The translations under genes were made by a program, and so were the position numbers. From Dehalococcoidales bacterium (GTDB taxonomy: Bacteria; Chloroflexota; Dehalococcoidia; Dehalococcoidales; RBG-16-60-22), in the NCBI GenBank assembly GCA_041652735.1, contig JBAZGT010000001.1, positions 77,197-141,196 of the forward strand: 64,000 nt of DNA, in the 5' to 3' direction. How positions within the stretch are numbered: the stretch's first letter is position 1; every line of letters begins with the position of its first letter. The notes under the pieces were generated by a model. It ran no database searches. It had not been told where the DNA came from and saw only the letters and a program-made list of their open reading frames with translations. Positions 1 to 64,000 of the stretch are shown piece by piece.

Positions 1-572
1 AAGAGTGAATCGTGACCTACACACAACCCCAGCATAATAGCCAGGTCCACTCTGGATTTATTGATAATCATGGCCTGGACGATGGGATTGCACATGGTCT
101 CCCAGGCTTCCGGCCCGGCGATTTTCTCCTCCGGCTTCAGCCCGATTCTTTCCTTGGGCACCGCCCCGGTCTTGCACTGCACGGAAACCACCTCAAAGCC
201 GTTGTTGGCCAACACCTGCGTCAGCAGGCCGGCTTCATGGGCCAGTCCGGCGCAGTGAGCCAGGCCCAGCCTTTTATAGCCGCATTTCCGGGCGAACTGT
301 ATCGTCTCCTCAATACGCGGCAGCCGGGTGCGCAGACCGTCCGGCGTATGCTCGTAGCACTGGAACTCCTGCAAGCCCGCCAGCCGGGCGAACTCCTTCA
401 CCTCCGGCTTATCGTACTCCGAAAGCGCCGCGGCATACACGTCCGGCAGCAGCTTCATGGGACAAAACGCCGGCGCTTTCTCCAGGGAAGGCGCTTCACC
501 GGCTTTGCCTCCCGGGTTTTCACATACCTTGGTGAGACAACGGGCGCACTCAGGGTAAGTATTCCTGGCCAT
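1..572 (-). CDS. DUF1847-family Cys-rich metal-binding protein; gene runs off the left edge
   Basis: Absent from the ORF track because it is open to position 1. Reverse translation from ATG at 572-570 gives MARNTYPECARCLTKVCENPGG...CNPIVQAMIINKSRVDLAIMLGLCVGHDSL with no stops. AAGGAG lies 8 nt upstream. The GLCVGHD block is typical of DUF1847. It replaces the Arg-rich + ORF 12..719. Confidence 0.6.
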   Translation of the reverse strand, partial: MARNTYPECARCLTKVCENPGGKAGEAPSLEKAPAFCPMKLLPDVYAAALSEYDKPEVKEFARLAGLQEFQCYEHTPDGLRTRLPRIEETIQFARKCGYKRLGLAHCAGLAHEAGLLTQVLANNGFEVVSVQCKTGAVPKERIGLKPEEKIAGPEAWETMCNPIVQAMIINKSRVDLAIMLGLCVGHDSL

Positions 573-826
573 AAAGAAAGCTCCTTTACCGATACTAATC
601 TATATTCTAGTTTCTCATCATCCAAAAGACAAACACAAATAAGCAGAAAGGCTGATGCACAATTAGCATATCACCTGATTCCCGCCGGCAGCGCTTCAAC
701 TATAATCAAGGTACCTTAAAATACGCGTATTAAAATCCGTACCTTAACAATAGAATATCGGTCATCCTGTAAATCCTGAACGTGTTCACCCGATGCAACG
801 TAAGCCTCCGTTTAGCCCTAAGGACA

Positions 827-861
827 TAGTACTTTCCCTTGAAATCTTAGTACTTTCCCTT
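827..861. repeat. Two exact 14-bp direct repeats TAGTACTTTCCCTT with 21-bp period, upstream of the Wood-Ljungdahl operon
   Basis: Copies at 827-840 and 848-861, read directly, followed by TATTGTC at 861-867 and 872-878. Located in the 600-bp AT-richer spacer before cooC. Confidence 0.8.
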
Positions 862-1179
862 ATTGTCCTTTTATTGTCAAGTGGGCTAAAATACTAAAAT
901 AGGCAACACTATCAAAAGGAGGCGCACCCGAGCACCGGCGATGTTTCGCGGCGAAAACCACCCCGCCTTTTCCTGATAAAAGTCTATCACGGAAAATTCG
1001 TCAAAAGTGCGTTGAACATCAATAATTGTGCCATAAGTCCTATGCCGTAAGTGCTACCTTACTTTGACTTTTTGTACGGCATACCTGTACACTATACTCT
1101 TAGGCGGTCTGGGCTGTCCTCGTCCTTTACGCCCTTCTCCCGAGAGCCTGAGAGATAGGTACAATTCGAGTGAAGTGTC

Positions 1180-1971
1180 ATGAAGATAGCGGTTAGCGGC
1201 AAAGGCGGCGTAGGCAAGACCCTGCTGGCCGCTTTTCTGGCGCAGACATTCGCCTCCTCCGGGTATTCCGTCATCGCCATTGACGCCGACCCCGATGCCA
1301 ACCTGGCGGCCACGCTGGGTTTCCCCCACCCCGAGACCATCACCCCCATCTCCGAACTCAACGACCTTATCGAAGAGCGCGTGGGGGTACGCCCCGGCAC
1401 TTCCGGCTCCTTTTTCAAACTTAATCCCAGAGTGGACGACCTGCCGGAAAAGTACTCCGTGAAAATGGACGGCATCAAGCTGATGTCCATGGGGCGGATA
1501 AAGCGGGGCGGCACCGGCTGCTACTGCTCCGAGGGCGCTTTGTTACAGGCGCTGGTCAGCCACCTGCTGCTGCACCGGGACGAGGTGGTTATCCTGGACA
1601 TGGAAGCGGGCATCGAGCACCTGTCCCGCGGCACGGTAAAAGCGGTGGACAAGCTCATCATCGTGGTGGAACCGGGGCGGCGCAGCCTGGAGACGGCGGC
1701 CACCATCAAAAAGCTGGCGCAGGACCTCGGCCTGGAAAACATCGCCGCCGTGGGCAACAAGATAAGGAGCAAGGCGGACGAGGAGTTTATCCGGGACAAC
1801 CTGCCGGACATCCCGGTACTGGGGTTCATCAATTACAATCCGGCCATCAGCGAGGCCGACCATGCGAATGTCTCGCTCTTTACCGCCAGCCCGCAAACGG
1901 CGCGGGAGGTCAAGAGCATTTATGATAAACTGGCAGCCGCCGGCCGTGAGACGGCCGCTAAAAAGCGTTAG
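1180..1971 (+). CDS. cooC: CooC/AcsF-type Ni-insertion ATPase (CODH/ACS maturation)
   Basis: N-terminus MKIAVSGKGGVGKT (deviant Walker A); CYC motif (GTGCYCSEG); MinD/CooC family length of 263 aa. Confidence 0.9.
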   Translation: MKIAVSGKGGVGKTLLAAFLAQTFASSGYSVIAIDADPDANLAATLGFPHPETITPISELNDLIEERVGVRPGTSGSFFKLNPRVDDLPEKYSVKMDGIKLMSMGRIKRGGTGCYCSEGALLQALVSHLLLHRDEVVILDMEAGIEHLSRGTVKAVDKLIIVVEPGRRSLETAATIKKLAQDLGLENIAAVGNKIRSKADEEFIRDNLPDIPVLGFINYNPAISEADHANVSLFTASPQTAREVKSIYDKLAAAGRETAAKKR

Positions 1972-2047
1972 CTGCCCTGAAGCATCAGGGCTTACGATAC
2001 TAACGGCACGTAAAGCACTGGAAAATAAAGTCAAGGAGGATTAATTA

Positions 2048-3823
2048 GTGGCTTACGATGTATCCAAAATGGCGGACTGGCAAATAGCCGAAGCCGCCTG
2101 CGAAAAGATGCCCACCCCTGCCGAGTGGCAGGAAAAACTGGGACTTAAGAAAGATGAAATCCTGGCTTACGGGAAGGTCGGCAAAGTGGACTTCCTGAAA
2201 GTAATGGAACGGCTAAAGGACAGACCGGACGGCAAATACATTGAAGTAACCGCCGTCACCCCCACCCCGCTGGGCGAGGGCAAGACCACCACCACCATGG
2301 GGCTTATCGAAGGCCTCGGCTACCAGAAAGAGAACGTGGGCGGCGCCATCCGGCAGCCCTCCGGCGGCCCTACCATGAACGTCAAAGGCACCGCGGCCGG
2401 CGGCGGCAACGCCCTGCTGATTCCCCATACCGAGTTCTCACTCGGCCTGACCGGGGACATCAACGATATCATGAACGCGCACAACCTGGCGATGGTGGCC
2501 CTGACCGCCAGGATGCAGCACGAGCGCAACTACGATGACGAGCAGCTGGCGCGGCTTTCCCACATGCGCCGCCTGGACATCGACCCGCTACGCGTGGAAA
2601 TGGGCTGGATCATGGACTACTGCGCCCAGGCCCTGCGCAACATCATCATCGGCATGGGCACGCAGAAGACCGACGGCTACATGATGCAGAGCAAGTTCGG
2701 CATCGCCGTCAGCTCCGAGCTCATGGCCATCCTGTCCATCGTTACCGATTTGGCCGACCTGCGCAAGCGGCTCGGTGAAATCACCGTCGCTTACGATAAG
2801 AAGGGCAAGCCCATCACCACCGAAGACCTGATGGTGGCCGGCGCCATGACCGCCTGGATGAAGAACACCATCAACCCCACCCTGTGCTCCACCGCGGAAT
2901 ACCAGCCCTGCTTCGTACACGCCGGGCCTTTCGCCAACATCGCCATCGGCCAGTCTTCCATCATCGCCGACCGCATCGGCCTCAAGATGTTCGACTACCA
3001 CGTGACGGAAAGCGGCTTCGCCTCCGACATCGGCTTCGAGAAATTCTGGAACGTCAAGTGCCGCTACAGCGGCCTCAAGCCCAACGTATCCGTGCTGGTG
3101 GCCACCGTACGCTCCCTGAAAATGCACGGCGGCGGGCCTAAAGTCACCCCCGGCGTGCCTCTGCCCGATGCCTACAAGAAATCCGCCCCGGAACTGGTAG
3201 AGAAGGGCTGCAATAACTTAATCCACCACATCAATATCATCCGCGCCTCCGGCATCAACCCGGTGGTCTGCATCAACAGCTTCCCGACGGACACCAAGGA
3301 AGAAATAGCCATTATCCGCAAAGCGGCGGAAGCCGCCGGAGCCCGCTGCGCCGTATCCACCCATTACGCCAACGGCGGCGCCGGCGCCCAGGAGCTGGCC
3401 AACGCCGTGAAAGACGCCTGCAAAGAGAAGAACAACTTCCACTTCCTCTATCCCAACGAGATGAAGCTGCGCGACCGCGTGGCGCAGATAGCCAAGGTAG
3501 TTTACGGCGCCGACGGCGTGTCCTGGTCCGCTACCGCCGCGGATAAAGCCAAGGCGTTCGAGGCCGACCCGAAATATAATGATTACGGGACGATGATGGT
3601 GAAGACCCATCTTTCCCTTTCCCACGACCCGAACCTCAAAGGCGTGCCCAAGGGCTGGACGCTGCCCATCCGCGACGTCCTAATCTACTCCGGCGCCAAG
3701 TTCCTCTGCCCGATGGCCGGCGATATCAGCCTGATGCCCGCCACCGGCTCGGACCCGGCTTTCAAGAAGGTGGACGTGGACGTGAAGACCGGTAAAATCC
3801 ACGGCCTGCACGACGTAAGCTAG
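2048..3823 (+). CDS. fhs: Formate-tetrahydrofolate ligase
   Basis: 591 aa with GTG start; AAGGAGGA RBS at 2033-2040; hallmark blocks [13 protein letters not shown] and [13 protein letters not shown]. Confidence 0.95.
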
Positions 3824-3862
3824 TAACGGAAACCATATTATTGCGAGGTACTCACTCTTTAT

Positions 3863-3890
3863 CCCTCCTCCCCGGCAGCGGGGAGGAGGG
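3863..3890. other. Perfect 11-bp GC hairpin (CCCTCCTCCCC-GGCAGC-GGGGAGGAGGG) in the fhs-cooC2 spacer
   Basis: Read directly. No U-tract follows on the + strand, so it is not a canonical terminator. Confidence 0.7.
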
Positions 3891-3960
3891 CCACCCCAAA
3901 AATTCTCCCGGACGGGGGAAAGTATAAAAATCTCGCAATGATATTAGTGAGGAATAAATA

Positions 3961-4734
3961 TTGACCATCAACATCGCGGTAGCCGGCAAGGGCGGTACGG
4001 GCAAGACATCGGTGACGAGCCTGGTGGTCCGCTACCTTTTGCAAAATAACCTGGGCACTGTCCTGGCGGTGGACGCCGACCCCAACTCCAACCTGGCGGA
4101 AGGGCTGGGACTGGAAGTGCGGCAAACGGTAGGCCGGATACTCAACGAGTTCCAGGGAGCCAAGCTGAATATCCCGGCGGGGATGACCAAGGAAGGCTAC
4201 CTGGAATACCAGCTCAACGGGGCGATAGCCGAAGGCAGGAACCTGGACCTCATCACCATGGGGCGGGGGGAAGGGCCGGAATGCTACTGCTACCCCAACG
4301 TGGTTATCCGCAAGCTCATCGACGACTGGGCGAAGAACTATGCCTACGTAGTTTTAGATAACGAGGCGGGCATGGAGCACCTGAGCCGCCGCACCACCCA
4401 GAACATCGACGAGATGCTGCTGGTGACCGACCACTCGGTAAAAGGCCTGCGTGCTTTGGCCCGCATCCGCGACCTGATAAAAGAGCTAAAACTCGTAGTC
4501 AAACGACAGTCCATCATCATCAACCTGGTCCCCGGCGGGATAGACCCGCTGCTCAAACAGGAGATGGACCGGCTGCAAATGGCGCCGGCCGCCATCATAC
4601 CGGTTGACGAAGAGGTGAAGAAGTACGACCTGGAGCAAAAACCGCTATTCCAGCTGCCGGACACATCCCCGGCGGTAACGGCCGTAAAAATATTAATGGA
4701 CAGGCTATTGCTAAATACCACCGCGACACCGTAA
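3961..4734 (+). CDS. cooC: Second CooC-type Ni-insertion ATPase
   Basis: TTG start; MTINIAVAGKGGTGKTS Walker A; GPECYCY motif; paralog of 1180..1971. Confidence 0.9.
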   Translation: MTINIAVAGKGGTGKTSVTSLVVRYLLQNNLGTVLAVDADPNSNLAEGLGLEVRQTVGRILNEFQGAKLNIPAGMTKEGYLEYQLNGAIAEGRNLDLITMGRGEGPECYCYPNVVIRKLIDDWAKNYAYVVLDNEAGMEHLSRRTTQNIDEMLLVTDHSVKGLRALARIRDLIKELKLVVKRQSIIINLVPGGIDPLLKQEMDRLQMAPAAIIPVDEEVKKYDLEQKPLFQLPDTSPAVTAVKILMDRLLLNTTATP

Positions 4735-4801
4735 TATAATGGTTAAAATGCAGATGCCTGGAGCTGGGACAACCGGGGATAAAAAAATAAAGGGACAGGT
4801 G

Positions 4802-5761
4802 ATGAAAACAGGGATGAAGCCGGGTAAAAAAGCACTTTTTCTGCCTTTGCTGCTGGTGCAGGTACTGCTGATGCTCCCCGCTTTCGGCTGTACCACCGAC
4901 ACGACGAACGAGACAACGATAGCGGCCCCTACCACCACCCCGGCGGACATGGGCCAGCAAATACAGCAAATCCTGGTGGACGCCGTGGAAAAACAGGAAA
5001 CCCTGACCAGCTATAAATACAGCCTGGTCATGGACATGGACGTGGAAGCCACCGGCGGTACAGAACAAGGCAAAGTGACCATGAATTACCAGTACAGCGG
5101 TGCGATCGACCTCCCATCCGAACAGTTACAAATGAGTCTTGCCGTGAACATGAAGACCGAGATACCGGGAGAAGCAGAGAATTATAACATGGAAACGGTG
5201 ATGGACGTTTATATGCTGGATGACTGGGTGTACGCCAGGATGGAAATAACGGGAGAGCCGGAGCAATGGGTGCGGGCGCCGGTCACCGATGAGATTGAAA
5301 CATCGTTCAAGCTGAACCCTGTCGACCAGCAGATGGGGCTGCTGGATTCGCCATCCGATATCGAATACGTCGGAGACGCAAGTATAAACGGAATAGATTG
5401 CTACGTGGTAGCCATCAAGCCGAGTATCGAAGCCCTGGAGGAATGGTTCACGGAACAAAACACGGATTCCGAGATAGTAGACATGTCCAACATGATGGAC
5501 TTCGCCGACACCATCCGGAGTTTTTCCTATACCTGCTATATCAGCAAAGAGTCCGTACAGCTGGAAAAAGTGGTGTTTAACATCCTGTTTGCCTTTACGC
5601 CGGAACAGACGGGCGATGACACCGACGCTTACGACGAGCTGACCATGTACATCAACATGGATATAGAAATGTTCGACCAGAACATTCCCTTTGCCATCGA
5701 CCTGCCGGATGAGGCGGCCAATGCTCAAGACACCTTTTCCGACCCGGGTTTCCTGGAATAA
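4802..5761 (+). CDS. Acidic lipoprotein of unknown function (possibly LolA/LppX-like fold)
   Basis: MKTGMKPGKKALFLPLLLVQVLLMLPAFGC has a signal peptide plus lipobox (LPAFG/C). The mature part is D/E-rich. The start was chosen at the ATG at 4802 inside ORF 4739..5761. The fold assignment is a guess. Confidence 0.6.
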   Translation: MKTGMKPGKKALFLPLLLVQVLLMLPAFGCTTDTTNETTIAAPTTTPADMGQQIQQILVDAVEKQETLTSYKYSLVMDMDVEATGGTEQGKVTMNYQYSGAIDLPSEQLQMSLAVNMKTEIPGEAENYNMETVMDVYMLDDWVYARMEITGEPEQWVRAPVTDEIETSFKLNPVDQQMGLLDSPSDIEYVGDASINGIDCYVVAIKPSIEALEEWFTEQNTDSEIVDMSNMMDFADTIRSFSYTCYISKESVQLEKVVFNILFAFTPEQTGDDTDAYDELTMYINMDIEMFDQNIPFAIDLPDEAANAQDTFSDPGFLE

Positions 5762-5796
5762 CAACAAAAACTAGACAAAAGGGGGAAAACTAAAAA

Positions 5797-6684
5797 ATGA
5801 CAGCCACATTAATCAAAGGCGCTGAAGTAGCCAAGCAAATCCGCGAGGAACTGGCGAAAGAAGTCGCCGACCTCAAGGCCAAGCACAATGTAGTGCCCGG
5901 CCTGGTTACTATACTCGTGGGTTCCGACCCGGCCTCCCAGGTATATGTCGGTCAGAAAGAAAAGACCGCCAAAGAGCTGGGTATCTATTCCGAGCGGTAC
6001 GACCTGCCGGAAAACACCAGCCAGAAAGACCTTATCGCGCTGGTGGAAAAACTAAACAAGAATCCCAAAATCAATGGCATCCTGTGCCAGCTGCCTCTCC
6101 CCAAGCACCTCAACGAGGAGCAGGTGGTCTACGCCATCGATCCCAATAAAGACGTGGACGGTCTCCACCCGGTCAACCAGGGCAAGCTGATGAGTGGCGA
6201 AGCGGACTTCATTCCCTGCACGCCGCGGGGCATCCAGCAGCTGCTCATCCGCTCCAACACCCAGATCGAGGGCGCGGACGTAGTGGTCATCGGCCGCAGC
6301 AACCTGGTCGGCAAGCCCATCCTCAACATCCTGCTCCAGAAAGCGCCGGGCGCCAACGCCACCGTCACCCTGTGCCACACCAAGACCAAAGACCTGGCTT
6401 TCTACACCAAACACGCGGATATCATCATCGCCGCCGCCGGCAAACCCAAGACGGTCACCGGTGACATGGTCAAGGACGGCGTGGTCGTTATCGACGTGGG
6501 CGTGAACGAAATCGGTAAGACTGCCGAGGGCAAGAGAATCCTCGTCGGCGACGTGGACTTCGAGACGGTCAGCCCCAAAGCCAAAGCCATCACTCCCGTC
6601 CCGGGCGGCGTGGGCCCCATGACCATCACCATGCTGATGATGAACACGGTCAAGGCCGCTAAAATGGCGGCAGGCCTGAAATAG
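5797..6684 (+). CDS. folD: Bifunctional methylene-THF dehydrogenase / methenyl-THF cyclohydrolase
   Basis: 295 aa; MTATLIKGAEVAKQIREEL; blocks PGLVTILVG, VYVGQKEK and PGGVGPMTI. Confidence 0.95.
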   Translation: MTATLIKGAEVAKQIREELAKEVADLKAKHNVVPGLVTILVGSDPASQVYVGQKEKTAKELGIYSERYDLPENTSQKDLIALVEKLNKNPKINGILCQLPLPKHLNEEQVVYAIDPNKDVDGLHPVNQGKLMSGEADFIPCTPRGIQQLLIRSNTQIEGADVVVIGRSNLVGKPILNILLQKAPGANATVTLCHTKTKDLAFYTKHADIIIAAAGKPKTVTGDMVKDGVVVIDVGVNEIGKTAEGKRILVGDVDFETVSPKAKAITPVPGGVGPMTITMLMMNTVKAAKMAAGLK

Positions 6685-6730
6685 GCTACATTACTCCTTA
6701 AATATTTCCCGGCGATAATAGGGAGGAAAA

Positions 6731-6949
6731 ATGGAATACAAGACAGTTAAAAAAGAGGCGCCCGGCCGCGGCGAAGTAGAGGTCCTCGCGGAGACTTACG
6801 AGCCGGGTGAACCGGAGGCCGAAGCCGCCGGCCGGTGGCGCCAAAAACTGGAAAATCGCGATGAAAAGCTGAAGTACTTGAAAAACGGCGAGCGTTACTG
6901 GTATAGTGACGATTGGTTCGGGAGTGAGAAGAGGAAAAATCCGGCCTGA
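6731..6949 (+). CDS. Small charged hypothetical protein (72 aa)
   Basis: ATG preceded by GGGAGGAAAA; sits between folD and acsD in the same orientation; no recognisable domain. Confidence 0.35.
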   Translation: MEYKTVKKEAPGRGEVEVLAETYEPGEPEAEAAGRWRQKLENRDEKLKYLKNGERYWYSDDWFGSEKRKNPA

Positions 6950-6990
6950 CCGTACCGGAATCCGGCAAGCAGGCCCGATAAGGAGCTACA

Positions 6991-7938
6991 ATGGCGATAG
7001 AAATTCCTAAGACGGCCTACAGCGGGAAAATCAAGGAAATCAAGCTGGGAAAAGGCGATAAAGCCCTAACCGTGGGCGGGGAAACGGCCTACCCTTTCTA
7101 CCTCTATGAAGGCCAGATGCCCCATTTGCCCCGCATCGCCATGGAAGTATATGACCTGCCCCCGGAAGAATGGCCGGAAGCCGCCCTGGAACCCTTCGCC
7201 GATGTAATTAACGACCCCGTAGCCTGGGCGCAGAAGTGCATTAAAGACTACGGGGCGGAAATGATATGCCTGCAGCTGGCCAGCACCGACCCCAACGGCC
7301 AGGACCGCCCGGCGGCGGAAGCCGCCCAAACCGTTAAAAAAGTAGCGGACGCCATAGACGTGCCGCTGATTGTCTGGGGCACCGCCAACCATGATAAAGA
7401 CACGGAAGTGCTGCGCGCGGCCGCGGAAATCTGCCAGGATAAAAGCCTCATCCTGGGCCCGGTGGAAGAAGCCGACCACAAGAAAATAGGCGCCGCCGCC
7501 ATCGGCTACAAACACGTGGTGGCCGCCTCAACCCCCATCGATATCAACCTGGCCAAACAGCTCAATATCCTGCTGGGCAACCTGGGCGTACCGGACAACA
7601 TGATGCTCATGGACACGTCCTGCAGCAGCATCGGCTACGGCATCGAATACTGCTACTCCGTCATGGAAAGAACGCGCATGGCGGCGCTGACGCAGCAGGA
7701 CACCAAACTGCAATTCCCCATCATCTGCAACCTGGCCAAGGAGACCTGGAAGAACAAGGAAGCCAAGATTTCAGAAAAAGACGACCCCAAGATGGGGGAC
7801 GCCGCCAGGCGGGGCATCCTGCTGGAGGCGATGACCGCCACCATGCTGCTCATGGCCGGGGCGGACGTGCTGATTATGAGACACCCGGCCGCCATCAAGC
7901 TGGTCAAAGAAATGGTCGCAGACCTTACCACAAAATAA
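6991..7938 (+). CDS. acsD: Corrinoid iron-sulfur protein small subunit (delta)
   Basis: 315 aa; MAIEIPKTAYSGKIKEIKLG...LTVGGETAYPFY, typical of the AcsD/CdhD TIM-barrel subunit; position is in the acs cluster. Confidence 0.9.
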   Translation: MAIEIPKTAYSGKIKEIKLGKGDKALTVGGETAYPFYLYEGQMPHLPRIAMEVYDLPPEEWPEAALEPFADVINDPVAWAQKCIKDYGAEMICLQLASTDPNGQDRPAAEAAQTVKKVADAIDVPLIVWGTANHDKDTEVLRAAAEICQDKSLILGPVEEADHKKIGAAAIGYKHVVAASTPIDINLAKQLNILLGNLGVPDNMMLMDTSCSSIGYGIEYCYSVMERTRMAALTQQDTKLQFPIICNLAKETWKNKEAKISEKDDPKMGDAARRGILLEAMTATMLLMAGADVLIMRHPAAIKLVKEMVADLTTK

Positions 7939-7951
7939 GGGGGGTACCTCC

Positions 7952-9919
7952 ATGCCCGATGAAAAACAGGCAAAAAGCATAGACCCGGCGACGCTGGAAA
8001 TGCTGGCCAAAGCCAGCGAGGAGAATATCAGCACGGTCTTCGACCGGGCTGATAAATTGAAGGCCTGCCCTATCGGCGCGGACGGCTCGTGCTGCAAGAA
8101 CTGCGCCATGGGGCCCTGCCGCGTGCCGCCGCCCAAGGGTAAAGAGGAAACGCCCAAAGAGAAGGCGGCCAGGGTGGGGGTTTGCGGCGCCACCGCGGAG
8201 ACCATTAGCGCCCGCAACTTCTGCCGCATGATAGCCGCCGGCTCCGCCTCCCACAGCGACCACGGCCGGAGGGTGGTGGAAGCCTTCAAGCTGATGGCGG
8301 AAGGCAAGACCAAAGATTTTGAAATCAAAGACGAGCAAAAGCTGCTGAAGCTGGCCCTGGACATGGGCGTACCGATAGGCGAACGCAGCAATATGGAAAT
8401 AGCGCTGGACATCGCCAAAATCTGTGAGGCCGAGTTCGGCAGGCAGGAAGGCGAGCTCTATTTTATTAAAAACGCCCCGCTGAAACGCCAGGAAATCTGG
8501 CGCAAGCTCGGGGTAGTGCCGCGCGGCATAGACCGCGAGGTGGTAGAGCTGATGCACCGCACCCACACCGGCGTGGACCAGGACTACCGCAACCTGATGC
8601 TCCAGGGCGTCCGCGCCGCGCTGGCGGACGGGTGGGGCGGCAGCATGATAGCCACGGAAATACAGGACGTGATGTTCGGCACCCCCACACCCACCCTGAG
8701 CGAGATTAACCTGGGCGTGCTCAAAGAGGACATGGTCAACGTTATCATCCACGGGCACGAGCCCGCCCTGGCCGAGATGCTGGCGGTGGAAAGCGAGAAT
8801 CCGGAGATGGTGGCCTATGCCAGGTCCAAAGGCGCCGCGGGCATCAACCTGGCGGGCATGTGCTGCACCGCCAACGAGATACTGATGCGGCACGGCGTGC
8901 CCATCGCGGGGAACTACCTCCAGCAGGAGCTGGCCATTATCACCGGCGCCGTGGACGCCATGGTGGTGGACGTGCAGTGCATCATGCAGGGGCTGCTGGA
9001 AGTATCCCGGTGTTTCCACACCAGGTTAATCAATACGGACAACCGCGCCAAAATTACCGGGGCGGAATACATGCCCTTCGACGAGCTCCACCCGAAGGAT
9101 TCAGCCCGGGCTATCATCAAAGCGGCTATCGATAATTTCCCCAACCGCCGGGACAACGTGAGAATACCGCACATCAAACAATCGCTGATTGCCGGGTTCT
9201 CCCACGAGACCATCAACTACCTGCTCGGAGGGCTTTTCCGCGCTTCCTACCGTCCCCTTAACGACAATATTATCAACGGGCGCATCCGCGGCCTGGCCGG
9301 GGTGGTAGGCTGCAATAACGCCCGCACCACCCATGACAGCGCCCACGTTACCATGATTAAAGAGCTGCTGAAAAACGACGTGCTGGTGCTCTCCACCGGC
9401 TGCGCCGCCATGGCGGCCGCCAAAGCCGGGCTGATGGTGCCGGAGTCCGCGGCCAAGTTCTGCGGCCCCGGCCTGGCGGAGGTCTGCGAGACGGTAGGCA
9501 TCCCGCCGGTGCTGCACCTGGGCTCATGTGTGGACAACAGCCGCATCCTCATCGCGGCGACGGCGGTAGTGAAAGACGGCGGCCTGGGCGATGACATCAG
9601 CGACCTGCCCGCGGCGGGCGCCGCCCCGGAATGGATGAGCGAAAAAGCCATCGCCATCGGGCAGTACTTCGTGGCTTCCGGCGTATATACCGTTTTCGGG
9701 ACAACCTTCCCCACTATGGGAAGCAAGGAGTTTACCAACCACCTCTTCAAGGACATGGAAGAAATGTACGGCGGCAAGTGGGACTTCCAGCCCGACCCCG
9801 TCAGGGCCGCCCAGCTGATGATTGCGCATATCGACAAGAAGCGCAAGGCGCTGGGCATCGACAAGGCGCGGGAGAGGGTGCTTTACGATATGGCGATGCG
9901 GCGTGAACTGGAAGGTTAA
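7952..9919 (+). CDS. acsA: Ni-dependent carbon monoxide dehydrogenase catalytic subunit
   Basis: 655 aa; N-terminal Cys cluster CPIGADGSCCKNCAMGPCRV; CooS/AcsA-like throughout (HGHEP, GSCVDNSR). Confidence 0.95.
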   Translation: MPDEKQAKSIDPATLEMLAKASEENISTVFDRADKLKACPIGADGSCCKNCAMGPCRVPPPKGKEETPKEKAARVGVCGATAETISARNFCRMIAAGSASHSDHGRRVVEAFKLMAEGKTKDFEIKDEQKLLKLALDMGVPIGERSNMEIALDIAKICEAEFGRQEGELYFIKNAPLKRQEIWRKLGVVPRGIDREVVELMHRTHTGVDQDYRNLMLQGVRAALADGWGGSMIATEIQDVMFGTPTPTLSEINLGVLKEDMVNVIIHGHEPALAEMLAVESENPEMVAYARSKGAAGINLAGMCCTANEILMRHGVPIAGNYLQQELAIITGAVDAMVVDVQCIMQGLLEVSRCFHTRLINTDNRAKITGAEYMPFDELHPKDSARAIIKAAIDNFPNRRDNVRIPHIKQSLIAGFSHETINYLLGGLFRASYRPLNDNIINGRIRGLAGVVGCNNARTTHDSAHVTMIKELLKNDVLVLSTGCAAMAAAKAGLMVPESAAKFCGPGLAEVCETVGIPPVLHLGSCVDNSRILIAATAVVKDGGLGDDISDLPAAGAAPEWMSEKAIAIGQYFVASGVYTVFGTTFPTMGSKEFTNHLFKDMEEMYGGKWDFQPDPVRAAQLMIAHIDKKRKALGIDKARERVLYDMAMRRELEG

Positions 9920-9952
9920 AACGGCGTAGCGGTAAGAAGGGGGGATTGCAGC

Positions 9953-12160
9953 ATGTCCAAGATTATAGCATCGGCGGCCATCAGAGGCGCGCATGCCATC
10001 GTGACCAAAGCGGAGAAAAAGTGGCAGGACGCCATGGACAAGTGGGGCGCCAACGAGCCGGTGGGCTTTCCCAACACCGCTTACTACCTGCCCATCATCT
10101 ACGGCATCTCCGGCATGAAAGTGGCTAAACTGGGCGATATGGAAGCCGTTTTGAAGAAATGCAAAGCCCTGCTGCCGCCGCCGGTCAGGGAGACGCACCA
10201 CCTCCCCTATTTGGGCCCCACCCTGGATGCCGGCATGATTACCTTCTGGGCGGAAGAGCTGCTAGAGGCTATCAGATACCTGGAAACGCCCGATTATTAC
10301 CTGCGCGGCGAGGACGTGACGGACGGCAATATCTGGCTGGGCGCCGCCGATGATGTTATTATGAGGAAAAGGGGGGTGGAGTTCGTGGACGGCACCGCCC
10401 CCGGCTTCGCGGCGATACTGGGCGCCGCCCCAACCCCGGAAATTGCCAAAAATATAGCGGAAGAGCTGCAAAAGAAGAACCTGTATGTATTCATGGCCGG
10501 ACAGCACAACGGGGAAAGCTTCTCCCGGCAGCTGGTTAAAGCGGGGGTGCAGATAGGGTGGGGGACGCGGCTGGTCTCCTTCGGGCCGGACACCAGCGCC
10601 ACGGTATTCCCCATCGGCTTCGCCACCCGGGCGGCCATATCCTTCGGCGGCATCGACCCGGGCGATTATAGAAAGATATTGATTTACAACAAAGACCGCG
10701 TTTTCGCCTTCGCCATGACCATGGGCGACGTCACCGACGAGTGGTACGCCAACGGCGCCGGCGCCATCAACTGGGGCTTCCCGGTGATAGCCGATACGCC
10801 CATACCGGAAATCCTCCCCACCGGCGTCTGCACCTACGAGCACGTGGTCGGCAACGTACCGCACGATGAAATCGTGAACCGCGCCATCGAGGTCAGAGGC
10901 CTTAAGGTCAACGTGACCGAGATACCCATACCGGTGGCCTTCGGGCCGGCCTTCGAGGGCGAGAGAGTACGCGGCGACGATATTTACCTGGAAGCCGGCG
11001 GCGGGCGCACCCACATGGTAGAGTGGGTCACCACCAAACGCATGGAGGAGGTGGAGGACGGCCGGGTGGAAGTAATCGGGCCGGAACTGGTTGACATGAA
11101 AGAGGGCTCACGAGCGCCCATCGCCATCAACGTGGAGGTGGCGGGGCGGCAGATGCAGGACGACTACGAGCCGATACTGGAGCGCCAGATTCACCACCTC
11201 ATCAACTACGCCCAGGGCATAATGCATATAGGGCAGCGGGACATAGCCTGGCTGCGCATCTCCAAGCAGGCGGTGGAAAAGGGCTTCAAGCTGAAGGACA
11301 TCGGCATTATTCTGCACGCCAAGCTGCACCAGGACTTCGGACGCATATTCGATAAATTACAGGTAAAAATTTACAGCAATGAAGCGGACGTCAATAAAAT
11401 CATGGAAAAAGCCCGGGCGGTGTACAAGACCAGGGACGAGCGCATCGAGGGCATGACCGACGAAAGCGTGGACACCTACTACTCCTGCACGCTGTGCCAG
11501 TCCTTCGCGCCGAGCCACGTGTGCGTCATCAGCCCGGAGAGAACGGGGCTTTGCGGCTCCTATAACTGGATGGACTGCAAGGCGGCTTTTGAAATCAACC
11601 CCACCGGCCCCAACCAGCCGGTGCTCAAGAGCGAATGCATCGACGCCAAACTGGGGCAGTGGCAGGGGGTCAACGACTTCCTGGTGAAAGCCTCCCGCGG
11701 CAAGATAGACCACTATAATTTCTACAGCATCGTCCAGGACCCGCCGACCACCTGCGGCTGCTGCGAGGCCATCGCCGCCGTGCTGCCCCTGTGCAACGGC
11801 ATCATGACGGTCAACCGGGACTATACCGGGGAAACGCCCTGCGGCATGAAGTTCACCACGCTGGCGGGGACCATCGGCGGCGGTTTGAGCACGCCGGGGT
11901 TCGTGGGGCACGGCAAATACAATACCACCCAAAGGAAATTCGCCGCCGCTGAAGGCGGCATCCTGCGCATGGTGTGGATGCCCAGGGGACTCAAGGAGGA
12001 AATCGGGGAGCGGTTCAAGGCGCGGGCCCAGGAACTGGGCATACCCGACCTCCTGGACAAGGTGGCCGATGAAACGGTGGGCGTCACCGAGGAGACGATA
12101 CTCCCCTTCCTCCAGGAAAAGGGGCACCCCGCTCTGACCATGGACCCTATTTTAGGATAA
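9953..12160 (+). CDS. acsB: Acetyl-CoA synthase (A-cluster subunit of CODH/ACS)
   Basis: 735 aa; Cys motifs SCTLCQSFAPSHVC and TTCGCCEA (Cys-Gly-Cys of the A-cluster); follows acsA. Confidence 0.95.
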   Translation: MSKIIASAAIRGAHAIVTKAEKKWQDAMDKWGANEPVGFPNTAYYLPIIYGISGMKVAKLGDMEAVLKKCKALLPPPVRETHHLPYLGPTLDAGMITFWAEELLEAIRYLETPDYYLRGEDVTDGNIWLGAADDVIMRKRGVEFVDGTAPGFAAILGAAPTPEIAKNIAEELQKKNLYVFMAGQHNGESFSRQLVKAGVQIGWGTRLVSFGPDTSATVFPIGFATRAAISFGGIDPGDYRKILIYNKDRVFAFAMTMGDVTDEWYANGAGAINWGFPVIADTPIPEILPTGVCTYEHVVGNVPHDEIVNRAIEVRGLKVNVTEIPIPVAFGPAFEGERVRGDDIYLEAGGGRTHMVEWVTTKRMEEVEDGRVEVIGPELVDMKEGSRAPIAINVEVAGRQMQDDYEPILERQIHHLINYAQGIMHIGQRDIAWLRISKQAVEKGFKLKDIGIILHAKLHQDFGRIFDKLQVKIYSNEADVNKIMEKARAVYKTRDERIEGMTDESVDTYYSCTLCQSFAPSHVCVISPERTGLCGSYNWMDCKAAFEINPTGPNQPVLKSECIDAKLGQWQGVNDFLVKASRGKIDHYNFYSIVQDPPTTCGCCEAIAAVLPLCNGIMTVNRDYTGETPCGMKFTTLAGTIGGGLSTPGFVGHGKYNTTQRKFAAAEGGILRMVWMPRGLKEEIGERFKARAQELGIPDLLDKVADETVGVTEETILPFLQEKGHPALTMDPILG

Positions 12161-12164
12161 GTAG

Positions 12165-12237
12165 CAAGGGGCAAGTGACAAGGAAAGGCTAAGTGATAAT
12201 CCGGTAAGATTTACTACTTGACACTTGAGACTTGTCA
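12165..12237. repeat. Inverted pair of CAAGNNN / CTTGNNN heptad tracts (imperfect long hairpin) in the acsB-acsC spacer
   Basis: CAAG at 12165, 12172 and 12179; CTTG at 12217, 12224 and 12231. All have an exact 7-nt period, and the arms are roughly complementary. Confidence 0.7.
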
Positions 12238-12263
12238 TTTAAAATCCGAGAGGAGTTTATAAG

Positions 12264-13610
12264 ATGGCCTTAACCGGAATAGAGATATTCAAACTGCTGC
12301 CCAAGACCAACTGCGGCGACTGCGGCGTGCCTACCTGCCTGGCCTTCGCCATGAGCCTGGCCGCCGGCAAGGCCGAGCTGAGCAAGTGCCCGCATGTCTC
12401 CGAGGAAGCCAAGAGCAAGCTGACGGAGGCCGCGGCCCCCCCCATTTTACCCGTCACCATCGGGGCGGGGGAAAGCGCGCTGAAAATCGGCGGGGAAACG
12501 GTCATGTTCCGCCATGAAAAAAGATTCGAGAACCCGCCCGGCATCGCCATACTGATTACGGACGCCATGCCGGACGCCGAGGTGGACGCCCGGCTGAAAA
12601 AGATAAAAGAACTGGTGTATGAAAGGGTGGGACTGACCCTGCGCGCCAACCTGGCCGCCCTGAAGTGCGAGAGCGGGGACGCCGCCAAATTCGCCGCCCT
12701 GGCGGGTAAAGTCAAAGCCGCCGGCGATATCAATATTATTTTAATGAGCGATAAAGTGGAAGCTCTGGCCGCCGCGGCCAAAGCCTGCGCCGACCGCAAG
12801 CCGCTGCTTTACGCCGCCACCAGGGATAACGCGGACGCCGTGGCCGCCCTGGCCAAGGAGACCGGCTGCGCCGTAGTCGCCAGAGCGGACAGCCTGGATG
12901 ACCTGGCGGCGCTTACCGGCAAGCTGACCGCCGCCGGTATCAAGAACATCGTGCTGGACTCCGGAGCGCGGAGCACGCAGAAGGCGCTGGAAGACCAGGT
13001 AATCATCCGCAGCGCCGCCCTCAATAAAAAGTTCCGCCCGCTGGGCTTCCCCACCATCGTTTTCCCGTGTGAAATGACCGGCGACCCGATGAAAGAGGCG
13101 GCCATCGCCGTGATGTTTGTGGCCAAGTACGCGGGCATCATCGTCCTGTCCGATTTCCGGGGCGAAAGCCTTTTCCCGCTGCTGGTGGCGCGCCTGAACA
13201 TTTACACGGACCCGCAGCGGCCGCTGGCCACCAAGCAGGGCATCTATGAAATCAACAACCCCAACGAGAACTCCCCGCTGATGGTGACCTCCAACTTCTC
13301 CCTCACCTACTTCATCGTCTCCGGGGAAATCGAGAACAGCAAAATACCCAGCTGGCTTTACGTTAAAGATACCGAGGGGCTTTCCGTCATGACCTCCTGG
13401 GCGGCGGGAAAGTTTTCCGCGGACATCATCGGCCCGTCCATCCTGAAAAGCGGCATCACGGACAGGATAAAGCACCGCAGCCTGATCATCCCCGGCTACG
13501 TAGCCGCCGAGAGCGGCGGGCTGGAAGAAGAAATGCCCGGCTGGAAAATCCTGGTAGGTCCCAGGGACGCGGCCAACCTTACGCCGTTCCTCAAGACCTG
13601 GAAACCGTAA
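12264..13610 (+). CDS. acsC: Corrinoid iron-sulfur protein large subunit (gamma)
   Basis: 448 aa; N-terminal [4Fe-4S] motif CGDCGVPTCLAFA; AcsC/CdhE family. Confidence 0.93.
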   Translation: MALTGIEIFKLLPKTNCGDCGVPTCLAFAMSLAAGKAELSKCPHVSEEAKSKLTEAAAPPILPVTIGAGESALKIGGETVMFRHEKRFENPPGIAILITDAMPDAEVDARLKKIKELVYERVGLTLRANLAALKCESGDAAKFAALAGKVKAAGDINIILMSDKVEALAAAAKACADRKPLLYAATRDNADAVAALAKETGCAVVARADSLDDLAALTGKLTAAGIKNIVLDSGARSTQKALEDQVIIRSAALNKKFRPLGFPTIVFPCEMTGDPMKEAAIAVMFVAKYAGIIVLSDFRGESLFPLLVARLNIYTDPQRPLATKQGIYEINNPNENSPLMVTSNFSLTYFIVSGEIENSKIPSWLYVKDTEGLSVMTSWAAGKFSADIIGPSILKSGITDRIKHRSLIIPGYVAAESGGLEEEMPGWKILVGPRDAANLTPFLKTWKP

Positions 13611-13622
13611 AGAGGAGGCGAG

Positions 13623-14501
13623 ATGATTCTCATCGGGGAGAATTTAAACGTTATTTCCCAGACCCTGGGGCCGGCCCTGGCGGAGAGAAACGCCGCGCCG
13701 CTACAGGAAATGGCTAAAGCGGAGACCGAGGCCGGCATCGATATCATCGACCTTAATATAGGCCCCGCCCGTAAAGGCGGCGACGCGCTGATGGCCTGGG
13801 TGGTGGACACCGTACAGTCCGTCACGGATAAAATGCTTTCCCTGGACACCACCAACCTGGACGCCATGCAGGCCGGGCTGAAAGCCCGTAAAGGCCGGGT
13901 GCTGATAAACTCGGTATCCCTGCAGACCAGCCGTATCGACCGCGGGCTGGCCATGGCCAAAGAGCATGACGCCGACCTGATAGGGCTGCTCTGGAGCAAC
14001 GAGGGCATGCCGCGGGACGTTAACGAGCGGGCGATGCATACCGTCAACTTCGTCTATAAAGCCAACGAGGCGGGCATCCCCAATGAAAAGATATGGATCG
14101 ACCCCATCGCCAGCCCGGTCTCGGTGGAAATCAACCAGGTCAAGGCCTGCGTGGAGTTCATGACCATGCTGGCGGAAATAGCGCCGGGGTGCAAGTCCAC
14201 GGTGGGGCTTTCCAATATCTCCAACGGCGCCCCCGCCGAGCTGCGCGGCTGGCTCAACCGCACCTACCTGGTGATGCTGATGCGCTACGGGCTGTACTCC
14301 GCCATCGTGGACGCGTTCGATAAAGACCTGGCGGCCATAGCGCGCGGGCAGCGGCCGGATATCGTGGCGCTTATCCACCAGATGATGGACGGGGACAAGC
14401 CGGATATCCCCTCCCTGCCCAAAGAGATGCAATATTACGCGCGGACGGTGAGGGTGCTCACGGGAGCATCACTCTATTCCCACTCCTGGCTGGAAGTCTA
14501 G
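13623..14501 (+). CDS. acsE: Methyl-THF:corrinoid Fe-S protein methyltransferase
   Basis: 292 aa; pterin-binding family (MILIGENLNV, IDLNIGP, GLSNISNG). Confidence 0.9.
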   Translation: MILIGENLNVISQTLGPALAERNAAPLQEMAKAETEAGIDIIDLNIGPARKGGDALMAWVVDTVQSVTDKMLSLDTTNLDAMQAGLKARKGRVLINSVSLQTSRIDRGLAMAKEHDADLIGLLWSNEGMPRDVNERAMHTVNFVYKANEAGIPNEKIWIDPIASPVSVEINQVKACVEFMTMLAEIAPGCKSTVGLSNISNGAPAELRGWLNRTYLVMLMRYGLYSAIVDAFDKDLAAIARGQRPDIVALIHQMMDGDKPDIPSLPKEMQYYARTVRVLTGASLYSHSWLEV

Positions 14502-14529
14502 AGCCAAATGCTATACAATATCACTGTCC

Positions 14530-15207
14530 ATGATAGAGAAGAATCCCCCGCTGCCAACACAGCCAGCGCGCGAGTTTGCCCATGAACTGGCTTTCAAACT
14601 AGCCAGGGAAAAGCTGGCCGCCATCGCCGACATCGAGGGGCAGTGCCGCAAGAGCGGCGCCCGCTACCTGCCGGCGGAAAAGTCCGTCATCATCGACTAC
14701 CTGAACCGCTTTTACCGGATAAGCTTACCCGGCGGCGAGGTCTCTTCCATCATCAATAACGAGCCGGTGCCGCTGCGCGACAAGATTTTGATACTCCACT
14801 ATTTCAACCGCGCCTCCGGCACGCCCCTGTCCGGCCGGAACATCACCTACAAAGAGCTGGCGGAAGGCATCAACTACTATCCCACGTTCTTCAAGCGGGC
14901 GATAGAGCCGATTATCAACAGCTTTAAAGACGACCCGCGATTGCTGCTGGAAGCGTCGGCCACGCTGGGGGGGCACAAGACCGACTACGGCGATATGGCC
15001 GTGGCCATAGACGCTTTTCCCCTGGTGCCGGTGACCGTCGTCATCTGGCGGGGGGATAAAGAGTTCCCGCCCAACGGGAATATCATGTTCGACAGCACCA
15101 TCCCGGAATACCTGCCCACGGAAGACATCACGATACTGTGTGAAATACTGGCCTGGAAACTCGTCAGGCTGATAAAGACCGGAGGTGACGCCCCTGGTAA
15201 AAGATAA
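14530..15207 (+). CDS. DUF3786 domain protein
   Basis: 225 aa; from memory the sequence resembles DUF3786 proteins that accompany acs genes; no strong RBS. Confidence 0.55.
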   Translation: MIEKNPPLPTQPAREFAHELAFKLAREKLAAIADIEGQCRKSGARYLPAEKSVIIDYLNRFYRISLPGGEVSSIINNEPVPLRDKILILHYFNRASGTPLSGRNITYKELAEGINYYPTFFKRAIEPIINSFKDDPRLLLEASATLGGHKTDYGDMAVAIDAFPLVPVTVVIWRGDKEFPPNGNIMFDSTIPEYLPTEDITILCEILAWKLVRLIKTGGDAPGKR

Positions 15208-15682
15208 CCTTACCGAGACAGATGTGCGGGAAAAACTACAGGAAATTTTCTCCCGCCACCACCGCGAAAGGCAGGAGCTGATACCGATTTTACAGGAGAC
15301 ACAGGAGCATTTCCGCTATCTGCCGGCGGCGGCGATGCGGGAAATAGCCAGATACCTGAATATGTCCCTGAATGCCGTTTACGGCGTCAGCACCTTCTAC
15401 TCCCAGTTCAAACTAACGCCCCTAGGCAAAAAGATAATACGCATCTGCCGCGGCACCGCCTGCCACGTGCGCGGCGCCGGCAAGGTGCTGGCGGAAGTGG
15501 AAAAACAGCTGGGCATCAAGGCCGGGGAAACCACGGACGACATGGAATACACCCTGGAGACAGTGGCCTGCATCGGAGCCTGCGCCCTGTCGCCCACGAT
15601 GACCATAGACAAAGAGACTTACGGCAAGATGACCCCCAAAAAAGTCGTGGAGGTTTTAGGTGACAGAAGCAAAACCAGCTAA
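15185..15682 (+). CDS. NuoE/HydC-like [2Fe-2S] thioredoxin-fold subunit
   Basis: 165 aa; CRGTACHVRG...CIGACALSP Cys pattern of the NuoE family. The start is uncertain (GTG at 15185 overlaps the previous gene by 23 nt). Confidence 0.8.
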   Translation: MTPLVKDNLTETDVREKLQEIFSRHHRERQELIPILQETQEHFRYLPAAAMREIARYLNMSLNAVYGVSTFYSQFKLTPLGKKIIRICRGTACHVRGAGKVLAEVEKQLGIKAGETTDDMEYTLETVACIGACALSPTMTIDKETYGKMTPKKVVEVLGDRSKTS

Positions 15683-17546
15683 TACCCGGCAAACCATACT
15701 GGTGTGCCAGGGGACCGGCTGCGTATCAGGAAAATCACTGGAAATTACCGAAGCCCTGTCCCGGGCGATAGCCGAAGCGGGGCTGGAGGGCGTAGCAGTG
15801 GATTTCACCGGCTGCCACGGGTTCTGCGAGCAGGGGCCGGTGGTCATCGTTGAGCCGGAAGGAATTTTTTACGCCCGCGTTACGCCGGCGGATGTGCCGG
15901 AAATCGTCACCTCTCACCTGCGCGACGGCAAGCCGGTGGAGCGCCTTTTCTATAAAGACCCGGTGACCGGCGCGGCTATCCCCTACCATAAAGACATCAA
16001 GTTTTACAGCATGCAGCAGCGCATCATTCTGCGCAATTGCGGCGGCATCAACCCGGAAAGAATCGAGGACTACATAGCCACCGGCGGCTACGAAGCGCTG
16101 AAAAGGGTGCTGCTGCACCTGACCCCGGAGCAGGTTATCGACGAGATAAAGCGCTCCGGCCTGCGCGGGCGCGGCGGCGCCGGTTTTCCCACCGGCCAGA
16201 AATGGCAGTTCTGCCACGACGTCAACGCCGAACAGAAGTATATGATATGCAACGCCGATGAAGGCGACCCCGGCGCGTTCATGGACCGCAGCACGATGGA
16301 AGGCGACCCCCATACCGTCCTGGAAGGCATGGCTATCGCCGCTCACGCCATCGGCGCCACGGAAGGGTACATTTACATCCGGGCGGAGTACCCGCTGGCG
16401 GTAAAGCGCGTGCGCCTGGCCATCCGGCAGGCGGAGGAAAAGGGGTTCCTCGGCGAAAATATCTTCGGCACTAAATTCAAACTTAAAATACACGTCAAAG
16501 AGGGCGCCGGCGCCTTCGTGTGCGGGGAAGAGACCGCGCTGATGGCGTCCATCGAGGGCAAACGCGGCATGCCCCGCCCCCGCCCTCCCTTCCCGGCTAC
16601 GTCCGGGCTCTGGGGCAAACCCACCACCATCAACAATGTAAAGTCGCTGGCCACGGTGCCGGTCATCATCGCCAAAGGGGCGGACTGGTACAACAGCATC
16701 GGGACGGAAAAAAGCAAGGGCACCTGCGTCTTCGCCCTGACCGGTAAAATCGCCAACAGCGGGCTGATAGAGGTGCCGATGGGCACGCCGCTGCGCACCA
16801 TCATTTACGAAATAGGCGGCGGCATTCCCGGCGACAAGAAATTTAAAGCCGTACAGACCGGCGGGCCTTCCGGCGGCTGCCTGCCGGAAAGTTACCTGGA
16901 CAAATCCGTCGACTACGAGTCGCTCACCGCGGCCGGCTCCATGATGGGCTCCGGCGGCATGGTGGTCATGGACGAGGAGACCTGCATGGTGGACGTGGCG
17001 CGCTATTTCCTCTCCTTCACCCAGGCGGAGTCCTGCGGCAAATGCGTCCCCTGCCGCGTGGGCACCAAGCAGATGCTGGATATCCTGGAAAGAATCTGCC
17101 GCGGCGAGGGCGTGCCGGAGGACCTGGCCCTGCTGGAAAAGCTCGGGAACGACATCAAAGCCGGCTCGCTGTGCGCGCTGGGGCAGACCGCGCCCAATCC
17201 CGTACTCACCACCATGAAGTATTTCCGTGACGAATATAAAGCTCACATAGAAGAGAAAAGGTGCCCGGCCGGCGCCTGCACCAAATTGATATCTTTCTAC
17301 ATCCTGCCGGACAAGTGCCAGGGCTGCGGCATCTGCGCCCGCGAATGCCCCACCGAGGCTATAGCCGGCGGCAAGCGGATGGTGCATGTCATCGACCAGG
17401 ATAAGTGCGTCAAGTGCGGCACCTGCCTGGACGCCTGCCCGGCCAAGTTCAAGGCCATCGTCAAGGTGTCCGGGGAAAAGGTGGACGTGCCGGACAAGCC
17501 GATACCGGTCAAGGAGAAGCCCAAGGCCGCGCCGGAAGGCAAGTAA
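15660..17546 (+). CDS. NuoF/HydB-like FMN and NAD(P)H-binding Fe-S flavoprotein with C-terminal 2x[4Fe-4S] ferredoxin domain
   Basis: 628 aa; GRGGAGFPTGQKW (FMN/NADH site); ESCGKCVPCRVG (N3 cluster); CQGCGICARECP and CVKCGTCLDACP; GGAGG RBS before the GTG start. Confidence 0.9.
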   Translation: MTEAKPANTRQTILVCQGTGCVSGKSLEITEALSRAIAEAGLEGVAVDFTGCHGFCEQGPVVIVEPEGIFYARVTPADVPEIVTSHLRDGKPVERLFYKDPVTGAAIPYHKDIKFYSMQQRIILRNCGGINPERIEDYIATGGYEALKRVLLHLTPEQVIDEIKRSGLRGRGGAGFPTGQKWQFCHDVNAEQKYMICNADEGDPGAFMDRSTMEGDPHTVLEGMAIAAHAIGATEGYIYIRAEYPLAVKRVRLAIRQAEEKGFLGENIFGTKFKLKIHVKEGAGAFVCGEETALMASIEGKRGMPRPRPPFPATSGLWGKPTTINNVKSLATVPVIIAKGADWYNSIGTEKSKGTCVFALTGKIANSGLIEVPMGTPLRTIIYEIGGGIPGDKKFKAVQTGGPSGGCLPESYLDKSVDYESLTAAGSMMGSGGMVVMDEETCMVDVARYFLSFTQAESCGKCVPCRVGTKQMLDILERICRGEGVPEDLALLEKLGNDIKAGSLCALGQTAPNPVLTTMKYFRDEYKAHIEEKRCPAGACTKLISFYILPDKCQGCGICARECPTEAIAGGKRMVHVIDQDKCVKCGTCLDACPAKFKAIVKVSGEKVDVPDKPIPVKEKPKAAPEGK

Positions 17547-17550
17547 GCAA

Positions 17551-18861
17551 ATGGCGAGCGCGAAAAGGGCTGGCGGTATGAACAATAAAACGCCTCTGCC
17601 GGAAGTCGACCCGGAATCCGCCGGATTTTCTAAAGAAAGGCTGGCGCGCCTCAAGCCGGCCATGCGGAAATATATCGACCTCCAGCTCCTGCCCCATATC
17701 GTCACGCTGGTGGCGCGGGAGGGCAAAATCGTCCACTTCGCGGCGCAGGGCTACCAGGACTGCGAGAGCAAAATCCCGGCGACAAGGGACACCATCTTCC
17801 GCCTTTATTCCAACAGCAAAGCCATAACCGGCGCGGCGGCGATGATTCTTTATGAAGAAGGGCGGCTGACCCTGGACGACCCGGTTTCCCGGTACATCCC
17901 CGCCTTTAAAGACCCGCTGGTGGCGGCGGCTTACGGGGAGACGGGAAGAGGCTGGCCGCCGGTAATGTTTCCCACTGTGCCCGCCCAACGCGAGATAACG
18001 CTGCGCGACTGTCTGCGGAACACCACGGGGCTAGCCACGCCGGAGCGCTCCCCCTACTGGTACGCGGTACGCTATAAGGACATCATCCCGGAAACGGGCT
18101 GGGACCTGACGGCCAACCTGGATAATCCCCCCACCCAGAGCTACCGGCACCGGGTGGAAAACCACGCCAGGCTGCCGCTGAACTTTCAGCCGGGCACGGA
18201 CTTCGTGTACCACGTGGGATATCCGGTCATCGGCGCGGTCATCGAGATAATCACCGGGCAGACGCTGGAAGAGTTTTACCGGGAACGCATTTTCCAGCCG
18301 CTGGGCATGAAAGACACCTCTTTCTACCTGGCGGAGCATAACCGGGACAGGTTTGCCGACTGCTACCGGCCGAAGCAAAAGAACGGGCGATGGGGCATCG
18401 CGCCTTACGATAAAGCCGCCGCCAGCGAGAAAGCCAGGGGACCGGCGGTGAACTTCGGGGCGGGGGGAGATATGGGGGGCGTCCTCTCTACCGCGGGCGA
18501 CTACGCGCGCTTCTGCCAGATGCTGCTCAACGGCGGGGAACTGGACGGTGTGAGAATCCTGGGGCGCAAGTCCGTGGAAATCATGACCGCCAGCCACACC
18601 GGGGACATATTTTTACCCATGCGGGGGCGGGGGTTCGGCTTCGGGATGGGGGTGGGGGTTTATGTTGGGGGCGCGCCGCGGCCGGTAATGAGGTCGGTGG
18701 GGACTTACGGGTGGGACGGGGCGGCGGGGACACTCTTTTTCGCCGACCCCAAGGAAAAGCTGCTGGGCATCTGCTTTACCCAGGTAATCGGCGCGCTGGC
18801 CATGCCGGGCAACGACTACCAGGAAGAGTTCGAGCGGCTGGTGTACCAGGCGCTGGTGTAG
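17551..18861 (+). CDS. Serine hydrolase of the beta-lactamase / esterase (class C-like) family
   Basis: SxxK motif in YSNSKAITG. Start moved to the ATG at 17551, just after the nuoF-like stop; the track ORF 17386 start lies inside the previous gene. Confidence 0.8.
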   Translation: MASAKRAGGMNNKTPLPEVDPESAGFSKERLARLKPAMRKYIDLQLLPHIVTLVAREGKIVHFAAQGYQDCESKIPATRDTIFRLYSNSKAITGAAAMILYEEGRLTLDDPVSRYIPAFKDPLVAAAYGETGRGWPPVMFPTVPAQREITLRDCLRNTTGLATPERSPYWYAVRYKDIIPETGWDLTANLDNPPTQSYRHRVENHARLPLNFQPGTDFVYHVGYPVIGAVIEIITGQTLEEFYRERIFQPLGMKDTSFYLAEHNRDRFADCYRPKQKNGRWGIAPYDKAAASEKARGPAVNFGAGGDMGGVLSTAGDYARFCQMLLNGGELDGVRILGRKSVEIMTASHTGDIFLPMRGRGFGFGMGVGVYVGGAPRPVMRSVGTYGWDGAAGTLFFADPKEKLLGICFTQVIGALAMPGNDYQEEFERLVYQALV

Positions 18862-18862
18862 C

Positions 18863-18898
18863 TAAGCAACAAGTAGCAAGGGACAAGCAACAAGCAAG
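18863..18898. repeat. NAAGNNN heptad tract (5 periods) directly after a stop codon
   Basis: TAAG at 18863 and CAAG at 18870, 18877, 18884 and 18891, with an exact 7-nt period. Confidence 0.7.
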
Positions 18899-18953
18899 GC
18901 CGGGATTCAGCGAATAAATACCGCTGATATTTTTTACAGGCCGTTCTGCCCGG

Positions 18954-18973
18954 ATACCGATTTCCATCGGTAT
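18954..18973 (+). terminator. Candidate intrinsic terminator
   Basis: ATACCGAT-TTCC-ATCGGTAT 8-bp stem followed by GGTTTGATTTT; lies downstream of the serine hydrolase gene. Confidence 0.45.
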
Positions 18974-18993
18974 GGTTTGATTTTCCGATACTC

Positions 18994-19022
18994 TTGACAT
19001 CACCCCTATTCTCACTGATAAT
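18994..19022 (+). promoter_or_regulatory. Sigma70-like promoter candidate for the cupin gene
   Basis: TTGACA (18994-18999), 17-nt spacer, GATAAT (19017-19022); 30 nt upstream of the ATG at 19053. Confidence 0.4.
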
Positions 19023-19052
19023 TGGCTGTAATCATTTTTTCAGGAGTGATTT

Positions 19053-19412
19053 ATGAAAATACAGAACTACCGCAACGTAACCGGCATGACGGCGGCGCCG
19101 GGGGTGACGATGCGCGTGGTATCCGGCCCGGCGGAAAAAGCGCCTACCTTCGTCATGAGGGTATTCGAGATAGAGCCAGGCAGCGCCACGCCTTATCACG
19201 CCCACCCCTGGGAGCATGAGGTCTACGTGCTGGGGGGAAAAGGGGCGGTGAAAAGCGACGGCAAAGATACCCCGCTCCGGGAAGGCGACGCCGTTACCGT
19301 CCTCCCCGGCGAGCAGCACAGCTTCATGAATGCGGGGAAAGAAATGCTGCGCATTATCTGCGTGGTGCCGCTGGTGAACGGCAAGATGCCCGGCATGCCG
19401 GCGCAGGACTGA
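19053..19412 (+). CDS. Cupin_2 domain protein
   Basis: 119 aa; cupin motifs PYHAHPWEHEVYVLGG and LPGEQHSFMN. Confidence 0.8.
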   Translation: MKIQNYRNVTGMTAAPGVTMRVVSGPAEKAPTFVMRVFEIEPGSATPYHAHPWEHEVYVLGGKGAVKSDGKDTPLREGDAVTVLPGEQHSFMNAGKEMLRIICVVPLVNGKMPGMPAQD

Positions 19413-19457
19413 ATAGCCGGTTACAGCTCACTCCCCGCGCCATTTTACATCACACGC

Positions 19458-19493
19458 CGTCTCCTGATAAACTGTGACTAAAAGCAGGAGACG
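19458..19493 (+). promoter_or_regulatory. Hairpin sequestering the AOR ribosome-binding site
   Basis: CGTCTCCTG (19458-19466) pairs perfectly with CAGGAGACG (19485-19493). The 3' arm contains the AGGAG SD, 8 nt before the ATG at 19499. Confidence 0.5.
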
Positions 19494-19498
19494 CATCT

Positions 19499-21409
19499 AT
19501 GAACGGCTGGATGGGCAAGATACTCCAGGTAAACCTCAGCACCGGTACCATAAGTGAAATCGATACCAGGCCCTACGCGGATAAATACCTCGGGGGGAGG
19601 GGTATCGGGGTGGGGCTGTACTGGGAGAAAGTAAAACCGGAAACCGGGGCTTTCGACCCGGAGAACTGCCTCATCTTTACGACGGGGCCCATCGTGGGGA
19701 GCAGCGCCCAGGGCGCCACCTTGACCTCCGTGGTGGGCAAGTCCCCGGCCACCATACCGGAAGGGTTCTGCTACGGCAACCTGACCGGCTTCGTGGGGGC
19801 GGAGCTGAAAAAGGCGGGGTATGACGGGCTGGTGGTGGAGGGGAAGGCGTCCCGCCCGACCTATATCTTTATCGAGGACGGCAGGGCGGAGCTCAGGGAC
19901 GCCGCCGGGCTGTGGGGGCAAAACGGCTACCGCACCGGCGAGCTTCTGGAGCAAATCCACGGCGCCAAGACGCGCTTTATCGCCATCGGGGCGGCGGGCG
20001 AGCACCTGGTGAGAACGGCGGTGGCTTTAGCCAGCCACGACTGCACCGTCTCCGCCGGCTTCGGGGCGGTAATGGGGTCGAAAAACCTCAAGGCCATCGC
20101 CATCCGCGGCAGCGGCAAGGTAGAGGTGGCCGACCTCGAAAAGCTCCACGAGCTCAACCGCTACACCATCAAAATCAGCAAACGCGTGCGGCTCTCCATT
20201 CCGCCGCGCATCGAACACACCAAGTACGCCGAACTGCTGGAGGTAATCGGCAAGGGCAACTGCTACCTGTGCGGGCTGGAATGCGTGGCCGGGGTCTACC
20301 GCTACGGCAAGAAGCTCATCGGGCACCGCAAGTGCCAGTCCGTGGAATACTATTTACCCTGGGTCTACGGCCAGGAGGACGAGCCTATCGAGACCTTTTT
20401 CAACGCCCCGGTAATGGCCAACGACTACGGCTTCGATTCCTGGGAAATGACCAACATCATAGAATGGCTGTACGCAGGCTACCGTACCGGCGCCCTTACC
20501 GAGGCGGAGACCGGCCTGCCGCTTTCCCGAATAGGCACCGCCGAGTTCCTGGAGAAGCTGATGCGCGCCATCGCCTACCGGGAGGGGTTCGGGGACATAC
20601 TGGCGGAGGGGCTGGTGCGGGCGGGAGAAAAGATATCGCCCAAAGCCAGGGCGCTTTTCCCTCCTACCCTGGCACCCATCGGAGCGAACTACGCCTTTTC
20701 GCCGCGGACCTTCCCCATCATGGCGCTGCTTTATCCCCCGGAGCCCCGGGTACACCACGTCAACTACCACGATATCGCCTTCGTCCACATCGCCTGGAGC
20801 ATCGAACAGCAGCAGCCGGGCGTAACCGGAGTGACCGGGCCGCTGGTGCACCGCATAGCCAGGGAGTTCTGGGGCAGCGATACCGCCGGCGATTTTTCCA
20901 GCTACGAAGGCAAAGCCCTGGCGGCCAAAATAATCCAGCACCGTACTTACCTCAAAGAAATGCTCGGTCTGTGCGACTGGGGCTACCCGATTTCCTATTC
21001 CTTCAATACCCCCGACCACATGGGCGACCCCGATATCGAGGCTAAAATCTGCACCGCGGTGACCGGCATCCCCGGCGAAGAGCTGGACATCTACGCCGAG
21101 CGCGTTTACAATCTACAGCGGCTCATCCTGCTGCGCGAGGGACGACAGACCCCCGCCGCCGATTACCCCATGGACTTCATTTTCACCGAACCGCAGCGGG
21201 GCATGCCCGGCGCCGGCATCATGGTGCCCGGCCCCGGCGACAGCGCCGTGGACATGGTGGGCAACAAGCTCGACCGGGACAAGTTTACCGCCATGCTCAA
21301 GGAGTACTACACCCTGCGCGGCTGGGACGAAGAGACGGGGCTGCCCAGGGCGGAGACGCTGGCGGCGCTGGGGCTGGGGGATATGGCTAAGGCGTTAGCG
21401 GTTCAATAG
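19499..21409 (+). CDS. Aldehyde:ferredoxin oxidoreductase family (tungstopterin) enzyme
   Basis: 636 aa; N-terminus MNGWMGKILQVNLSTGTISE...YLGGRGIGVGLYW is typical of the AOR N-terminal domain. Confidence 0.88.
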   Translation: MNGWMGKILQVNLSTGTISEIDTRPYADKYLGGRGIGVGLYWEKVKPETGAFDPENCLIFTTGPIVGSSAQGATLTSVVGKSPATIPEGFCYGNLTGFVGAELKKAGYDGLVVEGKASRPTYIFIEDGRAELRDAAGLWGQNGYRTGELLEQIHGAKTRFIAIGAAGEHLVRTAVALASHDCTVSAGFGAVMGSKNLKAIAIRGSGKVEVADLEKLHELNRYTIKISKRVRLSIPPRIEHTKYAELLEVIGKGNCYLCGLECVAGVYRYGKKLIGHRKCQSVEYYLPWVYGQEDEPIETFFNAPVMANDYGFDSWEMTNIIEWLYAGYRTGALTEAETGLPLSRIGTAEFLEKLMRAIAYREGFGDILAEGLVRAGEKISPKARALFPPTLAPIGANYAFSPRTFPIMALLYPPEPRVHHVNYHDIAFVHIAWSIEQQQPGVTGVTGPLVHRIAREFWGSDTAGDFSSYEGKALAAKIIQHRTYLKEMLGLCDWGYPISYSFNTPDHMGDPDIEAKICTAVTGIPGEELDIYAERVYNLQRLILLREGRQTPAADYPMDFIFTEPQRGMPGAGIMVPGPGDSAVDMVGNKLDRDKFTAMLKEYYTLRGWDEETGLPRAETLAALGLGDMAKALAVQ

Positions 21410-22543
21410 CCGGCCCAGCCAGGACTCCTTAATCAGGATGGCGCCTTCCGGGCACAGCTCCTGGCAGCAGAAACAGCGGATACAGCGGTCATAGTTATGC
21501 ACCGGCGGGCGCTTTTCATCCCCGCCCACCCAGTCCACCGCTTTAGGGGTGACCGGGCAGTGCCGGATACAGGTGCCGCATTCGGTGCATTTATCTTTAT
21601 CAATCAGCGGCCGCGGGCTCATACGGTTCTTGAAGAATATGCGGAAACGCCCGCTGACGGCGTGCTCCACCGGCTTACGCACCACGTCGAAGTCCGGGCA
21701 GATAAAGTCCGCCGCCTTCTCCCCTGCCACCTCGATATTTTCCTCATGGTAAGTGCCGAGCCCGGTTTTTTCACCGGAGGCGAGGGTGGGCACGAAAGCG
21801 GGGTCGAGGTTAATGATTTTACAGGCGACGGCATCCAGCGCCACCGGGTCTTTAGAGACCAGTATCGCGCCGATTTTCCGCGGGCTGCCGTTGCGCGGGC
21901 CGTTGCCCTCCATGGCCATGACGGCATCCATGATGTAAAGGCGCGGCTTGAGCAGCGTATTGAGGTCCGCCAGCATGGCGGCGAACTCAAAGGGGTCGGC
22001 CATGCGGGCATGGTGCTGGCCTTTTATCAGCCCCGGGATACAGCCGAACTGGTTTTTTATGGCCCCGGTCATGCGCATCAGCCCATGCGTTTTCAGCTTG
22101 GACAGGCTGACCAGGCCGTCCGCCGCCAGCACGGCGTCCGCGATAGTAAAGCGCTTGACCAGCCGGCCTTCCCGGTGGGAGACAGAGGTACCTTTGGAAA
22201 AATCGGCGACAGTTATGTTAAGCTCGTCGGCGACCTGCTTTAAGCCGGCCGTTCTCATGCCCGCGGCGGTGCCGCCAAAGCCCGGCGAATCCCCGCAGGA
22301 AAGGACCGCCCCGCTTTCCAGGAATATTTTAGCCGCCGCTTTGAAAACGGCGGGGTGGGTGCAAACGCATTTTTCCGGGGCTGAGCCGATAAGCACGTTC
22401 GGCTTGAGGACGATTTTCTCCCCGGCTGTGACAAACTGCTCTATCCCCCCGATAAGCCCGACACCCCTTGCCACCGCCCGGTACACTTTTTCCTCGTCGT
22501 AAGTATCACAGGCAACCAGGGCTACCCTAGATTTTCCGTTCAT
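21395..22543 (-). CDS. DUF362 domain protein with C-terminal 2x[4Fe-4S] ferredoxin domain
   Basis: MNGKSRVALVACDTYDEEKVY...; C-terminal CTECGTCIRHCP and CIRCFCCQELCP. Start set at the ATG at 22543 with a GGAGGG RBS. Its 3' end overlaps the AOR 3' end by 15 nt. Confidence 0.8.
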   Translation of the reverse strand: MNGKSRVALVACDTYDEEKVYRAVARGVGLIGGIEQFVTAGEKIVLKPNVLIGSAPEKCVCTHPAVFKAAAKIFLESGAVLSCGDSPGFGGTAAGMRTAGLKQVADELNITVADFSKGTSVSHREGRLVKRFTIADAVLAADGLVSLSKLKTHGLMRMTGAIKNQFGCIPGLIKGQHHARMADPFEFAAMLADLNTLLKPRLYIMDAVMAMEGNGPRNGSPRKIGAILVSKDPVALDAVACKIINLDPAFVPTLASGEKTGLGTYHEENIEVAGEKAADFICPDFDVVRKPVEHAVSGRFRIFFKNRMSPRPLIDKDKCTECGTCIRHCPVTPKAVDWVGGDEKRPPVHNYDRCIRCFCCQELCPEGAILIKESWLGRLLNR

Positions 22544-22595
22544 GTTTTTCACCCTCCAACAGCCGGGATATTCTCTTGAACAATCCAAGTGCCAA

Positions 22596-23621
22596 TCAGA
22601 TAATCAGCATGGCGTCCCCGAAGCTGTAGAAGCGGTAGCGCTCTTTGATTGCCTCCGCGTAGGCTTTGGTGATATTTTCCCGGCCCGCGAAAGCGGTGAC
22701 CAGCATCAGTAGACTGGACTTCGGTAAATGGAAATTAGTCACCAGCGCATCGACCACGCGGAAACGGTGCCCCGGCAGGATAAAAAGGCCGACCCAGTCT
22801 GCAAACGGCCGGATTTCCCCGGGCGGGCTGCTTAAAGCGGCCTGCTCCGTCAGCCTCACGGAGGTGGTGCCCACACAGATAATGCGCCGCCCCTCCTTTT
22901 TGGCCGCGGTAAGTTCGGCGGCAACCGACTCGCTTAAAACGCCGTATTCCCGGTAGATGGCGTGCTTTTGCGGGTCTTCCTCGGTGACCGGGCGGAAGGT
23001 GTCCAGCCCCACGTGCAGGGTGGTAAAGAGACAGCGCACGCCCGCCGACTGTATCCTGTCCAGCAGCTCCGGCGTAAAGTGGAGTCCGGCGGTGGGGGCG
23101 GCGGCGCTGCCCACCACTTTGGCATAGACCGTCTGGTACCTTTCCGGGTTTTTCAGGGGCTCGTGGATATAGGGCGGCAGCGGCATCTCGCCGGCGGTCA
23201 TCAAACGTGTTTCATCGGAAAAGCGTACCTGCCGGATGCCTTCCGCGCCGATGCCGGTTATTTCCGCGGTGATAATATCCGCGCCGGACGCAATCTCGAT
23301 GCGCGCCCCTGCCGCCAGCCGCTTGGCGGGCTTGACCAGACCCTCCCAGCTATTTTCCCCCAGCCGCCGCAGCAGCAGGATTTCCACGGCGCCCCCGCTG
23401 CCCGCCCTTTTCCCCTTGAGCCGGGCGGGGAGGACGCGACTGTTATTGAACACCATGACATCGCCGTCATGCAGGTAATCCGTAATCTCATAAAAGCGGC
23501 GGTGGGAGATAGCGCCGCTCTTTCTATCCAGCACCAGCAGCCTGGAGCCGTCCCGGGGCTCGATGGGGGTCTGGGCGATAAGCTCCGGCGGCAAAACGTA
23601 GTCAAAATCAGAGGTTTTCAT
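22596..23621 (-). CDS. queA: S-adenosylmethionine:tRNA ribosyltransferase-isomerase
   Basis: MKTSDFDYVLPPELIAQTPIEPRDGSRLLVL and the later TAGLHFT block; start chosen at the internal ATG at 23621. Confidence 0.93.
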   Translation of the reverse strand: MKTSDFDYVLPPELIAQTPIEPRDGSRLLVLDRKSGAISHRRFYEITDYLHDGDVMVFNNSRVLPARLKGKRAGSGGAVEILLLRRLGENSWEGLVKPAKRLAAGARIEIASGADIITAEITGIGAEGIRQVRFSDETRLMTAGEMPLPPYIHEPLKNPERYQTVYAKVVGSAAAPTAGLHFTPELLDRIQSAGVRCLFTTLHVGLDTFRPVTEEDPQKHAIYREYGVLSESVAAELTAAKKEGRRIICVGTTSVRLTEQAALSSPPGEIRPFADWVGLFILPGHRFRVVDALVTNFHLPKSSLLMLVTAFAGRENITKAYAEAIKERYRFYSFGDAMLII

Positions 23622-23703
23622 ACTTTTCACTATACCCTTTAGCCTTGAGAAAGGCAATTGTTCCGCTTAGTGAGAAGATACTGGCAATTTTCAGGCCTTT
23701 CAG

Positions 23704-23732
23704 TTACAATGCCTGCAAAAGTATCCTATAAT
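23704..23732 (+). promoter_or_regulatory. Sigma70-like promoter candidate for the bicupin gene
   Basis: TTACAA (23704-23709), 17-nt spacer, TATAAT (23727-23732). GAGGAGGG RBS and the ATG at 23748 follow. Confidence 0.45.
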
Positions 23733-23747
23733 TATTGAGGAGGGAAG

Positions 23748-24644
23748 ATGCCTAAAGCCGCCGCCATGAAATACGCTAACCACGCCAAAGCCGTGCCGTT
23801 CCGGGACTACGATGAAAACGGTTACCGCCGGGGAGCGGTGCTGGATAAAAAATGGCTCGGGTTCGATGTGCATATCAAATACGGGAGCTACTGGCTGGCC
23901 GGGCGGATGGGCAAAGCGCCTTATACACCCCACGTGCACGACTTCGACCAGGTGCTGCTCTTCGCGGGGTCGGACATGAACGACATCGGCGACCTGGGGG
24001 CGGAGGTGGAGTTCTGCCTGGGGGACGACCTGGAGACGCACATGATTACCACCACCACGGCGGTGGCGATTCCCAGGGGCACGCCGCATTTCCCGGCCAC
24101 GGTCAATATCCTGAACAAGCCGTTCTTCTATTACGAGATATCCCTGGCGCCCGCTTATAAAGAGACCCCCGCGCTCAAGGGGAAAGCCCCCGGGCCCATC
24201 GCCGGATTCAGGTCAGCCACGCGCAAGTACGTGATGCCGCTGGCTTTTGTGCGCAAGGGCGCCTGGCATTACGGCCCCACCAACCGCGATGACGGCGGCG
24301 GGCACCTCGCCTTCGTGCGGACGAAGGAAGCGGCGGGGTTCGACTTCGTGATGCTGTACGAGAGCATGAAGCGCGGCCCTTACCGCATCTGCCCGGAGCC
24401 GGAAAAACCCCACGCCCACCCCACCACCCAGATAATGATGTTCCTGGGCACCGACCCCTATGACATGGGCGACCTGGGGGCGGAGTTCGAGATTTGCCTG
24501 GGCAAGGAGCTGGAAAAGCACACTTTTACTAAGTCCACCGCCATCCTGACGCCGCCTTTCCTGCCGCACTGGCCGGGCGGGGTGGTAAAGCTGGACCGGC
24601 CGATTATCATGTGCGATATTCACCCGTTTGGCAATGAGCATTAA
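23748..24644 (+). CDS. Bicupin-like protein of unknown function (internal duplication)
   Basis: 298 aa. The two halves align by eye: PHVHDFDQVLLFAGSDMNDIGDLGAEVEFCLGDDLETH versus PHAHPTTQIMMFLGTDPYDMGDLGAEFEICLGKELEKH. Confidence 0.65.
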   Translation: MPKAAAMKYANHAKAVPFRDYDENGYRRGAVLDKKWLGFDVHIKYGSYWLAGRMGKAPYTPHVHDFDQVLLFAGSDMNDIGDLGAEVEFCLGDDLETHMITTTTAVAIPRGTPHFPATVNILNKPFFYYEISLAPAYKETPALKGKAPGPIAGFRSATRKYVMPLAFVRKGAWHYGPTNRDDGGGHLAFVRTKEAAGFDFVMLYESMKRGPYRICPEPEKPHAHPTTQIMMFLGTDPYDMGDLGAEFEICLGKELEKHTFTKSTAILTPPFLPHWPGGVVKLDRPIIMCDIHPFGNEH

Positions 24645-24676
24645 TGTATAACTAATATCGGGGGACCTATCAGATA

Positions 24677-24886
24677 ATGGCAGAACTCAATGAAAAGAAA
24701 TGCGCCGCCTGCTCCCTCGGCCCGCCGGACTGGGTGTACAAGTGCGAGGAATGCGGTAACGAATTTACGCTCCCCGCCCCTAAAGGCCCCGCCGAGGAGA
24801 AGAGTCGCGTTTGCCCGGAGTGCCACGGCAAGAATATTAAAAGAACAGATTTGGTCAAGTCAGAATCCTGCCCGCCCGGAGGCTGA
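24677..24886 (+). CDS. Small zinc-ribbon protein (FmdB-like CxxC...CxxC)
   Basis: 69 aa; CAAC, YKCEECGNEF and VCPECHG motifs. Confidence 0.55.
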   Translation: MAELNEKKCAACSLGPPDWVYKCEECGNEFTLPAPKGPAEEKSRVCPECHGKNIKRTDLVKSESCPPGG

Positions 24887-24943
24887 TAAACCGGTAACAC
24901 GGGCCGTTGGCCGGTAAAATTTTTCCAAGGGAGGGAACGATTT

Positions 24944-25471
24944 ATGGGCAACAGTGTGCTGATAGCGTATGCTTCCAAGTACGGTTCGACCAAAGAAATC
25001 GCGGAGAAAATCGGGGAGATATTGAAGCTGGACGGTCTGCCGGCCGATATCCTGCCGGTCAAGGGTATCAAGAATCCGGCGGACTACCAGGCTATTATCA
25101 TCGGCAGCGCCATGTACATGGGCATGTGGCGCAAAGAGGCCACCAACTTCGTGAAGAAGTACGAAACGGCGCTGGCGGGCAAGCCGGTCTGGGTCTTTTC
25201 CTCCGGCCCCTCCGGCAAAGGCGACCCCGCGGAGCTGCTGAAAGGCATTATCGTGCCGCGCGGCGTCAAGCCGCTTCTCGACCGCATCAAGCCGCGGGAT
25301 ATCGCCGTTTTCCACGGCCACCTCGACCCCGCTAAAATGAGCGGCATGGAAAGATGGATAGTCAAGCGGGTAGGCGGGGGAACGGGAGACTTCCGCGACT
25401 GGGATATGATAAACCAGTGGGCCAAAAAGGTAGCGGCGGCGATAAAGAGCAGCGGCCAGATACAGGAGTAA
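24944..25471 (+). CDS. Flavodoxin-like (HemG/flavodoxin_5 type) protein
   Basis: 175 aa; VLIAYASKYGSTKEIAEKI FMN-loop type N-terminus. Confidence 0.7.
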   Translation: MGNSVLIAYASKYGSTKEIAEKIGEILKLDGLPADILPVKGIKNPADYQAIIIGSAMYMGMWRKEATNFVKKYETALAGKPVWVFSSGPSGKGDPAELLKGIIVPRGVKPLLDRIKPRDIAVFHGHLDPAKMSGMERWIVKRVGGGTGDFRDWDMINQWAKKVAAAIKSSGQIQE

Positions 25472-25476
25472 ACTAA

Positions 25477-25875
25477 TTGGCGGACAAGCTGGTCACCGTA
25501 ATCATGTTTCAGACCGAGGAAGAGGCGTACCTTTCCAAATCGATACTGGAAGCGGCTGATATCGAGTCCCTGGTGGCAGAAGAAACCGAAGACCCGATTT
25601 ACGCCGGACTAATCAATCTACAGGTAAGAAAACGCGACGCCAAGAGGGCGCGGGAAATTCTCAAGGAAGCCCGGGTAATGCCGTCCGAACCCTTTAAAAT
25701 CTGGGACAAATGGATGGTGGCAATGGGGGCGGGGTGGGTACTGATACTGCTCGGCATTATGCTGATGCTGTTTACGCATATCAATAAGGTCATCCCGGGT
25801 ATCATCATTATAGCGGGAGTGATACTGGTGGCCGCCGGGTTCAATATTTACGGCAAGGACATACGGAAGGAATAA
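25477..25875 (+). CDS. DUF2007-like domain protein with C-terminal transmembrane segments
   Basis: TTG start; N-terminal LVTVIMFQTEEEAYLSKSILEAADIES pattern; hydrophobic C-terminus WMVAMGAGWVLILLGIMLMLF...IIIIAGVILVAAGF. Confidence 0.55.
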   Translation: MADKLVTVIMFQTEEEAYLSKSILEAADIESLVAEETEDPIYAGLINLQVRKRDAKRAREILKEARVMPSEPFKIWDKWMVAMGAGWVLILLGIMLMLFTHINKVIPGIIIIAGVILVAAGFNIYGKDIRKE

Positions 25876-25907
25876 AAATCCCCGGCCTTTTGAGGGGTCG
25901 GGGATTT
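25876..25907 (-). terminator. Intrinsic terminator of the hyd-metVF unit
   Basis: AAATCCCCG / CGGGGATTT 9-bp stem. On the minus strand it is followed by TTTTTATT. It lies 22 nt after the metF stop. Confidence 0.6.
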
Positions 25908-25928
25908 AAACAGCTTTAAAGAGTGAAT

Positions 25929-26810
25929 CTAGAGCCCGGCCATGGCCATGATTTCCGGCACTTTCTTTTCCCAGCCTATCGCCATGATGTGCACGCCCTG
26001 GCACATCGGCTTCATCTTCTTGATAAGGTCGGCGGCCATCTGGAGACCAACCTTTTCCCGGTCTTCTTTAGCCGCGGCGGCCATCTGCTGGATAAGGTCG
26101 TCCGGGACGCGGATGCCGGCCACGTTGGCGTTCATAAACCTGGCGAAACCGGCGTTTTTCAGCGGGATAATGCCCACCATCACCGGCGTCTTGAATTTTT
26201 CCACCCGCTTCATGAACTTCCCGAACGATACGGGGTCGTACACGGCCTGGGTCTGGAAGAACCTGGCGCCGGCGGCTATTTTCTTCCGCATCTTGGCTAT
26301 TTGCAGCTCTTCCGAGGCCTCGGTGTTGGACTCCACTTTCACTACAGCGCCGGGGAAGAAATCCGGCTTGCCCTTAAGCTCGTTCATGGAAAGGTCGAAC
26401 CCCTCATTGAGGCTGGTGATAGCCTGGAGTAGCGTCACGGAATCCAGATCGAAGACGCCCTTGGCCTGCGGGTGGTCGCCCAGAGCGGGGAGGTCGCCGG
26501 TAAGCGCCAGGACGTTCTTGATGCCCATCACCCACGCCCCGAGCAGGTCGGACTGCAGGGCGATGCGGTTGCGGTCGCGGCAGGTCACCTGGAAGATAGG
26601 CTCCAGGCCGCCCTGCACGCACAGCGCGGCGGTGACCAGGCCGGAAAGGCGCATCACCGAGCTCTGCTGGTCGGTAACGTTGGCGGCGTCCACCTTGCCT
26701 TTCAAGACCTCGATGTTCTCTTTTATTTCATGAGTATCGGTGCCCTTGAGCGGGCCGAACTCGCAGGATATGGCGAACTGACCTGATTCCAGTTTAGATT
26801 GAAGGCTCAT
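25929..26810 (-). CDS. metF: Methylenetetrahydrofolate reductase
   Basis: 293 aa; MSLQSKLESGQFAISCEFGPLKG; MTHFR family. The ATG overlaps the metV stop (TAATG). Confidence 0.92.
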   Translation of the reverse strand: MSLQSKLESGQFAISCEFGPLKGTDTHEIKENIEVLKGKVDAANVTDQQSSVMRLSGLVTAALCVQGGLEPIFQVTCRDRNRIALQSDLLGAWVMGIKNVLALTGDLPALGDHPQAKGVFDLDSVTLLQAITSLNEGFDLSMNELKGKPDFFPGAVVKVESNTEASEELQIAKMRKKIAAGARFFQTQAVYDPVSFGKFMKRVEKFKTPVMVGIIPLKNAGFARFMNANVAGIRVPDDLIQQMAAAAKEDREKVGLQMAADLIKKMKPMCQGVHIMAIGWEKKVPEIMAMAGL

Positions 26811-27598
26811 TATTTCACCTCCTTGGGAGGATTGGCTGCCGGCTTGGGAGCTCCGGCGGGTGCCGCCCCGGCTTTAGGAGTGGCGGCGGGCGCAGGGGCG
26901 GGAGGAGGCGCAGGCTTATCGGTTACCTTGCCGGGATTTTCCAATCCATAGCGCGCCAGGGACATCATCTCCGGGCGGGGCATGATTTTCTTATGGTCGA
27001 GGGGTTTCATCATATCATCGAGACGTGACAGTAAACCCCGCTCCTTGAGTCGGTTATAAATCAGTTCCCAGCCGCAATCGCGGTCTTTGGAGATTTCACA
27101 CTTGCCTTTGTTGGCCCCGCCACAGGCGCCGCTGACCAGGCTCTTGGTGCAGGCGGTGAGGGGGCAAATGCCGCCGGTATGGTAGAGGAGGCACTGGCCG
27201 CATTCAAAACAGCGCTCGGTGCCTTCCCACTCGCCGCGGGAGCCGCCCAGGTTGACGGTATTGCAGCCGGGGTACACCGGCTTGTTGATAGAAGCCGCCA
27301 CCGCCTGTATGCCGACGCCGCAGGTCAGCACCAGCACCGCGTCCGCGGCTTTAAGCTGTTCCACCCTGCCCCGCAGCTCGGACTTTACCAGCGCCTTGCT
27401 GCAGAGAAAATCACAGTTCCTGGTGCCGGTAACGTTCTTGCCGGCTTCCGTCAGCTTCTGCTTCATCTCGGCTACCTGCTCGGGGCCGCCGCTGCCGGAC
27501 GACTGGGCGCAGCCTTCACAGCCCATGATAAAGACATTCTTATCCTTTTCCAGGTAGGCTATTATTTCATCAAAATGCTTTTGTTCGGAATATAACAT
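26810..27598 (-). CDS. metV: MetV (MTHFR-associated Cys-rich Fe-S/zinc-finger subunit) with Pro/Ala-rich C-terminal tail
   Basis: 262 aa; Cys-rich blocks GCEGCAQS, CFECGQCLL, CPLTACTKSLVSGACGG and KCE; tail KPAPPPAPAPAATPKAGAAPAGAPKPAANPPKEVK. Confidence 0.85.
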   Translation of the reverse strand: MLYSEQKHFDEIIAYLEKDKNVFIMGCEGCAQSSGSGGPEQVAEMKQKLTEAGKNVTGTRNCDFLCSKALVKSELRGRVEQLKAADAVLVLTCGVGIQAVAASINKPVYPGCNTVNLGGSRGEWEGTERCFECGQCLLYHTGGICPLTACTKSLVSGACGGANKGKCEISKDRDCGWELIYNRLKERGLLSRLDDMMKPLDHKKIMPRPEMMSLARYGLENPGKVTDKPAPPPAPAPAATPKAGAAPAGAPKPAANPPKEVK

Positions 27599-27612
27599 CG
27601 CTCCTCCTTTAC

Positions 27613-29172
27613 CTACACTACCCGGTACTGACCGAGGTCTCGACCTTTAGGGGTAACACAATGGACGGCGCAGGCGATACAGGGGTCGAACGAGCGGATA
27701 ATCCGCACCACTTCAAAGGGGTTCTTCTCGTCCTTGACTTTAGCGCCGATGAGCGCCTGCTCGATAGGCCCGTGCTGACCTTTATCGTCCATCGGGGAGA
27801 CGTTCCAGGTGGTGGGAACGACCGCCTGGTAGTTGGCGATTTTCTTGTTCTTAATCTCAATCCAGTGTCCCAGGGCGCCGCGCGAGCCTTCGATAATGCC
27901 CATGCCGGACGCTTCTTCCGGGAGCTCGTATTCAACATAAGCGGGCTGGCCGGGCTTGAGCGAAAGCGCCCAGCCTTCCAGGTTATCAACAATATACTTG
28001 GCGGAAAGCGCCCGCGCCAGGTGCCGGCCGAGCACGGAGAAAAGCGCCGCCGGGGTGGCGTTAAGCGCTTTCAAAGCGCCGTCCACCATTTCCTTCATCC
28101 TGGGGTCGCCTTTGGCGTAGGTAACGGCCACCCTGGCCAGCGGCCCCACCTCATAGACCTTGCCGTCATAGCGGGGGGCTTTGGACCAGGAGTAAGCGCC
28201 GCTTTTGCCGGCCTGCGGCCTGGTGTCCCCGCTGGAGGGGTGCAGGCCGGAGGTGGCGTCCTCGTACCAGGAGTGCTTGACCTGCTCGGTGATTTTAGAG
28301 GTATCCAGGGCGCCGGGCCGCAAATCCGCGCCGATGGTGCCCTGCTTGAAGAGTCGCTCGCGGGTGGCGTAGTCCGGGCTCTTGCCGTCCAGGTCATACA
28401 TGCCGTAGGAAAGCAGGTTCTTGCAGCCGACGCCGATACCGGCGTAGTCGCCGTAAGCTTTGGCCACGGCCAGCACATCCGGGATATAAACATTATTCAC
28501 AAAGTCCTGGAGGATTTTAATCTTCCAGATATAAGCCATGATATTATCCACCGTGGGGACGCTGGTAACACCGCCGGGCACCACGCCCACGCTGTGCGGG
28601 ACCTTGCCGGAGAAAATGCTGACGGCCTCGTGGCCGATGCGCCGCATCTCCAGCGCCTTCACGTAGTGGGCGACGCACTGCTGGTTGGCCTCCGGGGGGA
28701 GGCGGTAATCGCCCTCATAGCGGGGCATAAACGGCTCCAAAGCGCCGCGCTGGATAAAGTCCTTGACGGAGTTTAGCTGGGAATCATTGCCGGAGTAAGC
28801 AGCCACATCCGCCACGTTCACGTAGTCGAGTGCGGCTAAATGGTAAAAGTGGAGGATATGGTCCTGGATAACGTGCGCGCCGTGAATCAGGTTGCGGATG
28901 ATGCGGCCGTTGTCCGGTATCTTGTCCGCGATGCCGAAGGCGCTGTCCAGGTTCAGGGTGGCGGCGATGCCGTGCGACTGCGGGCAGACGCCGCAAATGC
29001 GCTGGGCGATTACCTGGGCGTCGCGCGGGTCCCGTCCTCTTAAAATAAGTTCCAGGCCGCGGAAAAGATTGCCGGTAGCCCGGGCATCCTTGACCGCGCC
29101 GTTTTCAATAACGCACTCAATCTTGAGGTGTCCCTCAATCCTGGTGACGGGGTCAATAACGATTTTACCCAT
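27613..29172 (-). CDS. [NiFe]-hydrogenase large subunit (uptake-type, group 1/2-like)
   Basis: 519 aa; VTRIEGH, RICGVCPQSH, and C-terminal DPCIACAVH followed by a 15-aa extension (a protease-processed catalytic enzyme). Confidence 0.93.
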   Translation of the reverse strand: MGKIVIDPVTRIEGHLKIECVIENGAVKDARATGNLFRGLELILRGRDPRDAQVIAQRICGVCPQSHGIAATLNLDSAFGIADKIPDNGRIIRNLIHGAHVIQDHILHFYHLAALDYVNVADVAAYSGNDSQLNSVKDFIQRGALEPFMPRYEGDYRLPPEANQQCVAHYVKALEMRRIGHEAVSIFSGKVPHSVGVVPGGVTSVPTVDNIMAYIWKIKILQDFVNNVYIPDVLAVAKAYGDYAGIGVGCKNLLSYGMYDLDGKSPDYATRERLFKQGTIGADLRPGALDTSKITEQVKHSWYEDATSGLHPSSGDTRPQAGKSGAYSWSKAPRYDGKVYEVGPLARVAVTYAKGDPRMKEMVDGALKALNATPAALFSVLGRHLARALSAKYIVDNLEGWALSLKPGQPAYVEYELPEEASGMGIIEGSRGALGHWIEIKNKKIANYQAVVPTTWNVSPMDDKGQHGPIEQALIGAKVKDEKNPFEVVRIIRSFDPCIACAVHCVTPKGRDLGQYRVV

Positions 29173-30071
29173 TATTTCACCTCCTTGTTAGCCCAGTAAG
29201 CGCCGACCACGGGCAGGTCAACGTCCACCAGTTTCTCATAGAACGGGGCCGTCTCGTTGGGGAACTCCGGCTGGGTACAGCCGTTGCACGGCGCCCCGGC
29301 GCCGATAACCCAGTTGGTGCCGCCGTTCCATTTGCGCAGCGGGCAGTCCGCGTGGGTGATGGGCCCCTTGCAGCCGAGCTCGTAGAGGCAGCCGTCATCG
29401 CCGAATTTCTTGGCGAACTTGCCTTCATCGAAATAGGCGCGGCGGGGGCAGTTTTCATGGATGAGCTTGCCGTAGAACGCCCTGGGGCGGAGGAAGTCGT
29501 CCAGCTCTTCCGGTTTGGGGAGGCCGTTCAGGATAATGCCGGCCACCGTCCCCACGAACCAGTCCGGGTGGGGCGGGCAGCCGGGAATATTGATGAGGGG
29601 TTTCTTGATGCCGGCGGACTCGAGGGCCTTTTGCACCGAAACGCAGCCGGTGGGATTGGGAGGCGCCGCCGGAATGCCGCCGAAGGAAGCACAGGTGCCC
29701 ATGGCGATAACCGCCAGCGCGTCCCGGGACAGCTCGATGACTCTTTGCTGCATGGTGACCGGTTTGCCGTCCCTTTCGCCGACAGCCCCGTAAACGCCGC
29801 CGTCCGCGGTGGGCACCGCGCCGTCCACCACCAGGACATATTCGCCCTTCTGCTTTTTGGCGGTGTCCTCCATGACGCCGATAGCCAGTTCCCCGGCCGC
29901 CGCCATGACGACCGGATGGAACTTGAGGTTGATGTGCACGCCCGGCACTATCTGGTCGATAAGCACATTCTTGATCGTGGGGCTAGCCGAATTGAGCATG
30001 GTGACGGCGCAGCCGCTGCAGGCGGCCGTTTGCAGGTAAATTACCGGCAGTTCTTTAACCATCAAGTCCAA
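29172..30071 (-). CDS. [NiFe]-hydrogenase small subunit without a Tat signal peptide
   Basis: 299 aa. It starts MDLMVKELPVIYLQTAACSGC, directly at the proximal-cluster Cys, with no RRxF motif. It keeps the HENCPRR, GCKGPITHADCP and PCNGCT cluster motifs. Its TAA overlaps the large-subunit ATG. Confidence 0.9.
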   Translation of the reverse strand: MDLMVKELPVIYLQTAACSGCAVTMLNSASPTIKNVLIDQIVPGVHINLKFHPVVMAAAGELAIGVMEDTAKKQKGEYVLVVDGAVPTADGGVYGAVGERDGKPVTMQQRVIELSRDALAVIAMGTCASFGGIPAAPPNPTGCVSVQKALESAGIKKPLINIPGCPPHPDWFVGTVAGIILNGLPKPEELDDFLRPRAFYGKLIHENCPRRAYFDEGKFAKKFGDDGCLYELGCKGPITHADCPLRKWNGGTNWVIGAGAPCNGCTQPEFPNETAPFYEKLVDVDLPVVGAYWANKEVK

Positions 30072-30177
30072 CTCCTTTCTCGTTGCTGAGTAAATTCAGG
30101 GGGGTAGGATGTAATATTTAATTATACTAGAAAAAGAGGGGATAAGGGAATCAGGGGAAATACCTAAAAAATAAACT

Positions 30178-30237
30178 CTAAATCCTAAGCACTAAATTCT
30201 AAACGGATATTTTATTAGTTAACAGTTTACAGTTAGG
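30178..30237. repeat. CTAAATCCTAAGC-ACTAAATTCTAAAC motif plus a 3-unit AGTWWAC heptamer mini-array
   Basis: Same module order as at 46118-46560: GGAAATAC, CTAAATCCTAAG motif, heptamers AGTTAAC AGTTTAC AGTTAGG (30217-30237), then a purine/G-rich tract. Confidence 0.7.
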
Positions 30238-30406
30238 GGAGGGAGGTAGGGAATAAAGGGAACCGCCGGAATCCAGGTGGTTTTACCTGGAAATCCAGTA
30301 TATTAATCTCACTGGATACCGATTTGCGTCGGGATGGTCAAGTGACGGGAATTGGAAGAGGGAAACCCGAGACACGGCGCAAGAAGCATACCGGGGAAAC
30401 TGTTGA

Positions 30407-30445
30407 CTAAAAACCCCCTCAATCCCCCTTTAAGAAAGGGAGGAA
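30407..30445 (-). repeat. CCCCCTTT...AAAGGG hairpin module (copy 1), 3' of the Fe-S oxidoreductase gene
   Basis: CTAAAAACCCCCTCAATCCCCCTTTAAGAAAGGGAGGA. On the minus strand this reads as a hairpin followed by GATTGAGGGGGTTTTTAG. Confidence 0.6.
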
Positions 30446-30450
30446 TCAGG

Positions 30451-32409
30451 TTAATCCCCCAGCGCTTTGGCGACGATTTCCGCCAGGTCCAGCACCTGCA
30501 CCTTTTCCGAGGCTTCTTTGTCTTTCAGGCCGTCATCGAACATGGTCATGCAGTAGGGGCAGGCCACGCAGACGGTATCCGGGTTTTGCTTTAAAGCTTC
30601 TTCCACCCGCGCCACGTTGATCAGCGAGCCTTCTTTTTCTTCCATCCACATGCGGCCGCCGCCGGCGCCGCAGCAAAAGCCCTTGTCCCGGTTGCGTGCC
30701 ATTTCCGCCGGCGCCTGACCGGTGGCCGCGCTGATAACCTCGCGGGGGGCGTCAAAGATACCGTTATACCGGCCCAGGTAGCAGGAGTCATGATAGACGA
30801 CATTGCCCAGCTCCGCCGCCGGGTTCAGCTTGATTTTACCGTCATGGATAAGCTGGTTAATCAGCTCGGTGTGGTGAACGACTTCCAGCTCCACGCCATA
30901 TTGCTTATAGTCGTTCTTCAGCGTGCTGAAACAGTGCGGGCACTGGGTGATAATTTTTTTAACGCCTTTTTCCTTGAACATTTTAACGTTGGCCTGGGCC
31001 ATCGTATCGAAAACATACTCGTTGCCGAGGCGGCGCACGCTATCGCCGCAGCACATTTCGTCGCGGCCAAGGGTGCCCCAGGAAATACCGGACTTATCGA
31101 ATATTTTCGCCAGGGAGAGCGTCGTCTTGCGGTTGCGGGCGTCGAACGCCCCGGCGCAGCCCACGTAAAACAGGTAGTCCGTCTTGCCGGCCTCGTAAGA
31201 CGGCACGGTAATATCCGCCGCCCACTTGGTGCGCTCCGCCGGCGCGATGCCCCAGGGGTTGCTGCGCTGCTCCATGTTCTCGAAAAGGGTGAGCAGCTCG
31301 TCCGGGAACTTGGACTTCATTTCCACCAGGTTACGCCGCATGTCCACTATCCGCGGCACGTGCTCGATAAAGACCGGGCAGACCTCCATGCAGGCGCCGC
31401 AGGTGGTGCACTGCCAGATAACATCCTCGGAAACGCTCCCCTCCCCTTCTCCCCCGATGAGCGGCAGCTCTTTAGCGTCTTTCTTGCCGGTCTCCAGCAG
31501 GTTCATCTTGATATCATGTATCACCAGCCGCGGCTGGAGGGACTTGCCGGTAAAGGTGGCCGGGCAGTTGTCCGAACAGCGGCCACACTCGGTGCAGGAA
31601 TAGGAGTCGAACAGCCCTTTCCAGGGGAATTGCGCGACCTGCCCCACCCCGAAGGTATTGCCCTTCTTGAACTCCTCACGACCCTGGGTATTGATTTTGT
31701 CCAGGCTCTTGAAGAAGCAGTTGGGGATGGAGGTAAGCACGTGCATGTGCTTGCTGTAAGGCAGGTAGTTGAGGAAGGAAAGCAGGATAACGGCATGAAT
31801 CCACCACAAGACATTTGCCGCCGTGTCCAGGCCGGCGGCCCCCGCCGGCAGCCAGCCGGCGACCAGGTTGGCGACGGGCATATAGGCACCGGCGCGGTCC
31901 ACGCCGCCGGCGATTTCACAGGCGTTCAGGCCGAAGAAGGCAATCATCAGCCCCGCCACCAGGCCAAGGATAATAAAGGCGTCCCGGCTGCGCGCCTCCA
32001 CGTAAGGGGGCGGGAAAAAGAGGCGGCGGATAACGGCCAGGACTACCGCCAGCAGCGCCAGCAGGGACATGATATCGAAGATTAAAGCCAGGGTGAAATA
32101 GGCGCCGTCCGGCAGGTTGGAGAAGCTCAGGCTGGGAAACAGTCCGTTAAGCAAAAACTCCGTATTGGAGACCAAAAGAATCATGAAAGCCCAGAACAGC
32201 ACGAAGTGGTTGATGCCGAAAGGCTTTTTCACCACGCGCCGCTGGCCGAAGGCGTAATAGAGCATGTTCCAGAAACGCCGCGGGATAGCGTTGAAGCGGT
32301 TGTCCGGCCGGCCTTTCAGGACCAGCCCGAAGCGCCGGTAGCAGCTATAAACGAAGAAAGCCACCGCCAGGACGAAAACGATAATAAACGCTATTACGGT
32401 TCCGGACAT
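30451..32409 (-). CDS. Membrane-bound Fe-S oxidoreductase (N-terminal multi-TM domain, 2x[4Fe-4S], two CCG domains; HdrD/GlpC/DUF224-type)
   Basis: 652 aa; hydrophobic N-terminal third; CTECGRCSDNCP and CTTCGACMEVCP; CCG-type repeats (YVGCAG...CCGDS and YHDSCY...FCCGAGGG). Confidence 0.85.
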   Translation of the reverse strand: MSGTVIAFIIVFVLAVAFFVYSCYRRFGLVLKGRPDNRFNAIPRRFWNMLYYAFGQRRVVKKPFGINHFVLFWAFMILLVSNTEFLLNGLFPSLSFSNLPDGAYFTLALIFDIMSLLALLAVVLAVIRRLFFPPPYVEARSRDAFIILGLVAGLMIAFFGLNACEIAGGVDRAGAYMPVANLVAGWLPAGAAGLDTAANVLWWIHAVILLSFLNYLPYSKHMHVLTSIPNCFFKSLDKINTQGREEFKKGNTFGVGQVAQFPWKGLFDSYSCTECGRCSDNCPATFTGKSLQPRLVIHDIKMNLLETGKKDAKELPLIGGEGEGSVSEDVIWQCTTCGACMEVCPVFIEHVPRIVDMRRNLVEMKSKFPDELLTLFENMEQRSNPWGIAPAERTKWAADITVPSYEAGKTDYLFYVGCAGAFDARNRKTTLSLAKIFDKSGISWGTLGRDEMCCGDSVRRLGNEYVFDTMAQANVKMFKEKGVKKIITQCPHCFSTLKNDYKQYGVELEVVHHTELINQLIHDGKIKLNPAAELGNVVYHDSCYLGRYNGIFDAPREVISAATGQAPAEMARNRDKGFCCGAGGGRMWMEEKEGSLINVARVEEALKQNPDTVCVACPYCMTMFDDGLKDKEASEKVQVLDLAEIVAKALGD

Positions 32410-32421
32410 TATTTATCCCTC

Positions 32422-33762
32422 TTAAGCTGTTTTTCCGGCGGCTTTACGCTGCCGGGCCTCCCGGACATAAGCGGTGATAGCCGGTATCACCTGGAAAAGG
32501 TCGCCGACGATGCCGAAAGTGGCAACCTCGAAGATAGGGGCGTTTTTATCCCGGTTGATGGCGATAATGGTGTCCGAGTCCTGCATGCCCACCAGGTGCT
32601 GGATGGCGCCGCTGATGCCGCAGGCGATGTAAATCTTGGGCCGGACGGTCTTGCCGGTCTGCCCTACCTGTCTTTCCAGGGGCATCCAGCCAGCTTCCAC
32701 GGCGGCGCGGGAACAGGCTACCACGCCGTGCAGTTCGTCCGCCAGCGCCTGGAGAATTTTATAATTATCCGCGTTGCACATGCCGCGCCCGCCGGAAACG
32801 ATAATTTCCGCGGCGGCCACGTCCACGCTGTCCAGATTTTCATCGCTGATGATTTCCAGCACCTTGGCGGCGATGTCCGCTTCCTTGACCGGCGTGGTCT
32901 CCCGGACGATAGCGCCGCGGCGGGAGGCGTCTTTAGCCGGCATGGGCATAACGTGAGGCCGCACCGTGGACATCTGCGGCCGGGTGAACTCCGTTAAAAT
33001 GGTGGCCATGATATTGCCGCCGAAAGCGGGACGCGTCTGCAATAAAAATCCCTTATCGTCGATGGAAAGCCCGGTGCAGTCGGCGGTAAGGCCGGTATGC
33101 AGCCTGGTGGCTACCGCCCCGGCCAGGTCCCGGCCCAGCCCGGTAGCGCCCACCAGCACGATTTCCGGCTTGTACTTTTCAATCAAATAGCAAAGCGTTT
33201 TATAATATGATTCCGTCCGGTAATAGTGGAGAACGGGGTCGTCCACCAGGTAGGCCCTGGCCGCGCCGTAGGCAAAGGCCTCCGTACAGAGGTTCTCCAC
33301 CTTATCCCCGAGGACGACGGAACAAAGCTCGGCGTGCCGGGCTTTAGCCAGCTCCGCCCCCACCCCTAAAAGCTCCCAGGAGACCTCGGCGGGCTTGCCC
33401 TCGGTATGCTCGGTAAAGACCCAGACCCCCTTGTATTCCTTGAGTTTCTCCAGGCGGGGGTCGACGGGAACAATTTCCGGTTCCGGGGCGGGCGCGGCGG
33501 CTTTTTGCTTGGCCAGCTCGTCCAGGATTTTCTGCTCTTCCGGGGTATAGATGATTTCCAGCGCCTGGGCGGGGCAAATCTTAACGCAGCGCTGGCAGCC
33601 GGTGCACTTTACAACGTCGATAACCGGCTCGCCCTTATCGTTCATGGTAACGGCGTCAAATGGGCATTCCGCCTGGCAGCGGGCGCCGCAGGCGATGCAC
33701 TTGCCGGGGATGAGCCGGGCTTTGCCGCGGGGGCGTTTTATTTTCTTCGGTTCTTCTGGCAT
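32422..33762 (-). CDS. etfA: Electron transfer flavoprotein alpha subunit with N-terminal 2x[4Fe-4S] ferredoxin domain
   Basis: 446 aa; [13 protein letters not shown] and [12 protein letters not shown] in the first ~70 aa, an Ala/Pro linker, then the EtfA core ([11 protein letters not shown]). Confidence 0.9.
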
Positions 33763-33814
33763 TTTTTATTCAGTATTCCCGGTTTTTTAGCGACCTTGTT
33801 TAATTTCGTTATTT

Positions 33815-33908
33815 TGTCATTCTGAGCGAAAGCGAAGAATATCAGGGCGGTTTGGGGTTTCCACCCCTCCCCGGGATTCTTCGGTCACTATGTTCCCTCA
33901 GAATGACA
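33815..33908. repeat. MITE-like palindromic element (family TGTCATYCTGAG...CTCAGMATGACA), copy 1
   Basis: 94 bp with perfect 12-bp terminal inverted repeats TGTCATTCTGAG / CTCAGAATGACA. It sits between the etfB stop and the etfA start. No target-site duplication is evident. Confidence 0.8.
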
Positions 33909-33923
33909 TCATAATTCCCCGGT

Positions 33924-34736
33924 TTACAGGGACAGCAAGTCCTTTTCTATCATCCGGCTGATCAATAATTTAGCGGTGTCTTCCGGCTTATCCGTCTCTT
34001 GGCCGAGAATCTCGCCTTTGACTCTTTCCGGCGAGAATATCTTGCGCACCTGGGTGGCCGAACCCTTGAGGCCGATGGTGGTCTCGTCCATTTTCATGGC
34101 CTTGTTGTCCCAGAGCACCACCGGGGCGTCCGCGGCCATCAGGCGCATGGGGACGTTGGGATAGCGGGGGGTGTTGATTTCCCGCAGCACGGCAATCATG
34201 ACGGGGAGGGGGGAGGTAACGATTTCATGGCGGCCTTCCAGCTTGCGCCGCACCTTGATTATCTTCGACTTTAAGTCCACCTCTTCCACGCGGTCGACCA
34301 GTGTTAACTGGGAGCAGCCGAGGCGGGTGGCGATGCCGGGGCCTACCTGGGCGGTATCGCCGTCAATGGTCTGGCGGCCGCACATGATGATGGCCAGCTC
34401 TTCTTTTTCCGCCAGTTTCTTGATGGCGCCGGTCAGGACCATGCTGGTGGCCAGCGTATCCGCCCCGCCGAAAACACGGTCGGAGAGTAAAATGGCTTCA
34501 TCGGCGCCCTGGGCTATCGTCTTGCGCAGCGTTACCTCGGCGCTGGGCGGGCCCATGGAAATGACCGCCACGCGGAAGCCGTACTTGTCCTTGAGACGCA
34601 GGCTCTCCTCCAGGGCGTGGGTATCATAGGGGTTCATGATAAAAGGCACGCCTTCTCTGATGAGGGTGCCAGTTACGGGGTCTACTTTAACCTGAGTGGT
34701 ATCAGGTACTTGTTTGACGCAGGTGACTATCAGCAT
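33924..34736 (-). CDS. etfB: Electron transfer flavoprotein beta subunit
   Basis: 270 aa; MLIVTCVKQVPDTTQVKVDP...; typical EtfB N-terminus and DRVFGGADTLATS block. Confidence 0.92.
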   Translation of the reverse strand: MLIVTCVKQVPDTTQVKVDPVTGTLIREGVPFIMNPYDTHALEESLRLKDKYGFRVAVISMGPPSAEVTLRKTIAQGADEAILLSDRVFGGADTLATSMVLTGAIKKLAEKEELAIIMCGRQTIDGDTAQVGPGIATRLGCSQLTLVDRVEEVDLKSKIIKVRRKLEGRHEIVTSPLPVMIAVLREINTPRYPNVPMRLMAADAPVVLWDNKAMKMDETTIGLKGSATQVRKIFSPERVKGEILGQETDKPEDTAKLLISRMIEKDLLSL

Positions 34737-34880
34737 GAAATTAACTATATGATGGGTTAATTAGATACAAAAAAATAATAGCATATATCGCGGCGTTGAG
34801 CAAATCCGGCTGCCCGGCAGATGGTTTTTATGCAGTTTGTACTTTGCCGAACCGTTTAATGCCGTGATACACTATTAAGT

Positions 34881-35657
34881 GTGAACATACTCGTCACCAA
34901 TGATGACGGCATCCAGGCGGAAAGCATCTGGGCGCTGGTACGGGAGCTGAAAAAGATTGCCCGGGTAACGGTAGCGGCCCCGGACGGCGAAAGAAGCGCC
35001 ATCGGCACGGCGGTGACGCTGTTCCACGCGCTGCACGTCCATGAGGTATGCGCCCCGGAGGACGGGGTAAAAGCCTACGCCATCGACGGATCACCGTCCG
35101 ACTGCGTTATCCTCGCTTTAGGCAAGCTGATTGCGGACGAGGTGGACATCGTGGTTTCCGGCATCAATCCCAACGTGAACCTGGGGGAGGATGTCTATAT
35201 CTCCGGGACGGTGGGCGCCGCCATGCAGGGCTATTTCCGCGGCCTGCCCGCCCTGGCGGTATCCGCGCCGCTGGGAAGCAGAACCGGGCTGAAAGCGGGC
35301 GCAAAAGTAGCCGCCATGCTGGCGCAGAAGATGGTCGCCGCCAGTCCGGCCAAAATATTCCTCAACCTGAACGTGCCGGACCGGCCCCTGGAGGAGGTGC
35401 GGGGGGTGGCAATAACGCGCCTGGCCCGCGCCAGCCACATCAACTCCGTGGCCGAGGACAACCGGGGTGATGTGAAGCAGTACCGGCTGGTGCGGGAAAG
35501 GCTGATGGCCTCCGCCATCGAGGGGACGGACATCCACGCCATCGAGAAGGGGGACATCTCCATTACCGCGCTCTACACCAACCTGCTGGACAAACCGCCG
35601 CTGCGCCTGCTGAAAAAGCTACGCAGCGAGCTCGCCCACGAACTGGGGAAAGAATAG
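34881..35657 (+). CDS. surE: 5'/3'-nucleotidase SurE
   Basis: GTG start; MNILVTNDDGIQAESI signature. Confidence 0.92.
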   Translation: MNILVTNDDGIQAESIWALVRELKKIARVTVAAPDGERSAIGTAVTLFHALHVHEVCAPEDGVKAYAIDGSPSDCVILALGKLIADEVDIVVSGINPNVNLGEDVYISGTVGAAMQGYFRGLPALAVSAPLGSRTGLKAGAKVAAMLAQKMVAASPAKIFLNLNVPDRPLEEVRGVAITRLARASHINSVAEDNRGDVKQYRLVRERLMASAIEGTDIHAIEKGDISITALYTNLLDKPPLRLLKKLRSELAHELGKE

Positions 35658-36023
35658 ATGCAGCACCACATCGGCACGGACATCATAGAAATCGAGCGCA
35701 TCCGGCGGGCCATCGAGCGCTACGGGGAGCGTTTCCTCAACCGCGTTTACACCCGGGACGAGCTTGAGATTTACGGGCACCACGCCCACTCGCTGGCGGC
35801 CAGTTTCGCCAGCAAAGAAGCGGTGATGAAAGTGCTGGGCACCGGCAACCGCGGCGTGGCCTGGCGGGAAATAGAAACGCTTTACCACCCCACCGGCAAA
35901 CCGCTCATCAGACTCAACGGCCGGGCGCAACAGGCGGCGGAAAAACTGGGGATAAAAGAGATAGACGTGAGCCTGTCACACTCAAAAGATAACGCCATCG
36001 CCACGGCGATTGGTTCTTGCTGA
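35658..36023 (+). CDS. acpS: Holo-[acyl-carrier-protein] synthase
   Basis: 121 aa; HIGTDIIEIERI and SLSHSKDNAIA motifs. Confidence 0.9.
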   Translation: MQHHIGTDIIEIERIRRAIERYGERFLNRVYTRDELEIYGHHAHSLAASFASKEAVMKVLGTGNRGVAWREIETLYHPTGKPLIRLNGRAQQAAEKLGIKEIDVSLSHSKDNAIATAIGSC

Positions 36024-36063
36024 ACAAAAACCCCCTCTTATCCCCCTTTGCTGAAGGGGGACG
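36024..36063 (-). repeat. CCCCCTTT...AAGGGGG hairpin module (copy 2) between convergent acpS and amidohydrolase genes
   Basis: ACAAAAACCCCCTCTTATCCCCCTTTGCTGAAGGGGGACG; same orientation relative to the minus-strand gene as copy 1. Confidence 0.6.
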
Positions 36064-36093
36064 TCAATGCCCCAAAATGAAGCTTAACGGCTT

Positions 36094-37623
36094 TCATTTT
36101 TCCCACACCACTTCCCCGCCGATGATGGTCATTTCCACTTTAATGTCTTTTATCTCTTCCGGGGGGACGCGGGTGGGGTCGGCGCTTAAGATAATCATAT
36201 CCGCCAGTTTGCCCGGCGCCAGCGAGCCTTTGATATTCTCCTCGAAAGAGGCGTAGGCGGCGTTGACCGTGTAAAGCGCCAGGGACTGCTCCGGCGTGAT
36301 TTTTTCCTCCGGCAGCAAAGCCTGGCCGGACTCCGCCCGGCGGGTTACCGCGGCGTAAATACCGGTGAGGGGGTTATTCGGCACCACCGGCGCGTCCGAG
36401 CTGCCGGCCACCATCACACCCTTTTCCAGCGGTGTTTTAAGGCGGTAAAGCCAGGGAAGCTGGGATTCCGGCACCGTGGCCAGGTAGCGCTCGCCGCTGT
36501 AGTAGATAAACGGCGGCTGGGTAACGATAACCGCCCCTAATTTTTTCATCCGCTCCAAAAGAGCGGGGGGACATTCAGCGCAGTGTTCGATACGGTGCCG
36601 CTGCCCTGAAGCCGGAGAGTATTTAGCGGCATTTTCCAGCGCGGCAACAGCGGCCTCTACCGTGCTTTCCGCGATAGCGTGGACGGCTATCTGCCACCCC
36701 CGGCGGTGGCAATCCAGCACCAGCTCGTTCAGCTCCGCCGGCTCCGGCGTGACTTCCGGCATGATTTTCACCGCCCCCAGCTGCATCAGGCTATCCCCGG
36801 AACCGGTCTTGAGTCCCCTCTCCCGGAACTCCTCACGGTACGGCGCGCCGGCCATCATGGTGACGCGACTGCGCAGTTTGCGGTCGAGGACAAAGCCGCA
36901 GACCGTCTCCCAGCGGCCGGTATCATTACTGACGGTGGCCTCGGTAAAAGAGGTGATGCCGTAAGAAAGGAATACTTTATCGGCCTCCCCTACCGCCCGG
37001 TCCATTTCCCGGGGGGTGATGGGGGAGACAATTTTGGAGCGGACGTAGCCCAGCATATCGATAAGCGCGCCGTTGGGCTCGCCGGTGGCCAGGTCACGCT
37101 CGATGCGCCCGCCTTCCGGCTCCGGCGTGTCCCGGCCAATGCCCGCCAGCTCTAAAGCTTTGGAGTTAAGCACGCAGGCATGGAGGGAGCGGTGACTCAA
37201 CACTACCGGGTGGTCCGGGGCGACCTCGTCCAGGTCGGCGCGGGTGGGGCAGCGCCGGCCTTCCAGGTAAAACTCGTTATAGTCCGTGCCGCTAATCCAG
37301 GCGCCGGGGGGTGTCTTTTCCGCTTTACGGCGTACCGTTTCTTTAATATCTTCTACTGAACGCACCGCCGCCGGAGAAAGGTCGATGCTCAAGAGCTTTC
37401 GCGCCAGGGAAAAGAGGTGAAGGTGGGCATCGTTAAAGCCGGGGACAAGCGTCCGGCCGCCGCAGTCGATAACCCTGGTGCCGCGGCCGGTCAGCCGCGC
37501 CGCTTCATCATTGCCGCCGGTAAAGAAAATAGCGTCGCCGGAGACCGCCGCCAGCTCCGCGCGGGGTCGGGCGGGGTCCATCGTGATAACGTTGGCGTTT
37601 TTCAGAATAAGGTCGGTAGGCAT
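36094..37623 (-). CDS. Amidohydrolase family (Amidohydro_3 / YtcJ-like) metal-dependent hydrolase
   Basis: 509 aa; PGFNDAHLHL metal-binding motif; family-typical length. Confidence 0.8.
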   Translation of the reverse strand: MPTDLILKNANVITMDPARPRAELAAVSGDAIFFTGGNDEAARLTGRGTRVIDCGGRTLVPGFNDAHLHLFSLARKLLSIDLSPAAVRSVEDIKETVRRKAEKTPPGAWISGTDYNEFYLEGRRCPTRADLDEVAPDHPVVLSHRSLHACVLNSKALELAGIGRDTPEPEGGRIERDLATGEPNGALIDMLGYVRSKIVSPITPREMDRAVGEADKVFLSYGITSFTEATVSNDTGRWETVCGFVLDRKLRSRVTMMAGAPYREEFRERGLKTGSGDSLMQLGAVKIMPEVTPEPAELNELVLDCHRRGWQIAVHAIAESTVEAAVAALENAAKYSPASGQRHRIEHCAECPPALLERMKKLGAVIVTQPPFIYYSGERYLATVPESQLPWLYRLKTPLEKGVMVAGSSDAPVVPNNPLTGIYAAVTRRAESGQALLPEEKITPEQSLALYTVNAAYASFEENIKGSLAPGKLADMIILSADPTRVPPEEIKDIKVEMTIIGGEVVWEK

Positions 37624-37633
37624 AACAGACTCT

Positions 37634-37663
37634 TTGACGGTGCCGGCTAATTACCAGTATACT
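37634..37663 (+). promoter_or_regulatory. Sigma70-like promoter candidate for nadE
   Basis: TTGACG (37634-37639), 18-nt spacer, TATACT (37658-37663); 27 nt before the ATG at 37690. Confidence 0.4.
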
Positions 37664-37689
37664 ACCTGTAAACACGGGCGACAAAGAAG

Positions 37690-38418
37690 ATGGATAAAGC
37701 AGAACTGGCGGGGAAGCTGGCGGACTGGATTAAAGCCAGGGTTGACGCCGCCGGCGGCAAGGGGGTGGTTTTCGGGCTGAGCGGCGGCATCGATTCCGCG
37801 GTGGTGGCGGCGCTATGCGTCCGGGCTTTCCCGAAAAACAGCCTGGGGGTAATCATGCCCTGCCACAGCCTGGACGAGGACGAAAAACACGCCGGGCTGG
37901 CGGCGCAAAAGTTTGCCGTTCCCACCGAGACGGTTGCCCTGGACGGTATATTCGACGCTTATTTGAAAATATTGCCTGATTTTACGTCCGACCCGTCACT
38001 TACCCGGCTGGCACAGGCTAACCTTAAAGCCAGGCTGCGGATGACCGCCCTGTACTTTACCGCCAACCGGCGGCAATACCTGGTGGTAGGCTCCGGCAAC
38101 CGCAGCGAGCTGACGGTAGGCTATTTCACCAAGCACGGCGATAGCGGCGTGGACCTGCTGCCGCTGGGCAACCTGGTAAAAAAAGAGGTCAGGGAGCTGG
38201 CGCGCTGCCTGGAAGTACCAACGGTCATCATCACTAAAGCGCCCTCGGCGGGGCTCTGGGCGGGGCAGACCGACGAAGCCGAAATGGGCTTTACCTATGA
38301 AGCACTGGACGAATATATCCTGACGGGCCGGGCGCCCGCCGACCTGAAAAAGCGCATCGAGGGGATGAGGGCGGCGGCCGCCCACAAATGCGCTACCCCG
38401 CCGGTGCCGGACTTCTAA
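37690..38418 (+). CDS. nadE: NH3-dependent NAD+ synthetase
   Basis: 242 aa; GLSGGIDSAVVAAL PP-loop. Confidence 0.92.
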   Translation: MDKAELAGKLADWIKARVDAAGGKGVVFGLSGGIDSAVVAALCVRAFPKNSLGVIMPCHSLDEDEKHAGLAAQKFAVPTETVALDGIFDAYLKILPDFTSDPSLTRLAQANLKARLRMTALYFTANRRQYLVVGSGNRSELTVGYFTKHGDSGVDLLPLGNLVKKEVRELARCLEVPTVIITKAPSAGLWAGQTDEAEMGFTYEALDEYILTGRAPADLKKRIEGMRAAAAHKCATPPVPDF

Positions 38419-38432
38419 AGGCTGGAGGCAAG

Positions 38433-38591
38433 ATGACGGACGAAGAGCAGAAATTCAGAATACACTGGTCCTGGGGACTCCTGGGACTGCTGGGCATACT
38501 GGGCTGGATGCTGGAACAGCCGGTGTTCTACTGGTTCTTCGTCTTGTTCCTGCTCTTCCTGGAACCCTTGATCAGAAAAATCAAAAAGTAA
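38433..38591 (+). CDS. Small membrane protein (52 aa)
   Basis: GGAGG RBS at 38424-38428; MTDEEQKFRIHWSWGLLGLLGILGWMLEQPVFYWFFVLFLLFLEPL has two hydrophobic helices. Confidence 0.45.
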   Translation: MTDEEQKFRIHWSWGLLGLLGILGWMLEQPVFYWFFVLFLLFLEPLIRKIKK

Positions 38592-38624
38592 GCCCCGGCT
38601 GCTTACCACAGCAACCATACGACC

Positions 38625-39248
38625 TTACAGCCGGTCATGCAAGCTTTTACGGTAGAACACGTGCTTCCAGCTGCCTCCCTTACGCCGCATCTCGATAATG
38701 CGCGGGATATACTTGAGCAGCGGCACCACCGGCAGGCATACGGAATATACCACCAGCTCCCACTGATGATGGATAAGCCAGCCGATGAACGGGAAACAGA
38801 TAAAGGCCAGGCTATAGCTCAGGGTGGGGAAACGCGTAATCGCCATGCCCAGTAAGAAAACCCCGAGGAAAATGGGCGTGCCCCAGGGCATGAAATAGAC
38901 CAGCACCCCGATGCAGGAAGCGCCGCCCCGCCCGCCCCGGAACCTGAGGAAGACCGGAAACCCGTGCCCCAGCACCACGGCCACGCCGGCAAACATCTCC
39001 ACCAACAGCCCCGCGCCCAGCCAGTGCGCCACGGCCACCCCCAGGGCGCCCTTGCCGATATCCAATAGCAATACCAGCAGCCCTTCGGCGAAACCGACCT
39101 TGTAGAAAACATTCATCGCGCCCAGGTTGCGGCTGCCTACCTCGCGGATATCCACGCCCTTCCTTAAGCGGGCCATAATATAGGCGGTGGGAAAAGAGCC
39201 GATTATATAACCGGCCAGCAGAGAACCGATAATGATTACAATATTCAA
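38625..39248 (-). CDS. plsY: Glycerol-3-phosphate acyltransferase PlsY
   Basis: Start trimmed to the TTG at 39248 (LNIVIIIGSLLAGYIIGSFPTAYI...DIREVGSRNLGAMNV matches the PlsY N-terminus). The upstream 103 codons of ORF 38625..39557 look non-coding. Confidence 0.8.
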   Translation of the reverse strand: MNIVIIIGSLLAGYIIGSFPTAYIMARLRKGVDIREVGSRNLGAMNVFYKVGFAEGLLVLLLDIGKGALGVAVAHWLGAGLLVEMFAGVAVVLGHGFPVFLRFRGGRGGASCIGVLVYFMPWGTPIFLGVFLLGMAITRFPTLSYSLAFICFPFIGWLIHHQWELVVYSVCLPVVPLLKYIPRIIEMRRKGGSWKHVFYRKSLHDRL

Positions 39249-39342
39249 AATTTTAGTCCTTAATATAACTAAAAATTGTACTAATATATTACACCATAAA
39301 TCATGCCTCCGGTAAAAGGTGAAGCAATTCGTTGATGTGTGT

Positions 39343-39372
39343 TTGACACCTGCATCATAAAAACGGTAATCT
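39343..39372 (+). promoter_or_regulatory. Weak sigma70-like promoter candidate for the thiolase gene
   Basis: TTGACA (39343-39348), 18-nt spacer, TAATCT (39367-39372). Confidence 0.3.
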
Positions 39373-39405
39373 GGAATCAGGCAGGAACCACCACAGGAGG
39401 ACGGC

Positions 39406-40593
39406 ATGAAGAAAGTCGCCGTGGTAGGCGTAGGCGAAACCAAGTTCACCGGCCCGCAGTTCAAGACTGAGGTCGAGCTTTTCGCCGAAGCCGCCACTGA
39501 AGCTATAACGGAATCCAACCTGAAGCCGCAGGACATCAAAGCGCTGTTCATCGGCAACGCCTTAGGGGACTTCGACGAAGGACAGGGGATGGTGCAGGCC
39601 TACGCCGCGGAGAATATCGGCTGCCTGTACGTACCCGCCAACCGCTACGAAGGCGCCTGCGCTTCCGCCAGCATCGCCATCCGGGACGCCTTCATGTGGG
39701 TGGCCTCCGGCTATTACGATATCGTCCTGGCCGGCGGCATCGAACGCGCCGCCACCATGGGCACTGGGCTGGCCACGCGCACCTTCGCCATGTTCAGCGA
39801 CGCGCGCTACGAATACCCCGCCGGCGTTACCTTTCCGGCGGTCTTCGCCATGCTGACCCATCTCTACGCGGATAACTATAAAATACCCCTCCAGAAGCTC
39901 CGGGAGCAGATGGCGCGGGTCACCATGCAGTCGTACAGGCACGGGGCCATCAACCCCAAGGGGCAGTTCTACGGGAAGAACGCGGACATCAGCCTGGAAA
40001 AAGTGCTCAACAGCTTCGTGGTATGCTCCCCCCTCACCCTCCACGACTGCTGTCCCTTCTCCGACGGCGCCGCCGCGGTGGTGCTGGCCTCGGAAAGAGT
40101 GGCCAAAAAGCTCACGGACAAGCCCGTTTATCTTACCGGCGTGGGGCAGGCATCCTGCGGCCCGCTCGGCAACCAGAAGGAATATCTGCCCAGAATACGG
40201 GCGCGGGAAATATCCTCCCGGCAGGCCTACAAAATGGCCGGGAAAGAACCACAGGACATCGACCTGTGTGAGCTGCACGACTGCTTCAGCATCGCCAGCC
40301 TGATAGCGGCGGAGGGCCTGGGATTCTTCGAATACGGCAAGGCCGGGGAAGCCTGGGAAAAAGGGGAGGCGGACATCGGCGGGAAAGTGGCTATCAATCC
40401 CTCCGGCGGGCTCAAGTCCAAGGGGCACCCCATCGGGGCCACCGGCGCGGGGCAGGTCTATGAAATCACCAGGCAGCTGCGCGGCGAGGTGGAGCCCGGC
40501 CGCCAGGTGCCCGACGCCAGGACCGGCATGACGGATACCCTCGGCGGGGACGGCGGCACGCTGGTCAATATGATTTTCGAGAGGGGCTGGTAG
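39406..40593 (+). CDS. SCP-x / archaeal-type thiolase-like protein
   Basis: 395 aa; nucleophile Cys in GACASASIA; HDCFS and GHPIGATG blocks. Confidence 0.85.
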   Translation: MKKVAVVGVGETKFTGPQFKTEVELFAEAATEAITESNLKPQDIKALFIGNALGDFDEGQGMVQAYAAENIGCLYVPANRYEGACASASIAIRDAFMWVASGYYDIVLAGGIERAATMGTGLATRTFAMFSDARYEYPAGVTFPAVFAMLTHLYADNYKIPLQKLREQMARVTMQSYRHGAINPKGQFYGKNADISLEKVLNSFVVCSPLTLHDCCPFSDGAAAVVLASERVAKKLTDKPVYLTGVGQASCGPLGNQKEYLPRIRAREISSRQAYKMAGKEPQDIDLCELHDCFSIASLIAAEGLGFFEYGKAGEAWEKGEADIGGKVAINPSGGLKSKGHPIGATGAGQVYEITRQLRGEVEPGRQVPDARTGMTDTLGGDGGTLVNMIFERGW

Positions 40594-40595
40594 AA

Positions 40596-41006
40596 ATGGA
40601 ACAGAAACTCTATTTCAAAGACTACAATGAAGCCCTGAAACAGAACCGGATACTCGGGCTGAAATGCCACTCCTGCGGCGCTTTGACCGTGCCGCCCAAG
40701 ATGGCCTGCCGGCAGTGCGCCGGGTTCGACCTGGAGGTGACGGAGGTGAAGGGCAGCGGCAAGATAAAGACGTTCACCACCGTTTACGTGGCGGCGGAAG
40801 GGCGGGAAAGCGAAATACCCTATATTTTAGTAATGGTGGAACTGGACGAAGGGCCGTGGCTCATGGGCAACCTAGAGGGCATCGACCCCAAGACGGCCAC
40901 CATGGCGCTAATCGGCCGGCCGGTGAAGATGGGCAATAAAATCTTTGCCGGGGATAAGTACTCCGCCGGCGAGGCCGCCCGGCCGGTCTTCAGTCTGGTG
41001 GAATAA
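40596..41006 (+). CDS. DUF35 OB-fold / rubredoxin-like zinc-ribbon protein
   Basis: 136 aa; CHSCGALTVPPKMACRQCAG zinc ribbon followed by an OB-fold part; usual partner of SCP-x thiolases. Confidence 0.8.
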   Translation: MEQKLYFKDYNEALKQNRILGLKCHSCGALTVPPKMACRQCAGFDLEVTEVKGSGKIKTFTTVYVAAEGRESEIPYILVMVELDEGPWLMGNLEGIDPKTATMALIGRPVKMGNKIFAGDKYSAGEAARPVFSLVE

Positions 41007-41073
41007 CGGGGGAAACTCCCTTTTATCCATTTTTACAAAAGAGCGACTATAGAACGGGTTGAACCAATAGTTT

Positions 41074-41112
41074 CGTCCCCCTTTTATAAAGGGGGATTGA
41101 GAGGGTTTTTAG
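41074..41112 (+). repeat. CCCCCTTT...AAAGGGGG hairpin module (copy 3), 3' of the DUF35 gene
   Basis: CGTCCCCCTTTTATAAAGGGGGATTGAGAGGGTTTTTAG: a hairpin followed by a G-run and T5. Confidence 0.6.
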
Positions 41113-41124
41113 AATCGTCTAAAC

Positions 41125-41856
41125 ATGGCAGATACGATAGTCAAGGCGGAAAAGGGAAACCAGCAGCGCGTCGATATCCCGGTAACCATCGACCGGGAGG
41201 AAGTGCTGCAAAGCCTGGGCAAGAACGAGCGCACCCGCGCCGCCATGGCCAAACACCTGGACGAGCTTATCACCCTGGCGCAGGCGGCGGTGAAAGCCCG
41301 GGGTATGTTCAAGGTCTCCTGCGTGGGGGGGCGGGGAGAGGACTGGGTGGAGATAGACGGGGTAAAAATTCACAGCCGGGTACTGGCGCAGAGCCTGGCC
41401 AGCACGGATACCGTTTTCCCCTACATTTTCACCGTCGGCAAAGAGCTGGACGAGCTGCCGGTATCGCCGAAAGACTATATGCGGTACTTCTGCCTGGAAG
41501 CCGTCAAGATGAACGCTTCATTACAGGCGGCGCATTATTTCATGGAATATATCCGGCAAAAGTGCCGCCTGCCGGAAATAACGCACCTCCACCCCGGCGA
41601 GTTTGCGGATTTGCCCATAGAGCAGCAGGTACCGCTGTTCTCTTTATTCCACGACACCGAGAAAGAAATAGGCGTCAAGCTCACATCCACCAAGACCATC
41701 CAGCCGATTAAGTCCGGTTCCGGCATCGTGTTTTCCAACGGCTCCAGCTTTGAAAGCTGCGCCCTTTGTTTACAGCCCCATTGCTCCGGGAGGCGCGTCC
41801 CCTACAGCCCGAAACTGGCGGCGCAGTTCGGGCTAAAAACAAAAATAACAAAATGA
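41125..41856 (+). CDS. Stand-alone protein resembling the MetH reactivation (AdoMet-binding, Met_synt_B12) domain
   Basis: 243 aa; LHPGEFADLPIEQQVPLFSLF...IGVKLTSTKTIQPIKSGSGIVF resembles the PGYP...LF.LL...IG..LTES..M.P..SVSG pattern; C-terminal CALCLQPHC. Confidence 0.55.
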   Translation: MADTIVKAEKGNQQRVDIPVTIDREEVLQSLGKNERTRAAMAKHLDELITLAQAAVKARGMFKVSCVGGRGEDWVEIDGVKIHSRVLAQSLASTDTVFPYIFTVGKELDELPVSPKDYMRYFCLEAVKMNASLQAAHYFMEYIRQKCRLPEITHLHPGEFADLPIEQQVPLFSLFHDTEKEIGVKLTSTKTIQPIKSGSGIVFSNGSSFESCALCLQPHCSGRRVPYSPKLAAQFGLKTKITK

Positions 41857-42611
41857 CCGAAGTTTTTTCCAGGCATTTGAGATTGGAGTCCGTGGCCAAC
41901 TTCCGCGATATCGGGGGATACCGGGCGCGCGGGGGGAAAACAGTGGCCTGGCGCCGCGTTTTCCGCAGCGGCGAGTTCTCCAGGATTAATGATAAAGACT
42001 TCAAGCGGGTGGTAGAGGAGCTGGGACTGGCATCCGTGGTGGACCTGAGGAGCAGCCTGGAGGTGGAAAGCCACGGCCTGGGACCGCTGAAAGAGGCCGG
42101 GCTCAAGTACCGGAATATCTCTTTCATGCCGGAAGGCGGCGACCCCGCCGCCAACGAGCGGCGCTTTAACGGGATTACCAACCTGGGCGATTTTTACCTG
42201 TACCTGGTACAGGAAAAGACCTTTAACGCGCGCCTTATCGAGGCGCTGGAGATAATCGCCGCTCCGGAGAACCACCCCCTCGTCTTTCACTGCGCCATCG
42301 GCAAAGACCGCACCGGCATCCTGGCGGCGGTGCTTTTAGACCTCCTGGGCGTGGAGAAAACGGATATCATCGAGGACTATGCCCTGTCCGGCCCTTACAT
42401 GGCAGAGCTTATACAGCACTTCAACCGGGAGCAGTCGACAGCGCCCACCCGCCCGCCGATACCCGATGTCTTCTGGGGCGCCGTGCCGGAATCCATGTCC
42501 CTGTTCCTGTCCAGCCTCTACCGCGACTACGGCTCCGGCGAGGGCTACCTGAAAGCGCAGGGGGCGGACCCGTCACTGAAGCAGCGGCTGGAAGACGCCC
42601 TGCTAATCTAA
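41853..42611 (+). CDS. Protein-tyrosine phosphatase family (Y_phosphatase3-like), paralog 1
   Basis: CX5R P-loop HCAIGKDRTG. The ATG at 41853 overlaps the stop of the upstream gene (ATGA). Start trimmed from track ORF 41766. Confidence 0.8.
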   Translation: MTEVFSRHLRLESVANFRDIGGYRARGGKTVAWRRVFRSGEFSRINDKDFKRVVEELGLASVVDLRSSLEVESHGLGPLKEAGLKYRNISFMPEGGDPAANERRFNGITNLGDFYLYLVQEKTFNARLIEALEIIAAPENHPLVFHCAIGKDRTGILAAVLLDLLGVEKTDIIEDYALSGPYMAELIQHFNREQSTAPTRPPIPDVFWGAVPESMSLFLSSLYRDYGSGEGYLKAQGADPSLKQRLEDALLI

Positions 42612-42622
42612 CCGGAATTTGT

Positions 42623-43378
42623 ATGGTCGAACAACTATCCCGTCTCATCGAGTTTGAAGGCGTGCTCAATTTCCGCGACCTCGGTGGGTACCAGGCGCGC
42701 GGGGGGAAAACGGTGGCGTGGCGGCGTATTTTCCGCAGCGGCGAAATGCACCTGATGACGGACGCGGACACCGCCCGGTTTAAAGAGGAGCTACAGATCA
42801 AGACGGTTATCGACCTGCGGAGCGCGCGGCGGGTGGCGCTGACGGGCAGCGGGCGGGTGCGGGAGACCGGGGCCGAATACCATAACCTGCCGTTCAGCAT
42901 GATTGTCGAGGGGGACATAGACAGCCAGGTGCTGGAGCGCTTTTCCAGCGCCGGAGAAATATACTACTACCGGATACGCCTGAAGGAATACGCGCAGAGA
43001 CTGCTGACAGCCCTGGAAATAATCGCCGCCGCCGGGAACTACCCGCTGGTGTTCCACTGCAACGCCGGTAAAGACCGCTCCGGCATGCTGGCGGCCGTTT
43101 TACTGGGGGCGCTGGGCGTGGCGGATGAAGACATTATCCGGGACTACACGCTGACCGCGCCTTTCATGAAAGCGTTCATCGCCCGGTGGGACGCCGACCC
43201 GGCCACGGCGGATGTTCACCGGAATATACCGGCATACCAGAAAAAAGCCGACGCGGCGTCCATGGCGCTGCTGCTCAACATGATTAAAAAGGACTACGGC
43301 TCGGTGGCGGACTACCTGGCAATACAGGGGGCGGAGACGTCCCTCGTTTCCCGGCTGGAAGAAGCGCTGCTGGTCTAG
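42623..43378 (+). CDS. Protein-tyrosine phosphatase family (Y_phosphatase3-like), paralog 2
   Basis: HCNAGKDRSG P-loop; the N-terminal block NFRDLGGYQARGGKTVAWRRIFRSGE is near-identical to paralog 1. Confidence 0.8.
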   Translation: MVEQLSRLIEFEGVLNFRDLGGYQARGGKTVAWRRIFRSGEMHLMTDADTARFKEELQIKTVIDLRSARRVALTGSGRVRETGAEYHNLPFSMIVEGDIDSQVLERFSSAGEIYYYRIRLKEYAQRLLTALEIIAAAGNYPLVFHCNAGKDRSGMLAAVLLGALGVADEDIIRDYTLTAPFMKAFIARWDADPATADVHRNIPAYQKKADAASMALLLNMIKKDYGSVADYLAIQGAETSLVSRLEEALLV

Positions 43379-43866
43379 CGGAACATTATCTGCATCATGG
43401 TGACGTCCAGCAGCCGCCCGAACTTCTTCCCCACCTCTTTCATCACCCCGATGTCTTTGTAGCCCAGTGATTTAGCCAGCTTGATGCTGACCGCGTTTTC
43501 CGTGGCAATCCTGGCGATGGCGGTATGGAGTCCGGCTGCCTTGCCCGCCTTCAGGATAGCTACCGAGAGCTTGCGGCCGAGCCCCAGGTGCATGTGCCCT
43601 TCCCGGATATACACCGAGACTTCCGCCGTAATGGAATAGGCGCAGCGGTCCGACCATTCGCTCATGGACGCCCAGCCGACGATTAGGTCGCCCTCCTGCG
43701 CCACCAAAATGGGATACTTGGGGCCGTGCTGGTCAAACCAGACCCTTTGTTCCTCCACCGTCTTGCCGGCGGTATCGAAGGTGGCGGTGGTGTGCAGGAC
43801 CGCCTGGTTATAAATCTCCGTGATGGCCAACAGGTCCCTGATTTCCGCTTTGCGAATGGTAAACAT
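43375..43866 (-). CDS. GNAT N-acetyltransferase (phosphinothricin acetyltransferase-like)
   Basis: 163 aa; MFTIRKAEIRDLLAITEIYNQAVLHTTATFD is typical of the PAT/YwnH subgroup. Confidence 0.8.
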   Translation of the reverse strand: MFTIRKAEIRDLLAITEIYNQAVLHTTATFDTAGKTVEEQRVWFDQHGPKYPILVAQEGDLIVGWASMSEWSDRCAYSITAEVSVYIREGHMHLGLGRKLSVAILKAGKAAGLHTAIARIATENAVSIKLAKSLGYKDIGVMKEVGKKFGRLLDVTMMQIMFR

Positions 43867-45008
43867 CAGACCTCCTTCAAGATATGGCGGGCGATGGTCA
43901 GCCGCATGATTTCCGAGGTTCCTTCATAGATTTCCGTAATCCGGGCGTCGCGGCAATAGCGCTCCAGCGGGTAGTCCCGGGTATAGCCGTAGCCGCCATG
44001 AATTTGTAGCGCTTTGGAGGTGACGCAAGCGGACATTTCCGAGGCGAAGAGCTTGGCCATGGCCGCCTCTTTAACGAAGGGCCGCCCGGCATCGCAGAGA
44101 AAGGCGGCGCGGCGGGTCAAAAGGCGGGCGGCGTCTAGCTGCGTGGCCATGTCCGCCAACTGCCACTGGATACCCTGGAAATCAGCCAATGCCTGCCCGA
44201 ACTGCTTGCGCTCCCGGGCGTAGCCCAAAGCCGCCTCGTAAGCGGCGCGGGAAATACCCACCGCCTCCGCGCCGACGGTGACCCGGCTGACGTCCAGCGC
44301 TTCCAGGGCGATTTTCAGTCCCTGCCCTTCCGCGCCCAGCCGGCTTTCTTCCGGTACGAAGCAGTCCTCGAAGACCAACTCGGTGGAGATGAAGCCGTGC
44401 AGCCCCATCTTTTCTTCCCGCTTGCCCACGGTAAGACCGGGGGTGTTTTTATCCAGCACGAAGGCGGTAATGCCTTTGCCCCTTAAAGCTTTATCCGTGA
44501 CGGCGAACACCACCACCATGCCGGCCTGCTCCCCGATGCTGATGAACAGCTTGCCGCCGCTGATAACGTAGCCGCCGTTCTTTTTCACGGCCGCGGTCTG
44601 CATCCCGGAGGGGTCGGAGCCGGCGCCGGACTCGGTAAGGGCGAAGCAGGCCATCTCGCCGGCGGCGTGGCGGGGCAGGTATTTTTGCTTTTGCGCTTCC
44701 GTGCCGAAGCGCATCACCGGCACGATAGCCAGGGAAAGGCTGACCCGCAAATAGTTGTCCACGGCGGCGGAGGCATGGGCCAGCTCCTCGACGGCGATGC
44801 AGAGCTCCGTTTCCCCCTTGCCGCTGCCGCCGTAGGCTTCCGGTATGGTCAGGCCGAAAAGCCCCAGCTCCGCCATTTTCCCCACCTCCGCCGCCGGGTA
44901 GGCGTCAGCCTTGTCGATGCGGGCGGCGGCGGGCGCGATTTCTCTAGCGGCGAAGTCCCGGAGGGTGGTCTGCAACAGCTTTTGCTCTTCCGTCAGTTCA
45001 AAGTCCAT
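43866..45008 (-). CDS. Acyl-CoA dehydrogenase
   Basis: 380 aa; MDFELTEEQ...; C-terminal IYEGTSEI motif. Confidence 0.92.
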   Translation of the reverse strand: MDFELTEEQKLLQTTLRDFAAREIAPAAARIDKADAYPAAEVGKMAELGLFGLTIPEAYGGSGKGETELCIAVEELAHASAAVDNYLRVSLSLAIVPVMRFGTEAQKQKYLPRHAAGEMACFALTESGAGSDPSGMQTAAVKKNGGYVISGGKLFISIGEQAGMVVVFAVTDKALRGKGITAFVLDKNTPGLTVGKREEKMGLHGFISTELVFEDCFVPEESRLGAEGQGLKIALEALDVSRVTVGAEAVGISRAAYEAALGYARERKQFGQALADFQGIQWQLADMATQLDAARLLTRRAAFLCDAGRPFVKEAAMAKLFASEMSACVTSKALQIHGGYGYTRDYPLERYCRDARITEIYEGTSEIMRLTIARHILKEV

Positions 45009-45095
45009 GGTTAACCTATCCTATACTAGACTATACTATATAAAAAGGCGGGGAGATTACCACGTCGCTACGCTCCTTGCCATGGCATTATAATT

Positions 45096-46037
45096 TTACC
45101 CGTTTTTTAGTCGCTCTATCATTGCACGGGCGGCGCGGCGGGGAGTCGTTTTACCCTGTAAAATGGCTTCCACCAGCTTTTCCAGGGAGTCGCCGGTATC
45201 AAGGGACTGTATCATGTCTTTAAGCTGTCCCTTGATGGTCTCCAGCAGCTCCAGCTTCACCCTTTCCCGCCGGCGCTCCAGCAGTTCGCCGCTGTTTTGG
45301 AGGTAATCACGGTGTTTCATCAAGGCGGCGGACAGCTCTTTTATTCCTTTATCGTTAACCGCCTCGGTCAAGACCAGGGGTACCGGCCAACCGCTTTCAG
45401 GGCGGGGGCGCATCGCCAGCATCGCCTCCAAATCGGTCTTGAGTCGGTCGGCGCCTTCCTTATCGGCCTTGTTGACGGCGATAACGTCCGCCGACTCCAG
45501 GATGCCGGCTTTCATCGCCTGGATTTCATCACCGGCGCCGGGAGCGAGCACCAGCAGCGTGGTGTCCGCCGCTTTAACGATATCCAGCTCCACCTGCCCC
45601 GACCCCACCGTCTCCACCAGGATAACGTCCTTGCCCAAGGCGTCCATGACCCGCGCCGCGCCGATGGCCGCTTTAGCCAGCCCCCCCACCCAGCCCCGGG
45701 TGGCCAGGGAGCGGATGAACACGGCGGGGTCGGCGGCATGGCGCTGCATGCGTATGCGGTCCCCCAGCAAAGCCCCGCCGGTCAGGGCGGAGGTGGGGTC
45801 GATAGCGATGACGCCCACAGACATTTTTTTCCCGCGGAACGAGGCTATAAGGCAGTCCGTCAGCGTGCTCTTGCCCACGCCGGGCGCGCCGGTCACGCCT
45901 ATGATATAGGCCCGCCCCGTGTGAGGGTACAGGCTTTCCATCTCCGCGAAAGCGTCCGGGCTTTCATCCTCGATGAGGGTGATAAGGCGGGCGGCGGCGG
46001 GGACGTCACCTTTCAATACTTTAGCGGCGAGGCTCAT
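45096..46037 (-). CDS. meaB: MeaB/ArgK-type G-protein chaperone of B12 acyl-CoA mutases
   Basis: GVTGAPGVGKSTL P-loop; ETVGSGQ and NKADK motifs. Start set at the ATG at 46037; the track TTG start at 46091 lies in a CAAG heptad repeat. Confidence 0.85.
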   Translation of the reverse strand: MSLAAKVLKGDVPAAARLITLIEDESPDAFAEMESLYPHTGRAYIIGVTGAPGVGKSTLTDCLIASFRGKKMSVGVIAIDPTSALTGGALLGDRIRMQRHAADPAVFIRSLATRGWVGGLAKAAIGAARVMDALGKDVILVETVGSGQVELDIVKAADTTLLVLAPGAGDEIQAMKAGILESADVIAVNKADKEGADRLKTDLEAMLAMRPRPESGWPVPLVLTEAVNDKGIKELSAALMKHRDYLQNSGELLERRRERVKLELLETIKGQLKDMIQSLDTGDSLEKLVEAILQGKTTPRRAARAMIERLKNG

Positions 46038-46074
46038 GGTAAATAAGAGTATAGCAGGGAAAAGTGACAGGAAA

Positions 46075-46100
46075 CAAGATACAAGATACAAGGGACAAGG
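46075..46100. repeat. CAAGNNN heptad tract (4 periods)
   Basis: CAAG at 46075, 46082, 46089 and 46096. Confidence 0.7.
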
Positions 46101-46240
46101 AGATATTAAAGAATAAAAGGAAATACTAAATCCTAAGCTCTAAATCCTAAACAATATCGAAAAACGAAGGTTTTAAACATCAAACGATTTAAATTTTGTC
46201 CCGGTTCACTGCGTTCACCGGGATGCCGTGTGGGGTTAAG
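46097..46240 (+). repeat. Left copy of a ~145-bp direct repeat flanking the FAD oxidoreductase gene
   Basis: AAGGAGATATTAAAGAATAAAAGGAAATACTAAATCCTAAGCTCTAAATCCTAAACAATATCGAAAAACGAAGGTTTTAAACATCAAACGATTTAAATTTTGTCCCG... The first ~107 nt differ from 48392-48499 by one indel and one mismatch. Confidence 0.85.
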
Positions 46241-46310
46241 AAGCGACACAAAAATTAAAGACACACCTAAAAAAGGAAAGATGGGATAACCGACCTCACC
46301 CCCTTAAGTT

Positions 46311-46336
46311 CCCCCTCTCCGTCGACGGAGAGGGGG
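46311..46336. repeat. Perfect 26-nt palindrome CCCCCTCTCCGTC/GACGGAGAGGGGG nested in an outer GACCTC...GAGGTC stem
   Basis: Read directly; outer arms lie at about 46291 and 46347. Confidence 0.8.
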
Positions 46337-46477
46337 CTAGGAGGAGAGGTCAGTAACAATAACCAAATGAAAAAGGGAAAGGGGGCAATTGTTTTTTTTA
46401 TTTTTTTGTTAAGGTCCACGTACGATTTGCAGCTAAGTAATTGTTTTTTGTTTTATGTTAAGCAGGTGGAAGGGGGT

Positions 46478-46560
46478 AGTAAACAGTAAACAGTAAACAG
46501 TTAACAGTAAACAGTAAACAGTTAATAGTTTACAGTTAATAGTTTACTGTAGACAGTATA
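46478..46560. repeat. 12-unit tandem heptamer array (AGTAAAC / AGTTAAC / AGTTAAT / AGTTTAC)
   Basis: Units start at 46478 and every 7 nt to 46555. The array is followed by the purine/G-run tract GGGGGTAAGGGGGAGAAAAGGAAGGGGAGG. Confidence 0.85.
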
Positions 46561-46652
46561 GGGGGTAAGGGGGAGAAAAGGAAGGGGAGGATGACGCGGG
46601 GGAGGCATGGCAATCAAAAAACACAGATAAAAAATGAAAAGAGAGGGAGAAG

Positions 46653-46720
46653 TAAAAACCCCCTGTGTCCCCTTCCGATTCACTACGTTCATACGGAATC
46701 TGCGACTTTACGAAAGGGGA
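46653..46720. repeat. CCCCTT...AAAGGGGA hairpin module (copy 4) with a nested CCGATTCAC...GTTCATACGG element in its loop
   Basis: TAAAAACCCCCTGTGTCCCCTT[CCGATTCACTACGTTCATACGGAATCTGCGACTTTACG]AAAGGGGA. Confidence 0.55.
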
Positions 46721-46846
46721 AGAGATGGCAGCTACGGGTAATCACAATTTTCCGCATCCATTCACTCCACCTTGTCATTCTTTTAACAAATGACTTAGAA
46801 TGTAGTGACCGCCGGACAGTCCGTTACGCAAAGGAGTAATAACACC

Positions 46847-48364
46847 GTGGTTGATTCGCCGAGAAAATTCGTCGTGCCGCAGCAGCCCATTCCCCCGGAA
46901 GAAATAAAGGAGACCTGCAATACCGATGTCGTGGTGGTGGGAGCGGGGGCATCCGGCAAGTCCGCCGCGCTTTCCGCCGCCCAGGCGGGCGCCAAGGTCA
47001 TCCAGATAGACAAGCACGTCACCTACCGCTGGGGCGGGGGCATGGTCGGCGCTATAGATAGTCGACTCCAGAAAAAACTGGGAGTAAAGGTGGACAAGGA
47101 CGAGGTCTGCCTCGACCTGATGAAGTGGTGCGGCAACAAGCCGGACCAGCGCCTCTACCGCGTCTGGGCGGACCACAGCGGCGCCATCATGGACTGGCTG
47201 ATGGATATCACGGACGCCGCCGGCATCAAGACCCTCCCCTCCCAGTGGCCCCGCCGCGGGGACTACCATCCGGAAACCGAATATTACAAGGACTACCCGG
47301 TGGCGCATATCCACTCGGACGGCATAGTCAAGGGGCTGTGCCACAAGCTGGCGCTGGATATCGTGCAGGACCTGGCCATAAAGCTCGGGGTGGACCTGCG
47401 CTACCAGACACCGGCAGTGCAGCTAATCCGGCAGGGCAACGGCCGGGTGACCGGGGTCATCGCCAAAAACAAGGCGGGCGGCTATATCCAGCTTAACGCG
47501 CGCAAGGCGGTCATCCTCTGCACCGGCGACTACGGCAACAACCCGTGGATGATGGAAAAGTGGTGCGCCCCGGCCGCGGAGGTGGCGCGCCGGCATAATA
47601 TCTACATGACCCGCAACGACGACCTGCTGGCCGCCAAAGAGCCTTTGAACGTGGGCGACGGGCACCAGATGGGGATGCTGGTGGGCGCCCTGATGGAACC
47701 GGGACCCCACGCCCCGATGTCCCACGCCACGGTAGGCCCCTCCGGCGCCAACGCCTTCCTGCGGGTGAATATCGACGGGGAGCGGTTCGAGAACGAGGAC
47801 GTGCCCGCCCAGAGCAGCGCCAACTCGCTGGTGCGGCAGCCCGGCCAGCGGGTGTGGCAGGTATTCGACAGCAAATGGGAAAAGGAAATCAGGCATATGG
47901 GGGTGGGGCTGGGCACCTTTAACGAAGCCAACGACATGGTGCGGGGCAGGGTGGAGGAGCTGTGCCTCAAAGCGGACACCATCGAAGGGCTGGCCCGGAA
48001 AATGGAAGTGCCCGCGGCAGCTTTTAAAGCTACAGTAACAAGAAATAATATGTTGGCGAGAGCCGGGAAAGATACAGACTACGGCAAACGCGCCGACCGC
48101 CTGACCACCGTGGAAAAACCGCCGTTCTACGCCGGCATCATCGAGCAGCATATCCTGGTGGTGCTGGGGGGGCTGATAACCAACCCGCAGTTCCAGCCGC
48201 TGGACGCGGACCGTAAAGTAATCCCCGGGCTTTACCTGGCCGGCAATACCGTGGGCAACCGGTTCGCGGTAGACTACCCCACCATGTGCGCCGGTCTGAG
48301 CCACGGGTTCGCCTGGCTTTCCGGTCGGTTCACCGGCTTGAGCGCCGCGGCGGAGCAGGGGTAG
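46847..48364 (+). CDS. FAD-dependent oxidoreductase (FAD_binding_2; fumarate reductase / KstD-like flavoprotein)
   Basis: DVVVVGAGASGKSAAL dinucleotide fold; C-terminal GLYLAGN. Start set at the GTG at 46847, 10 nt after AAGGAG; the track start at 46805 is also possible. Confidence 0.8.
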   Translation: MVDSPRKFVVPQQPIPPEEIKETCNTDVVVVGAGASGKSAALSAAQAGAKVIQIDKHVTYRWGGGMVGAIDSRLQKKLGVKVDKDEVCLDLMKWCGNKPDQRLYRVWADHSGAIMDWLMDITDAAGIKTLPSQWPRRGDYHPETEYYKDYPVAHIHSDGIVKGLCHKLALDIVQDLAIKLGVDLRYQTPAVQLIRQGNGRVTGVIAKNKAGGYIQLNARKAVILCTGDYGNNPWMMEKWCAPAAEVARRHNIYMTRNDDLLAAKEPLNVGDGHQMGMLVGALMEPGPHAPMSHATVGPSGANAFLRVNIDGERFENEDVPAQSSANSLVRQPGQRVWQVFDSKWEKEIRHMGVGLGTFNEANDMVRGRVEELCLKADTIEGLARKMEVPAAAFKATVTRNNMLARAGKDTDYGKRADRLTTVEKPPFYAGIIEQHILVVLGGLITNPQFQPLDADRKVIPGLYLAGNTVGNRFAVDYPTMCAGLSHGFAWLSGRFTGLSAAAEQG

Positions 48365-48391
48365 GAGAGTAAGTAGTTAGTGGCAAGATAC

Positions 48392-48536
48392 AAGGAGATA
48401 TTAAAGAATAAAAAGGAAATACTAATTCCTAAGCTCTAAATCCTAAACAATATCGAAAAACGAAGGTTTTAAACATCAAACGATTTAAATTTTGTCCCGA
48501 TTCACTTAGTTCATCGGGATACCGCATGAGTTAAGA
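48392..48536 (+). repeat. Right copy of the ~145-bp direct repeat flanking the FAD oxidoreductase gene
   Basis: See 46097..46240. It is preceded by NAAG/TTAG heptads at 48370, 48377, 48384 and 48391. Confidence 0.85.
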
Positions 48537-48582
48537 GAATCAGTATTTAGTGATTACCGGTAACTTCCCAGAGGAGGCACAC

Positions 48583-49023
48583 ATGGACGTTAAAGAGCTG
48601 GAAAAACGCTTGCAGGCGATGGAAGACCTGGAGGCTATCAAACAGATGCACCAGGAATACATGCTGTGCCTGGATAATATCCAGTTCACCAAAGCGCTGG
48701 ACTTTTTCACGGACGACGCGGAGGTGGAGGTACGCCACTCCGGCGTGATGAAGGGCCGGGAGAACTACTCCAGAATATACACGGGAACCCTGGCCATGCG
48801 CAAAGAGCGCCATGACGGGCACCTCGTGGCCCAGCCGAACGTTACCGTGAACGGGGATACGGCCAAAGGGCACTGGATTGTCTACATGTTCTTTTCCGTC
48901 CCTACCATACAATGGGTGCAAGGCCGGCATGACTGCGAGTACCGGAAAGTAAACGGGGTATGGAAGTTCAGCAAGCTGAAGTTCGCGCGGACGCTGGCTT
49001 CCCAGCCGGAGCTATATCCCTAA
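48583..49023 (+). CDS. SnoaL-like / NTF2-superfamily protein
   Basis: GAGGAGG RBS at 48571-48577 and ATG at 48583; MDVKELEKRLQAMEDLEAIKQMHQEY... is typical of SnoaL_4-type proteins. Confidence 0.65.
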   Translation: MDVKELEKRLQAMEDLEAIKQMHQEYMLCLDNIQFTKALDFFTDDAEVEVRHSGVMKGRENYSRIYTGTLAMRKERHDGHLVAQPNVTVNGDTAKGHWIVYMFFSVPTIQWVQGRHDCEYRKVNGVWKFSKLKFARTLASQPELYP

Positions 49024-49739
49024 AGCGATTTATGCCCGGCCAGCCGTCTTTCCAGCTCCAGCCCCTCAGCTAAAGGCAGGTCCAGGCCGCGCCAGACCGC
49101 CTGCTTGGCGGCGCGCACGGCGCGGGAATCATACGACTGTATTTTTTTGGCGAGTTTTGCCGCTTCCTCATACAGGGCGGGGCGGGGCATGATACGGTTG
49201 ACCAGCTTTAGCTTGAGAGCCTCCCTGGCGTCAATCCAGCGGCCGCTCATGAGTATCTCCAGCGCCGCCGCCTGCCCGATAGCCCGGGGTAAAGTCTGGC
49301 TCCCCCCCGCCGCCGGTATAATGCCCAGTCCCGGCTCCGGCAGCCCGAAGCGGGCGTCATCCGAGGCCAGGCGGATATCACAGCAGAGGGACATCTCGAT
49401 GCCGGAGCCCAGCACGTAGCCGTGCATGGCGGCGATGACCGGCTGCGCCACGCTTAAAAACCGACCCCAGATATCGCGCTCAAAGCGCGCCTGCCGGGCG
49501 AAAACGGGGGGAGGGGCGGTCAAAAACTCGGTGAGGTCAGCGCCGGCGCAGAAGGCCTTTTCCCCGGCGCCTTTCAGTATCACCACATCCACCTCGCTAT
49601 CGTCCTTGATAGCGCCCAGGACCTCATAAAGCTCGTCCCGCATCCTGACGCTGTAGGCGTTCAGGGCTTTGGGGCGGTTGAGGGTAATCCAGGCGATGCC
49701 GTCCTGTTTTTCATAGATAATAACTTCAAAATCGCTCAT
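49020..49739 (-). CDS. Enoyl-CoA hydratase/isomerase (crotonase) family
   Basis: MSDFEVIIYEKQDGIAWITLNRPKALNA; FCAGADL oxyanion-hole block. Start trimmed to the ATG at 49739. Confidence 0.88.
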   Translation of the reverse strand: MSDFEVIIYEKQDGIAWITLNRPKALNAYSVRMRDELYEVLGAIKDDSEVDVVILKGAGEKAFCAGADLTEFLTAPPPVFARQARFERDIWGRFLSVAQPVIAAMHGYVLGSGIEMSLCCDIRLASDDARFGLPEPGLGIIPAAGGSQTLPRAIGQAAALEILMSGRWIDAREALKLKLVNRIMPRPALYEEAAKLAKKIQSYDSRAVRAAKQAVWRGLDLPLAEGLELERRLAGHKSL

Positions 49740-49912
49740 ACATCTTCCCCAGATAATAGTAGCAGTCCGGGCACGCCCCCTGTCAAGTGACGGCGGCAAG
49801 TTTTTTACTCCACCCCTGTATTGTAGTAATATTATGGGATACCGGGGAAAGCCGGAGATATTCCCCAGCTACCCGGCGCTGCCGCAAAAGTAAAAGATTG
49901 GCGGGGTAAAAC

Positions 49913-50773
49913 ATGGCCGACGATAGAGTGCTGGTTTTGGCCGGGGCGCACCCGGACGATGAGTCATTCGGGGTGGGGGGGACGCTGGCGCAGTACGCCG
50001 CGGACGGCGTGAAGGTCTATTATATCTGCGCCACGCGGGGGGAAGTGGGCGAGGTGGAGCCGGAAATGCTCAAGGGCTACGAGTCCATCGCCGATTTGCG
50101 CACGCACGAGCTGGAATGCGCCGGGAAAGCGCTCGGCCTGACCGGGGTTATTTACCTGGGCTACCGCGACTCCGGCATGGCGGGGACAGCGGACAACAAG
50201 CACCCGCAGGCTTTGGCCGCCGCCCCGCTCGACGAGGCGGCCGGGCGCATCGTGAAAATATTACGTAAACTCAAGCCGCAGGTGGTGATCACCTTCGACC
50301 CCATCGGCGGCTATCATCACCCCGACCATATCGCCATACACCAGGCCACGGTCAAGGCGTTCCAGGCCGCCGCTGACGCGGCGCAGTACCCGGAGGCGGG
50401 GCCTCCCTACCGGCCGCAGAAGCTTTACTACCACGTTTTCCCGCACCGCTGGCTCAAGTTCACGGTAAGGGTGATGACGCTGCTGGGGCGGGATATGCAC
50501 CACTTCGGGAAGAACCGGGACATAGACCTGGCAGAGATGACCCAGGAAGAGTTCCCGGTGCACGCCGTCGTCCGCCTGAAGAAGCCGGCCAACGAGATGC
50601 GGGCCAGGGCCGCGGCCTGCCACGCCAGCCAGATGGGGGGCGGCGGCCCGCGCGGGCGGGGCCTGATGGGCGTCATCAACCGGCTGCTGGGGCAAAAGGA
50701 CTCATTTATGCGGGGCTACCCGCCGGTCAAGGGACGCCGTAAAGAGAAGGACTTGTTCGAGGGGGTAGTGTGA
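49913..50773 (+). CDS. PIG-L / LmbE family N-acetylglucosaminyl deacetylase
   Basis: AHPDDESFGVGGTLA and HPDH motifs. Confidence 0.85.
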   Translation: MADDRVLVLAGAHPDDESFGVGGTLAQYAADGVKVYYICATRGEVGEVEPEMLKGYESIADLRTHELECAGKALGLTGVIYLGYRDSGMAGTADNKHPQALAAAPLDEAAGRIVKILRKLKPQVVITFDPIGGYHHPDHIAIHQATVKAFQAAADAAQYPEAGPPYRPQKLYYHVFPHRWLKFTVRVMTLLGRDMHHFGKNRDIDLAEMTQEEFPVHAVVRLKKPANEMRARAAACHASQMGGGGPRGRGLMGVINRLLGQKDSFMRGYPPVKGRRKEKDLFEGVV

Positions 50774-50910
50774 ACAACAACCTGTTTGGTTTTACACCAT
50801 CCGCTCATGGTGAGTGAGCGACTTTGTCGCCATCCCGCACCGATTCGTACCTCATCCGGTGTCCCGCATGACCATAGGGAATCGGGACATGACGAAGGAA
50901 TCGGGACCTG

Positions 50911-51202
50911 TCGAACCATAGCGGGACAACTTCACCCTTCGACGAGCTCAGGGTGAGCGGATAATTGCGTTGTGATATGCGCCCCGCTCATGGTGAGCTT
51001 GCCTGCCCTTCATAGCTTCAGCGTAGTAGGGTCGAACCATAGCGGGACAACTTCACCCTTCGACGAGCTCAGGGTGAGCGGAGAATTGTGTTGTGATATG
51101 CGCCCCGCTCATGGTGAGCTTGCCTGCCCTTCATAGCTTCAGCGTAGTAGGGTCGAACCATAACGGGACAACTTCACCCTTCGACGAGCTCAGGGTGAGC
51201 GG
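50911..51202. repeat. 121-bp tandem repeat, 2.4 copies, built from two REP-type hairpins
   Basis: Units start at 50911, 51032 and 51153. Copies 1 and 2 differ at 2 positions. Each unit contains TTCACCCTTCGACGAGCTCAGGGTGAGCGG and CCGCTCATGGTGAGC...TCGAACCATAGCGG. Confidence 0.9.
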
Positions 51203-51222
51203 TGTAAAAACACTCCCTCGCC

Positions 51223-51963
51223 CTACTCCCCCTTATAATCCGGTTGGCGTTTTTCCAGGTAGGACTTTATCCCCTCGGTGCGGTCGGTGGTGGTGTGCAG
51301 CAGAAAATAGAGGTCGGCCTCCAGCCTCAAGCCCTGCTCCAGCGTCATATCCATGCCCTTGATAATAGCTTCCTTGAGATACCTTAAAGCGAGCGGGCCC
51401 TTGGCGGCGATGGTCGCCGCCAGCTTTTGGGCCTCCCCGGCCAGCTCCCCGGCGGGAAAGACGTTACTCACCAGCCCTATTTCCAGCGCCGGCGCGGCGG
51501 TTATCGCATCCGCGGTCAGGAGCATTTCCAAAGCTTTCCCCCGGCCCACGATGCGCGGCAGACGCTGGGTGCCGCCGTCCCCCGGAAGAAGGCCCCCCGC
51601 CACCTGTGGCAGTCCCAGGCGCGCCGTGTCCGCGGCAATCCTGATATCCGCGCTCAAAGCTATTTCCAGTCCCAGCCCCATTGCGTCCCCGTTGATAGCG
51701 GCGATAACCGGCCGGTCGATAGCGGCTACCGCCGCAGCAGGCTTGCAGTCCTCATTCAGCCCCGCCTCCCCGCCCAGAGAAAAAGCGTCCCCCGCCCCGG
51801 TCAGCACCACCACATAAATGTCTGCGTCATCCCTGATTTGGCCGCAGGCTTCCACCAGGGCGATGGCAAGCTCATTATCAATAGCGTTGCCCCGGGCGGG
51901 ACGGTTCAGCGTGATGACAGCTATATGCTCTTTTTTGGAGAATATTACCGGTGCTGCTGGCAT
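51223..51963 (-). CDS. Enoyl-CoA hydratase/isomerase (crotonase) family
   Basis: 246 aa; HIAVITLNRPARGNAI and LTGAGDAFSLGG blocks. Confidence 0.88.
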   Translation of the reverse strand: MPAAPVIFSKKEHIAVITLNRPARGNAIDNELAIALVEACGQIRDDADIYVVVLTGAGDAFSLGGEAGLNEDCKPAAAVAAIDRPVIAAINGDAMGLGLEIALSADIRIAADTARLGLPQVAGGLLPGDGGTQRLPRIVGRGKALEMLLTADAITAAPALEIGLVSNVFPAGELAGEAQKLAATIAAKGPLALRYLKEAIIKGMDMTLEQGLRLEADLYFLLHTTTDRTEGIKSYLEKRQPDYKGE

Positions 51964-52074
51964 TTCAAATTACCTCAAAGTAATCTTAAACCGCCGCGCG
52001 CGGGAACGTCAAGCGGGGCGGCTCAAGCCGGTTGTATTAATTGTAATAGTATAACTAGTATATTGTTTACAATG

Positions 52075-52104
52075 TTGACCATTTTTCCCGGCGGCCCGTA
52101 TAAT
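52075..52104 (+). promoter_or_regulatory. Sigma70-like promoter candidate for the second AOR gene
   Basis: TTGACC (52075-52080), 18-nt spacer, TATAAT (52099-52104); AAGGAG RBS at 52129-52134; ATG at 52142. Confidence 0.45.
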
Positions 52105-52141
52105 AAGAGACACCGGAGAATTTCCCTGAAGGAGTTAAAAA

Positions 52142-53950
52142 ATGGCTGGAGGATACATCGGCAAACTTTTGTTCGTGGACCTTACCACCGGGAATATTAA
52201 AGAAGAGACCCCGGCGGATGAGCTATACCGTGATTTCATCGGGGGGTACGGGGTGGGCGCCCGCATACTGTACAGTCGGCAAAAGGGCGGCGTCGACCCG
52301 CTGGGACCGGAGAACACGCTGGGCGTGATTACCGGCCCCCTGACCGGCTCCCCTGCCCCGATGGGCTGCCGCTACGCGGTGGTGGGCAAATCACCGCTGA
52401 CAGGAGGGTGGGGAGACGCCAACTGCGGCTCGGACTTCGGGCCGCACCTGAAATTCGCCGGGTATGACGGCGTTTTCTTTACCGGCATCGCGCCCAAGCC
52501 GGTGTATTTGTTTATCGATAACGGCCAGGCCTCGCTGCGGGACGCCGCCCACCTCTGGGGCAAGAGCACCTTCGAGACGGACGATATCCTCAAAGGGGAA
52601 ATCGGCAATGCGGCCAGAGTTATGTCAATCGGCCCGGCGGGGGAGAAGCTGTCCCTCATCGCGGGCATCATCACCAATAAGGGGTCGGCGGCGGGGCGTT
52701 CCGGGCTGGGGGCGGTGATGGGCTCCAAAAAGCTGAAAGCGATAGCGGTGGCCGGTACCGGAAAAGTGCCGCTGGCCGACCCGGCAGCCGTGGAAAAACT
52801 GAGGAAAGAATACCTGCCGGCTTTCCAGGGGCACGGCCTGCACATCAACGGCACGGTGGGCCATGCCGATAGCTCCGCGCACAGCGGGGACTCGCCGGTG
52901 AAAAACTGGGGCGGGGTGGGAGTCGTCGATATGCCGGACGTGTCCGGCCTGCATATAAACGTTTTTAACGCCAACCTGACCAGCCGGGGCGGCTGCTGGC
53001 ATTGCCCGGTGGCCTGTCACGGCCGACTCAACCAGGGGCCAGGCGAATATAAGTATCCCGCCGGCACCAAGCGGCCGGAGTACGAGACCGCCGCCGCCTT
53101 CGGGGCGATGTGCCTGAACACGGACGCCGAGGCCATCACCATGGCCAACCACATCTGCAACTATTACGGCGTGGACACCATTTCCACGGGCACGACGATA
53201 GCGTTCGCGATGGAGTGCTACGAACACGGTATTATCACGAAAAAAGACACGGACGGCATCGAGCTAAAGTGGGGCGACCACCGCGCCATGATTGCCATGA
53301 CCGAGAAGCTGGCCAGGCGCGAAGGCTTCGGCGATGTGCTGGCGGACGGCGTGAAAAAAGCGGCGGAGAGAATCGGCAAGGGCGCGGCGGACTTTGCCGT
53401 ACACATCGGCGGGCAGGAGCTGGGGCTGCACGACCCCAAGTTTGATTTTCCCGCCTTTGCCGGCACGCCAACCTCGGCCAAATACGCCGTGGACGCCGCC
53501 CCCGGCCGCCATACCGGCGGCTTCGGGCCGACGCACTATTCCTGGCTGGTGATAAACGCCGCCGGCTTGTGCCTGCACATCAACACGGTAGTGAACGGCG
53601 CCAAGTTCGCCACCGATTTCCTGGCCGCCGTGACCGGCTGGGACAGGCCGCTGGAGGAGATTTTAAGATGCGGGGCGCGCATCGGCGCGATGCGGCATGT
53701 CTTTACCCTGCGGGAGGGGGACAACCCGCTGCTGCGTAAAGTCCATGGCCGCATCACCGGCCGCCCGCCGCAAAAGGAAGGACCGCTGGCCGGCGTTACC
53801 ACCGACCACGAGGCGCAGGTTTACTGGAACCTGGGCGCGCTGGACTGGGACAGGGTGACGGCCAAACCCAGCCAACAGAAGCTGCTGGAGCTGGGACTGG
53901 ATGACGTGGCGGCGGAACTCTGGCCGCCCAAACAGAAACCGGGGCGTTAG
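52142..53950 (+). CDS. Aldehyde:ferredoxin oxidoreductase family enzyme, paralog 2
   Basis: 602 aa; MAGGYIGKLLFVDLTTGNIKEE...FIGGYGVGARILY. Confidence 0.88.
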   Translation: MAGGYIGKLLFVDLTTGNIKEETPADELYRDFIGGYGVGARILYSRQKGGVDPLGPENTLGVITGPLTGSPAPMGCRYAVVGKSPLTGGWGDANCGSDFGPHLKFAGYDGVFFTGIAPKPVYLFIDNGQASLRDAAHLWGKSTFETDDILKGEIGNAARVMSIGPAGEKLSLIAGIITNKGSAAGRSGLGAVMGSKKLKAIAVAGTGKVPLADPAAVEKLRKEYLPAFQGHGLHINGTVGHADSSAHSGDSPVKNWGGVGVVDMPDVSGLHINVFNANLTSRGGCWHCPVACHGRLNQGPGEYKYPAGTKRPEYETAAAFGAMCLNTDAEAITMANHICNYYGVDTISTGTTIAFAMECYEHGIITKKDTDGIELKWGDHRAMIAMTEKLARREGFGDVLADGVKKAAERIGKGAADFAVHIGGQELGLHDPKFDFPAFAGTPTSAKYAVDAAPGRHTGGFGPTHYSWLVINAAGLCLHINTVVNGAKFATDFLAAVTGWDRPLEEILRCGARIGAMRHVFTLREGDNPLLRKVHGRITGRPPQKEGPLAGVTTDHEAQVYWNLGALDWDRVTAKPSQQKLLELGLDDVAAELWPPKQKPGR

Positions 53951-53990
53951 CCCCGGCTGAGAACAGGTCAATATTAAAGGAAAAGGAAAC

Positions 53991-54494
53991 TTATAGTTTC
54001 TCCAGGATATCCGTCATCCTGATGCACAGGGTCTCCGTCAGCCCCACCAGCGTTTTCTGCTGGGGCGCGGAGAGGCAGTCCATCACCTGCCTGGCCCGGG
54101 CATCGCCTTTGTTCTGGTTGTTCTTCACGTACGCCAGGCCGGCGGCGGTGACGCAGATATGGGTTACGCGGCGGTCTTTGCTGGAAAAGTCCCGGACGAT
54201 AAAACCTTCTTTTTCCAGGTTGTCCACAATCTTGGTCACGCTGTGCTTGGAGCGGAACATCATTTCCGCCAGGTGGGTGGGGGTGGAAGAACCGCCGGTG
54301 CAGACGAGGTGGTACATCGCCATACCGTGCAGGGGGCTGATATCGTCCTTTTTCATGGTGATTTCACAGTACCGGCTGATAATATCGGAGAATTTCACGC
54401 ACAGCCAGAAGTTGACCTCCCGGACCTGGGCGGCAACTTCTTCGATTTCTGAGGAAACCGGATTGTTTACAGCTCTGTTTCTTTTCTTCGGCAT
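53991..54494 (-). CDS. MarR-family transcriptional regulator
   Basis: 167 aa; winged-helix block LAEMMFRSKHSVTKIVDNLEKEGFIVR...DRRV. Confidence 0.85.
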   Translation of the reverse strand: MPKKRNRAVNNPVSSEIEEVAAQVREVNFWLCVKFSDIISRYCEITMKKDDISPLHGMAMYHLVCTGGSSTPTHLAEMMFRSKHSVTKIVDNLEKEGFIVRDFSSKDRRVTHICVTAAGLAYVKNNQNKGDARARQVMDCLSAPQQKTLVGLTETLCIRMTDILEKL

Positions 54495-54679
54495 AGTTTC
54501 CCCGACCTTTCCGCAGGTATCTTTTAGTAATACCAGACTGATTTTACCATAAAGTGTTTAGAAATACACCTGCCGTCCGTCAAAATGAACTCAAAGATTG
54601 AAAACCAAAGCTCAAAACCATAACCTGAAAGGGAAAACAGTATAACATGGCTACTATTTTCAGTTTACAAGCTTTCCCG

Positions 54680-55111
54680 TCACTTTTTCAAACGCTTTTC
54701 AATAACGCCCAGCTGCCGGAAAAAGGTGAAAGTATCCGCCACGTCCCAGTGCTCGGCGATTTTACCGCCCCGCACGCGGAAGATATCCACCACATCATAG
54801 TCCAGCGGCGCGCCGTCCGGCTCCTTCTCCAGCCAGTCCCCGCCGGAATGCGTCCCGGTGGTGCGGCTGAAGGCCATCACGATATCGCCGTCCGCCGCCA
54901 TTTTCTGCAAAGTATACCTGAAGTCCGGCACCGCCCGGAAAATTACCTCAAAAAACTCGATAAAGCCGGCCTTGCCCTGCGGGCAGTCCTGGTTATGCTG
55001 AATATAGTCGTCCCGCATGTACTCGTCCAGCCGGGTAAGGTCGTGACGGATGAACACGTCATCATAGAACCGGGCGACCACTTTCTTGTTTTTACGGGTC
55101 TTGTCCGCCAT
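54680..55111 (-). CDS. SnoaL-like polyketide/ester cyclase family protein
   Basis: MADKTRKNKKVVARFYDDVFIRHDLTRLDEYMRDDYIQHN...GGKIAEHWDV. Start trimmed to the ATG at 55111 (GGAGG RBS). Confidence 0.75.
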   Translation of the reverse strand: MADKTRKNKKVVARFYDDVFIRHDLTRLDEYMRDDYIQHNQDCPQGKAGFIEFFEVIFRAVPDFRYTLQKMAADGDIVMAFSRTTGTHSGGDWLEKEPDGAPLDYDVVDIFRVRGGKIAEHWDVADTFTFFRQLGVIEKRLKK

Positions 55112-55131
55112 TACAGCCTCCGGTTTTTTAG

Positions 55132-55917
55132 CTAGGATACGGTGGTGCCGCCGTCGATGGCCAGGCACTGGCCGGTGATGAAAGAGGCGGCGTCCGAGCA
55201 AAACCAGACTACCGCTTCCGCCATGTCCTCCGGGTGGGCGACGCGGCGGAGGGGAATCATGTCCACCATATGTTTTTTCACCTCCGGCGTGGTGCCGGTG
55301 AGGTACTCGAAAAGCAGCGTGTTGTCCGTGGGGCCGGGCATGATGGTATTGACCCGCACGTTAAAAGCGGCGGCTTCCAGCGCGGCGTTCTTGGTCAGGC
55401 CGTTCAGCCCGGCCTTGCTGGCCATGTAAGCGCAGAAGCCCGGCACCGCGTTGAGCGCGCCGATAGACGAAGTGTTGACGATGACGCCGTATTTCTGTTT
55501 GAACATCTGCCTCATCTCATATTTCAGGCAGAGAAAGACGCCCTTAAGGTTGATATCCAGGGTGCGGTCCCAGATTTCCTCCGGGCAGTCCACGATGTTC
55601 ACCACCGGCACGCGCTTGCCGTCCGGCCCGATGCCGGCGTTATTGAAAGCGAAGTCCAGCCGACCGTAAAGGCTGACGGCCTTGTCCACCATGGCCTCCA
55701 CCTGGGCGGCATTGGAGACATCGCATTTCACGAAAGACGCCTCGCCGCCGGCATCCTTAATCAGCTTTACCGTTGCTTCCGCGCCCTTGATATTGGCGTC
55801 CGTCACCACGATAACTTTAGCCCCCTCCCGCGCGAAAATCTGCGCCCCCACCCGGCCGATGCCGGAAGCCGCGCCGGTAACCAGGGCTACCTTGCCGTCA
55901 AACTGTTTCTTCACCAA
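55132..55917 (-). CDS. Short-chain dehydrogenase/reductase
   Basis: VALVTGAASGIGR, NNAG and YMASK motifs. Confidence 0.9.
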   Translation of the reverse strand: MVKKQFDGKVALVTGAASGIGRVGAQIFAREGAKVIVVTDANIKGAEATVKLIKDAGGEASFVKCDVSNAAQVEAMVDKAVSLYGRLDFAFNNAGIGPDGKRVPVVNIVDCPEEIWDRTLDINLKGVFLCLKYEMRQMFKQKYGVIVNTSSIGALNAVPGFCAYMASKAGLNGLTKNAALEAAAFNVRVNTIMPGPTDNTLLFEYLTGTTPEVKKHMVDMIPLRRVAHPEDMAEAVVWFCSDAASFITGQCLAIDGGTTVS

Positions 55918-55957
55918 AAGCTCCTTTGCTCCGCCGGCTTTAGCGCCGCCGCATTGA

Positions 55958-55984
55958 TATACATATTATACATTATAAATACAT
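55958..55984. repeat. Three direct (T/A)ATACAT repeats in the divergent SDR-SDR promoter region
   Basis: TATACAT at 55958-55964 and 55967-55973, and AATACAT at 55978-55984. Confidence 0.6.
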
Positions 55985-56098
55985 GATTTTCCGGTCCAGC
56001 GCAAATTTCCGACATTTTGGTATATAATAACACGAAAGGGTTTTATCCACCCGTATCTTTCAAACGCCGCTATAACGCAGTAAGCAAGGAGGCCGTCA

Positions 56099-56905
56099 GT
56101 GTTACTGGAAAACAGGGTAGCCATTGTGACCGGGGGGACCAAGGGGATGGGCAAAGCGATAGCGCTCAAGTTTGCCGGGGAGGGGTGCGACGTGGTGGTG
56201 ACCAGCCGCCACCTGGCGGAGGCTCAGCAAACGGCTAAAGAAATAGAGGCGCTGGGGCGGCGGGCCCTGGGGCTGCAGGCGGATATCTCCAAAAGCGCGG
56301 AAGTGGATGACATGGTGGCGCAGACCATCAGGAAATTCCAGAAAATAGATATCCTGGTGAACAACGCGGGGGGGATAGACGTAAAGGGCGGGGACACCAC
56401 GGACGCCACCGAGGCGGACTGGGACCATGTCCTGGACGTTAACCTCAAGGGGACTTTCCTGTGCTGCATGGCAGTTATTCCTTACATGAAAAAGCAGCAG
56501 TACGGCAAGATTATCAACCTTTCCTCCATGGGGGCGGTGCATCCGGCGGTATCCGTGCTGCACTACCACGCGGCCAAGGCCGGGGTGCTGGGGCTGACTA
56601 TCAATCTGGCTTTCGAGCTGGCGCCGCAAAACATCTACTGCAACGCCATCGTGCCGGGGCCCGTCGAGACGCCGTTCTGGGACTCCCTGCAAGAGCCGGG
56701 ACCGGCCAGGGACGCGTTTTTCGCGGCCTTGTGCAAGAAAGAGGTACCGCTGGGGCGGATGGGCAAACCGGAGGATATAGCCGGGCCGGCCCTGTTCCTG
56801 GCGTCCGGCCTGTCCGACTACGTTACCGGGCAGATTATCTACGCAGCCGGCGGCCAGCCCCTGAACTCGCACGCGGCCACTTTCCTTTCCACGCCGCAGT
56901 CGTGA
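56099..56905 (+). CDS. Short-chain dehydrogenase/reductase
   Basis: GTG start after AAGGAGG; VAIVTGGTKGMGKAI, NNAG and YHAAK motifs. Confidence 0.9.
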   Translation: MLLENRVAIVTGGTKGMGKAIALKFAGEGCDVVVTSRHLAEAQQTAKEIEALGRRALGLQADISKSAEVDDMVAQTIRKFQKIDILVNNAGGIDVKGGDTTDATEADWDHVLDVNLKGTFLCCMAVIPYMKKQQYGKIINLSSMGAVHPAVSVLHYHAAKAGVLGLTINLAFELAPQNIYCNAIVPGPVETPFWDSLQEPGPARDAFFAALCKKEVPLGRMGKPEDIAGPALFLASGLSDYVTGQIIYAAGGQPLNSHAATFLSTPQS

Positions 56906-56937
56906 TAAATACCGCTTAAGACACTAACGGAGGCGAT

Positions 56938-58398
56938 ATGAAAAAGGCAAGAGTCGTTAACCAGCGTATCGACGACGAAATATTAATGAAAAAACGCCGG
57001 GAGGAGCTGGACAGGTGGCCCACCGGCCGGGAAGTGGACTTCGAGGAGGCAGTGGCTTTCCAGAAAAGCCTGCCGGACAGCAAGGTCTGGTGGAAAGTGA
57101 TGGTGAAGCTGCGCGAGGAAGGCCGCATGAGCGTTTTCCCCCGCGCCGGCACCCCTATACTGGAAAAAATGATCGAGCTCTGCCAGGGACTGCGGGACTC
57201 CGGCGTGGTGCTTATCCCGGTGACCACGGACAGCTATACCCGCCACGGGCAGTATGAAAAAGTCCAGGGCATTTTGGACGAGTGCAACCGCACCGGCCAG
57301 GCGCTCCTGAACGGCTACCCCATCATCAACCAGGGGGTGAAAAACACCCGCAAGCTGGTGGAAAGCGTGGACGCGGCTTTCAGTCCGCGGGGCGCGGGCG
57401 GGGAAATCGCCATCGCTTCCGGGCTGACCACCCTGGAGGGGGGGCTGGAGTTCATCACCTGGGCCAGCTACTCCAAGAAAATGACCATCCGGGAGCTGGT
57501 GGAGAAATGGCAGAACAGCACCCGGCTGGCCGGCTGGTACGCGGACCGGGGGGTGATACTCTGCACGGACCTGCACGGCTGGCTGCCCGGCGCGCCCGTC
57601 CCGCTGAGCGTGAACATCGTGTGCCTGATTATCCAGGCGCTGACGGCGGCGGAGCAGGGGCAGAAAGCGGTCTACCCGCTGGTGCACTGCATGGGCAACA
57701 TGGCGCAGGACATGGCCTGGATAAAGCTGGCCCCGCGGCTGATAAGGGAATACCTGGACAAATTCGGCTACAAAGACTGCATGATAACCGGCTGCTGCCC
57801 CGCCCAGACGCCCCTTTTCCCGGTCGCTCAGGACATGGGAGGGGCGTTCGCTTACCTTAACTACATCGCCATGGTGGGGGCGCTTTCCAAGAGCAACGCC
57901 ACCGATTTGAGAAGCATCGACGAGGGGGCGGGGGTGCCGACCAAAGATACCAACGCCGTGAGCTACCGCTCCGCCAGGTGGATTTTCGACGTCATCCGCG
58001 AGCAAAAAATCGATATCAATATCAAGGACGTGGAAACCGAGATGAGGCTGACCGAGATGGAGGTCAAGGCGATATTCTACAAAATCCTGGACCTCGGCGA
58101 CGGCGACGTGGTGGACGGCACCATCAAAGCGGTGGAGGCCGGCGTGCTGGACTCGCCGTGGTGCCCCAATATCACCGTCAAGGACAAGGTGCTGGGCGTG
58201 AGGGACGCGCACGGCGCCTGCCGCTACCTGGAGTTCGGCAACCTGCCCATACCCAAACCCGCCCGGGATTTCCACCGCCAGAAAATAGCGGAACGGGAGA
58301 AAATAGAAGGGAAAAAGGCGGACTACCATACCGCGGTACGTGACCTGTGGAGCATGAGCAAGGGGAAAATAGTGGGGCTGCCGCCGTATGACAAGTAA
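56938..58398 (+). CDS. glmE: Glutamate mutase epsilon (E) subunit homolog (methylaspartate mutase large subunit family)
   Basis: 486 aa; collinear by eye with clostridial GlmE/MutE as I recall it (REELDRWPTGREVDFEEAV, FPRAGTP, TTDSYTRHGQY, LLNGYPIIN, CRYLEFGNLP). Confidence 0.8.
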   Translation: MKKARVVNQRIDDEILMKKRREELDRWPTGREVDFEEAVAFQKSLPDSKVWWKVMVKLREEGRMSVFPRAGTPILEKMIELCQGLRDSGVVLIPVTTDSYTRHGQYEKVQGILDECNRTGQALLNGYPIINQGVKNTRKLVESVDAAFSPRGAGGEIAIASGLTTLEGGLEFITWASYSKKMTIRELVEKWQNSTRLAGWYADRGVILCTDLHGWLPGAPVPLSVNIVCLIIQALTAAEQGQKAVYPLVHCMGNMAQDMAWIKLAPRLIREYLDKFGYKDCMITGCCPAQTPLFPVAQDMGGAFAYLNYIAMVGALSKSNATDLRSIDEGAGVPTKDTNAVSYRSARWIFDVIREQKIDINIKDVETEMRLTEMEVKAIFYKILDLGDGDVVDGTIKAVEAGVLDSPWCPNITVKDKVLGVRDAHGACRYLEFGNLPIPKPARDFHRQKIAEREKIEGKKADYHTAVRDLWSMSKGKIVGLPPYDK

Positions 58399-58408
58399 TA
58401 TACGCTTA

Positions 58409-58501
58409 TGTCATCCTGAGCAGAGCGAAGGATCCGGCGGCGGCGGGGCTATAGCCGCCCCACCCCGGGATTCTTCGGTCGTAAACTCCCTCAGCATGAC
58501 A
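58409..58501. repeat. MITE-like palindromic element, copy 2
   Basis: TGTCATCCTGAG...CTCAGCATGACA, 93 bp, between the glmE-like and glmS-like genes. Confidence 0.8.
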
Positions 58502-58527
58502 GCTGGAGAATACTTTAAAGGAGAGCC

Positions 58528-58953
58528 ATGGAAAGAGTACCGACAGTCATCACCGGCACGGTGGGGATGGACGCGCACGTCATCGGCACCAAGGTATTGT
58601 CCCGCGCGCTGAAAGACGCCGGCTTCAAGGTAGTGGAGCTGGGCATGCAGGTATCCCCGGAGGAGTTTATCAGCGTGGCGCAGGAGACCAGGGCGGACGC
58701 CATCCTGATGACCTCCCTCTACGGCATGGCGGAGCTGGACCTGAAAGACTTTAATGAAAAACGTATGGAGGCGGGGCTGGGGGACGTTCTCCTCTACATC
58801 GGCGGGAACCTGGTCATAGGCCGGTACGACCCCAAGGAGGTGGAGCCGCGGTTCAAGAAGCTGGGGTTCGACCGGGTGTACCCGCCGGAGACGGACACGG
58901 AAAAGGGCATCGAGGACTTGAAAAACGACCTCAAGGCGAAGGGAAAGATGTAA
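58528..58953 (+). CDS. glmS: B12-binding small (sigma) subunit of glutamate mutase family
   Basis: 141 aa; DxHxxG cobalamin motif in GMDAHVIG; GAGAG-type RBS upstream. Confidence 0.8.
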   Translation: MERVPTVITGTVGMDAHVIGTKVLSRALKDAGFKVVELGMQVSPEEFISVAQETRADAILMTSLYGMAELDLKDFNEKRMEAGLGDVLLYIGGNLVIGRYDPKEVEPRFKKLGFDRVYPPETDTEKGIEDLKNDLKAKGKM

Positions 58954-58970
58954 GGATAATAACCAAACGC

Positions 58971-59051
58971 CAAGATACCAAGACCAAGCCCCACCCCTTT
59001 TCCCCCCTTTTTTATTTGAGTTTTTCTTTGGTGTCTGTATCTTGTATCTTG
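58971..59051. repeat. Inverted CAAG / CTTG tract pair around a pyrimidine-rich loop
   Basis: CCAAGATACCAAGACCAAG ... CTTTGGTGTCTGTATCTTGTATCTTGG, in the glmS-glmL spacer. Confidence 0.6.
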
Positions 59052-59067
59052 GTTTTTACCGGGTGCC

Positions 59068-60438
59068 ATGGATAACATTAAGCTGTTAATCGACTTCGGC
59101 AGCACCTACACCAAGGTGGCGGCCATAGACCTGGACAAAGTGGCGATAGCGGCCACCGCCCGGGTGCCCTCCACCGTGGACACGGACATCACCCTGGGGC
59201 TGGAAAAAGCCCTGGAGGAAATCAGCGCCCAAACCGGCATCGGCGGTCCGGAGAAAAAGAACTCGCTGGCCTGCTCCAGCGCGGCGGGGGGCCTGCGCAT
59301 GGTCTGCACCGGCTTCGTGCCGGAGCTTACCAGCAAGGCGGCCAGTCACGCGGCCCTGGGGGCGGGGGCTAAAGTCATCGGTTGCTACTCCTACAAGCTG
59401 ACCAGCCGGGAAATCAGTGAAATTGAAAATACAGCGCCGGACATCCTGCTGCTTTGCGGCGGCACGGACGGCGGCGATGACGCGGTCATCATCCATAACG
59501 CCAAAATGCTGGCGCGGACGGGTGAGAAAATCGGTAATATCATCGTGGCGGGGAATAAATCCGCCTACGATGAAATCGATGCCGCTTTCAAAAACAGCCA
59601 AAAGCGCGTTATCTATACCAAAAACGTCATGCCGGAAATAGGCGTGCTGGACACCGCGCCGTGCAATAAAGAGATACGGGACATTTTCATCAACAACATC
59701 ATCCGGGCCAAAGGCATTTCCCGGGCGCGGGACATCGTGGGGGAGGTAATCATGCCCACGCCTTCGGCGGTGCTGGAAGCCGCCAAACTTTTAGCCGAAG
59801 GATGCGAAGGCGAGCCCGGCTTCGGCGAGCTGATGGTCGTCGACCCCGGCGGCGCCACCACCGACGTCCACTCCATCGCCGGGGGCAACCCGTCCTCCGG
59901 CAGCGTGGCCATGGTCAATACCCTGCCCGAGCCCTACGTGAAACGCACGGTGGAGGGCAACCTCGGGCTGAAGCATAATATCGATAGCTTGAGTGAATTT
60001 ACCCGCGGCAAAAAGCTGCCGCCGGACTTTACCGCCGCCTGCCGCTCCTTTCATGAAGGCCGGCTGCCGCGTACTCCCGCGGAAATAGCCTGCCATGAGC
60101 TTTTGTCCCGGGTGGCGGTGGAGGTAGCGGTAAACCAGCACGCGGGGCGCATCGAGAAAATATACGGGCCAACCGGCGAGATGCTGCTCCAGCACGGCAA
60201 AGACCTGACCGGCATCAAGACGGTCATCGGCACCGGGGGGCCGGTTATCTTCGCCGCCGACCCCCGCCGGATTCTGGAAGGCGTTTTGTTCCAGCCGGAA
60301 AACCCGCTAATCCTTAAGCCCAAAAACCCGCGCCTTTTACTCGATGCGCAATACATCCTTTACGCGGTGGGGCTTTTGAGCCAGGCGGAGCCGAAAAAGG
60401 CGCTGCAACTTGCCAAGAAGTACCTCGAGCAAATATAG
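59068..60438 (+). CDS. glmL: MutL/GlmL-type glutamate mutase accessory (reactivase-like, ASKHA fold) protein
   Basis: 456 aa; LIDFGSTYTKVAAIDL and VVDPGGATTDVHS ATPase phosphate motifs. Confidence 0.75.
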   Translation: MDNIKLLIDFGSTYTKVAAIDLDKVAIAATARVPSTVDTDITLGLEKALEEISAQTGIGGPEKKNSLACSSAAGGLRMVCTGFVPELTSKAASHAALGAGAKVIGCYSYKLTSREISEIENTAPDILLLCGGTDGGDDAVIIHNAKMLARTGEKIGNIIVAGNKSAYDEIDAAFKNSQKRVIYTKNVMPEIGVLDTAPCNKEIRDIFINNIIRAKGISRARDIVGEVIMPTPSAVLEAAKLLAEGCEGEPGFGELMVVDPGGATTDVHSIAGGNPSSGSVAMVNTLPEPYVKRTVEGNLGLKHNIDSLSEFTRGKKLPPDFTAACRSFHEGRLPRTPAEIACHELLSRVAVEVAVNQHAGRIEKIYGPTGEMLLQHGKDLTGIKTVIGTGGPVIFAADPRRILEGVLFQPENPLILKPKNPRLLLDAQYILYAVGLLSQAEPKKALQLAKKYLEQI

Positions 60439-60446
60439 TATTGGTG

Positions 60447-60540
60447 TGTCATCCTGATCGCAGCGAAGGATACCGGGGCGGACGTACTTACCCCACCCCT
60501 CCCCGAGATTCCTCAGTCGCTTCGCTCCTTCAGAATGACA
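60447..60540. repeat. MITE-like palindromic element, copy 3
   Basis: TGTCATCCTGATCGCAGCGAAGGATACCGGGGCGG...TCGCTTCGCTCCTTCAGAATGACA, 94 bp. It supplies the false ATG at 60535. Confidence 0.8.
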
Positions 60541-60552
60541 GGGTTGACTATT

Positions 60553-61794
60553 ATGGAAAAAATGCTGGGACACCTCCGCGCCCTGGACCTGACCGATGAC
60601 AAGGGATTTCTCTGCGGGAAAATCCTGGCCGACCTCGGCGTGAACGTGATCAAGGTGGAAAGACCGGGCGGCGACCCTTCCCGCAATATCGGGGGGTTCC
60701 GGGGCGGCGCGCCGGACCCGCAGCAAAGCCTGTACTGGTTCGCCTACAACTCCAATAAAAAAGGCGTCACGCTGGACATCGAAAAGTCGCGGGGACGCGA
60801 GATTTTTAAAAAGCTGGCCGCCGCCGCCGACTTCATCATAGAGTCGTTCCCGCCGGGCTATCTGGACGGGCTGGGCATCGGCTATGACGCCATCAGCCAA
60901 ATTTACCCTAAAGTCATCTGGGCGTCCATCACGCCCTTCGGGACGGAAGCGCCCTACCGCGACTTCAAGGGGCCGGACATCGTGGTCATGGGCATGAGCG
61001 GCACGCTCTACCAGACCGGCGAAAGCGACGGCCCCCCCGTCCATATCAGCCTGTCCCAGGCCTGTCTCCACGCCGGGGCGGACGCCGCCGCGGGCTGCAT
61101 GGTGGCTTACCACCACCGGGAAAAGACGGGCGAGGGGCAGCGGGTGGACGTGTCCATGCAGCAGAGCGCCGCCTGGTTCCAGGCCAACGCCATCCCCTCC
61201 TACGAGCTTAACGGGACTATTTTAAAGCGCGCCGGGGCTTTCCGGGCGGGGACGAGCAGCCAGGTGGGGCAGCGGCAGGTCTGGCGCTGTAAAGACGGCT
61301 ACCTGTTTTTCAACGTTATAGGGGGGAGGACGGGGGCCAAGACCTTAAGCGCCCTGGCGGCCTGGATGGACGAGGAAAAGATGGCGACCGATTTCCTGCT
61401 GCGCCTGGACTGGGACAGCTTCGACATGTTCACGGTAACGCAGGAAACAATGGACAAGATTGCCAACCCCATCAGCGCTTTCTTTTTAAAGCACACGCGG
61501 CAGGAGCTTTTAAAGGGGGCGGTGCCGCGGGGCGTTTCCCTGGGGCCTTTATCCAGCATGCAGGACCTGCTGGAAGACCCCTGCCTTAAAGAGCGCGGCT
61601 ACTGGACGCAGATAGAGCACCCGGAGCTGGGCGCCAGCCTCACCTACCCCAAAGAGTTCGTGAGGGCGTCAGAGACGGACTGCGCCACGCATTGCCGCGC
61701 CCCCCTCACCGGGGAGCATAACGGAGAGGTGTATAAAGAAATAGGGCTTTCCGAAAAAGAACTGGATGAGCTGAAAATTGCTCGGGTTATTTAG
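60553..61794 (+). CDS. Family III (CaiB/BaiF) CoA-transferase
   Basis: MEKMLGHLRALDLTDDKGFLCGKILADLGVNVIKVERPGGDP; start trimmed out of the repeat element. Confidence 0.88.
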   Translation: MEKMLGHLRALDLTDDKGFLCGKILADLGVNVIKVERPGGDPSRNIGGFRGGAPDPQQSLYWFAYNSNKKGVTLDIEKSRGREIFKKLAAAADFIIESFPPGYLDGLGIGYDAISQIYPKVIWASITPFGTEAPYRDFKGPDIVVMGMSGTLYQTGESDGPPVHISLSQACLHAGADAAAGCMVAYHHREKTGEGQRVDVSMQQSAAWFQANAIPSYELNGTILKRAGAFRAGTSSQVGQRQVWRCKDGYLFFNVIGGRTGAKTLSALAAWMDEEKMATDFLLRLDWDSFDMFTVTQETMDKIANPISAFFLKHTRQELLKGAVPRGVSLGPLSSMQDLLEDPCLKERGYWTQIEHPELGASLTYPKEFVRASETDCATHCRAPLTGEHNGEVYKEIGLSEKELDELKIARVI

Positions 61795-61829
61795 TGTCCG
61801 GCTGGATATAATTATCAAAGCGGCAGATG

Positions 61830-61904
61830 CCGCTCACCCTGAGCCTGTCGAAGGGTGAGAAAATAAGCGCCAACCTCATGGTTCGACAAGCTCACCATGA
61901 GCGG
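61830..61904. repeat. Pair of REP-type hairpins (CCGCTCACCCTGAGC..GTCGAAGGGTGAG and CTCATGGTTCGACAAGCTCACCATGAGCGG)
   Basis: Same family as the 50911-51202 array, in opposite orientation. It translates to the artefactual MPLTLSLSKGE...VRQAHHER N-terminus of ORF 61827. Confidence 0.8.
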
Positions 61905-61934
61905 GTAATAAAAACGGGAACGGAAAGATTAAAC

Positions 61935-63158
61935 ATGGAAAAAAGAGCGGGCGTTTTCAGCGGACTGAAAATACTGTCCTACTCCTGGGCGGTGGTAGGC
62001 CCGCTGACGATGAAGTTTTTCGCCGACCACGGCGCAACGGTGATACGCATCGAAACCAGCCTGCGCCCCTGCACCATGCGCTCGTCCGCGCCCTATAAAG
62101 ACAACCGGCCGGGGCTGAACCGGGGCGGCTATTTTACCTATTTCAACGGCAATATTTTGAGTTTTACCCTTAACATGAACCACCCCAAAGCGGCGGAAAT
62201 CTCCAAAAAGCTGGTGGGGTGGTGCGATGTCTTCATGGAAAACTACACCCCCGGCGTCATCGAAAAATGGGGGCTGGACTACGAAAACCTGAAAAAGATA
62301 AAACCGGACGTCATCATGCTGCGGCAGAGCGGCTACGGCTCCACGGGGCTTTATAAAAACCTGCCGGCCTTCGGGATGGTGCTGGTGCCCATCGCCGGGC
62401 TGCCCAACTTTATCGGCTGGCCGGGCAAAGAGCCGCTGCCGGTGGGCGTAAGCGCCTACACGGACTGCATCAGCCCCCGCTATGCCGCCGCCGCCCTGAT
62501 TGCCGCCCTGGACTACCGAAAAAGGACGGGCAAAGGGCAGCTCCTGGACATATCACAATTCGAGTCGGCCATATCCTTCATCCTGCCCGGCGTGCTGGAA
62601 TACAGCGCCAACGGCCGGGAGCCGGAAAGAATCGGCAACGCTTCCCCCTGTGCCGCCCCCCACGGGGTCTATCCCTGTAAAGGCAGCGACCGCTGGTGTA
62701 CCATCGCCGTGACTACCGACGAGGAATGGGCGAATTTCTGTAGTGAAATCGGGCAGCCCGGACTGGTGAGCGACCCCTGGTTCGATACCCTGGAAAACAG
62801 GAAGGAGAACGAGGACGCGCTTAATAAAATAGTCGGCGACTGGACGGTTAATCTTACCCCGGAAGAGGTCATGTCCCGGCTGCAGTCGGCGGGGGTGGCG
62901 GCGGGGGTGGTGGCAAACGCCGCCGATGTTTACCGCGACCCCCAGCTGCGGCAGCGCAATATCTACTGGCCGATGCAGCACGCCGAGATGGGGGAGTTCA
63001 CCCACCTGGGGCAGAGCTTCCAGCTTTCCAAGACGCCGGCCAAAGCGTACTCGCCGGCGCCCTTACTGGGCGAGCACACGGAGCAAATCTGCACGGAGAT
63101 GCTGGGCATGACGGACGAAGAGTTCGTCGGCCTGATGCAGGAGGGTTTATTTGAATAG
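61935..63158 (+). CDS. Family III (CaiB/BaiF) CoA-transferase, paralog 2
   Basis: MEKRAGVFSGLKILSYSWAVVGPLTMKFFADHGATVIRIE; start moved to the ATG at 61935, downstream of the REP pair. Confidence 0.88.
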   Translation: MEKRAGVFSGLKILSYSWAVVGPLTMKFFADHGATVIRIETSLRPCTMRSSAPYKDNRPGLNRGGYFTYFNGNILSFTLNMNHPKAAEISKKLVGWCDVFMENYTPGVIEKWGLDYENLKKIKPDVIMLRQSGYGSTGLYKNLPAFGMVLVPIAGLPNFIGWPGKEPLPVGVSAYTDCISPRYAAAALIAALDYRKRTGKGQLLDISQFESAISFILPGVLEYSANGREPERIGNASPCAAPHGVYPCKGSDRWCTIAVTTDEEWANFCSEIGQPGLVSDPWFDTLENRKENEDALNKIVGDWTVNLTPEEVMSRLQSAGVAAGVVANAADVYRDPQLRQRNIYWPMQHAEMGEFTHLGQSFQLSKTPAKAYSPAPLLGEHTEQICTEMLGMTDEEFVGLMQEGLFE

Positions 63159-63171
63159 AGGATATGGCATC

Positions 63172-63205
63172 CCCGCTCATCCAGAGCTTGTCGAAGGAGA
63201 GCGGG
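63172..63205. repeat. REP-type hairpin variant CCCGCTCATCCAGAGCTTGTCGAAGGAGAGCGGG
   Basis: 7-bp terminal stem CCCGCTC / GAGCGGG; same GAGCTTGTCGAA core as the other REP copies. Confidence 0.65.
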
Positions 63206-63226
63206 AATCCCGCGGGGGTGGGGGGG

Positions 63227-63251
63227 CTTGCTGCTTGACACTTGATACTTA
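63227..63251. repeat. CTTGNNN heptad tract (4 periods)
   Basis: CTTG at 63227, 63234 and 63241, and CTTA at 63248. Confidence 0.65.
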
Positions 63252-63256
63252 AATAA

Positions 63257-63349
63257 TGTCATCCTGAGCGTAGCGAAGGATACCGGGGCGGGGAGGTTTT
63301 CCCCCACCCCACCGAGATTCTTCAGTCGCTTCGCTCCTTCAGAATGACA
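63257..63349. repeat. MITE-like palindromic element, copy 4
   Basis: TGTCATCCTGAGCGTAGCGAAGGATACCGGGGCGG...TCGCTTCGCTCCTTCAGAATGACA, 93 bp; very similar to copy 3. Confidence 0.8.
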
Positions 63350-63368
63350 AATATATTGGAGGCGCAAA

Positions 63369-64000
63369 ATGCTTAAGTTTGAAAAGGCCGGGGAATTTAA
63401 GGACGTTATTTACGAGCGCAGCGGCTACGTGGCGCGCATTACCCTGAACGACCCCGATACCATGAACACCGGCGTCAAGGACTTCTGGAAGGCGCTGGAC
63501 GTGGTGGAGGAGGCAGACGACATCAAGGTGCTGGTTATCAAGGGGGCGGGAAGGGCTTTAGCCGCCGGCGCCCCCCTGCACGAGGTGGGGTTCGTTTACG
63601 GGTGGAAAAACCCCAAGCCCGGCGAGAAAGCGCCCAAGACCCCCATCCGCCACCGCATCAAGTTCGACAGGAAGCTCTTTTACGAATGCGCCCAGAAGCT
63701 GCTCAATTTCCCCAAGATAACGGTGGTGCAGGCCCACGGCTTCCTGCTGGGCGCGTCCATGGACATGTACATGCTCTGCGACTTCATCGTGGGGGCGGAG
63801 GACTGCAAGTTCGGCGAGATAGAAGTGCGGCTGGGCATTCCCCAGATGACCATTACCCCCATGATGATACTGCGCGTCGGCCTGACCAACGCCCTGGATA
63901 TGTGCCTGACCGGGCGCATGATGGACGGCAAGGAAGCCGCCCGCATCGGGCTCATCAACCGGGCGGTGCCGCCGGACAAGCTGGAGGAAGAGGTCAACCG
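63369..64000 (+). CDS. Enoyl-CoA hydratase/isomerase family protein; gene runs off the right edge
   Basis: Absent from the ORF track because it is open-ended. GGAGG RBS, then the ATG at 63369. Translation MLKFEKAGEFKDVIYERSGYVARITLNDPDTMN...VIKGAGRALAAGAPL...GFLLGASMDMYMLCDFIV. Confidence 0.75.
   Translation, partial: MLKFEKAGEFKDVIYERSGYVARITLNDPDTMNTGVKDFWKALDVVEEADDIKVLVIKGAGRALAAGAPLHEVGFVYGWKNPKPGEKAPKTPIRHRIKFDRKLFYECAQKLLNFPKITVVQAHGFLLGASMDMYMLCDFIVGAEDCKFGEIEVRLGIPQMTITPMMILRVGLTNALDMCLTGRMMDGKEAARIGLINRAVPPDKLEEEVN

Follow-up and report, generated by a model that had tools for sequence, protein, structure and literature searches.

The presence of a [NiFe]-hydrogenase and the MetV and MetF subunits of MTHFR in a single gene unit raises the question of whether H2 might feed electrons directly into the reduction of methylene-THF. 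No description of such a hydrogenase-MetVF arrangement was found in the open-access full-text literature. The unit was identified in the window, namely the whole 64,000-nucleotide stretch of Dehalococcoidales DNA that was analyzed.

Organization of the operon and its products

Gene calls, together with inspection of the sequence, delineate one minus-strand operon comprising hydS, the [NiFe]-hydrogenase small subunit (29172..30071; 299 aa; PF01058, 3.6e-27; PF14720, 2.1e-34), hydL, the large subunit (27613..29172; 519 aa; PF00374, 1.2e-159; NCBIfam NF033181, 712 bits with a cutoff of 600 bits), metV, the Fe-S/Zn subunit of MetVF-type MTHFR (26810..27598; 262 aa; PF12225, 1.3e-28), and metF, the catalytic flavin subunit (25929..26810; 293 aa; PF02219, 4.1e-40). 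At both the hydS/hydL and the metV/metF junction the genes overlap in TAATG, each overlap lying within the identical 17-mer AAGGAGGTGAAATAATG, and the 14-nt spacer between hydL and metV (27599..27612, minus strand; GTAAAGGAGGAGCG) holds an AAGGAGG ribosome-binding site and no predicted terminator or promoter. An intrinsic terminator follows metF (25870..25907, minus strand), with a hairpin at 25877-25907 and a U-run, then UUUUUAUU; it has a dG of -17.5 kcal/mol (z -3.06), and none of 200 shuffles was as stable. The tight unit, the overlaps, the spacer with its ribosome-binding site and the good terminator had all been proposed in an earlier sequence-only reading of this DNA and are recovered here. 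The ribosome-binding site of hydS, AAAGGAG (30072..30078, minus strand), lies 9 nt before an ATG at 30062 and 6 nt before a TTG at 30065, one of which is probably the true start, and GAAAGGAG at this site is invariant across the aligned relatives. Further upstream, a promoter-like block was read from the sequence (30121..30172, minus strand; TTTTTAGGTATTTC..GATT...TAGTATAAT, with TATAAT at 30121-30126). It is common to 6 of 8 aligned Dehalococcoidales relatives (also given as 7 of 9), L006 and L011 being the exceptions, and a consensus promoter scan gave no call at this block.

Because an in-frame stop lies only eight codons 5' of the earliest possible hydS start, a Tat signal cannot be accommodated, which bears out the earlier claim that the small subunit has no twin-arginine signal; HydS also lacks a C-terminal membrane anchor. 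The best PDB matches of HydS are periplasmic [NiFeSe] small subunits (3e-78), and HydL is 48% identical to the large subunit of the D. vulgaris [NiFeSe] enzyme and 41% identical to E. coli HyaB and HybC. The PDB E-values of the hydrogenase subunits against periplasmic [NiFeSe]/[NiFe] relatives are 1e-133 and 3e-78, whereas matches to Vhu/Mvh models extend over no more than the ~120 N-terminal residues (E 9e-31, versus 712 bits for the group-1 model). Judged from sequence, the hydrogenase is group-1-like, nearest to the periplasmic [NiFeSe]/[NiFe] enzymes, and, lacking an export signal, is predicted to be cytoplasmic; the label "uptake-type" has only homology as its basis. HydL displays the RIEGH, RICGVC and DPCIACAVH motifs followed by a 15-aa cleavable tail, and a gene for a HycI-type maturation protease (hydD) is present in the operon of relatives, both of which support the proposal of a matured catalytic enzyme rather than a sensor. 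The group-1 ligand sets of the HydS clusters are retained, as had been claimed, but the motif assignment requires revision: the His of HENCP is a distal-cluster ligand, and in the medial cluster the fourth Cys found in [NiFeSe] enzymes is missing (NWV in place of NWC), so that a [3Fe-4S] cluster is predicted there.

MetV, which in MTHFR types II-IV is known to act as the Fe-S/Zn adaptor (PMC8760232), retains all 12 canonical Cys; Cys112 is clade-specific. A Pro/Ala-rich tail does exist (approximately residues 226 to 262), as the sequence-only reading had noted. However, among the genome loci long-tailed versions are confined to L005, L017 and L022 (263, 265 and 261 aa), so that the tail is variable low-complexity sequence rather than an unusual feature.

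Phyletic distribution and proposed derivation of the Tat-less clade

The hydS-hydL-metV-metF synteny is not unique to the window. Among Tat-less relatives with enough downstream sequence, metV directly follows hydL or hydD in every case (60/60), and metF is also present in 38 of 40. The gene order is found again in some 60 independent uncultured genomes, spread over several phyla, more than would be expected by chance. The carriers, every one an uncultured MAG, include Dehalococcoidales, other Dehalococcoidia, Syntrophaceae, Syntrophobacteraceae and unclassified bacteria, as well as two loci of Caldisericota. In a blind test, the independently chosen locus of P0361, which was the top match overall (57% identical) and belonged to the 7 candidates without a Tat signal in the set of nearest 50%-identity representatives, proved to be hydS-hydL-hydD-metV-metF, and the loci of the MetV homologs P0253 and P0349 show the same arrangement. 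The two Caldisericota loci read hydS-hydL-hydD-metV, with no metF within reach; here MetV may serve the hydrogenase in another role, or metF may be located elsewhere.

The main Tat-less clade is monophyletic (94/100 NJ bootstraps) and sister to a Tat-bearing clade (89/100), in none of whose 11 members was metV or metF found. The sister clade possesses the Tat signal, a C-terminal TM anchor, and downstream genes for a HybA-like 4Fe-4S protein and an NrfD-like membrane protein, and it is the position of these two genes that MetV-MetF occupy in the Tat-less clade. Classification does not place the hydrogenase in a clade with an unrelated partner. The Tat-less version was probably derived from a periplasmic, membrane-anchored, quinone-reducing group-1 hydrogenase through loss of the Tat signal and membrane anchor, with the HybA/NrfD output module being exchanged for MetV-MetF.

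Wood-Ljungdahl genes and other neighbors

In the window, fhs, folD and acsDABCE lie 2-15 kb from the unit, and this cluster has no metVF of its own. The linkage is closer in some relatives: L037 and L041 show the order fhs-folD-hydS-hydL-metV-metF, L043 has acsBDCE directly 5' of the unit, and in L084 the unit lies inside the acs cluster, between cooC and DUF3786. Several genomes carry, next to the hydrogenase-linked copy, another metVF together with a module of NAD(P)H type, either NuoF-like or a 1381-aa GltD/HdrA-like protein. Such side-by-side copies fit a picture of interchangeable electron-input modules. Gene annotation agrees with the earlier observation that the four-gene unit itself contains no HdrA, MvhD, RnfC-like or NAD(P)H module.

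The unit is, however, less isolated than the sequence-only reading had implied: directly upstream of hydS, on the same strand, are etfB, a ferredoxin-fused etfA and a gene for a membrane HdrD-like (CCG) protein, separated from hydS by a 379-nt gap that includes the promoter-like block. This cluster adjoins the unit in most Dehalococcoidales relatives.

Proposed reaction, alternatives and known systems

The reading that we favor, by a modest balance of probability, is that HydS, HydL, MetV and MetF are produced from one inferred transcript and assemble in the cytoplasm into a soluble complex in which H2 serves directly as the reductant of methylene-THF, giving methyl-THF, both complex and activity being inferred. 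In the inferred electron path, H2 would be split at the Ni-Fe site of HydL, and electrons would travel through HydS by way of its three Fe-S clusters, of which the medial one is predicted to be [3Fe-4S] in this lineage, into the Fe-S centers of MetV and on to the flavin of MetF, from which hydride would be transferred to methylene-THF; modules of the NAD(P)H, ferredoxin, Hdr or Rnf kind would have no part in it. From E0' values of -414 and -200 mV we infer a dG0' of about -41 kJ/mol, with the reaction remaining exergonic down to ~0.006 Pa H2. The absence of energy coupling is likewise an inference, and if H2 were used in this way, A. woodii-type acetogens would be deprived of the surplus of ferredoxin on which their Rnf-driven ATP synthesis depends, so that the enzyme does not sit easily with lithoautotrophic growth by acetogenesis unless energy is conserved at some other point.

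The direction of H2 uptake is also inferred, as it cannot be fixed from sequence. The same complex could instead oxidize methyl-THF, supplied by a reversed Wood-Ljungdahl pathway or by O-demethylation of methoxylated aromatics in peat, to methylene-THF, with electrons leaving as H2 for syntrophic partners. The carriers do include MAGs of Syntrophaceae and Syntrophobacteraceae as well as Dehalococcoidales from peat or wetland, and the nearest solved relatives are [NiFeSe]-type enzymes, which are known to be good H2 producers. We nevertheless consider this direction unlikely: coupling methyl-THF oxidation (E0' -200 mV) to proton reduction is endergonic by ~41 kJ/mol under standard conditions and, we infer, would require H2 below ~0.006 Pa at equal substrate ratios, well below typical methanogenic thresholds, and the unit has no module for reverse electron transport.

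It is also possible, if doubtful, that no complex exists and that the clustering serves joint expression alone, the hydrogenase reducing a diffusible carrier (ferredoxin, flavodoxin or other) used by a normal type II MetVF. Purified type II MetVF accepts reduced ferredoxin in vitro (PMC8760232), and a flavodoxin gene is convergent to metF in the window and some close relatives. Yet this neighbor is limited to those relatives, the unit has no conserved ferredoxin gene, and H2 at environmental pressure is inferred to be a poor ferredoxin reductant. The one-to-one linkage of Tat loss and metV across phyla, taken together with the replacement of the HybA/NrfD genes by MetV-MetF and the Caldisericota unit lacking metF, points to a dedicated partner rather than loose co-regulation.

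The Etf and membrane HdrD-like cluster, conserved next to the unit in the window and most Dehalococcoidales relatives, might take part, which would count against the direct reading. HydSL-MetVF could work with EtfAB and the membrane HdrD-like proteins, or act by bifurcation, with H2 electrons going both to methylene-THF and to an acceptor of low potential (ferredoxin, for example), and the postulate of an MTHFR that conserves energy is a long-standing one (PMC8760232). There is little to recommend so extended a system: the cluster occurs in no carrier outside the Dehalococcoidales, is missing in L003, L017, L019, L030 and L034, and in L002 is located beyond metF, downstream and on the other strand; the gap with its promoter-like block marks a unit boundary, and the four-gene unit offers a single flavin site (MetF), with no HdrA-, EtfAB- or NuoF-type bifurcating module. 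Finally, a HupUV/HoxBC-like H2 sensor controlling metVF expression, for which the Tat-less cytoplasmic enzyme and the histidine kinase and response regulator interleaved with metV and metF in Syntrophobacteraceae might speak, is highly improbable, as the kinase occurs in that lineage only, the sequences most similar to it are catalytic enzymes of group 1, and H2 sensors are known to lack both the C-terminal extension seen in HydL and the maturation protease encoded in relatives' operons.

The direct H2-dependent complex would differ from each of the known systems that it resembles. Type II MetVF of Clostridium ljungdahlii, Thermoanaerobacter kivui and Eubacterium callanderi shares the adjacent overlapping metV-metF, the PF02219 and PF12225 domains with 12 conserved Cys, and the absence of an NAD(P)H-binding subunit, but in the window metVF shares its operon with a [NiFe]-hydrogenase and is coupled to it in translation; the physiological donor of type II enzymes is unresolved despite their use of reduced ferredoxin in vitro (PMC8760232), whereas the inferred donor here is H2 via HydSL. 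The type III RnfC2-MetVF of Acetobacterium woodii and type IV MetFV-HdrABC-MvhD of Moorella thermoacetica and Sporomusa ovata follow the same modular logic, with MetV as the Fe-S adaptor between input module and MetF, but their input is RnfC2 or an NADH-oxidizing HdrA rather than a complete catalytic [NiFe]-hydrogenase, and hdrABC, mvhD and rnfC-like genes are lacking here. The periplasmic group 1 hydrogenases (D. vulgaris Hys, Dm. baculatum and Hyb-type enzymes with HybA/HybB) are closest in sequence, with the same Ni-Fe and three-cluster ligand sets and C-terminal processing tail; the window's predicted cytoplasmic enzyme has no Tat signal, membrane anchor, cytochrome or HybA/NrfD partner, has MetVF as its neighbor, and departs from the [NiFeSe] forms in having Cys instead of Sec and, in its subclade, Val for the fourth medial-cluster Cys. 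HDCR of A. woodii and T. kivui likewise wires a hydrogenase through Fe-S subunits to a Wood-Ljungdahl enzyme without a soluble carrier, but joins an [FeFe]-hydrogenase to formate dehydrogenase at a different step, with non-homologous partner modules. The methanogen MvhAGD-HdrABC (group 3c) also couples a cytoplasmic [NiFe]-hydrogenase to the reductase of a terminal exergonic step, a coupling only inferred here, where the hydrogenase is group-1-like and a bifurcating HdrA flavoprotein is absent. Net H2-dependent methylene-THF reduction has further been proposed for S. ovata, by way of a periplasmic cytochrome-b hydrogenase, quinone and a MetVF-HdrABC-MvhD complex (PMC9430772), in contrast to which the soluble four-gene unit has no membrane components. 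If the direct reading is true, the unit would represent an undescribed direct feed of electrons from H2 into the Wood-Ljungdahl step that is least understood, and a candidate fifth type of MTHFR.

Architecture and affinities of the hydrogenase-MetVF unit

The genes hydS (29172-30071; 299 aa, PF01058 and PF14720) and hydL (519 aa, PF00374 with E 1.2e-159), encoding the hydrogenase small and large subunits, together with metV (26810-27598; 262 aa, PF12225) and metF (293 aa, PF02219), form a unit on the minus strand that spans 25929-30071. Both the hydS/hydL and the metV/metF junctions are TAATG overlaps, and one and the same 17-mer, AAGGAGGTGAAATAATG, spans the two (29172-29188 and 26810-26826, minus strand), which places the ribosome-binding site of the downstream gene within the last codons of the upstream one. 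Because of this recurrence both HydS and MetV end in KEVK, and the ...EVK(A) C-terminus seen in MetV of many relatives has the same origin in the junction sequence. The hydL-metV spacer is 14 nt long and contains AAGGAGG, the 3' end of the unit is marked by a hairpin followed by a U-run (dG -17.5 kcal/mol, z -3.06), and within the 379-nt AT-rich gap 5' of hydS a promoter-like block runs up to a TATAAT; six of the eight aligned Dehalococcoidales relatives share this block. The open reading frames, taken together with the overlaps, the spacer with its ribosome-binding site, the terminal hairpin and U-run, and the upstream gap, confirm the claim of the sequence-only reading that these genes constitute a discrete four-gene operon. 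No part of the window matches an Rfam family, and the hydS leader, scanned permissively, likewise yielded neither a riboswitch nor any other RNA family.

HydL contains all the Ni-Fe ligand motifs (RIEGH, RICGVC and DPCIACAVH) and has a 15-residue tail beyond the last His, the processing tail characteristic of group 1 enzymes. It scores 712 bits against NCBIfam NF033181 (cutoff 600), and its best PDB matches are all periplasmic group 1 [NiFeSe]/[NiFe] enzymes (E 4e-133 and below); it is 48% identical to the large subunit of the D. vulgaris [NiFeSe] enzyme and 41% identical to HyaB and HybC of E. coli; scores against group 2a, 3 and 1h structures are far lower, and in sequence the protein is nearer to group 1 than to groups 2-4. 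Starting at the CxxC motif of the proximal cluster, HydS can be aligned with periplasmic small subunits over its full length, and it carries ligands for the proximal, medial and distal Fe-S clusters, another group 1 feature. The three-cluster ligand set had been recognized from sequence alone, but the assignment then given to HENCP does not hold, its His being by alignment a distal-cluster ligand; the distal ligands lie around His205 and Cys208. Two group 1 features are lacking. An in-frame stop lies 8 codons 5' of the first possible hydS start and there is no RR motif, and therefore a Tat signal cannot be present, in line with the original claim of a Tat-less enzyme; all metV-linked relatives lack it too, in contrast to the TRRxFLK of a sister clade of Tat-bearing hydrogenases. 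The anchor, cytochrome b, HybA or NrfD partners of group 1 enzymes are also not in place, the anchor and HybA-like/NrfD-like genes being absent here.

The medial cluster of HydS is provided with three Cys, with NWV where [NiFeSe] enzymes have NWC; since Val replaces the fourth Cys, a [3Fe-4S] cluster is predicted. The NWV lies at window hydS residues around 255. NWC is kept in the Tat-bearing sister clade and in deeper Tat-less lineages, and its Cys has changed to Val in a Dehalococcoidales subclade (window included) and in Caldisericota, a distribution that would imply a [4Fe-4S]-to-[3Fe-4S] switch among the metVF-linked enzymes. An identity as a [NiFeSe] hydrogenase (Hys) is ruled out by the Cys rather than Sec in DPCIAC and by NWV versus NWC at the medial position. 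A group 3c Mvh/Vhu enzyme, which would have made the unit a disguised type IV methylene-THF reductase (MTHFR), is also rejected: VhuA/MvhA match only over residues 1 to ~120, VhuG reaches only E 1e-5, and mvhD is absent. A search of the 64-kb window for a maturation protease gene was negative; a HycI-family protease gene (hydD) sits within the operon of relatives.

Phyletic distribution and derivation of the Tat-less clade

A HydL scan over one genome per GTDB species recovered 80 loci, to which the window proteins were mapped by tblastn. Among Tat-less relatives whose sequence extends 900 nt or more past hydL, metV is the next gene in 60 out of 60, reached either directly or past the ~150-aa HycI-family maturation protease, and metF is also there in 38 of the 40 with at least 3.6 kb downstream. 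The proposed synteny thus extends well beyond this genome. Its carriers are Dehalococcoidales, other Dehalococcoidia, Syntrophaceae, Syntrophobacteraceae, Thermodesulfobacteriota and unclassified bacteria, all of them uncultured MAGs or metagenome contigs, and every metV-linked small subunit begins a few residues ahead of the proximal Cys motif. The two exceptions with respect to metF are Caldisericota, where hypF and hypD come next after hydS-hydL-hydD-metV and the locus has no metF (MAG loci L076, 4766-12147, and L079). In these the MetV-like protein may serve as a hydrogenase partner without MetF, or metF may be encoded elsewhere.

A contrasting clade with ~60% HydL identity, found in MAGs labelled Planctomycetota, Aminicenantes, Gemmatimonadota and others, has the gene order hydL-hydD-hydS. 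Its small subunit bears a canonical Tat signal (TRRxFLK) and ends in a hydrophobic anchor, and the genes downstream encode an NrfD-like membrane protein and a 4Fe-4S protein resembling HybA; metV was found in none of its 11 loci. In a neighbor-joining tree rooted on E. coli HyaB and HybC, with only three outgroups, bootstrap support (100 replicates) is 94 for monophyly of the main Tat-less clade, 100 for that of the Tat-bearing clade and 89 for a sister relationship between them; the Caldisericota pair branches outside both. This contrast in signal, anchor, partner genes and tree position means that loss of the export signal and anchor coincides exactly with the presence of MetV-MetF in place of the HybA/NrfD output module.

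The linkage was also recovered independently of the synteny survey. A profile-free search with HydS against 1.8 billion representative proteins yielded 94 close relatives whose N-terminus is intact. The CxGC motif falls within residues 1-30 in only 7 of them; of the other 84, 70 bear an RRxF Tat motif. The top match overall (P0361, 57% identity) is one of the 7 Tat-less candidates, and its locus, looked up blind, proved to be hydS-hydL-hydD-metV-metF; two proteins found from the MetV side (P0253 and P0349) lie in the same gene arrangement. No metVF linkage was found for the more distant short-N-terminus small subunits P0380, P0369 (which occurs with cytochrome b) and P0489, and the link therefore marks one clade rather than all Tat-less enzymes.

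MetV and the Wood-Ljungdahl gene neighborhood

The hydrogenase-linked MetV proteins have retained the full set of twelve Cys that show little or no variation across MetV (27, 30, 66, 93, 130, 133, 136, 145, 150, 159, 167 and 175); four belong to the N-terminal domain, the other eight to PF12225. An extra Cys112, in an HPGC/HPAC motif, is present in 88% of the hydrogenase-linked versions and in none of the second copies from the same loci, and may be an interface residue or an extra ligand. In an AlphaFold2 model (pLDDT 82.8) the N-terminal domain is alpha/beta by DSSP, and by sequence position its four Cys fall at or just past strand ends. A PDB sequence search with MetV found no homologue, and Foldseek of the model against the PDB returned only generic Rossmann/periplasmic-binding-protein-like matches to the N-terminal domain, with TM at most 0.31. 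The Pro/Ala-rich C-terminal tail that the sequence-only reading had singled out is present, but it is rejected as a functional feature given that the long form occurs in only three genome loci.

The window has a complete Wood-Ljungdahl/acs cluster (1180-15207, plus strand). It comprises cooC, fhs, cooC, folD, acsD, acsA, acsB, acsC, acsE and DUF3786, with a 340-aa ORF lacking a Pfam match inside it (4739-5761), and contains no metVF. In two Syntrophaceae-type MAGs the order fhs-folD-hydS-hydL-metV-metF is found on a single strand, in one Dehalococcoidia MAG acsB-acsD-acsC-acsE lies divergent just upstream of the unit, and in one metagenome locus (L084) a five-gene version is lodged between cooC and DUF3786 within an acs cluster. 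The last of these (1-14657, JGI metagenome 3300060291) reads acsC, NuoE-like, NuoF-like, cooC, hydS, hydL, hydD, metV, metF, DUF3786; beyond DUF3786 are a 1350-aa formate-dehydrogenase/GltD-like fusion protein and an extra metF in the opposite orientation.

In several genomes a second metVF copy adjoins the hydrogenase-linked one, accompanied by a NuoF-like gene or by a 1381-aa GltD/HdrA-like flavoprotein; these look like alternative modules for electron input to one and the same reaction. The metV and metF of Syntrophobacteraceae are interspersed with genes for a cNMP-binding histidine kinase and a response regulator. In the MAG loci concerned (L049, 244-13230, and L051-L058) the kinase lies between the hydrogenase-linked metV and metF and the regulator after metF, while the 1381-aa NAD(P)H flavoprotein and the second metV-metF are 5' of hydS.

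Directly upstream of hydS in the window (30451-34736, minus strand) are etfB, a ferredoxin-domain-fused etfA and a gene for a 652-aa membrane HdrD-like protein with a TM region, two [4Fe-4S] clusters and two CCG domains. This trio, which we take to resemble the Etf:menaquinone oxidoreductase modules of syntrophs, occurs whole or contig-cut upstream of the unit in ~23 Dehalococcoidales loci and in no other lineage. The interval from the acs cluster to the hydrogenase unit includes genes for an aldehyde:ferredoxin oxidoreductase (19499-21409, plus strand) and for a NuoF-like FMN/Fe-S protein (15660-17546, plus strand, ~8 kb from the unit and on the other strand); the latter could be an NAD(P)H module belonging to a bifurcating hydrogenase or formate dehydrogenase. 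Convergent to metF on the plus strand (23748-25875) are a 298-aa ORF without Pfam match, a 69-aa four-Cys zinc-ribbon, a Flavodoxin_5 protein and a 132-aa ORF without Pfam match. The flavodoxin, zinc-ribbon and 298-aa ORF were rejected as partners, being found beside the operon only in close Dehalococcoidales relatives.

Functional interpretation

MetV is an Fe-S/Zn subunit that strongly stimulates MetF and is found in MTHFR types II, III (with RnfC2) and IV (with HdrABC-MvhD) (PMC8760232). Four types are recognized, with debate continuing over which donor serves the simplest MetVF type (PMC8760232). What donates electrons to MetVF-type enzymes is an acknowledged open problem of acetogen bioenergetics. 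The literature contains Ech-MetVF and Rnf-MetVF hypotheses, a membrane chain from H2 to methylene-THF in S. ovata, and hdrABC-mvhD-metVF clusters in Chloroflexi. The window unit shares the type II core, namely metV directly before metF with a TAATG overlap, together with the conserved MetV Cys set, but differs from type II, whose activity with reduced ferredoxin requires no further subunit, in that metVF shares an operon with hydSL. Unlike type III, it has no gene for an RnfC-like NADH/FMN subunit, and unlike type IV it lacks hdrA, hdrB, hdrC and mvhD. The sole CCG-domain protein is the membrane HdrD-like one (30451-32409), which is grouped with etfAB and separated from the unit by the gap and promoter-like block. 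Gene content thus bears out the original statement that no HdrA, MvhD or RnfC-like module belongs to the unit.

The best-supported reading is a cytoplasmic HydSL-MetVF complex, with complex formation, transcript structure, activity and direction all being inferred. HydL would oxidize H2, the clusters of HydS would relay electrons into those of MetV, and these would pass them on to the MetF flavin, where methylene-THF would be reduced. We lean, if only slightly, towards regarding it as a non-bifurcating fifth type of MTHFR that uses H2 directly. The calculated dG0' is ~ -41 kJ/mol (E0' of -414 mV for H+/H2 and -200 mV for methylene/methyl-THF), and H2-driven reduction is calculated to remain exergonic to roughly 0.006 Pa H2, which would suit organisms in peat and sediments with very low H2. 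The gene set bears no sign of energy coupling, and if electrons were budgeted as in A. woodii, feeding H2 straight into this step would by inference remove the ferredoxin surplus that drives Rnf; on these two grounds it is more likely that HydSL-MetVF serves a Wood-Ljungdahl pathway that is itself used as an electron sink or for assimilation.

Several rivals to the direct H2-using complex have to be weighed. The hydrogenase and MetVF could be separate, co-regulated enzymes with a diffusible carrier between them, or the neighboring EtfAB and membrane HdrD-like proteins could take part. The same complex could alternatively run in reverse, although this direction is thermodynamically demanding. 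Electron bifurcation (2 H2 + methylene-THF + Fd_ox -> methyl-THF + Fd_red) is neither excluded nor favored by the evidence: the reduction of methylene-THF by H2 is strongly exergonic and could drive that of ferredoxin, but the unit contains just one flavin site and lacks any known module for bifurcation, and we accord this scheme very little credence. Finally, a role as an H2 sensor (group 2b HupUV/HoxBC), already discounted in the sequence-only reading, is contradicted by the C-terminal processing tail of HydL and by the in-operon protease of relatives; no histidine kinase is present in the window unit, a kinase being confined to the Syntrophobacteraceae variant.

We found no description in the open-access full-text literature of a hydSL-metVF unit, or of a Tat-less group 1 hydrogenase coupled to an MTHFR. 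What is new here is a group-1-derived cytoplasmic hydrogenase together with a MetVF reductase that has been given a new input module. If true, direct wiring of the hydrogenase to MetVF would constitute a fifth MTHFR type and the second case, after HDCR, of carrier-free entry of H2 into the Wood-Ljungdahl pathway; were the complex to bifurcate, it would be the long-sought energy-conserving MTHFR of that pathway. The long-standing question of the MetVF donor thereby becomes a defined four-gene experiment. In evolutionary terms, the unit represents the re-purposing of a respiratory enzyme, in which loss of the Tat signal and anchor and a swap of the partner module turned a periplasmic hydrogenase into a cytoplasmic enzyme with a biosynthetic or sink function. 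Uncultured MAGs of Dehalococcoidia and Syntrophia-related lineages from peat, fen, soil and spring metagenomes commonly carry the cluster. Given the relatively positive redox potential of the methylene-THF step, its carriers could use H2 at very low partial pressures, which bears on the flow of H2 and carbon in methane-producing wetlands.

Follow-up and report, generated by a model that had tools for sequence, protein, structure and literature searches.

In Dehalococcoidales, a predicted carbon-skeleton mutase related to glutamate mutase occurs in tight, conserved linkage with a set of enzymes predicted to act on CoA thioesters. The locus lies in a window of 64 kb (the whole stretch of DNA that was analysed) from a Dehalococcoidales metagenome-assembled genome (MAG). 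Judged by its sequence, the catalytic subunit is a non-canonical member of the GlmE family, and its clade appears specific to this order. Because the pocket is altered and a CoA set stands in place of methylaspartase (MAL), the cluster probably defines an undescribed dicarboxylic-acid pathway; no description of the system was found in the literature. On balance, we lean towards a reading in which the substrate of the AdoCbl mutase is a free C5 dicarboxylate substituted at position 2 and its product a 3-methyl C4 dicarboxylate, which later steps process as a CoA thioester.

Gene content of the cluster

The genes and intergenic repeats are as follows.

52142-53950, plus strand: tungsten-type aldehyde:ferredoxin oxidoreductase (AFOR; PF02730 and PF01314), conserved neighbour of the cluster
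53991-54494, minus strand: MarR-family regulator (PF01047/PF12802), upstream, kept in relatives
54680-55201, minus strand: SnoaL-like (NTF2-fold) protein (PF07366, E = 1.7e-31)
55132-55917, minus strand: second SDR, divergently transcribed (PF13561/PF00106)
56099-56905, plus strand: BbsD-like SDR, probable 3-hydroxyacyl-CoA dehydrogenase, opening the co-directional block (best PDB match 7PCS_B)
56938-58398, plus strand: GlmE-like catalytic (E) subunit of a putative AdoCbl carbon-skeleton mutase, non-canonical Dehalococcoidales clade (486 aa; PF06368)
58409-58502, no strand: palindromic repeat, family 1, between E and S (hairpin -49.9 kcal/mol, z = -3.6)
58528-58953, plus strand: GlmS-type cobalamin-binding (S) subunit (141 aa; PF02310; DAHVIG)
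59068-60438, plus strand: GlmL/MutL accessory protein (L), reactivase/chaperone-type (456 aa; PF13941)
60447-60530, no strand: repeat, family 1, between GlmL and CoAT1 (fold -28.3 kcal/mol, z -0.90)
60535-61794, plus strand: class III CoA-transferase subunit 1 (CoAT1), Asp-bearing and catalytic, BbsEF chain-A type (PF02515; 9FN0_A)
61830-61906, no strand: palindromic repeat, family 2, between CoAT1 and CoAT2
61935-63158, plus strand: class III CoA-transferase subunit 2 (CoAT2), Asp-less, BbsEF chain-B type (9FN0_B)
63173-63350, no strand: family-2 partial copy and family-1 repeat, between CoAT2 and crotonase (63173-63197 and 63257-63350)
63369-64000, plus strand: crotonase-family enzyme (ECHc), truncated by the window end (PF00378; ECH_1)

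The preliminary description had named homologues of GlmE, of a GlmS with the DxHxxG motif and of MutL/GlmL, and the ORF positions together with the Pfam and NCBIfam matches bear this out. The Pfam family Met_asp_mut_E matches the E subunit with E = 2.4e-118. The S subunit, whose translation shows DxHxxG as DAHVIG, scores 185 bits against NF002612 (B12-binding / methylaspartate mutase S; cutoff 110) and 157.5 against TIGR01501 (cutoff 135.8), and the L protein matches PF13941 with E = 1.5e-153 and NF040745 (accessory_GlmL) with 539.9 bits (cutoff 475). None of the three genes is disrupted, and each is matched over its full length. As had also been stated, their order is E-S-L, whereas in a canonical control locus the genes follow the clostridial order S-L-E, with MAL directly adjoining. 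The Pfam annotation agrees with the context given earlier as well: two SDRs upstream, two CoA_transf_3 genes (family III) and a crotonase downstream, and no methylaspartase. The set is best explained as encoding a functional AdoCbl-dependent carbon-skeleton mutase, with a predicted TIM-barrel E, base-off/His-on S and GlmL chaperone. Its make-up of E, DxHxxG-bearing S and L is shared with GlmES/MutES plus GlmL of Clostridium cochlearium and C. tetanomorphum (EC 5.4.99.1; PDB 1CB7, 1CCW, 1I9C, 6H9E), and the radical mechanism is presumably common to both. Wood-Ljungdahl genes are present in the same 64-kb window.

Two palindromic repeat families occupy four spacers of the cluster, and three copies of family 1 were found against none expected; the repeat at 60447-60530 has a predicted fold no better than that of shuffled sequences. 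Of the MITE and heptad repeats once claimed between the three intact genes, the palindromic elements are real and the genes are indeed intact, but the heptad is only TGTATCT x2.3 at 59036-59051, a trivial repeat. No plus-strand terminator-like sites were found in the cluster spacers.

The catalytic subunit and its clade

The E subunit matches PDB 1CB7_B and 6H9E_B over its full length at 34-35% identity, and its AF2 model (pLDDT 83.7) aligns with 6H9E_B, and likewise with 1CB7, at a TM of 0.92, which indicates the glutamate-mutase fold. Its TIGR01503 score is 350.6, under the cutoff of 390.1 and less than half of the 772.9 reached by canonical GlmE.

The roles of Arg66, Arg100, Arg149, His150, Glu171, Tyr177 and Tyr181 in C. 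cochlearium GlmE are taken here from the structural literature, not from coordinates. By alignment, the blocks FPRAG, DSYTRHGQY, SPRG and LEGG, previously picked out by eye as retained, do fall on Arg66, Arg100, Arg149 and Glu171. A suspected change of the substrate-contacting tyrosines holds for one of them: GGLEFITWASY aligns to GGGISYNVPY with Tyr177 replaced by Thr, but Tyr181 is retained. His150 has become Gly, adjoining a 6-residue deletion after Arg149; the substrate loop is longer by one residue, and the Lys326/Glu330 positions are conservatively kept as Arg/Glu. With its arginine claw, Glu171 and Tyr181, the window E subunit could still accept glutamate or 2-hydroxyglutarate.

Not every glutamate-binding residue is conserved, as is also evident from the clade. 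Across its 119 members, the equivalents of Arg66, Arg100, Arg149 and Tyr181 are invariant, while the His150 position is Gly or Ala and the Tyr177 position Gly, Thr, Asn or His. No residue is fixed at the Glu171 position (Glu 78, Gly 20, Asn 10, Thr 5, other 6). In canonical-signature sequences, by contrast, R-R-RH-E-Y-Y is kept in 27 of 27, despite more than 50% divergence among them. Among 9-residue stretches, the substrate loop ranks second in variability (pN/pS 0.54 vs 0.17 elsewhere), and GlmE identity between species is 73-88%. Phylogeny with neighbourhood mapping, which had been proposed as a check, places the clade within a non-canonical radiation, far off the canonical clade (NJ tree), and, among the loci inspected, finds MAL near the canonical control only.

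The CoA module and its conservation

For CoAT1, the best PDB match is 9FN0_A (205 bits; next 143 bits), and for CoAT2 it is 9FN0_B (240 bits; next 165 bits). The catalytic Asp of CoAT1 aligns with that of 9FN0_A and is kept in 21/21 sequences (the window copy and 20 orthologues); CoAT2 carries Gly in its place, as 9FN0_B does, in 19/19 (the window copy and 18 orthologues). The CoAT2 ORF was called mechanically from 61827, its first 36 codons traversing the repeat at 61830-61906, and the true start is probably 61935; relatives are 407-415 aa long. The SDR upstream of GlmE matches BbsD (7PCS_B) with 202 bits, the runner-up in the PDB being a (3R)-hydroxyacyl-CoA dehydrogenase at 173 bits. Going by these matches, the transferase pair is a BbsEF-type heteromer and the SDR is BbsD-like, both of which the preliminary description had overlooked; together, they suggest that the CoA-activated intermediates are 2-substituted succinates. 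The crotonase is 89-96% identical in most relatives (lowest 78%), where it has 291-295 aa, and carries an insertion of ~20 residues relative to two ordinary ECH genes upstream. Its catalytic acids are presumably Asp at the first position and Glu at the second, as mapped on rat enoyl-CoA hydratase.

The block SDR-E-S-L-CoAT1-CoAT2-ECH-(PrpD)-CoAT3 recurs in ~30 species-level Dehalococcoidales MAGs, and E-S-L is linked to CoAT1/CoAT2 in all of the ~25 loci that extend that far. CoAT3, a third class-III transferase, stands just past the window-equivalent region in relatives. Most related loci have the BbsD-like SDR directly upstream of GlmE, and most keep the divergent second SDR, whose best PDB matches are generic SDRs; the SnoaL-like gene occurs in about half of the loci extending that far. 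AFOR is 75-79% identical in most relatives, either upstream or downstream of the cluster. Gene content is not uniform: about half of the loci carry PrpD, and a few have FAD enoate-reductase-like or HpaI-like genes. In a sister clade, 48% identical, the flanks comprise a CoAT2-like transferase, PrpD and another CoA-transferase-type gene. Most clade members share these neighbours, although a third have no Glu at the 171 position.

Across 580 kb (the 64-kb window and 44 related or comparison loci), MAL turned up in the canonical S-L-E-MAL control alone, and no methylaspartase lies within 10 kb of the cluster in ~30 species. Neither a lyase nor a thiolase belongs to the conserved cluster, which leaves the pathway without a defined end. 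Operon adjacency by itself is no proof of a shared pathway. The CoA genes might be unrelated neighbours of a divergent glutamate mutase, with methylaspartase, mesaconase and citramalate lyase encoded elsewhere; the full-length homology and the identical fold would suit such an ordinary, scattered methylaspartate pathway, and the inspection took in 64 kb here and, in the relatives, +/-10 kb. This is, however, distinctly unlikely given the CoAT1/CoAT2 association in all ~25 loci that extend that far and its echo in the sister clade, the adjoining MAL of the canonical control, the loss of His150 and Tyr177, the lack of constraint at Glu171, and the phylogenetic distance from the canonical clade.

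Proposed pathway, substrate and direction

That the mutase belongs to a single pathway with the CoA module is inferred, as are the order of the steps and the substrate. As in glutamate mutase, a 5'-deoxyadenosyl radical would take hydrogen from a free dicarboxylic acid gripped by the retained three-arginine claw, and a carboxyl-bearing C2 fragment would migrate, interconverting a 2-substituted glutarate and a 2-substituted 3-methylsuccinate. In place of a deamination by methylaspartase, the adjoining BbsEF-type heteromer (Asp subunit and Gly partner) would activate the branched C4 dicarboxylate from succinyl-CoA. The crotonase would hydrate or dehydrate the resulting thioester, the BbsD-like dehydrogenase would then carry out the oxidation, and CoAT3 of the relatives may recycle CoA.

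The benzylsuccinate beta-oxidation of anaerobic toluene degraders (BbsEF, BbsH, BbsCD; PDB 9FN0, 7PCS) likewise has two adjoining paralogous class-III subunits that differ in the same way, Asp against Gly, at the catalytic position, and a crotonase and a BbsD-like SDR share one operon here too. The sequence similarity is, however, only about 30-40%; the conserved cluster lacks a BbsG-type acyl-CoA dehydrogenase, BbsC, the BbsAB thiolase and benzylsuccinate synthase, and here a B12 mutase sits between the dehydrogenase and transferase genes.

As to the substrate, a non-amino analogue such as 2-hydroxyglutarate (giving 3-methylmalate), or another 2-substituted glutarate, is tentatively put first. 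Glutamate itself, with ammonia removed at the CoA level, is less probable, and something else slightly less so again. Against the favoured reading, GlmS and GlmL both exceed NCBIfam equivalog cutoffs for 'methylaspartate mutase'. A mesaconate/methylsuccinate-type branch may be one of several options. The 2-methyleneglutarate mutase of Eubacterium barkeri (EC 5.4.99.4), which forms 3-methylitaconate, a 2-substituted 3-methylsuccinate, needs no amino-binding glutamate and is, to our knowledge, the only other AdoCbl mutase that rearranges a free C5 dicarboxylate. No named match to it was found among E-S fusion relatives, NCBIfam having no model for that enzyme, and nicotinate-pathway genes are absent here. 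The earlier suggestion of a non-ordinary mutase feeding a CoA-dependent route is partly upheld by the non-canonical E subunit, the absence of MAL from the regions inspected and the CoA linkage.

A genuine glutamate mutase could also serve a methylaspartase-independent route, in which the BbsEF-type transferase activates 3-methylaspartate and the crotonase eliminates ammonia to give mesaconyl-CoA for hydration and oxidation. This is rather unlikely: one-third of the clade lacks Glu at 171 and all of it lacks His150 and Tyr177, mostly with the same neighbours; the E subunit falls under the TIGR01503 cutoff; and no crotonase-type enzyme is known to us to release ammonia from an aminoacyl-CoA. The claw, Glu171 and Tyr181 of the window protein nevertheless speak for it, as do the equivalog scores of GlmS and GlmL, the lack of MAL in all neighbourhoods inspected, and 3-methylaspartate being a 2,3-disubstituted succinate, the BbsEF-type substrate class. 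A precedent is the haloarchaeal methylaspartate cycle (glutamate mutase, Mal, succinyl-CoA:mesaconate CoA-transferase Mct, mesaconyl-CoA hydratase Mch, Mcl; PMC5592240), in which a glutamate-mutase-type enzyme is likewise coupled to a class-III CoA-transferase that depends on succinyl-CoA and to an enoyl-CoA hydratase, around a methyl-branched C5 dicarboxylate. Here, however, Mal is missing, the conserved cluster has no Mcl-type lyase, and the hydratase is crotonase-type instead of MaoC-type. Identity of the transferases with Mct was rejected (NF041294, 158-189 bits vs a cutoff of 700) in favour of the BbsEF-type heteromer.

The favoured conversion of a C5 into a branched C4 dicarboxylate might also run in reverse, the CoA-thioester module building a 3-methyl C4 dicarboxylate (e.g. 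from citramalyl-, mesaconyl- or beta-methylmalyl-CoA) and the mutase linearising it to 2-hydroxyglutarate or glutamate. Chloroflexota use mesaconyl-, beta-methylmalyl- and citramalyl-CoA chemistry in the 3-hydroxypropionate bi-cycle, which counts for this direction. The unusually high conservation of GlmE, as expected of central metabolism, and the Wood-Ljungdahl genes of the window also fit, and a Bbs-type module is in principle reversible (PMC10818641). Yet neither a lyase nor a condensing enzyme is part of the conserved cluster, the MarR and AFOR neighbours look catabolic, and the idea is pure inference, which makes it decidedly improbable. If true, it would let a Wood-Ljungdahl organism reach 2-oxoglutarate/glutamate without citrate synthase.

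Mutase genes and the substrate pocket

Between 56938 and 60438 of the window, three intact and co-directional ORFs encode proteins of 486, 141 and 456 amino acids. These genes and their neighbours are listed below.

Genes of the mutase cluster (window positions)
55132..55917 (-), divergent SDR
56099..56905 (+), BbsD-like SDR
56938..58398 (+), E, GlmE-like protein
58528..58953 (+), S, GlmS
59068..60438 (+), L, GlmL
60535..61794 (+), CoAT1, class III CoA-transferase
61935..63158 (+), CoAT2, class III CoA-transferase (probable start)
63369..64000 (+), ECHc, crotonase

The E protein belongs to the Pfam family PF06368 (Met_asp_mut_E, E = 2.4e-118), and the S and L ORFs carry B12-binding and MutL domains, respectively. 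Over residues 7-482, E aligns at 35% identity with C. cochlearium GlmE (chains 1CB7_B and 6H9E_B; E = 8e-88 to ~1e-87). The AlphaFold2 model of E (pLDDT 83.7, pTM 0.88) matches 6H9E_B/1CB7_B with a TM score of 0.92 and an rmsd of 2.4 Å; the runner-up folds, those of lysine and ornithine aminomutases and of methylmalonyl-CoA mutase, reach only ~0.4-0.5. In NCBIfam, the S protein lies above the equivalog cutoffs for methylaspartate mutase S (NF002612, 185 bits, cutoff 110; TIGR01501, 157.5 bits, cutoff 135.8), and its DAHVIG is the base-off/His-on motif DxHxxG. Similarly, L passes as the accessory protein GlmL (NF040745, 539.9 bits, cutoff 475). Since the ORF, domain, motif, alignment and fold results agree, the gene identities, the E-S-L order and the motifs given in the preliminary description are correct.

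Glutamate mutase (EC 5.4.99.1) converts (S)-glutamate to (2S,3S)-3-methylaspartate. As in that enzyme, the E subunit combines GlmE homology with the same TIM-barrel fold, and it is accompanied by a DxHxxG S subunit and a GlmL accessory protein. On the subunit-E model TIGR01503, E stays below the equivalog cutoff (350.6 bits, cutoff 390.1); the canonical GlmE P0137, a homologue from the search, scores 772.9 bits.

The residues of the C. cochlearium enzyme which we take to matter here are the arginine claw of Arg66, Arg100 and Arg149, the two tyrosines Tyr177 and Tyr181, and Glu171, which sits at the amino group. The signature, read as R-R-RH-E-Y-Y, is complete in 27 of 27 canonical sequences, despite their mutual identity of less than 50%. 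At Arg66, Arg100, Arg149-His150, Glu171, Tyr177 and Tyr181 the window protein has R, R, R-G, E, T and Y; the full glutamate-binding signature is therefore absent. The glutamate of its LEGG motif, Glu167 of the window enzyme, is the kept Glu171 equivalent. The glycine at position 150 stands beside a 6-residue deletion, and the threonine at 177 lies in a loop that is one residue longer.

The same pattern runs through the Dehalococcoidales non-canonical GlmE-like proteins (hereafter, the clade). Across 119 full-length members, the three arginines and Tyr181 never change. Position 150 is occupied by Gly or Ala, never by His, and position 177 by Gly, Thr, Asn or His, never by Tyr. At the Glu171 position, 78 members have Glu, 20 have Gly, 10 Asn, five Thr and six another residue. 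The substrate loop, window residues 166-174, ranks second in variability among the 9-residue stretches of a protein that is otherwise very conserved, and it also overlaps the lowest-confidence segment of the AlphaFold2 model (residues 172-179). The pN/pS of the loop is 0.54 vs 0.17 elsewhere, about three times the background. Because the value does not reach 1 and the synonymous sites show saturation, positive selection is not claimed, and the loop would be under relaxed or diversifying constraint only. Taken together, these features show E, S and L to be, as far as sequence can predict it, an intact AdoCbl mutase with a dicarboxylate-binding claw.

The CoA module and the intergenic repeats

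The two transferases that follow GlmL resemble benzylsuccinate CoA-transferase, BbsEF, and each is closest to a different chain of its structure, 9FN0. For CoAT1, the best PDB match is 9FN0_A (205 bits), with 143 bits for the next family and 108 for chain B of 9FN0; for CoAT2, it is 9FN0_B (240 bits, next 165). The catalytic aspartate of class III transferases is Asp169 in CaiB numbering (PMC5592240). It is kept in CoAT1 and 9FN0_A, and is replaced by glycine in CoAT2 and 9FN0_B; thus, as in BbsEF, the residue is confined to one subunit. With the window copy counted, aspartate is found in 21 of 21 CoAT1 and glycine in 19 of 19 CoAT2 sequences, and the genes lie side by side in every locus that extends to them. 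This asymmetry identifies CoAT1/CoAT2 as a predicted BbsEF-type heteromer with one catalytic subunit type. BbsEF itself acts on (R)-benzylsuccinate in the context of benzylsuccinate synthase; among the window genes, no glycyl-radical enzyme was detected.

The SDR whose gene immediately precedes GlmE is closest to BbsD (202 bits), with (3R)-hydroxyacyl-CoA dehydrogenase as its next match; the divergently transcribed SDR is of a generic kind. ECHc is truncated by the window end. In relatives it has 291-295 amino acids with an insertion of ~20 residues, and Asp/Glu occupy the two catalytic acid positions, on a mapping that we assume from rat enoyl-CoA hydratase. Two further likenesses to the Bbs pathway, 12-17 kb upstream, were considered and rejected, because the genes are generic and are not conserved beside the cluster in relatives: a thiolase/DUF35 pair as BbsAB (197 bits on the BbsB model, cutoff 750), and an acyl-CoA dehydrogenase as BbsG (Bcd/AcrC-like, with Etf nearby).

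The spacers of the operon hold two families of palindromic repeats.

Palindromic repeats in the operon (window positions)
58409-58502, family-1 repeat, operon spacer
60447-60530, family-1 repeat, operon spacer
61830-61906, family-2 repeat, between the CoAT1 and CoAT2 genes
63257-63350, family-1 repeat, operon spacer

The family-1 repeat (TGTCATCCTGAGC..AGCGAAGGAT) is ~95 nt long with terminal inverted repeats. It has three copies in the 64 kb, against 0 expected, and all of them lie within the mutase operon spacers. Two of them fold into hairpins (-50 and -42 kcal/mol), and the copy at 60447 folds no better than shuffled sequence. The repeat recurs in eight loci of relatives (L001, L003, L008, L011, L012, L014, L025 and L030). 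Its presence there in both orientations, for the most part in the same spacers of the operon, suggests an intercistronic RNA structure or a mobile, REP/MITE-like element. No Rfam match was obtained for the repeat, and the Rfam scan of the operon gave a single chance-level match only. The terminator scan found no + strand terminator-like site in the operon spacers, which makes co-transcription plausible.

Because the family-2 repeat lies between the transferase genes, an over-long CoAT2 ORF of 443 amino acids can be read from 61827, its first 36 codons (MPLTLSLSKGE...RQAHHER...) passing through the repeat. The actual start is probably the ATG at 61935, giving 407 amino acids as in relatives. 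The family-2 core CTCACCCTGAGCTCGTCGAAGG is also present as three tandem copies, 121 nt apart, at 50936-51199 (-), between PIG-L and enoyl-CoA hydratase genes.

Conservation of the cluster and its place in the GlmE family

A Dehalococcoidales MAG encodes a protein with 100% identity to the window E protein. Proteins that are 73-88% identical make up at least 120 clusters, and where their sources name an organism, it is always a MAG of Dehalococcoidales or Chloroflexi. When one genome per GTDB species was scanned, 34 loci emerged, 33 of them from Dehalococcoidales/Chloroflexota MAGs. The remaining one (L035:4-114) lies on a contig binned as Candidatus Bathyarchaeia, which opens with a 37-residue fragment 92% identical to the GlmE C-terminus and is probably a mis-binned Dehalococcoidales contig.

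Neighbourhoods were read from gene calls and Pfam for two relatives, and from ORF/BLAST labelling of all loci. The conserved block runs SDR(-), SDR(+), GlmE, GlmS, GlmL, CoA_transf_3, CoA_transf_3, crotonase, in some cases MmgE/PrpD, and then a third CoA_transf_3. This third transferase is nearest to succinate-glutarate and formyl-CoA transferase models, far under their cutoffs. SnoaL, MarR, AFOR (aldehyde:ferredoxin oxidoreductase) and two ordinary enoyl-CoA hydratases are the usual upstream genes. The first CoA-transferase follows GlmL in every locus extending far enough (~25). The mutase is obligately linked to the BbsEF-type transferase, the crotonase and the BbsD-like dehydrogenase.

Around this core the content varies. 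About half of the clusters contain PrpD-family genes. In a few, the crotonase is replaced or joined by a fumarate-reductase/vinylphenol-reductase-like flavoprotein, by NuoF/GltD-like electron-input proteins, or by a second AFOR together with an HpaI-type aldolase. Loop type and content vary together: '..GLE|FITW', the window type, never occurs with PrpD, and '..G|FL.F' types occur with it. This may simply be subclade structure.

The first ~34 kb of the window bear on the host. A Wood-Ljungdahl block at 1180-34736 encodes formate-THF ligase, FolD, MTHFR and CODH/ACS, the last with corrinoid Fe-S protein subunits. Alongside are genes for EtfAB, a NiFe hydrogenase, an Hdr-like protein and another AFOR (19499-21409). 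With this set, the source organism looks like an acetogen-type Dehalococcoidales. A MeaB-type G-protein chaperone is encoded at 45096-46091 (-), 11 kb upstream of the cluster, and flanks the mutase cluster in one relative too. MeaB is normally a partner of methylmalonyl-CoA-mutase-family enzymes, and no MCM-type mutase gene was found in the window.

When 1.84 billion cluster representatives were searched exhaustively with HMMER, 152 proteins were found at E < 1e-30. The canonical signature is present in 26 of the 111 full-length proteins among the best 150 matches, and at least 85 of these 111 clusters (50% identity) are without it; as the matches are ranked by similarity to the window query, these counts describe its surroundings and not the canonical share of the whole family. 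In a crude NJ tree, the 26 canonical sequences and C. cochlearium GlmE form one almost exclusive clade. The Dehalococcoidales clade joins two 48-49% identical relatives inside a non-canonical radiation, in which positions 66, 149, 171, 177 and 181 are very diverse. Non-canonical representatives score 366-483 bits on TIGR01503. Some thus exceed the cutoff of 390.1 and would receive the name methylaspartate mutase.

The homologue P0122 (48% identity) has a CoAT2-like gene and PrpD on one side, and acetyl-CoA-hydrolase/transferase and GlmL on the other. GlmE-GlmS fusion proteins of Clostridia (Oscillospiraceae, Family XIII, Sporobacter), with 47-49% identity, form the nearest outgroup of the clade. 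Such fusions are widespread in Oscillospiraceae and Family XIII, and methylaspartate mutase is their only annotation. In the Clostridia genome OW818648.1 (L045:3734-13604), the neighbours are a glycyl-radical enzyme, its activase, two Fe-alcohol dehydrogenases and GlmL. A literature search found no characterisation of this pairing of an E-S fusion B12 mutase with a glycyl-radical enzyme. As for 2-methyleneglutarate mutase as the identity of the outgroup, NCBIfam holds no model for it, and the name is absent among 120 relatives. Further non-canonical GlmE-like/GlmS pairs (L041:208-8172, L040:2016-6591) lie beside a glycyl-radical enzyme and a TctC tricarboxylate-binding protein, or beside citryl-CoA synthetase/lyase-like genes. 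Several GlmE-like proteins of these types exceed the TIGR01503 cutoff and would be mis-named.

Known glutamate pathways and a candidate route

The classical pathway proceeds through the mutase, methylaspartase (MAL), mesaconase and citramalate lyase (PMC8473912). As a positive control, canonical P0137 sits in an S-L-E-MAL operon. When the MAL of that control locus (L043) was used in tblastn against the window and 44 loci (580 kb), it matched itself alone, the next match having E = 0.5, and the Pfam tables of two relatives contain no MAAL domain. The association with MAL that marks EC 5.4.99.1 is thus missing for this mutase within the window and the loci surveyed. Among nearly all selected window ORFs of at least 90 amino acids, Pfam and NCBIfam detected no MAL, class-I fumarase/mesaconase, citramalate lyase, MaoC hydratase or HpcH/CitE lyase.

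The haloarchaeal methylaspartate cycle also joins a glutamate mutase to CoA chemistry, and it differs from the window cluster at each step compared. Its transferase is Mct, whereas the cluster transferases reach only 158-189 bits on NF041294 (cutoff 700). Its hydratase is a MaoC-type Mch, whereas that of the cluster is ECH_1. It further employs Mal and Mcl, of which Mal is absent from the window and the loci, and an HpcH/CitE lyase is absent from the window. The full set of the cycle does not stand beside this mutase.

A different route can be proposed. The mutase would act on a free acid, since both carboxylate-binding arginine sets are kept, and would convert a 2-substituted glutarate to a 2-substituted 3-methylsuccinate. 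The latter would be of the compound class that BbsEF-type enzymes activate with succinyl-CoA. The thioester may then be hydrated or dehydrated, and oxidised. One candidate pair is 2-hydroxyglutarate/3-methylmalate; L-2-hydroxyglutarate is turned over slowly by clostridial glutamate mutase, and the beta-methylmalyl- and mesaconyl-CoA chemistry that would lie downstream is known in Chloroflexota. Such chemistry also operates in the haloarchaeal cycle (PMC5592240). The substrate could also be glutamate itself, deaminated at the CoA level, or a 2-methyleneglutarate-type acid, and the sequence data are consistent with all three candidates.

It is a distinct possibility, falling just short of probable, that E-S-L represents a new GlmE-family AdoCbl activity on a non-amino C5 dicarboxylate such as 2-hydroxyglutarate/3-methylmalate. 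With the BbsEF-type transferase, the crotonase and the BbsD-like dehydrogenase, it would make up a so far undescribed pathway for dicarboxylates, one that depends on CoA and that an uncultured lineage has conserved. A full-text literature search returned no account of the cluster or of any non-glutamate GlmE homologue. To our knowledge, no GlmE-family reaction other than that of glutamate mutase has been characterised since coenzyme B12 was discovered. The reading can be tested, as the genes for the mutase are intact, small and expressible.

If it is true, the clade would be the visible tip of a large hidden radiation in which some members lie beside glycyl-radical enzymes or citryl-CoA-lyase-like genes, all annotated as methylaspartate mutase. 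Public pipelines give this name to the clade and to many non-canonical relatives, and any metabolic model that relies on it to predict a methylaspartate cycle or glutamate fermentation would then be wrong. A second substrate class would widen the B12 carbon-skeleton mutase chemistry on free acids. It would also provide a function for a cluster conserved in uncultured, non-dehalogenating Dehalococcoidales of peat, aquifers and sediments, and would explain one corrinoid demand of these organisms.
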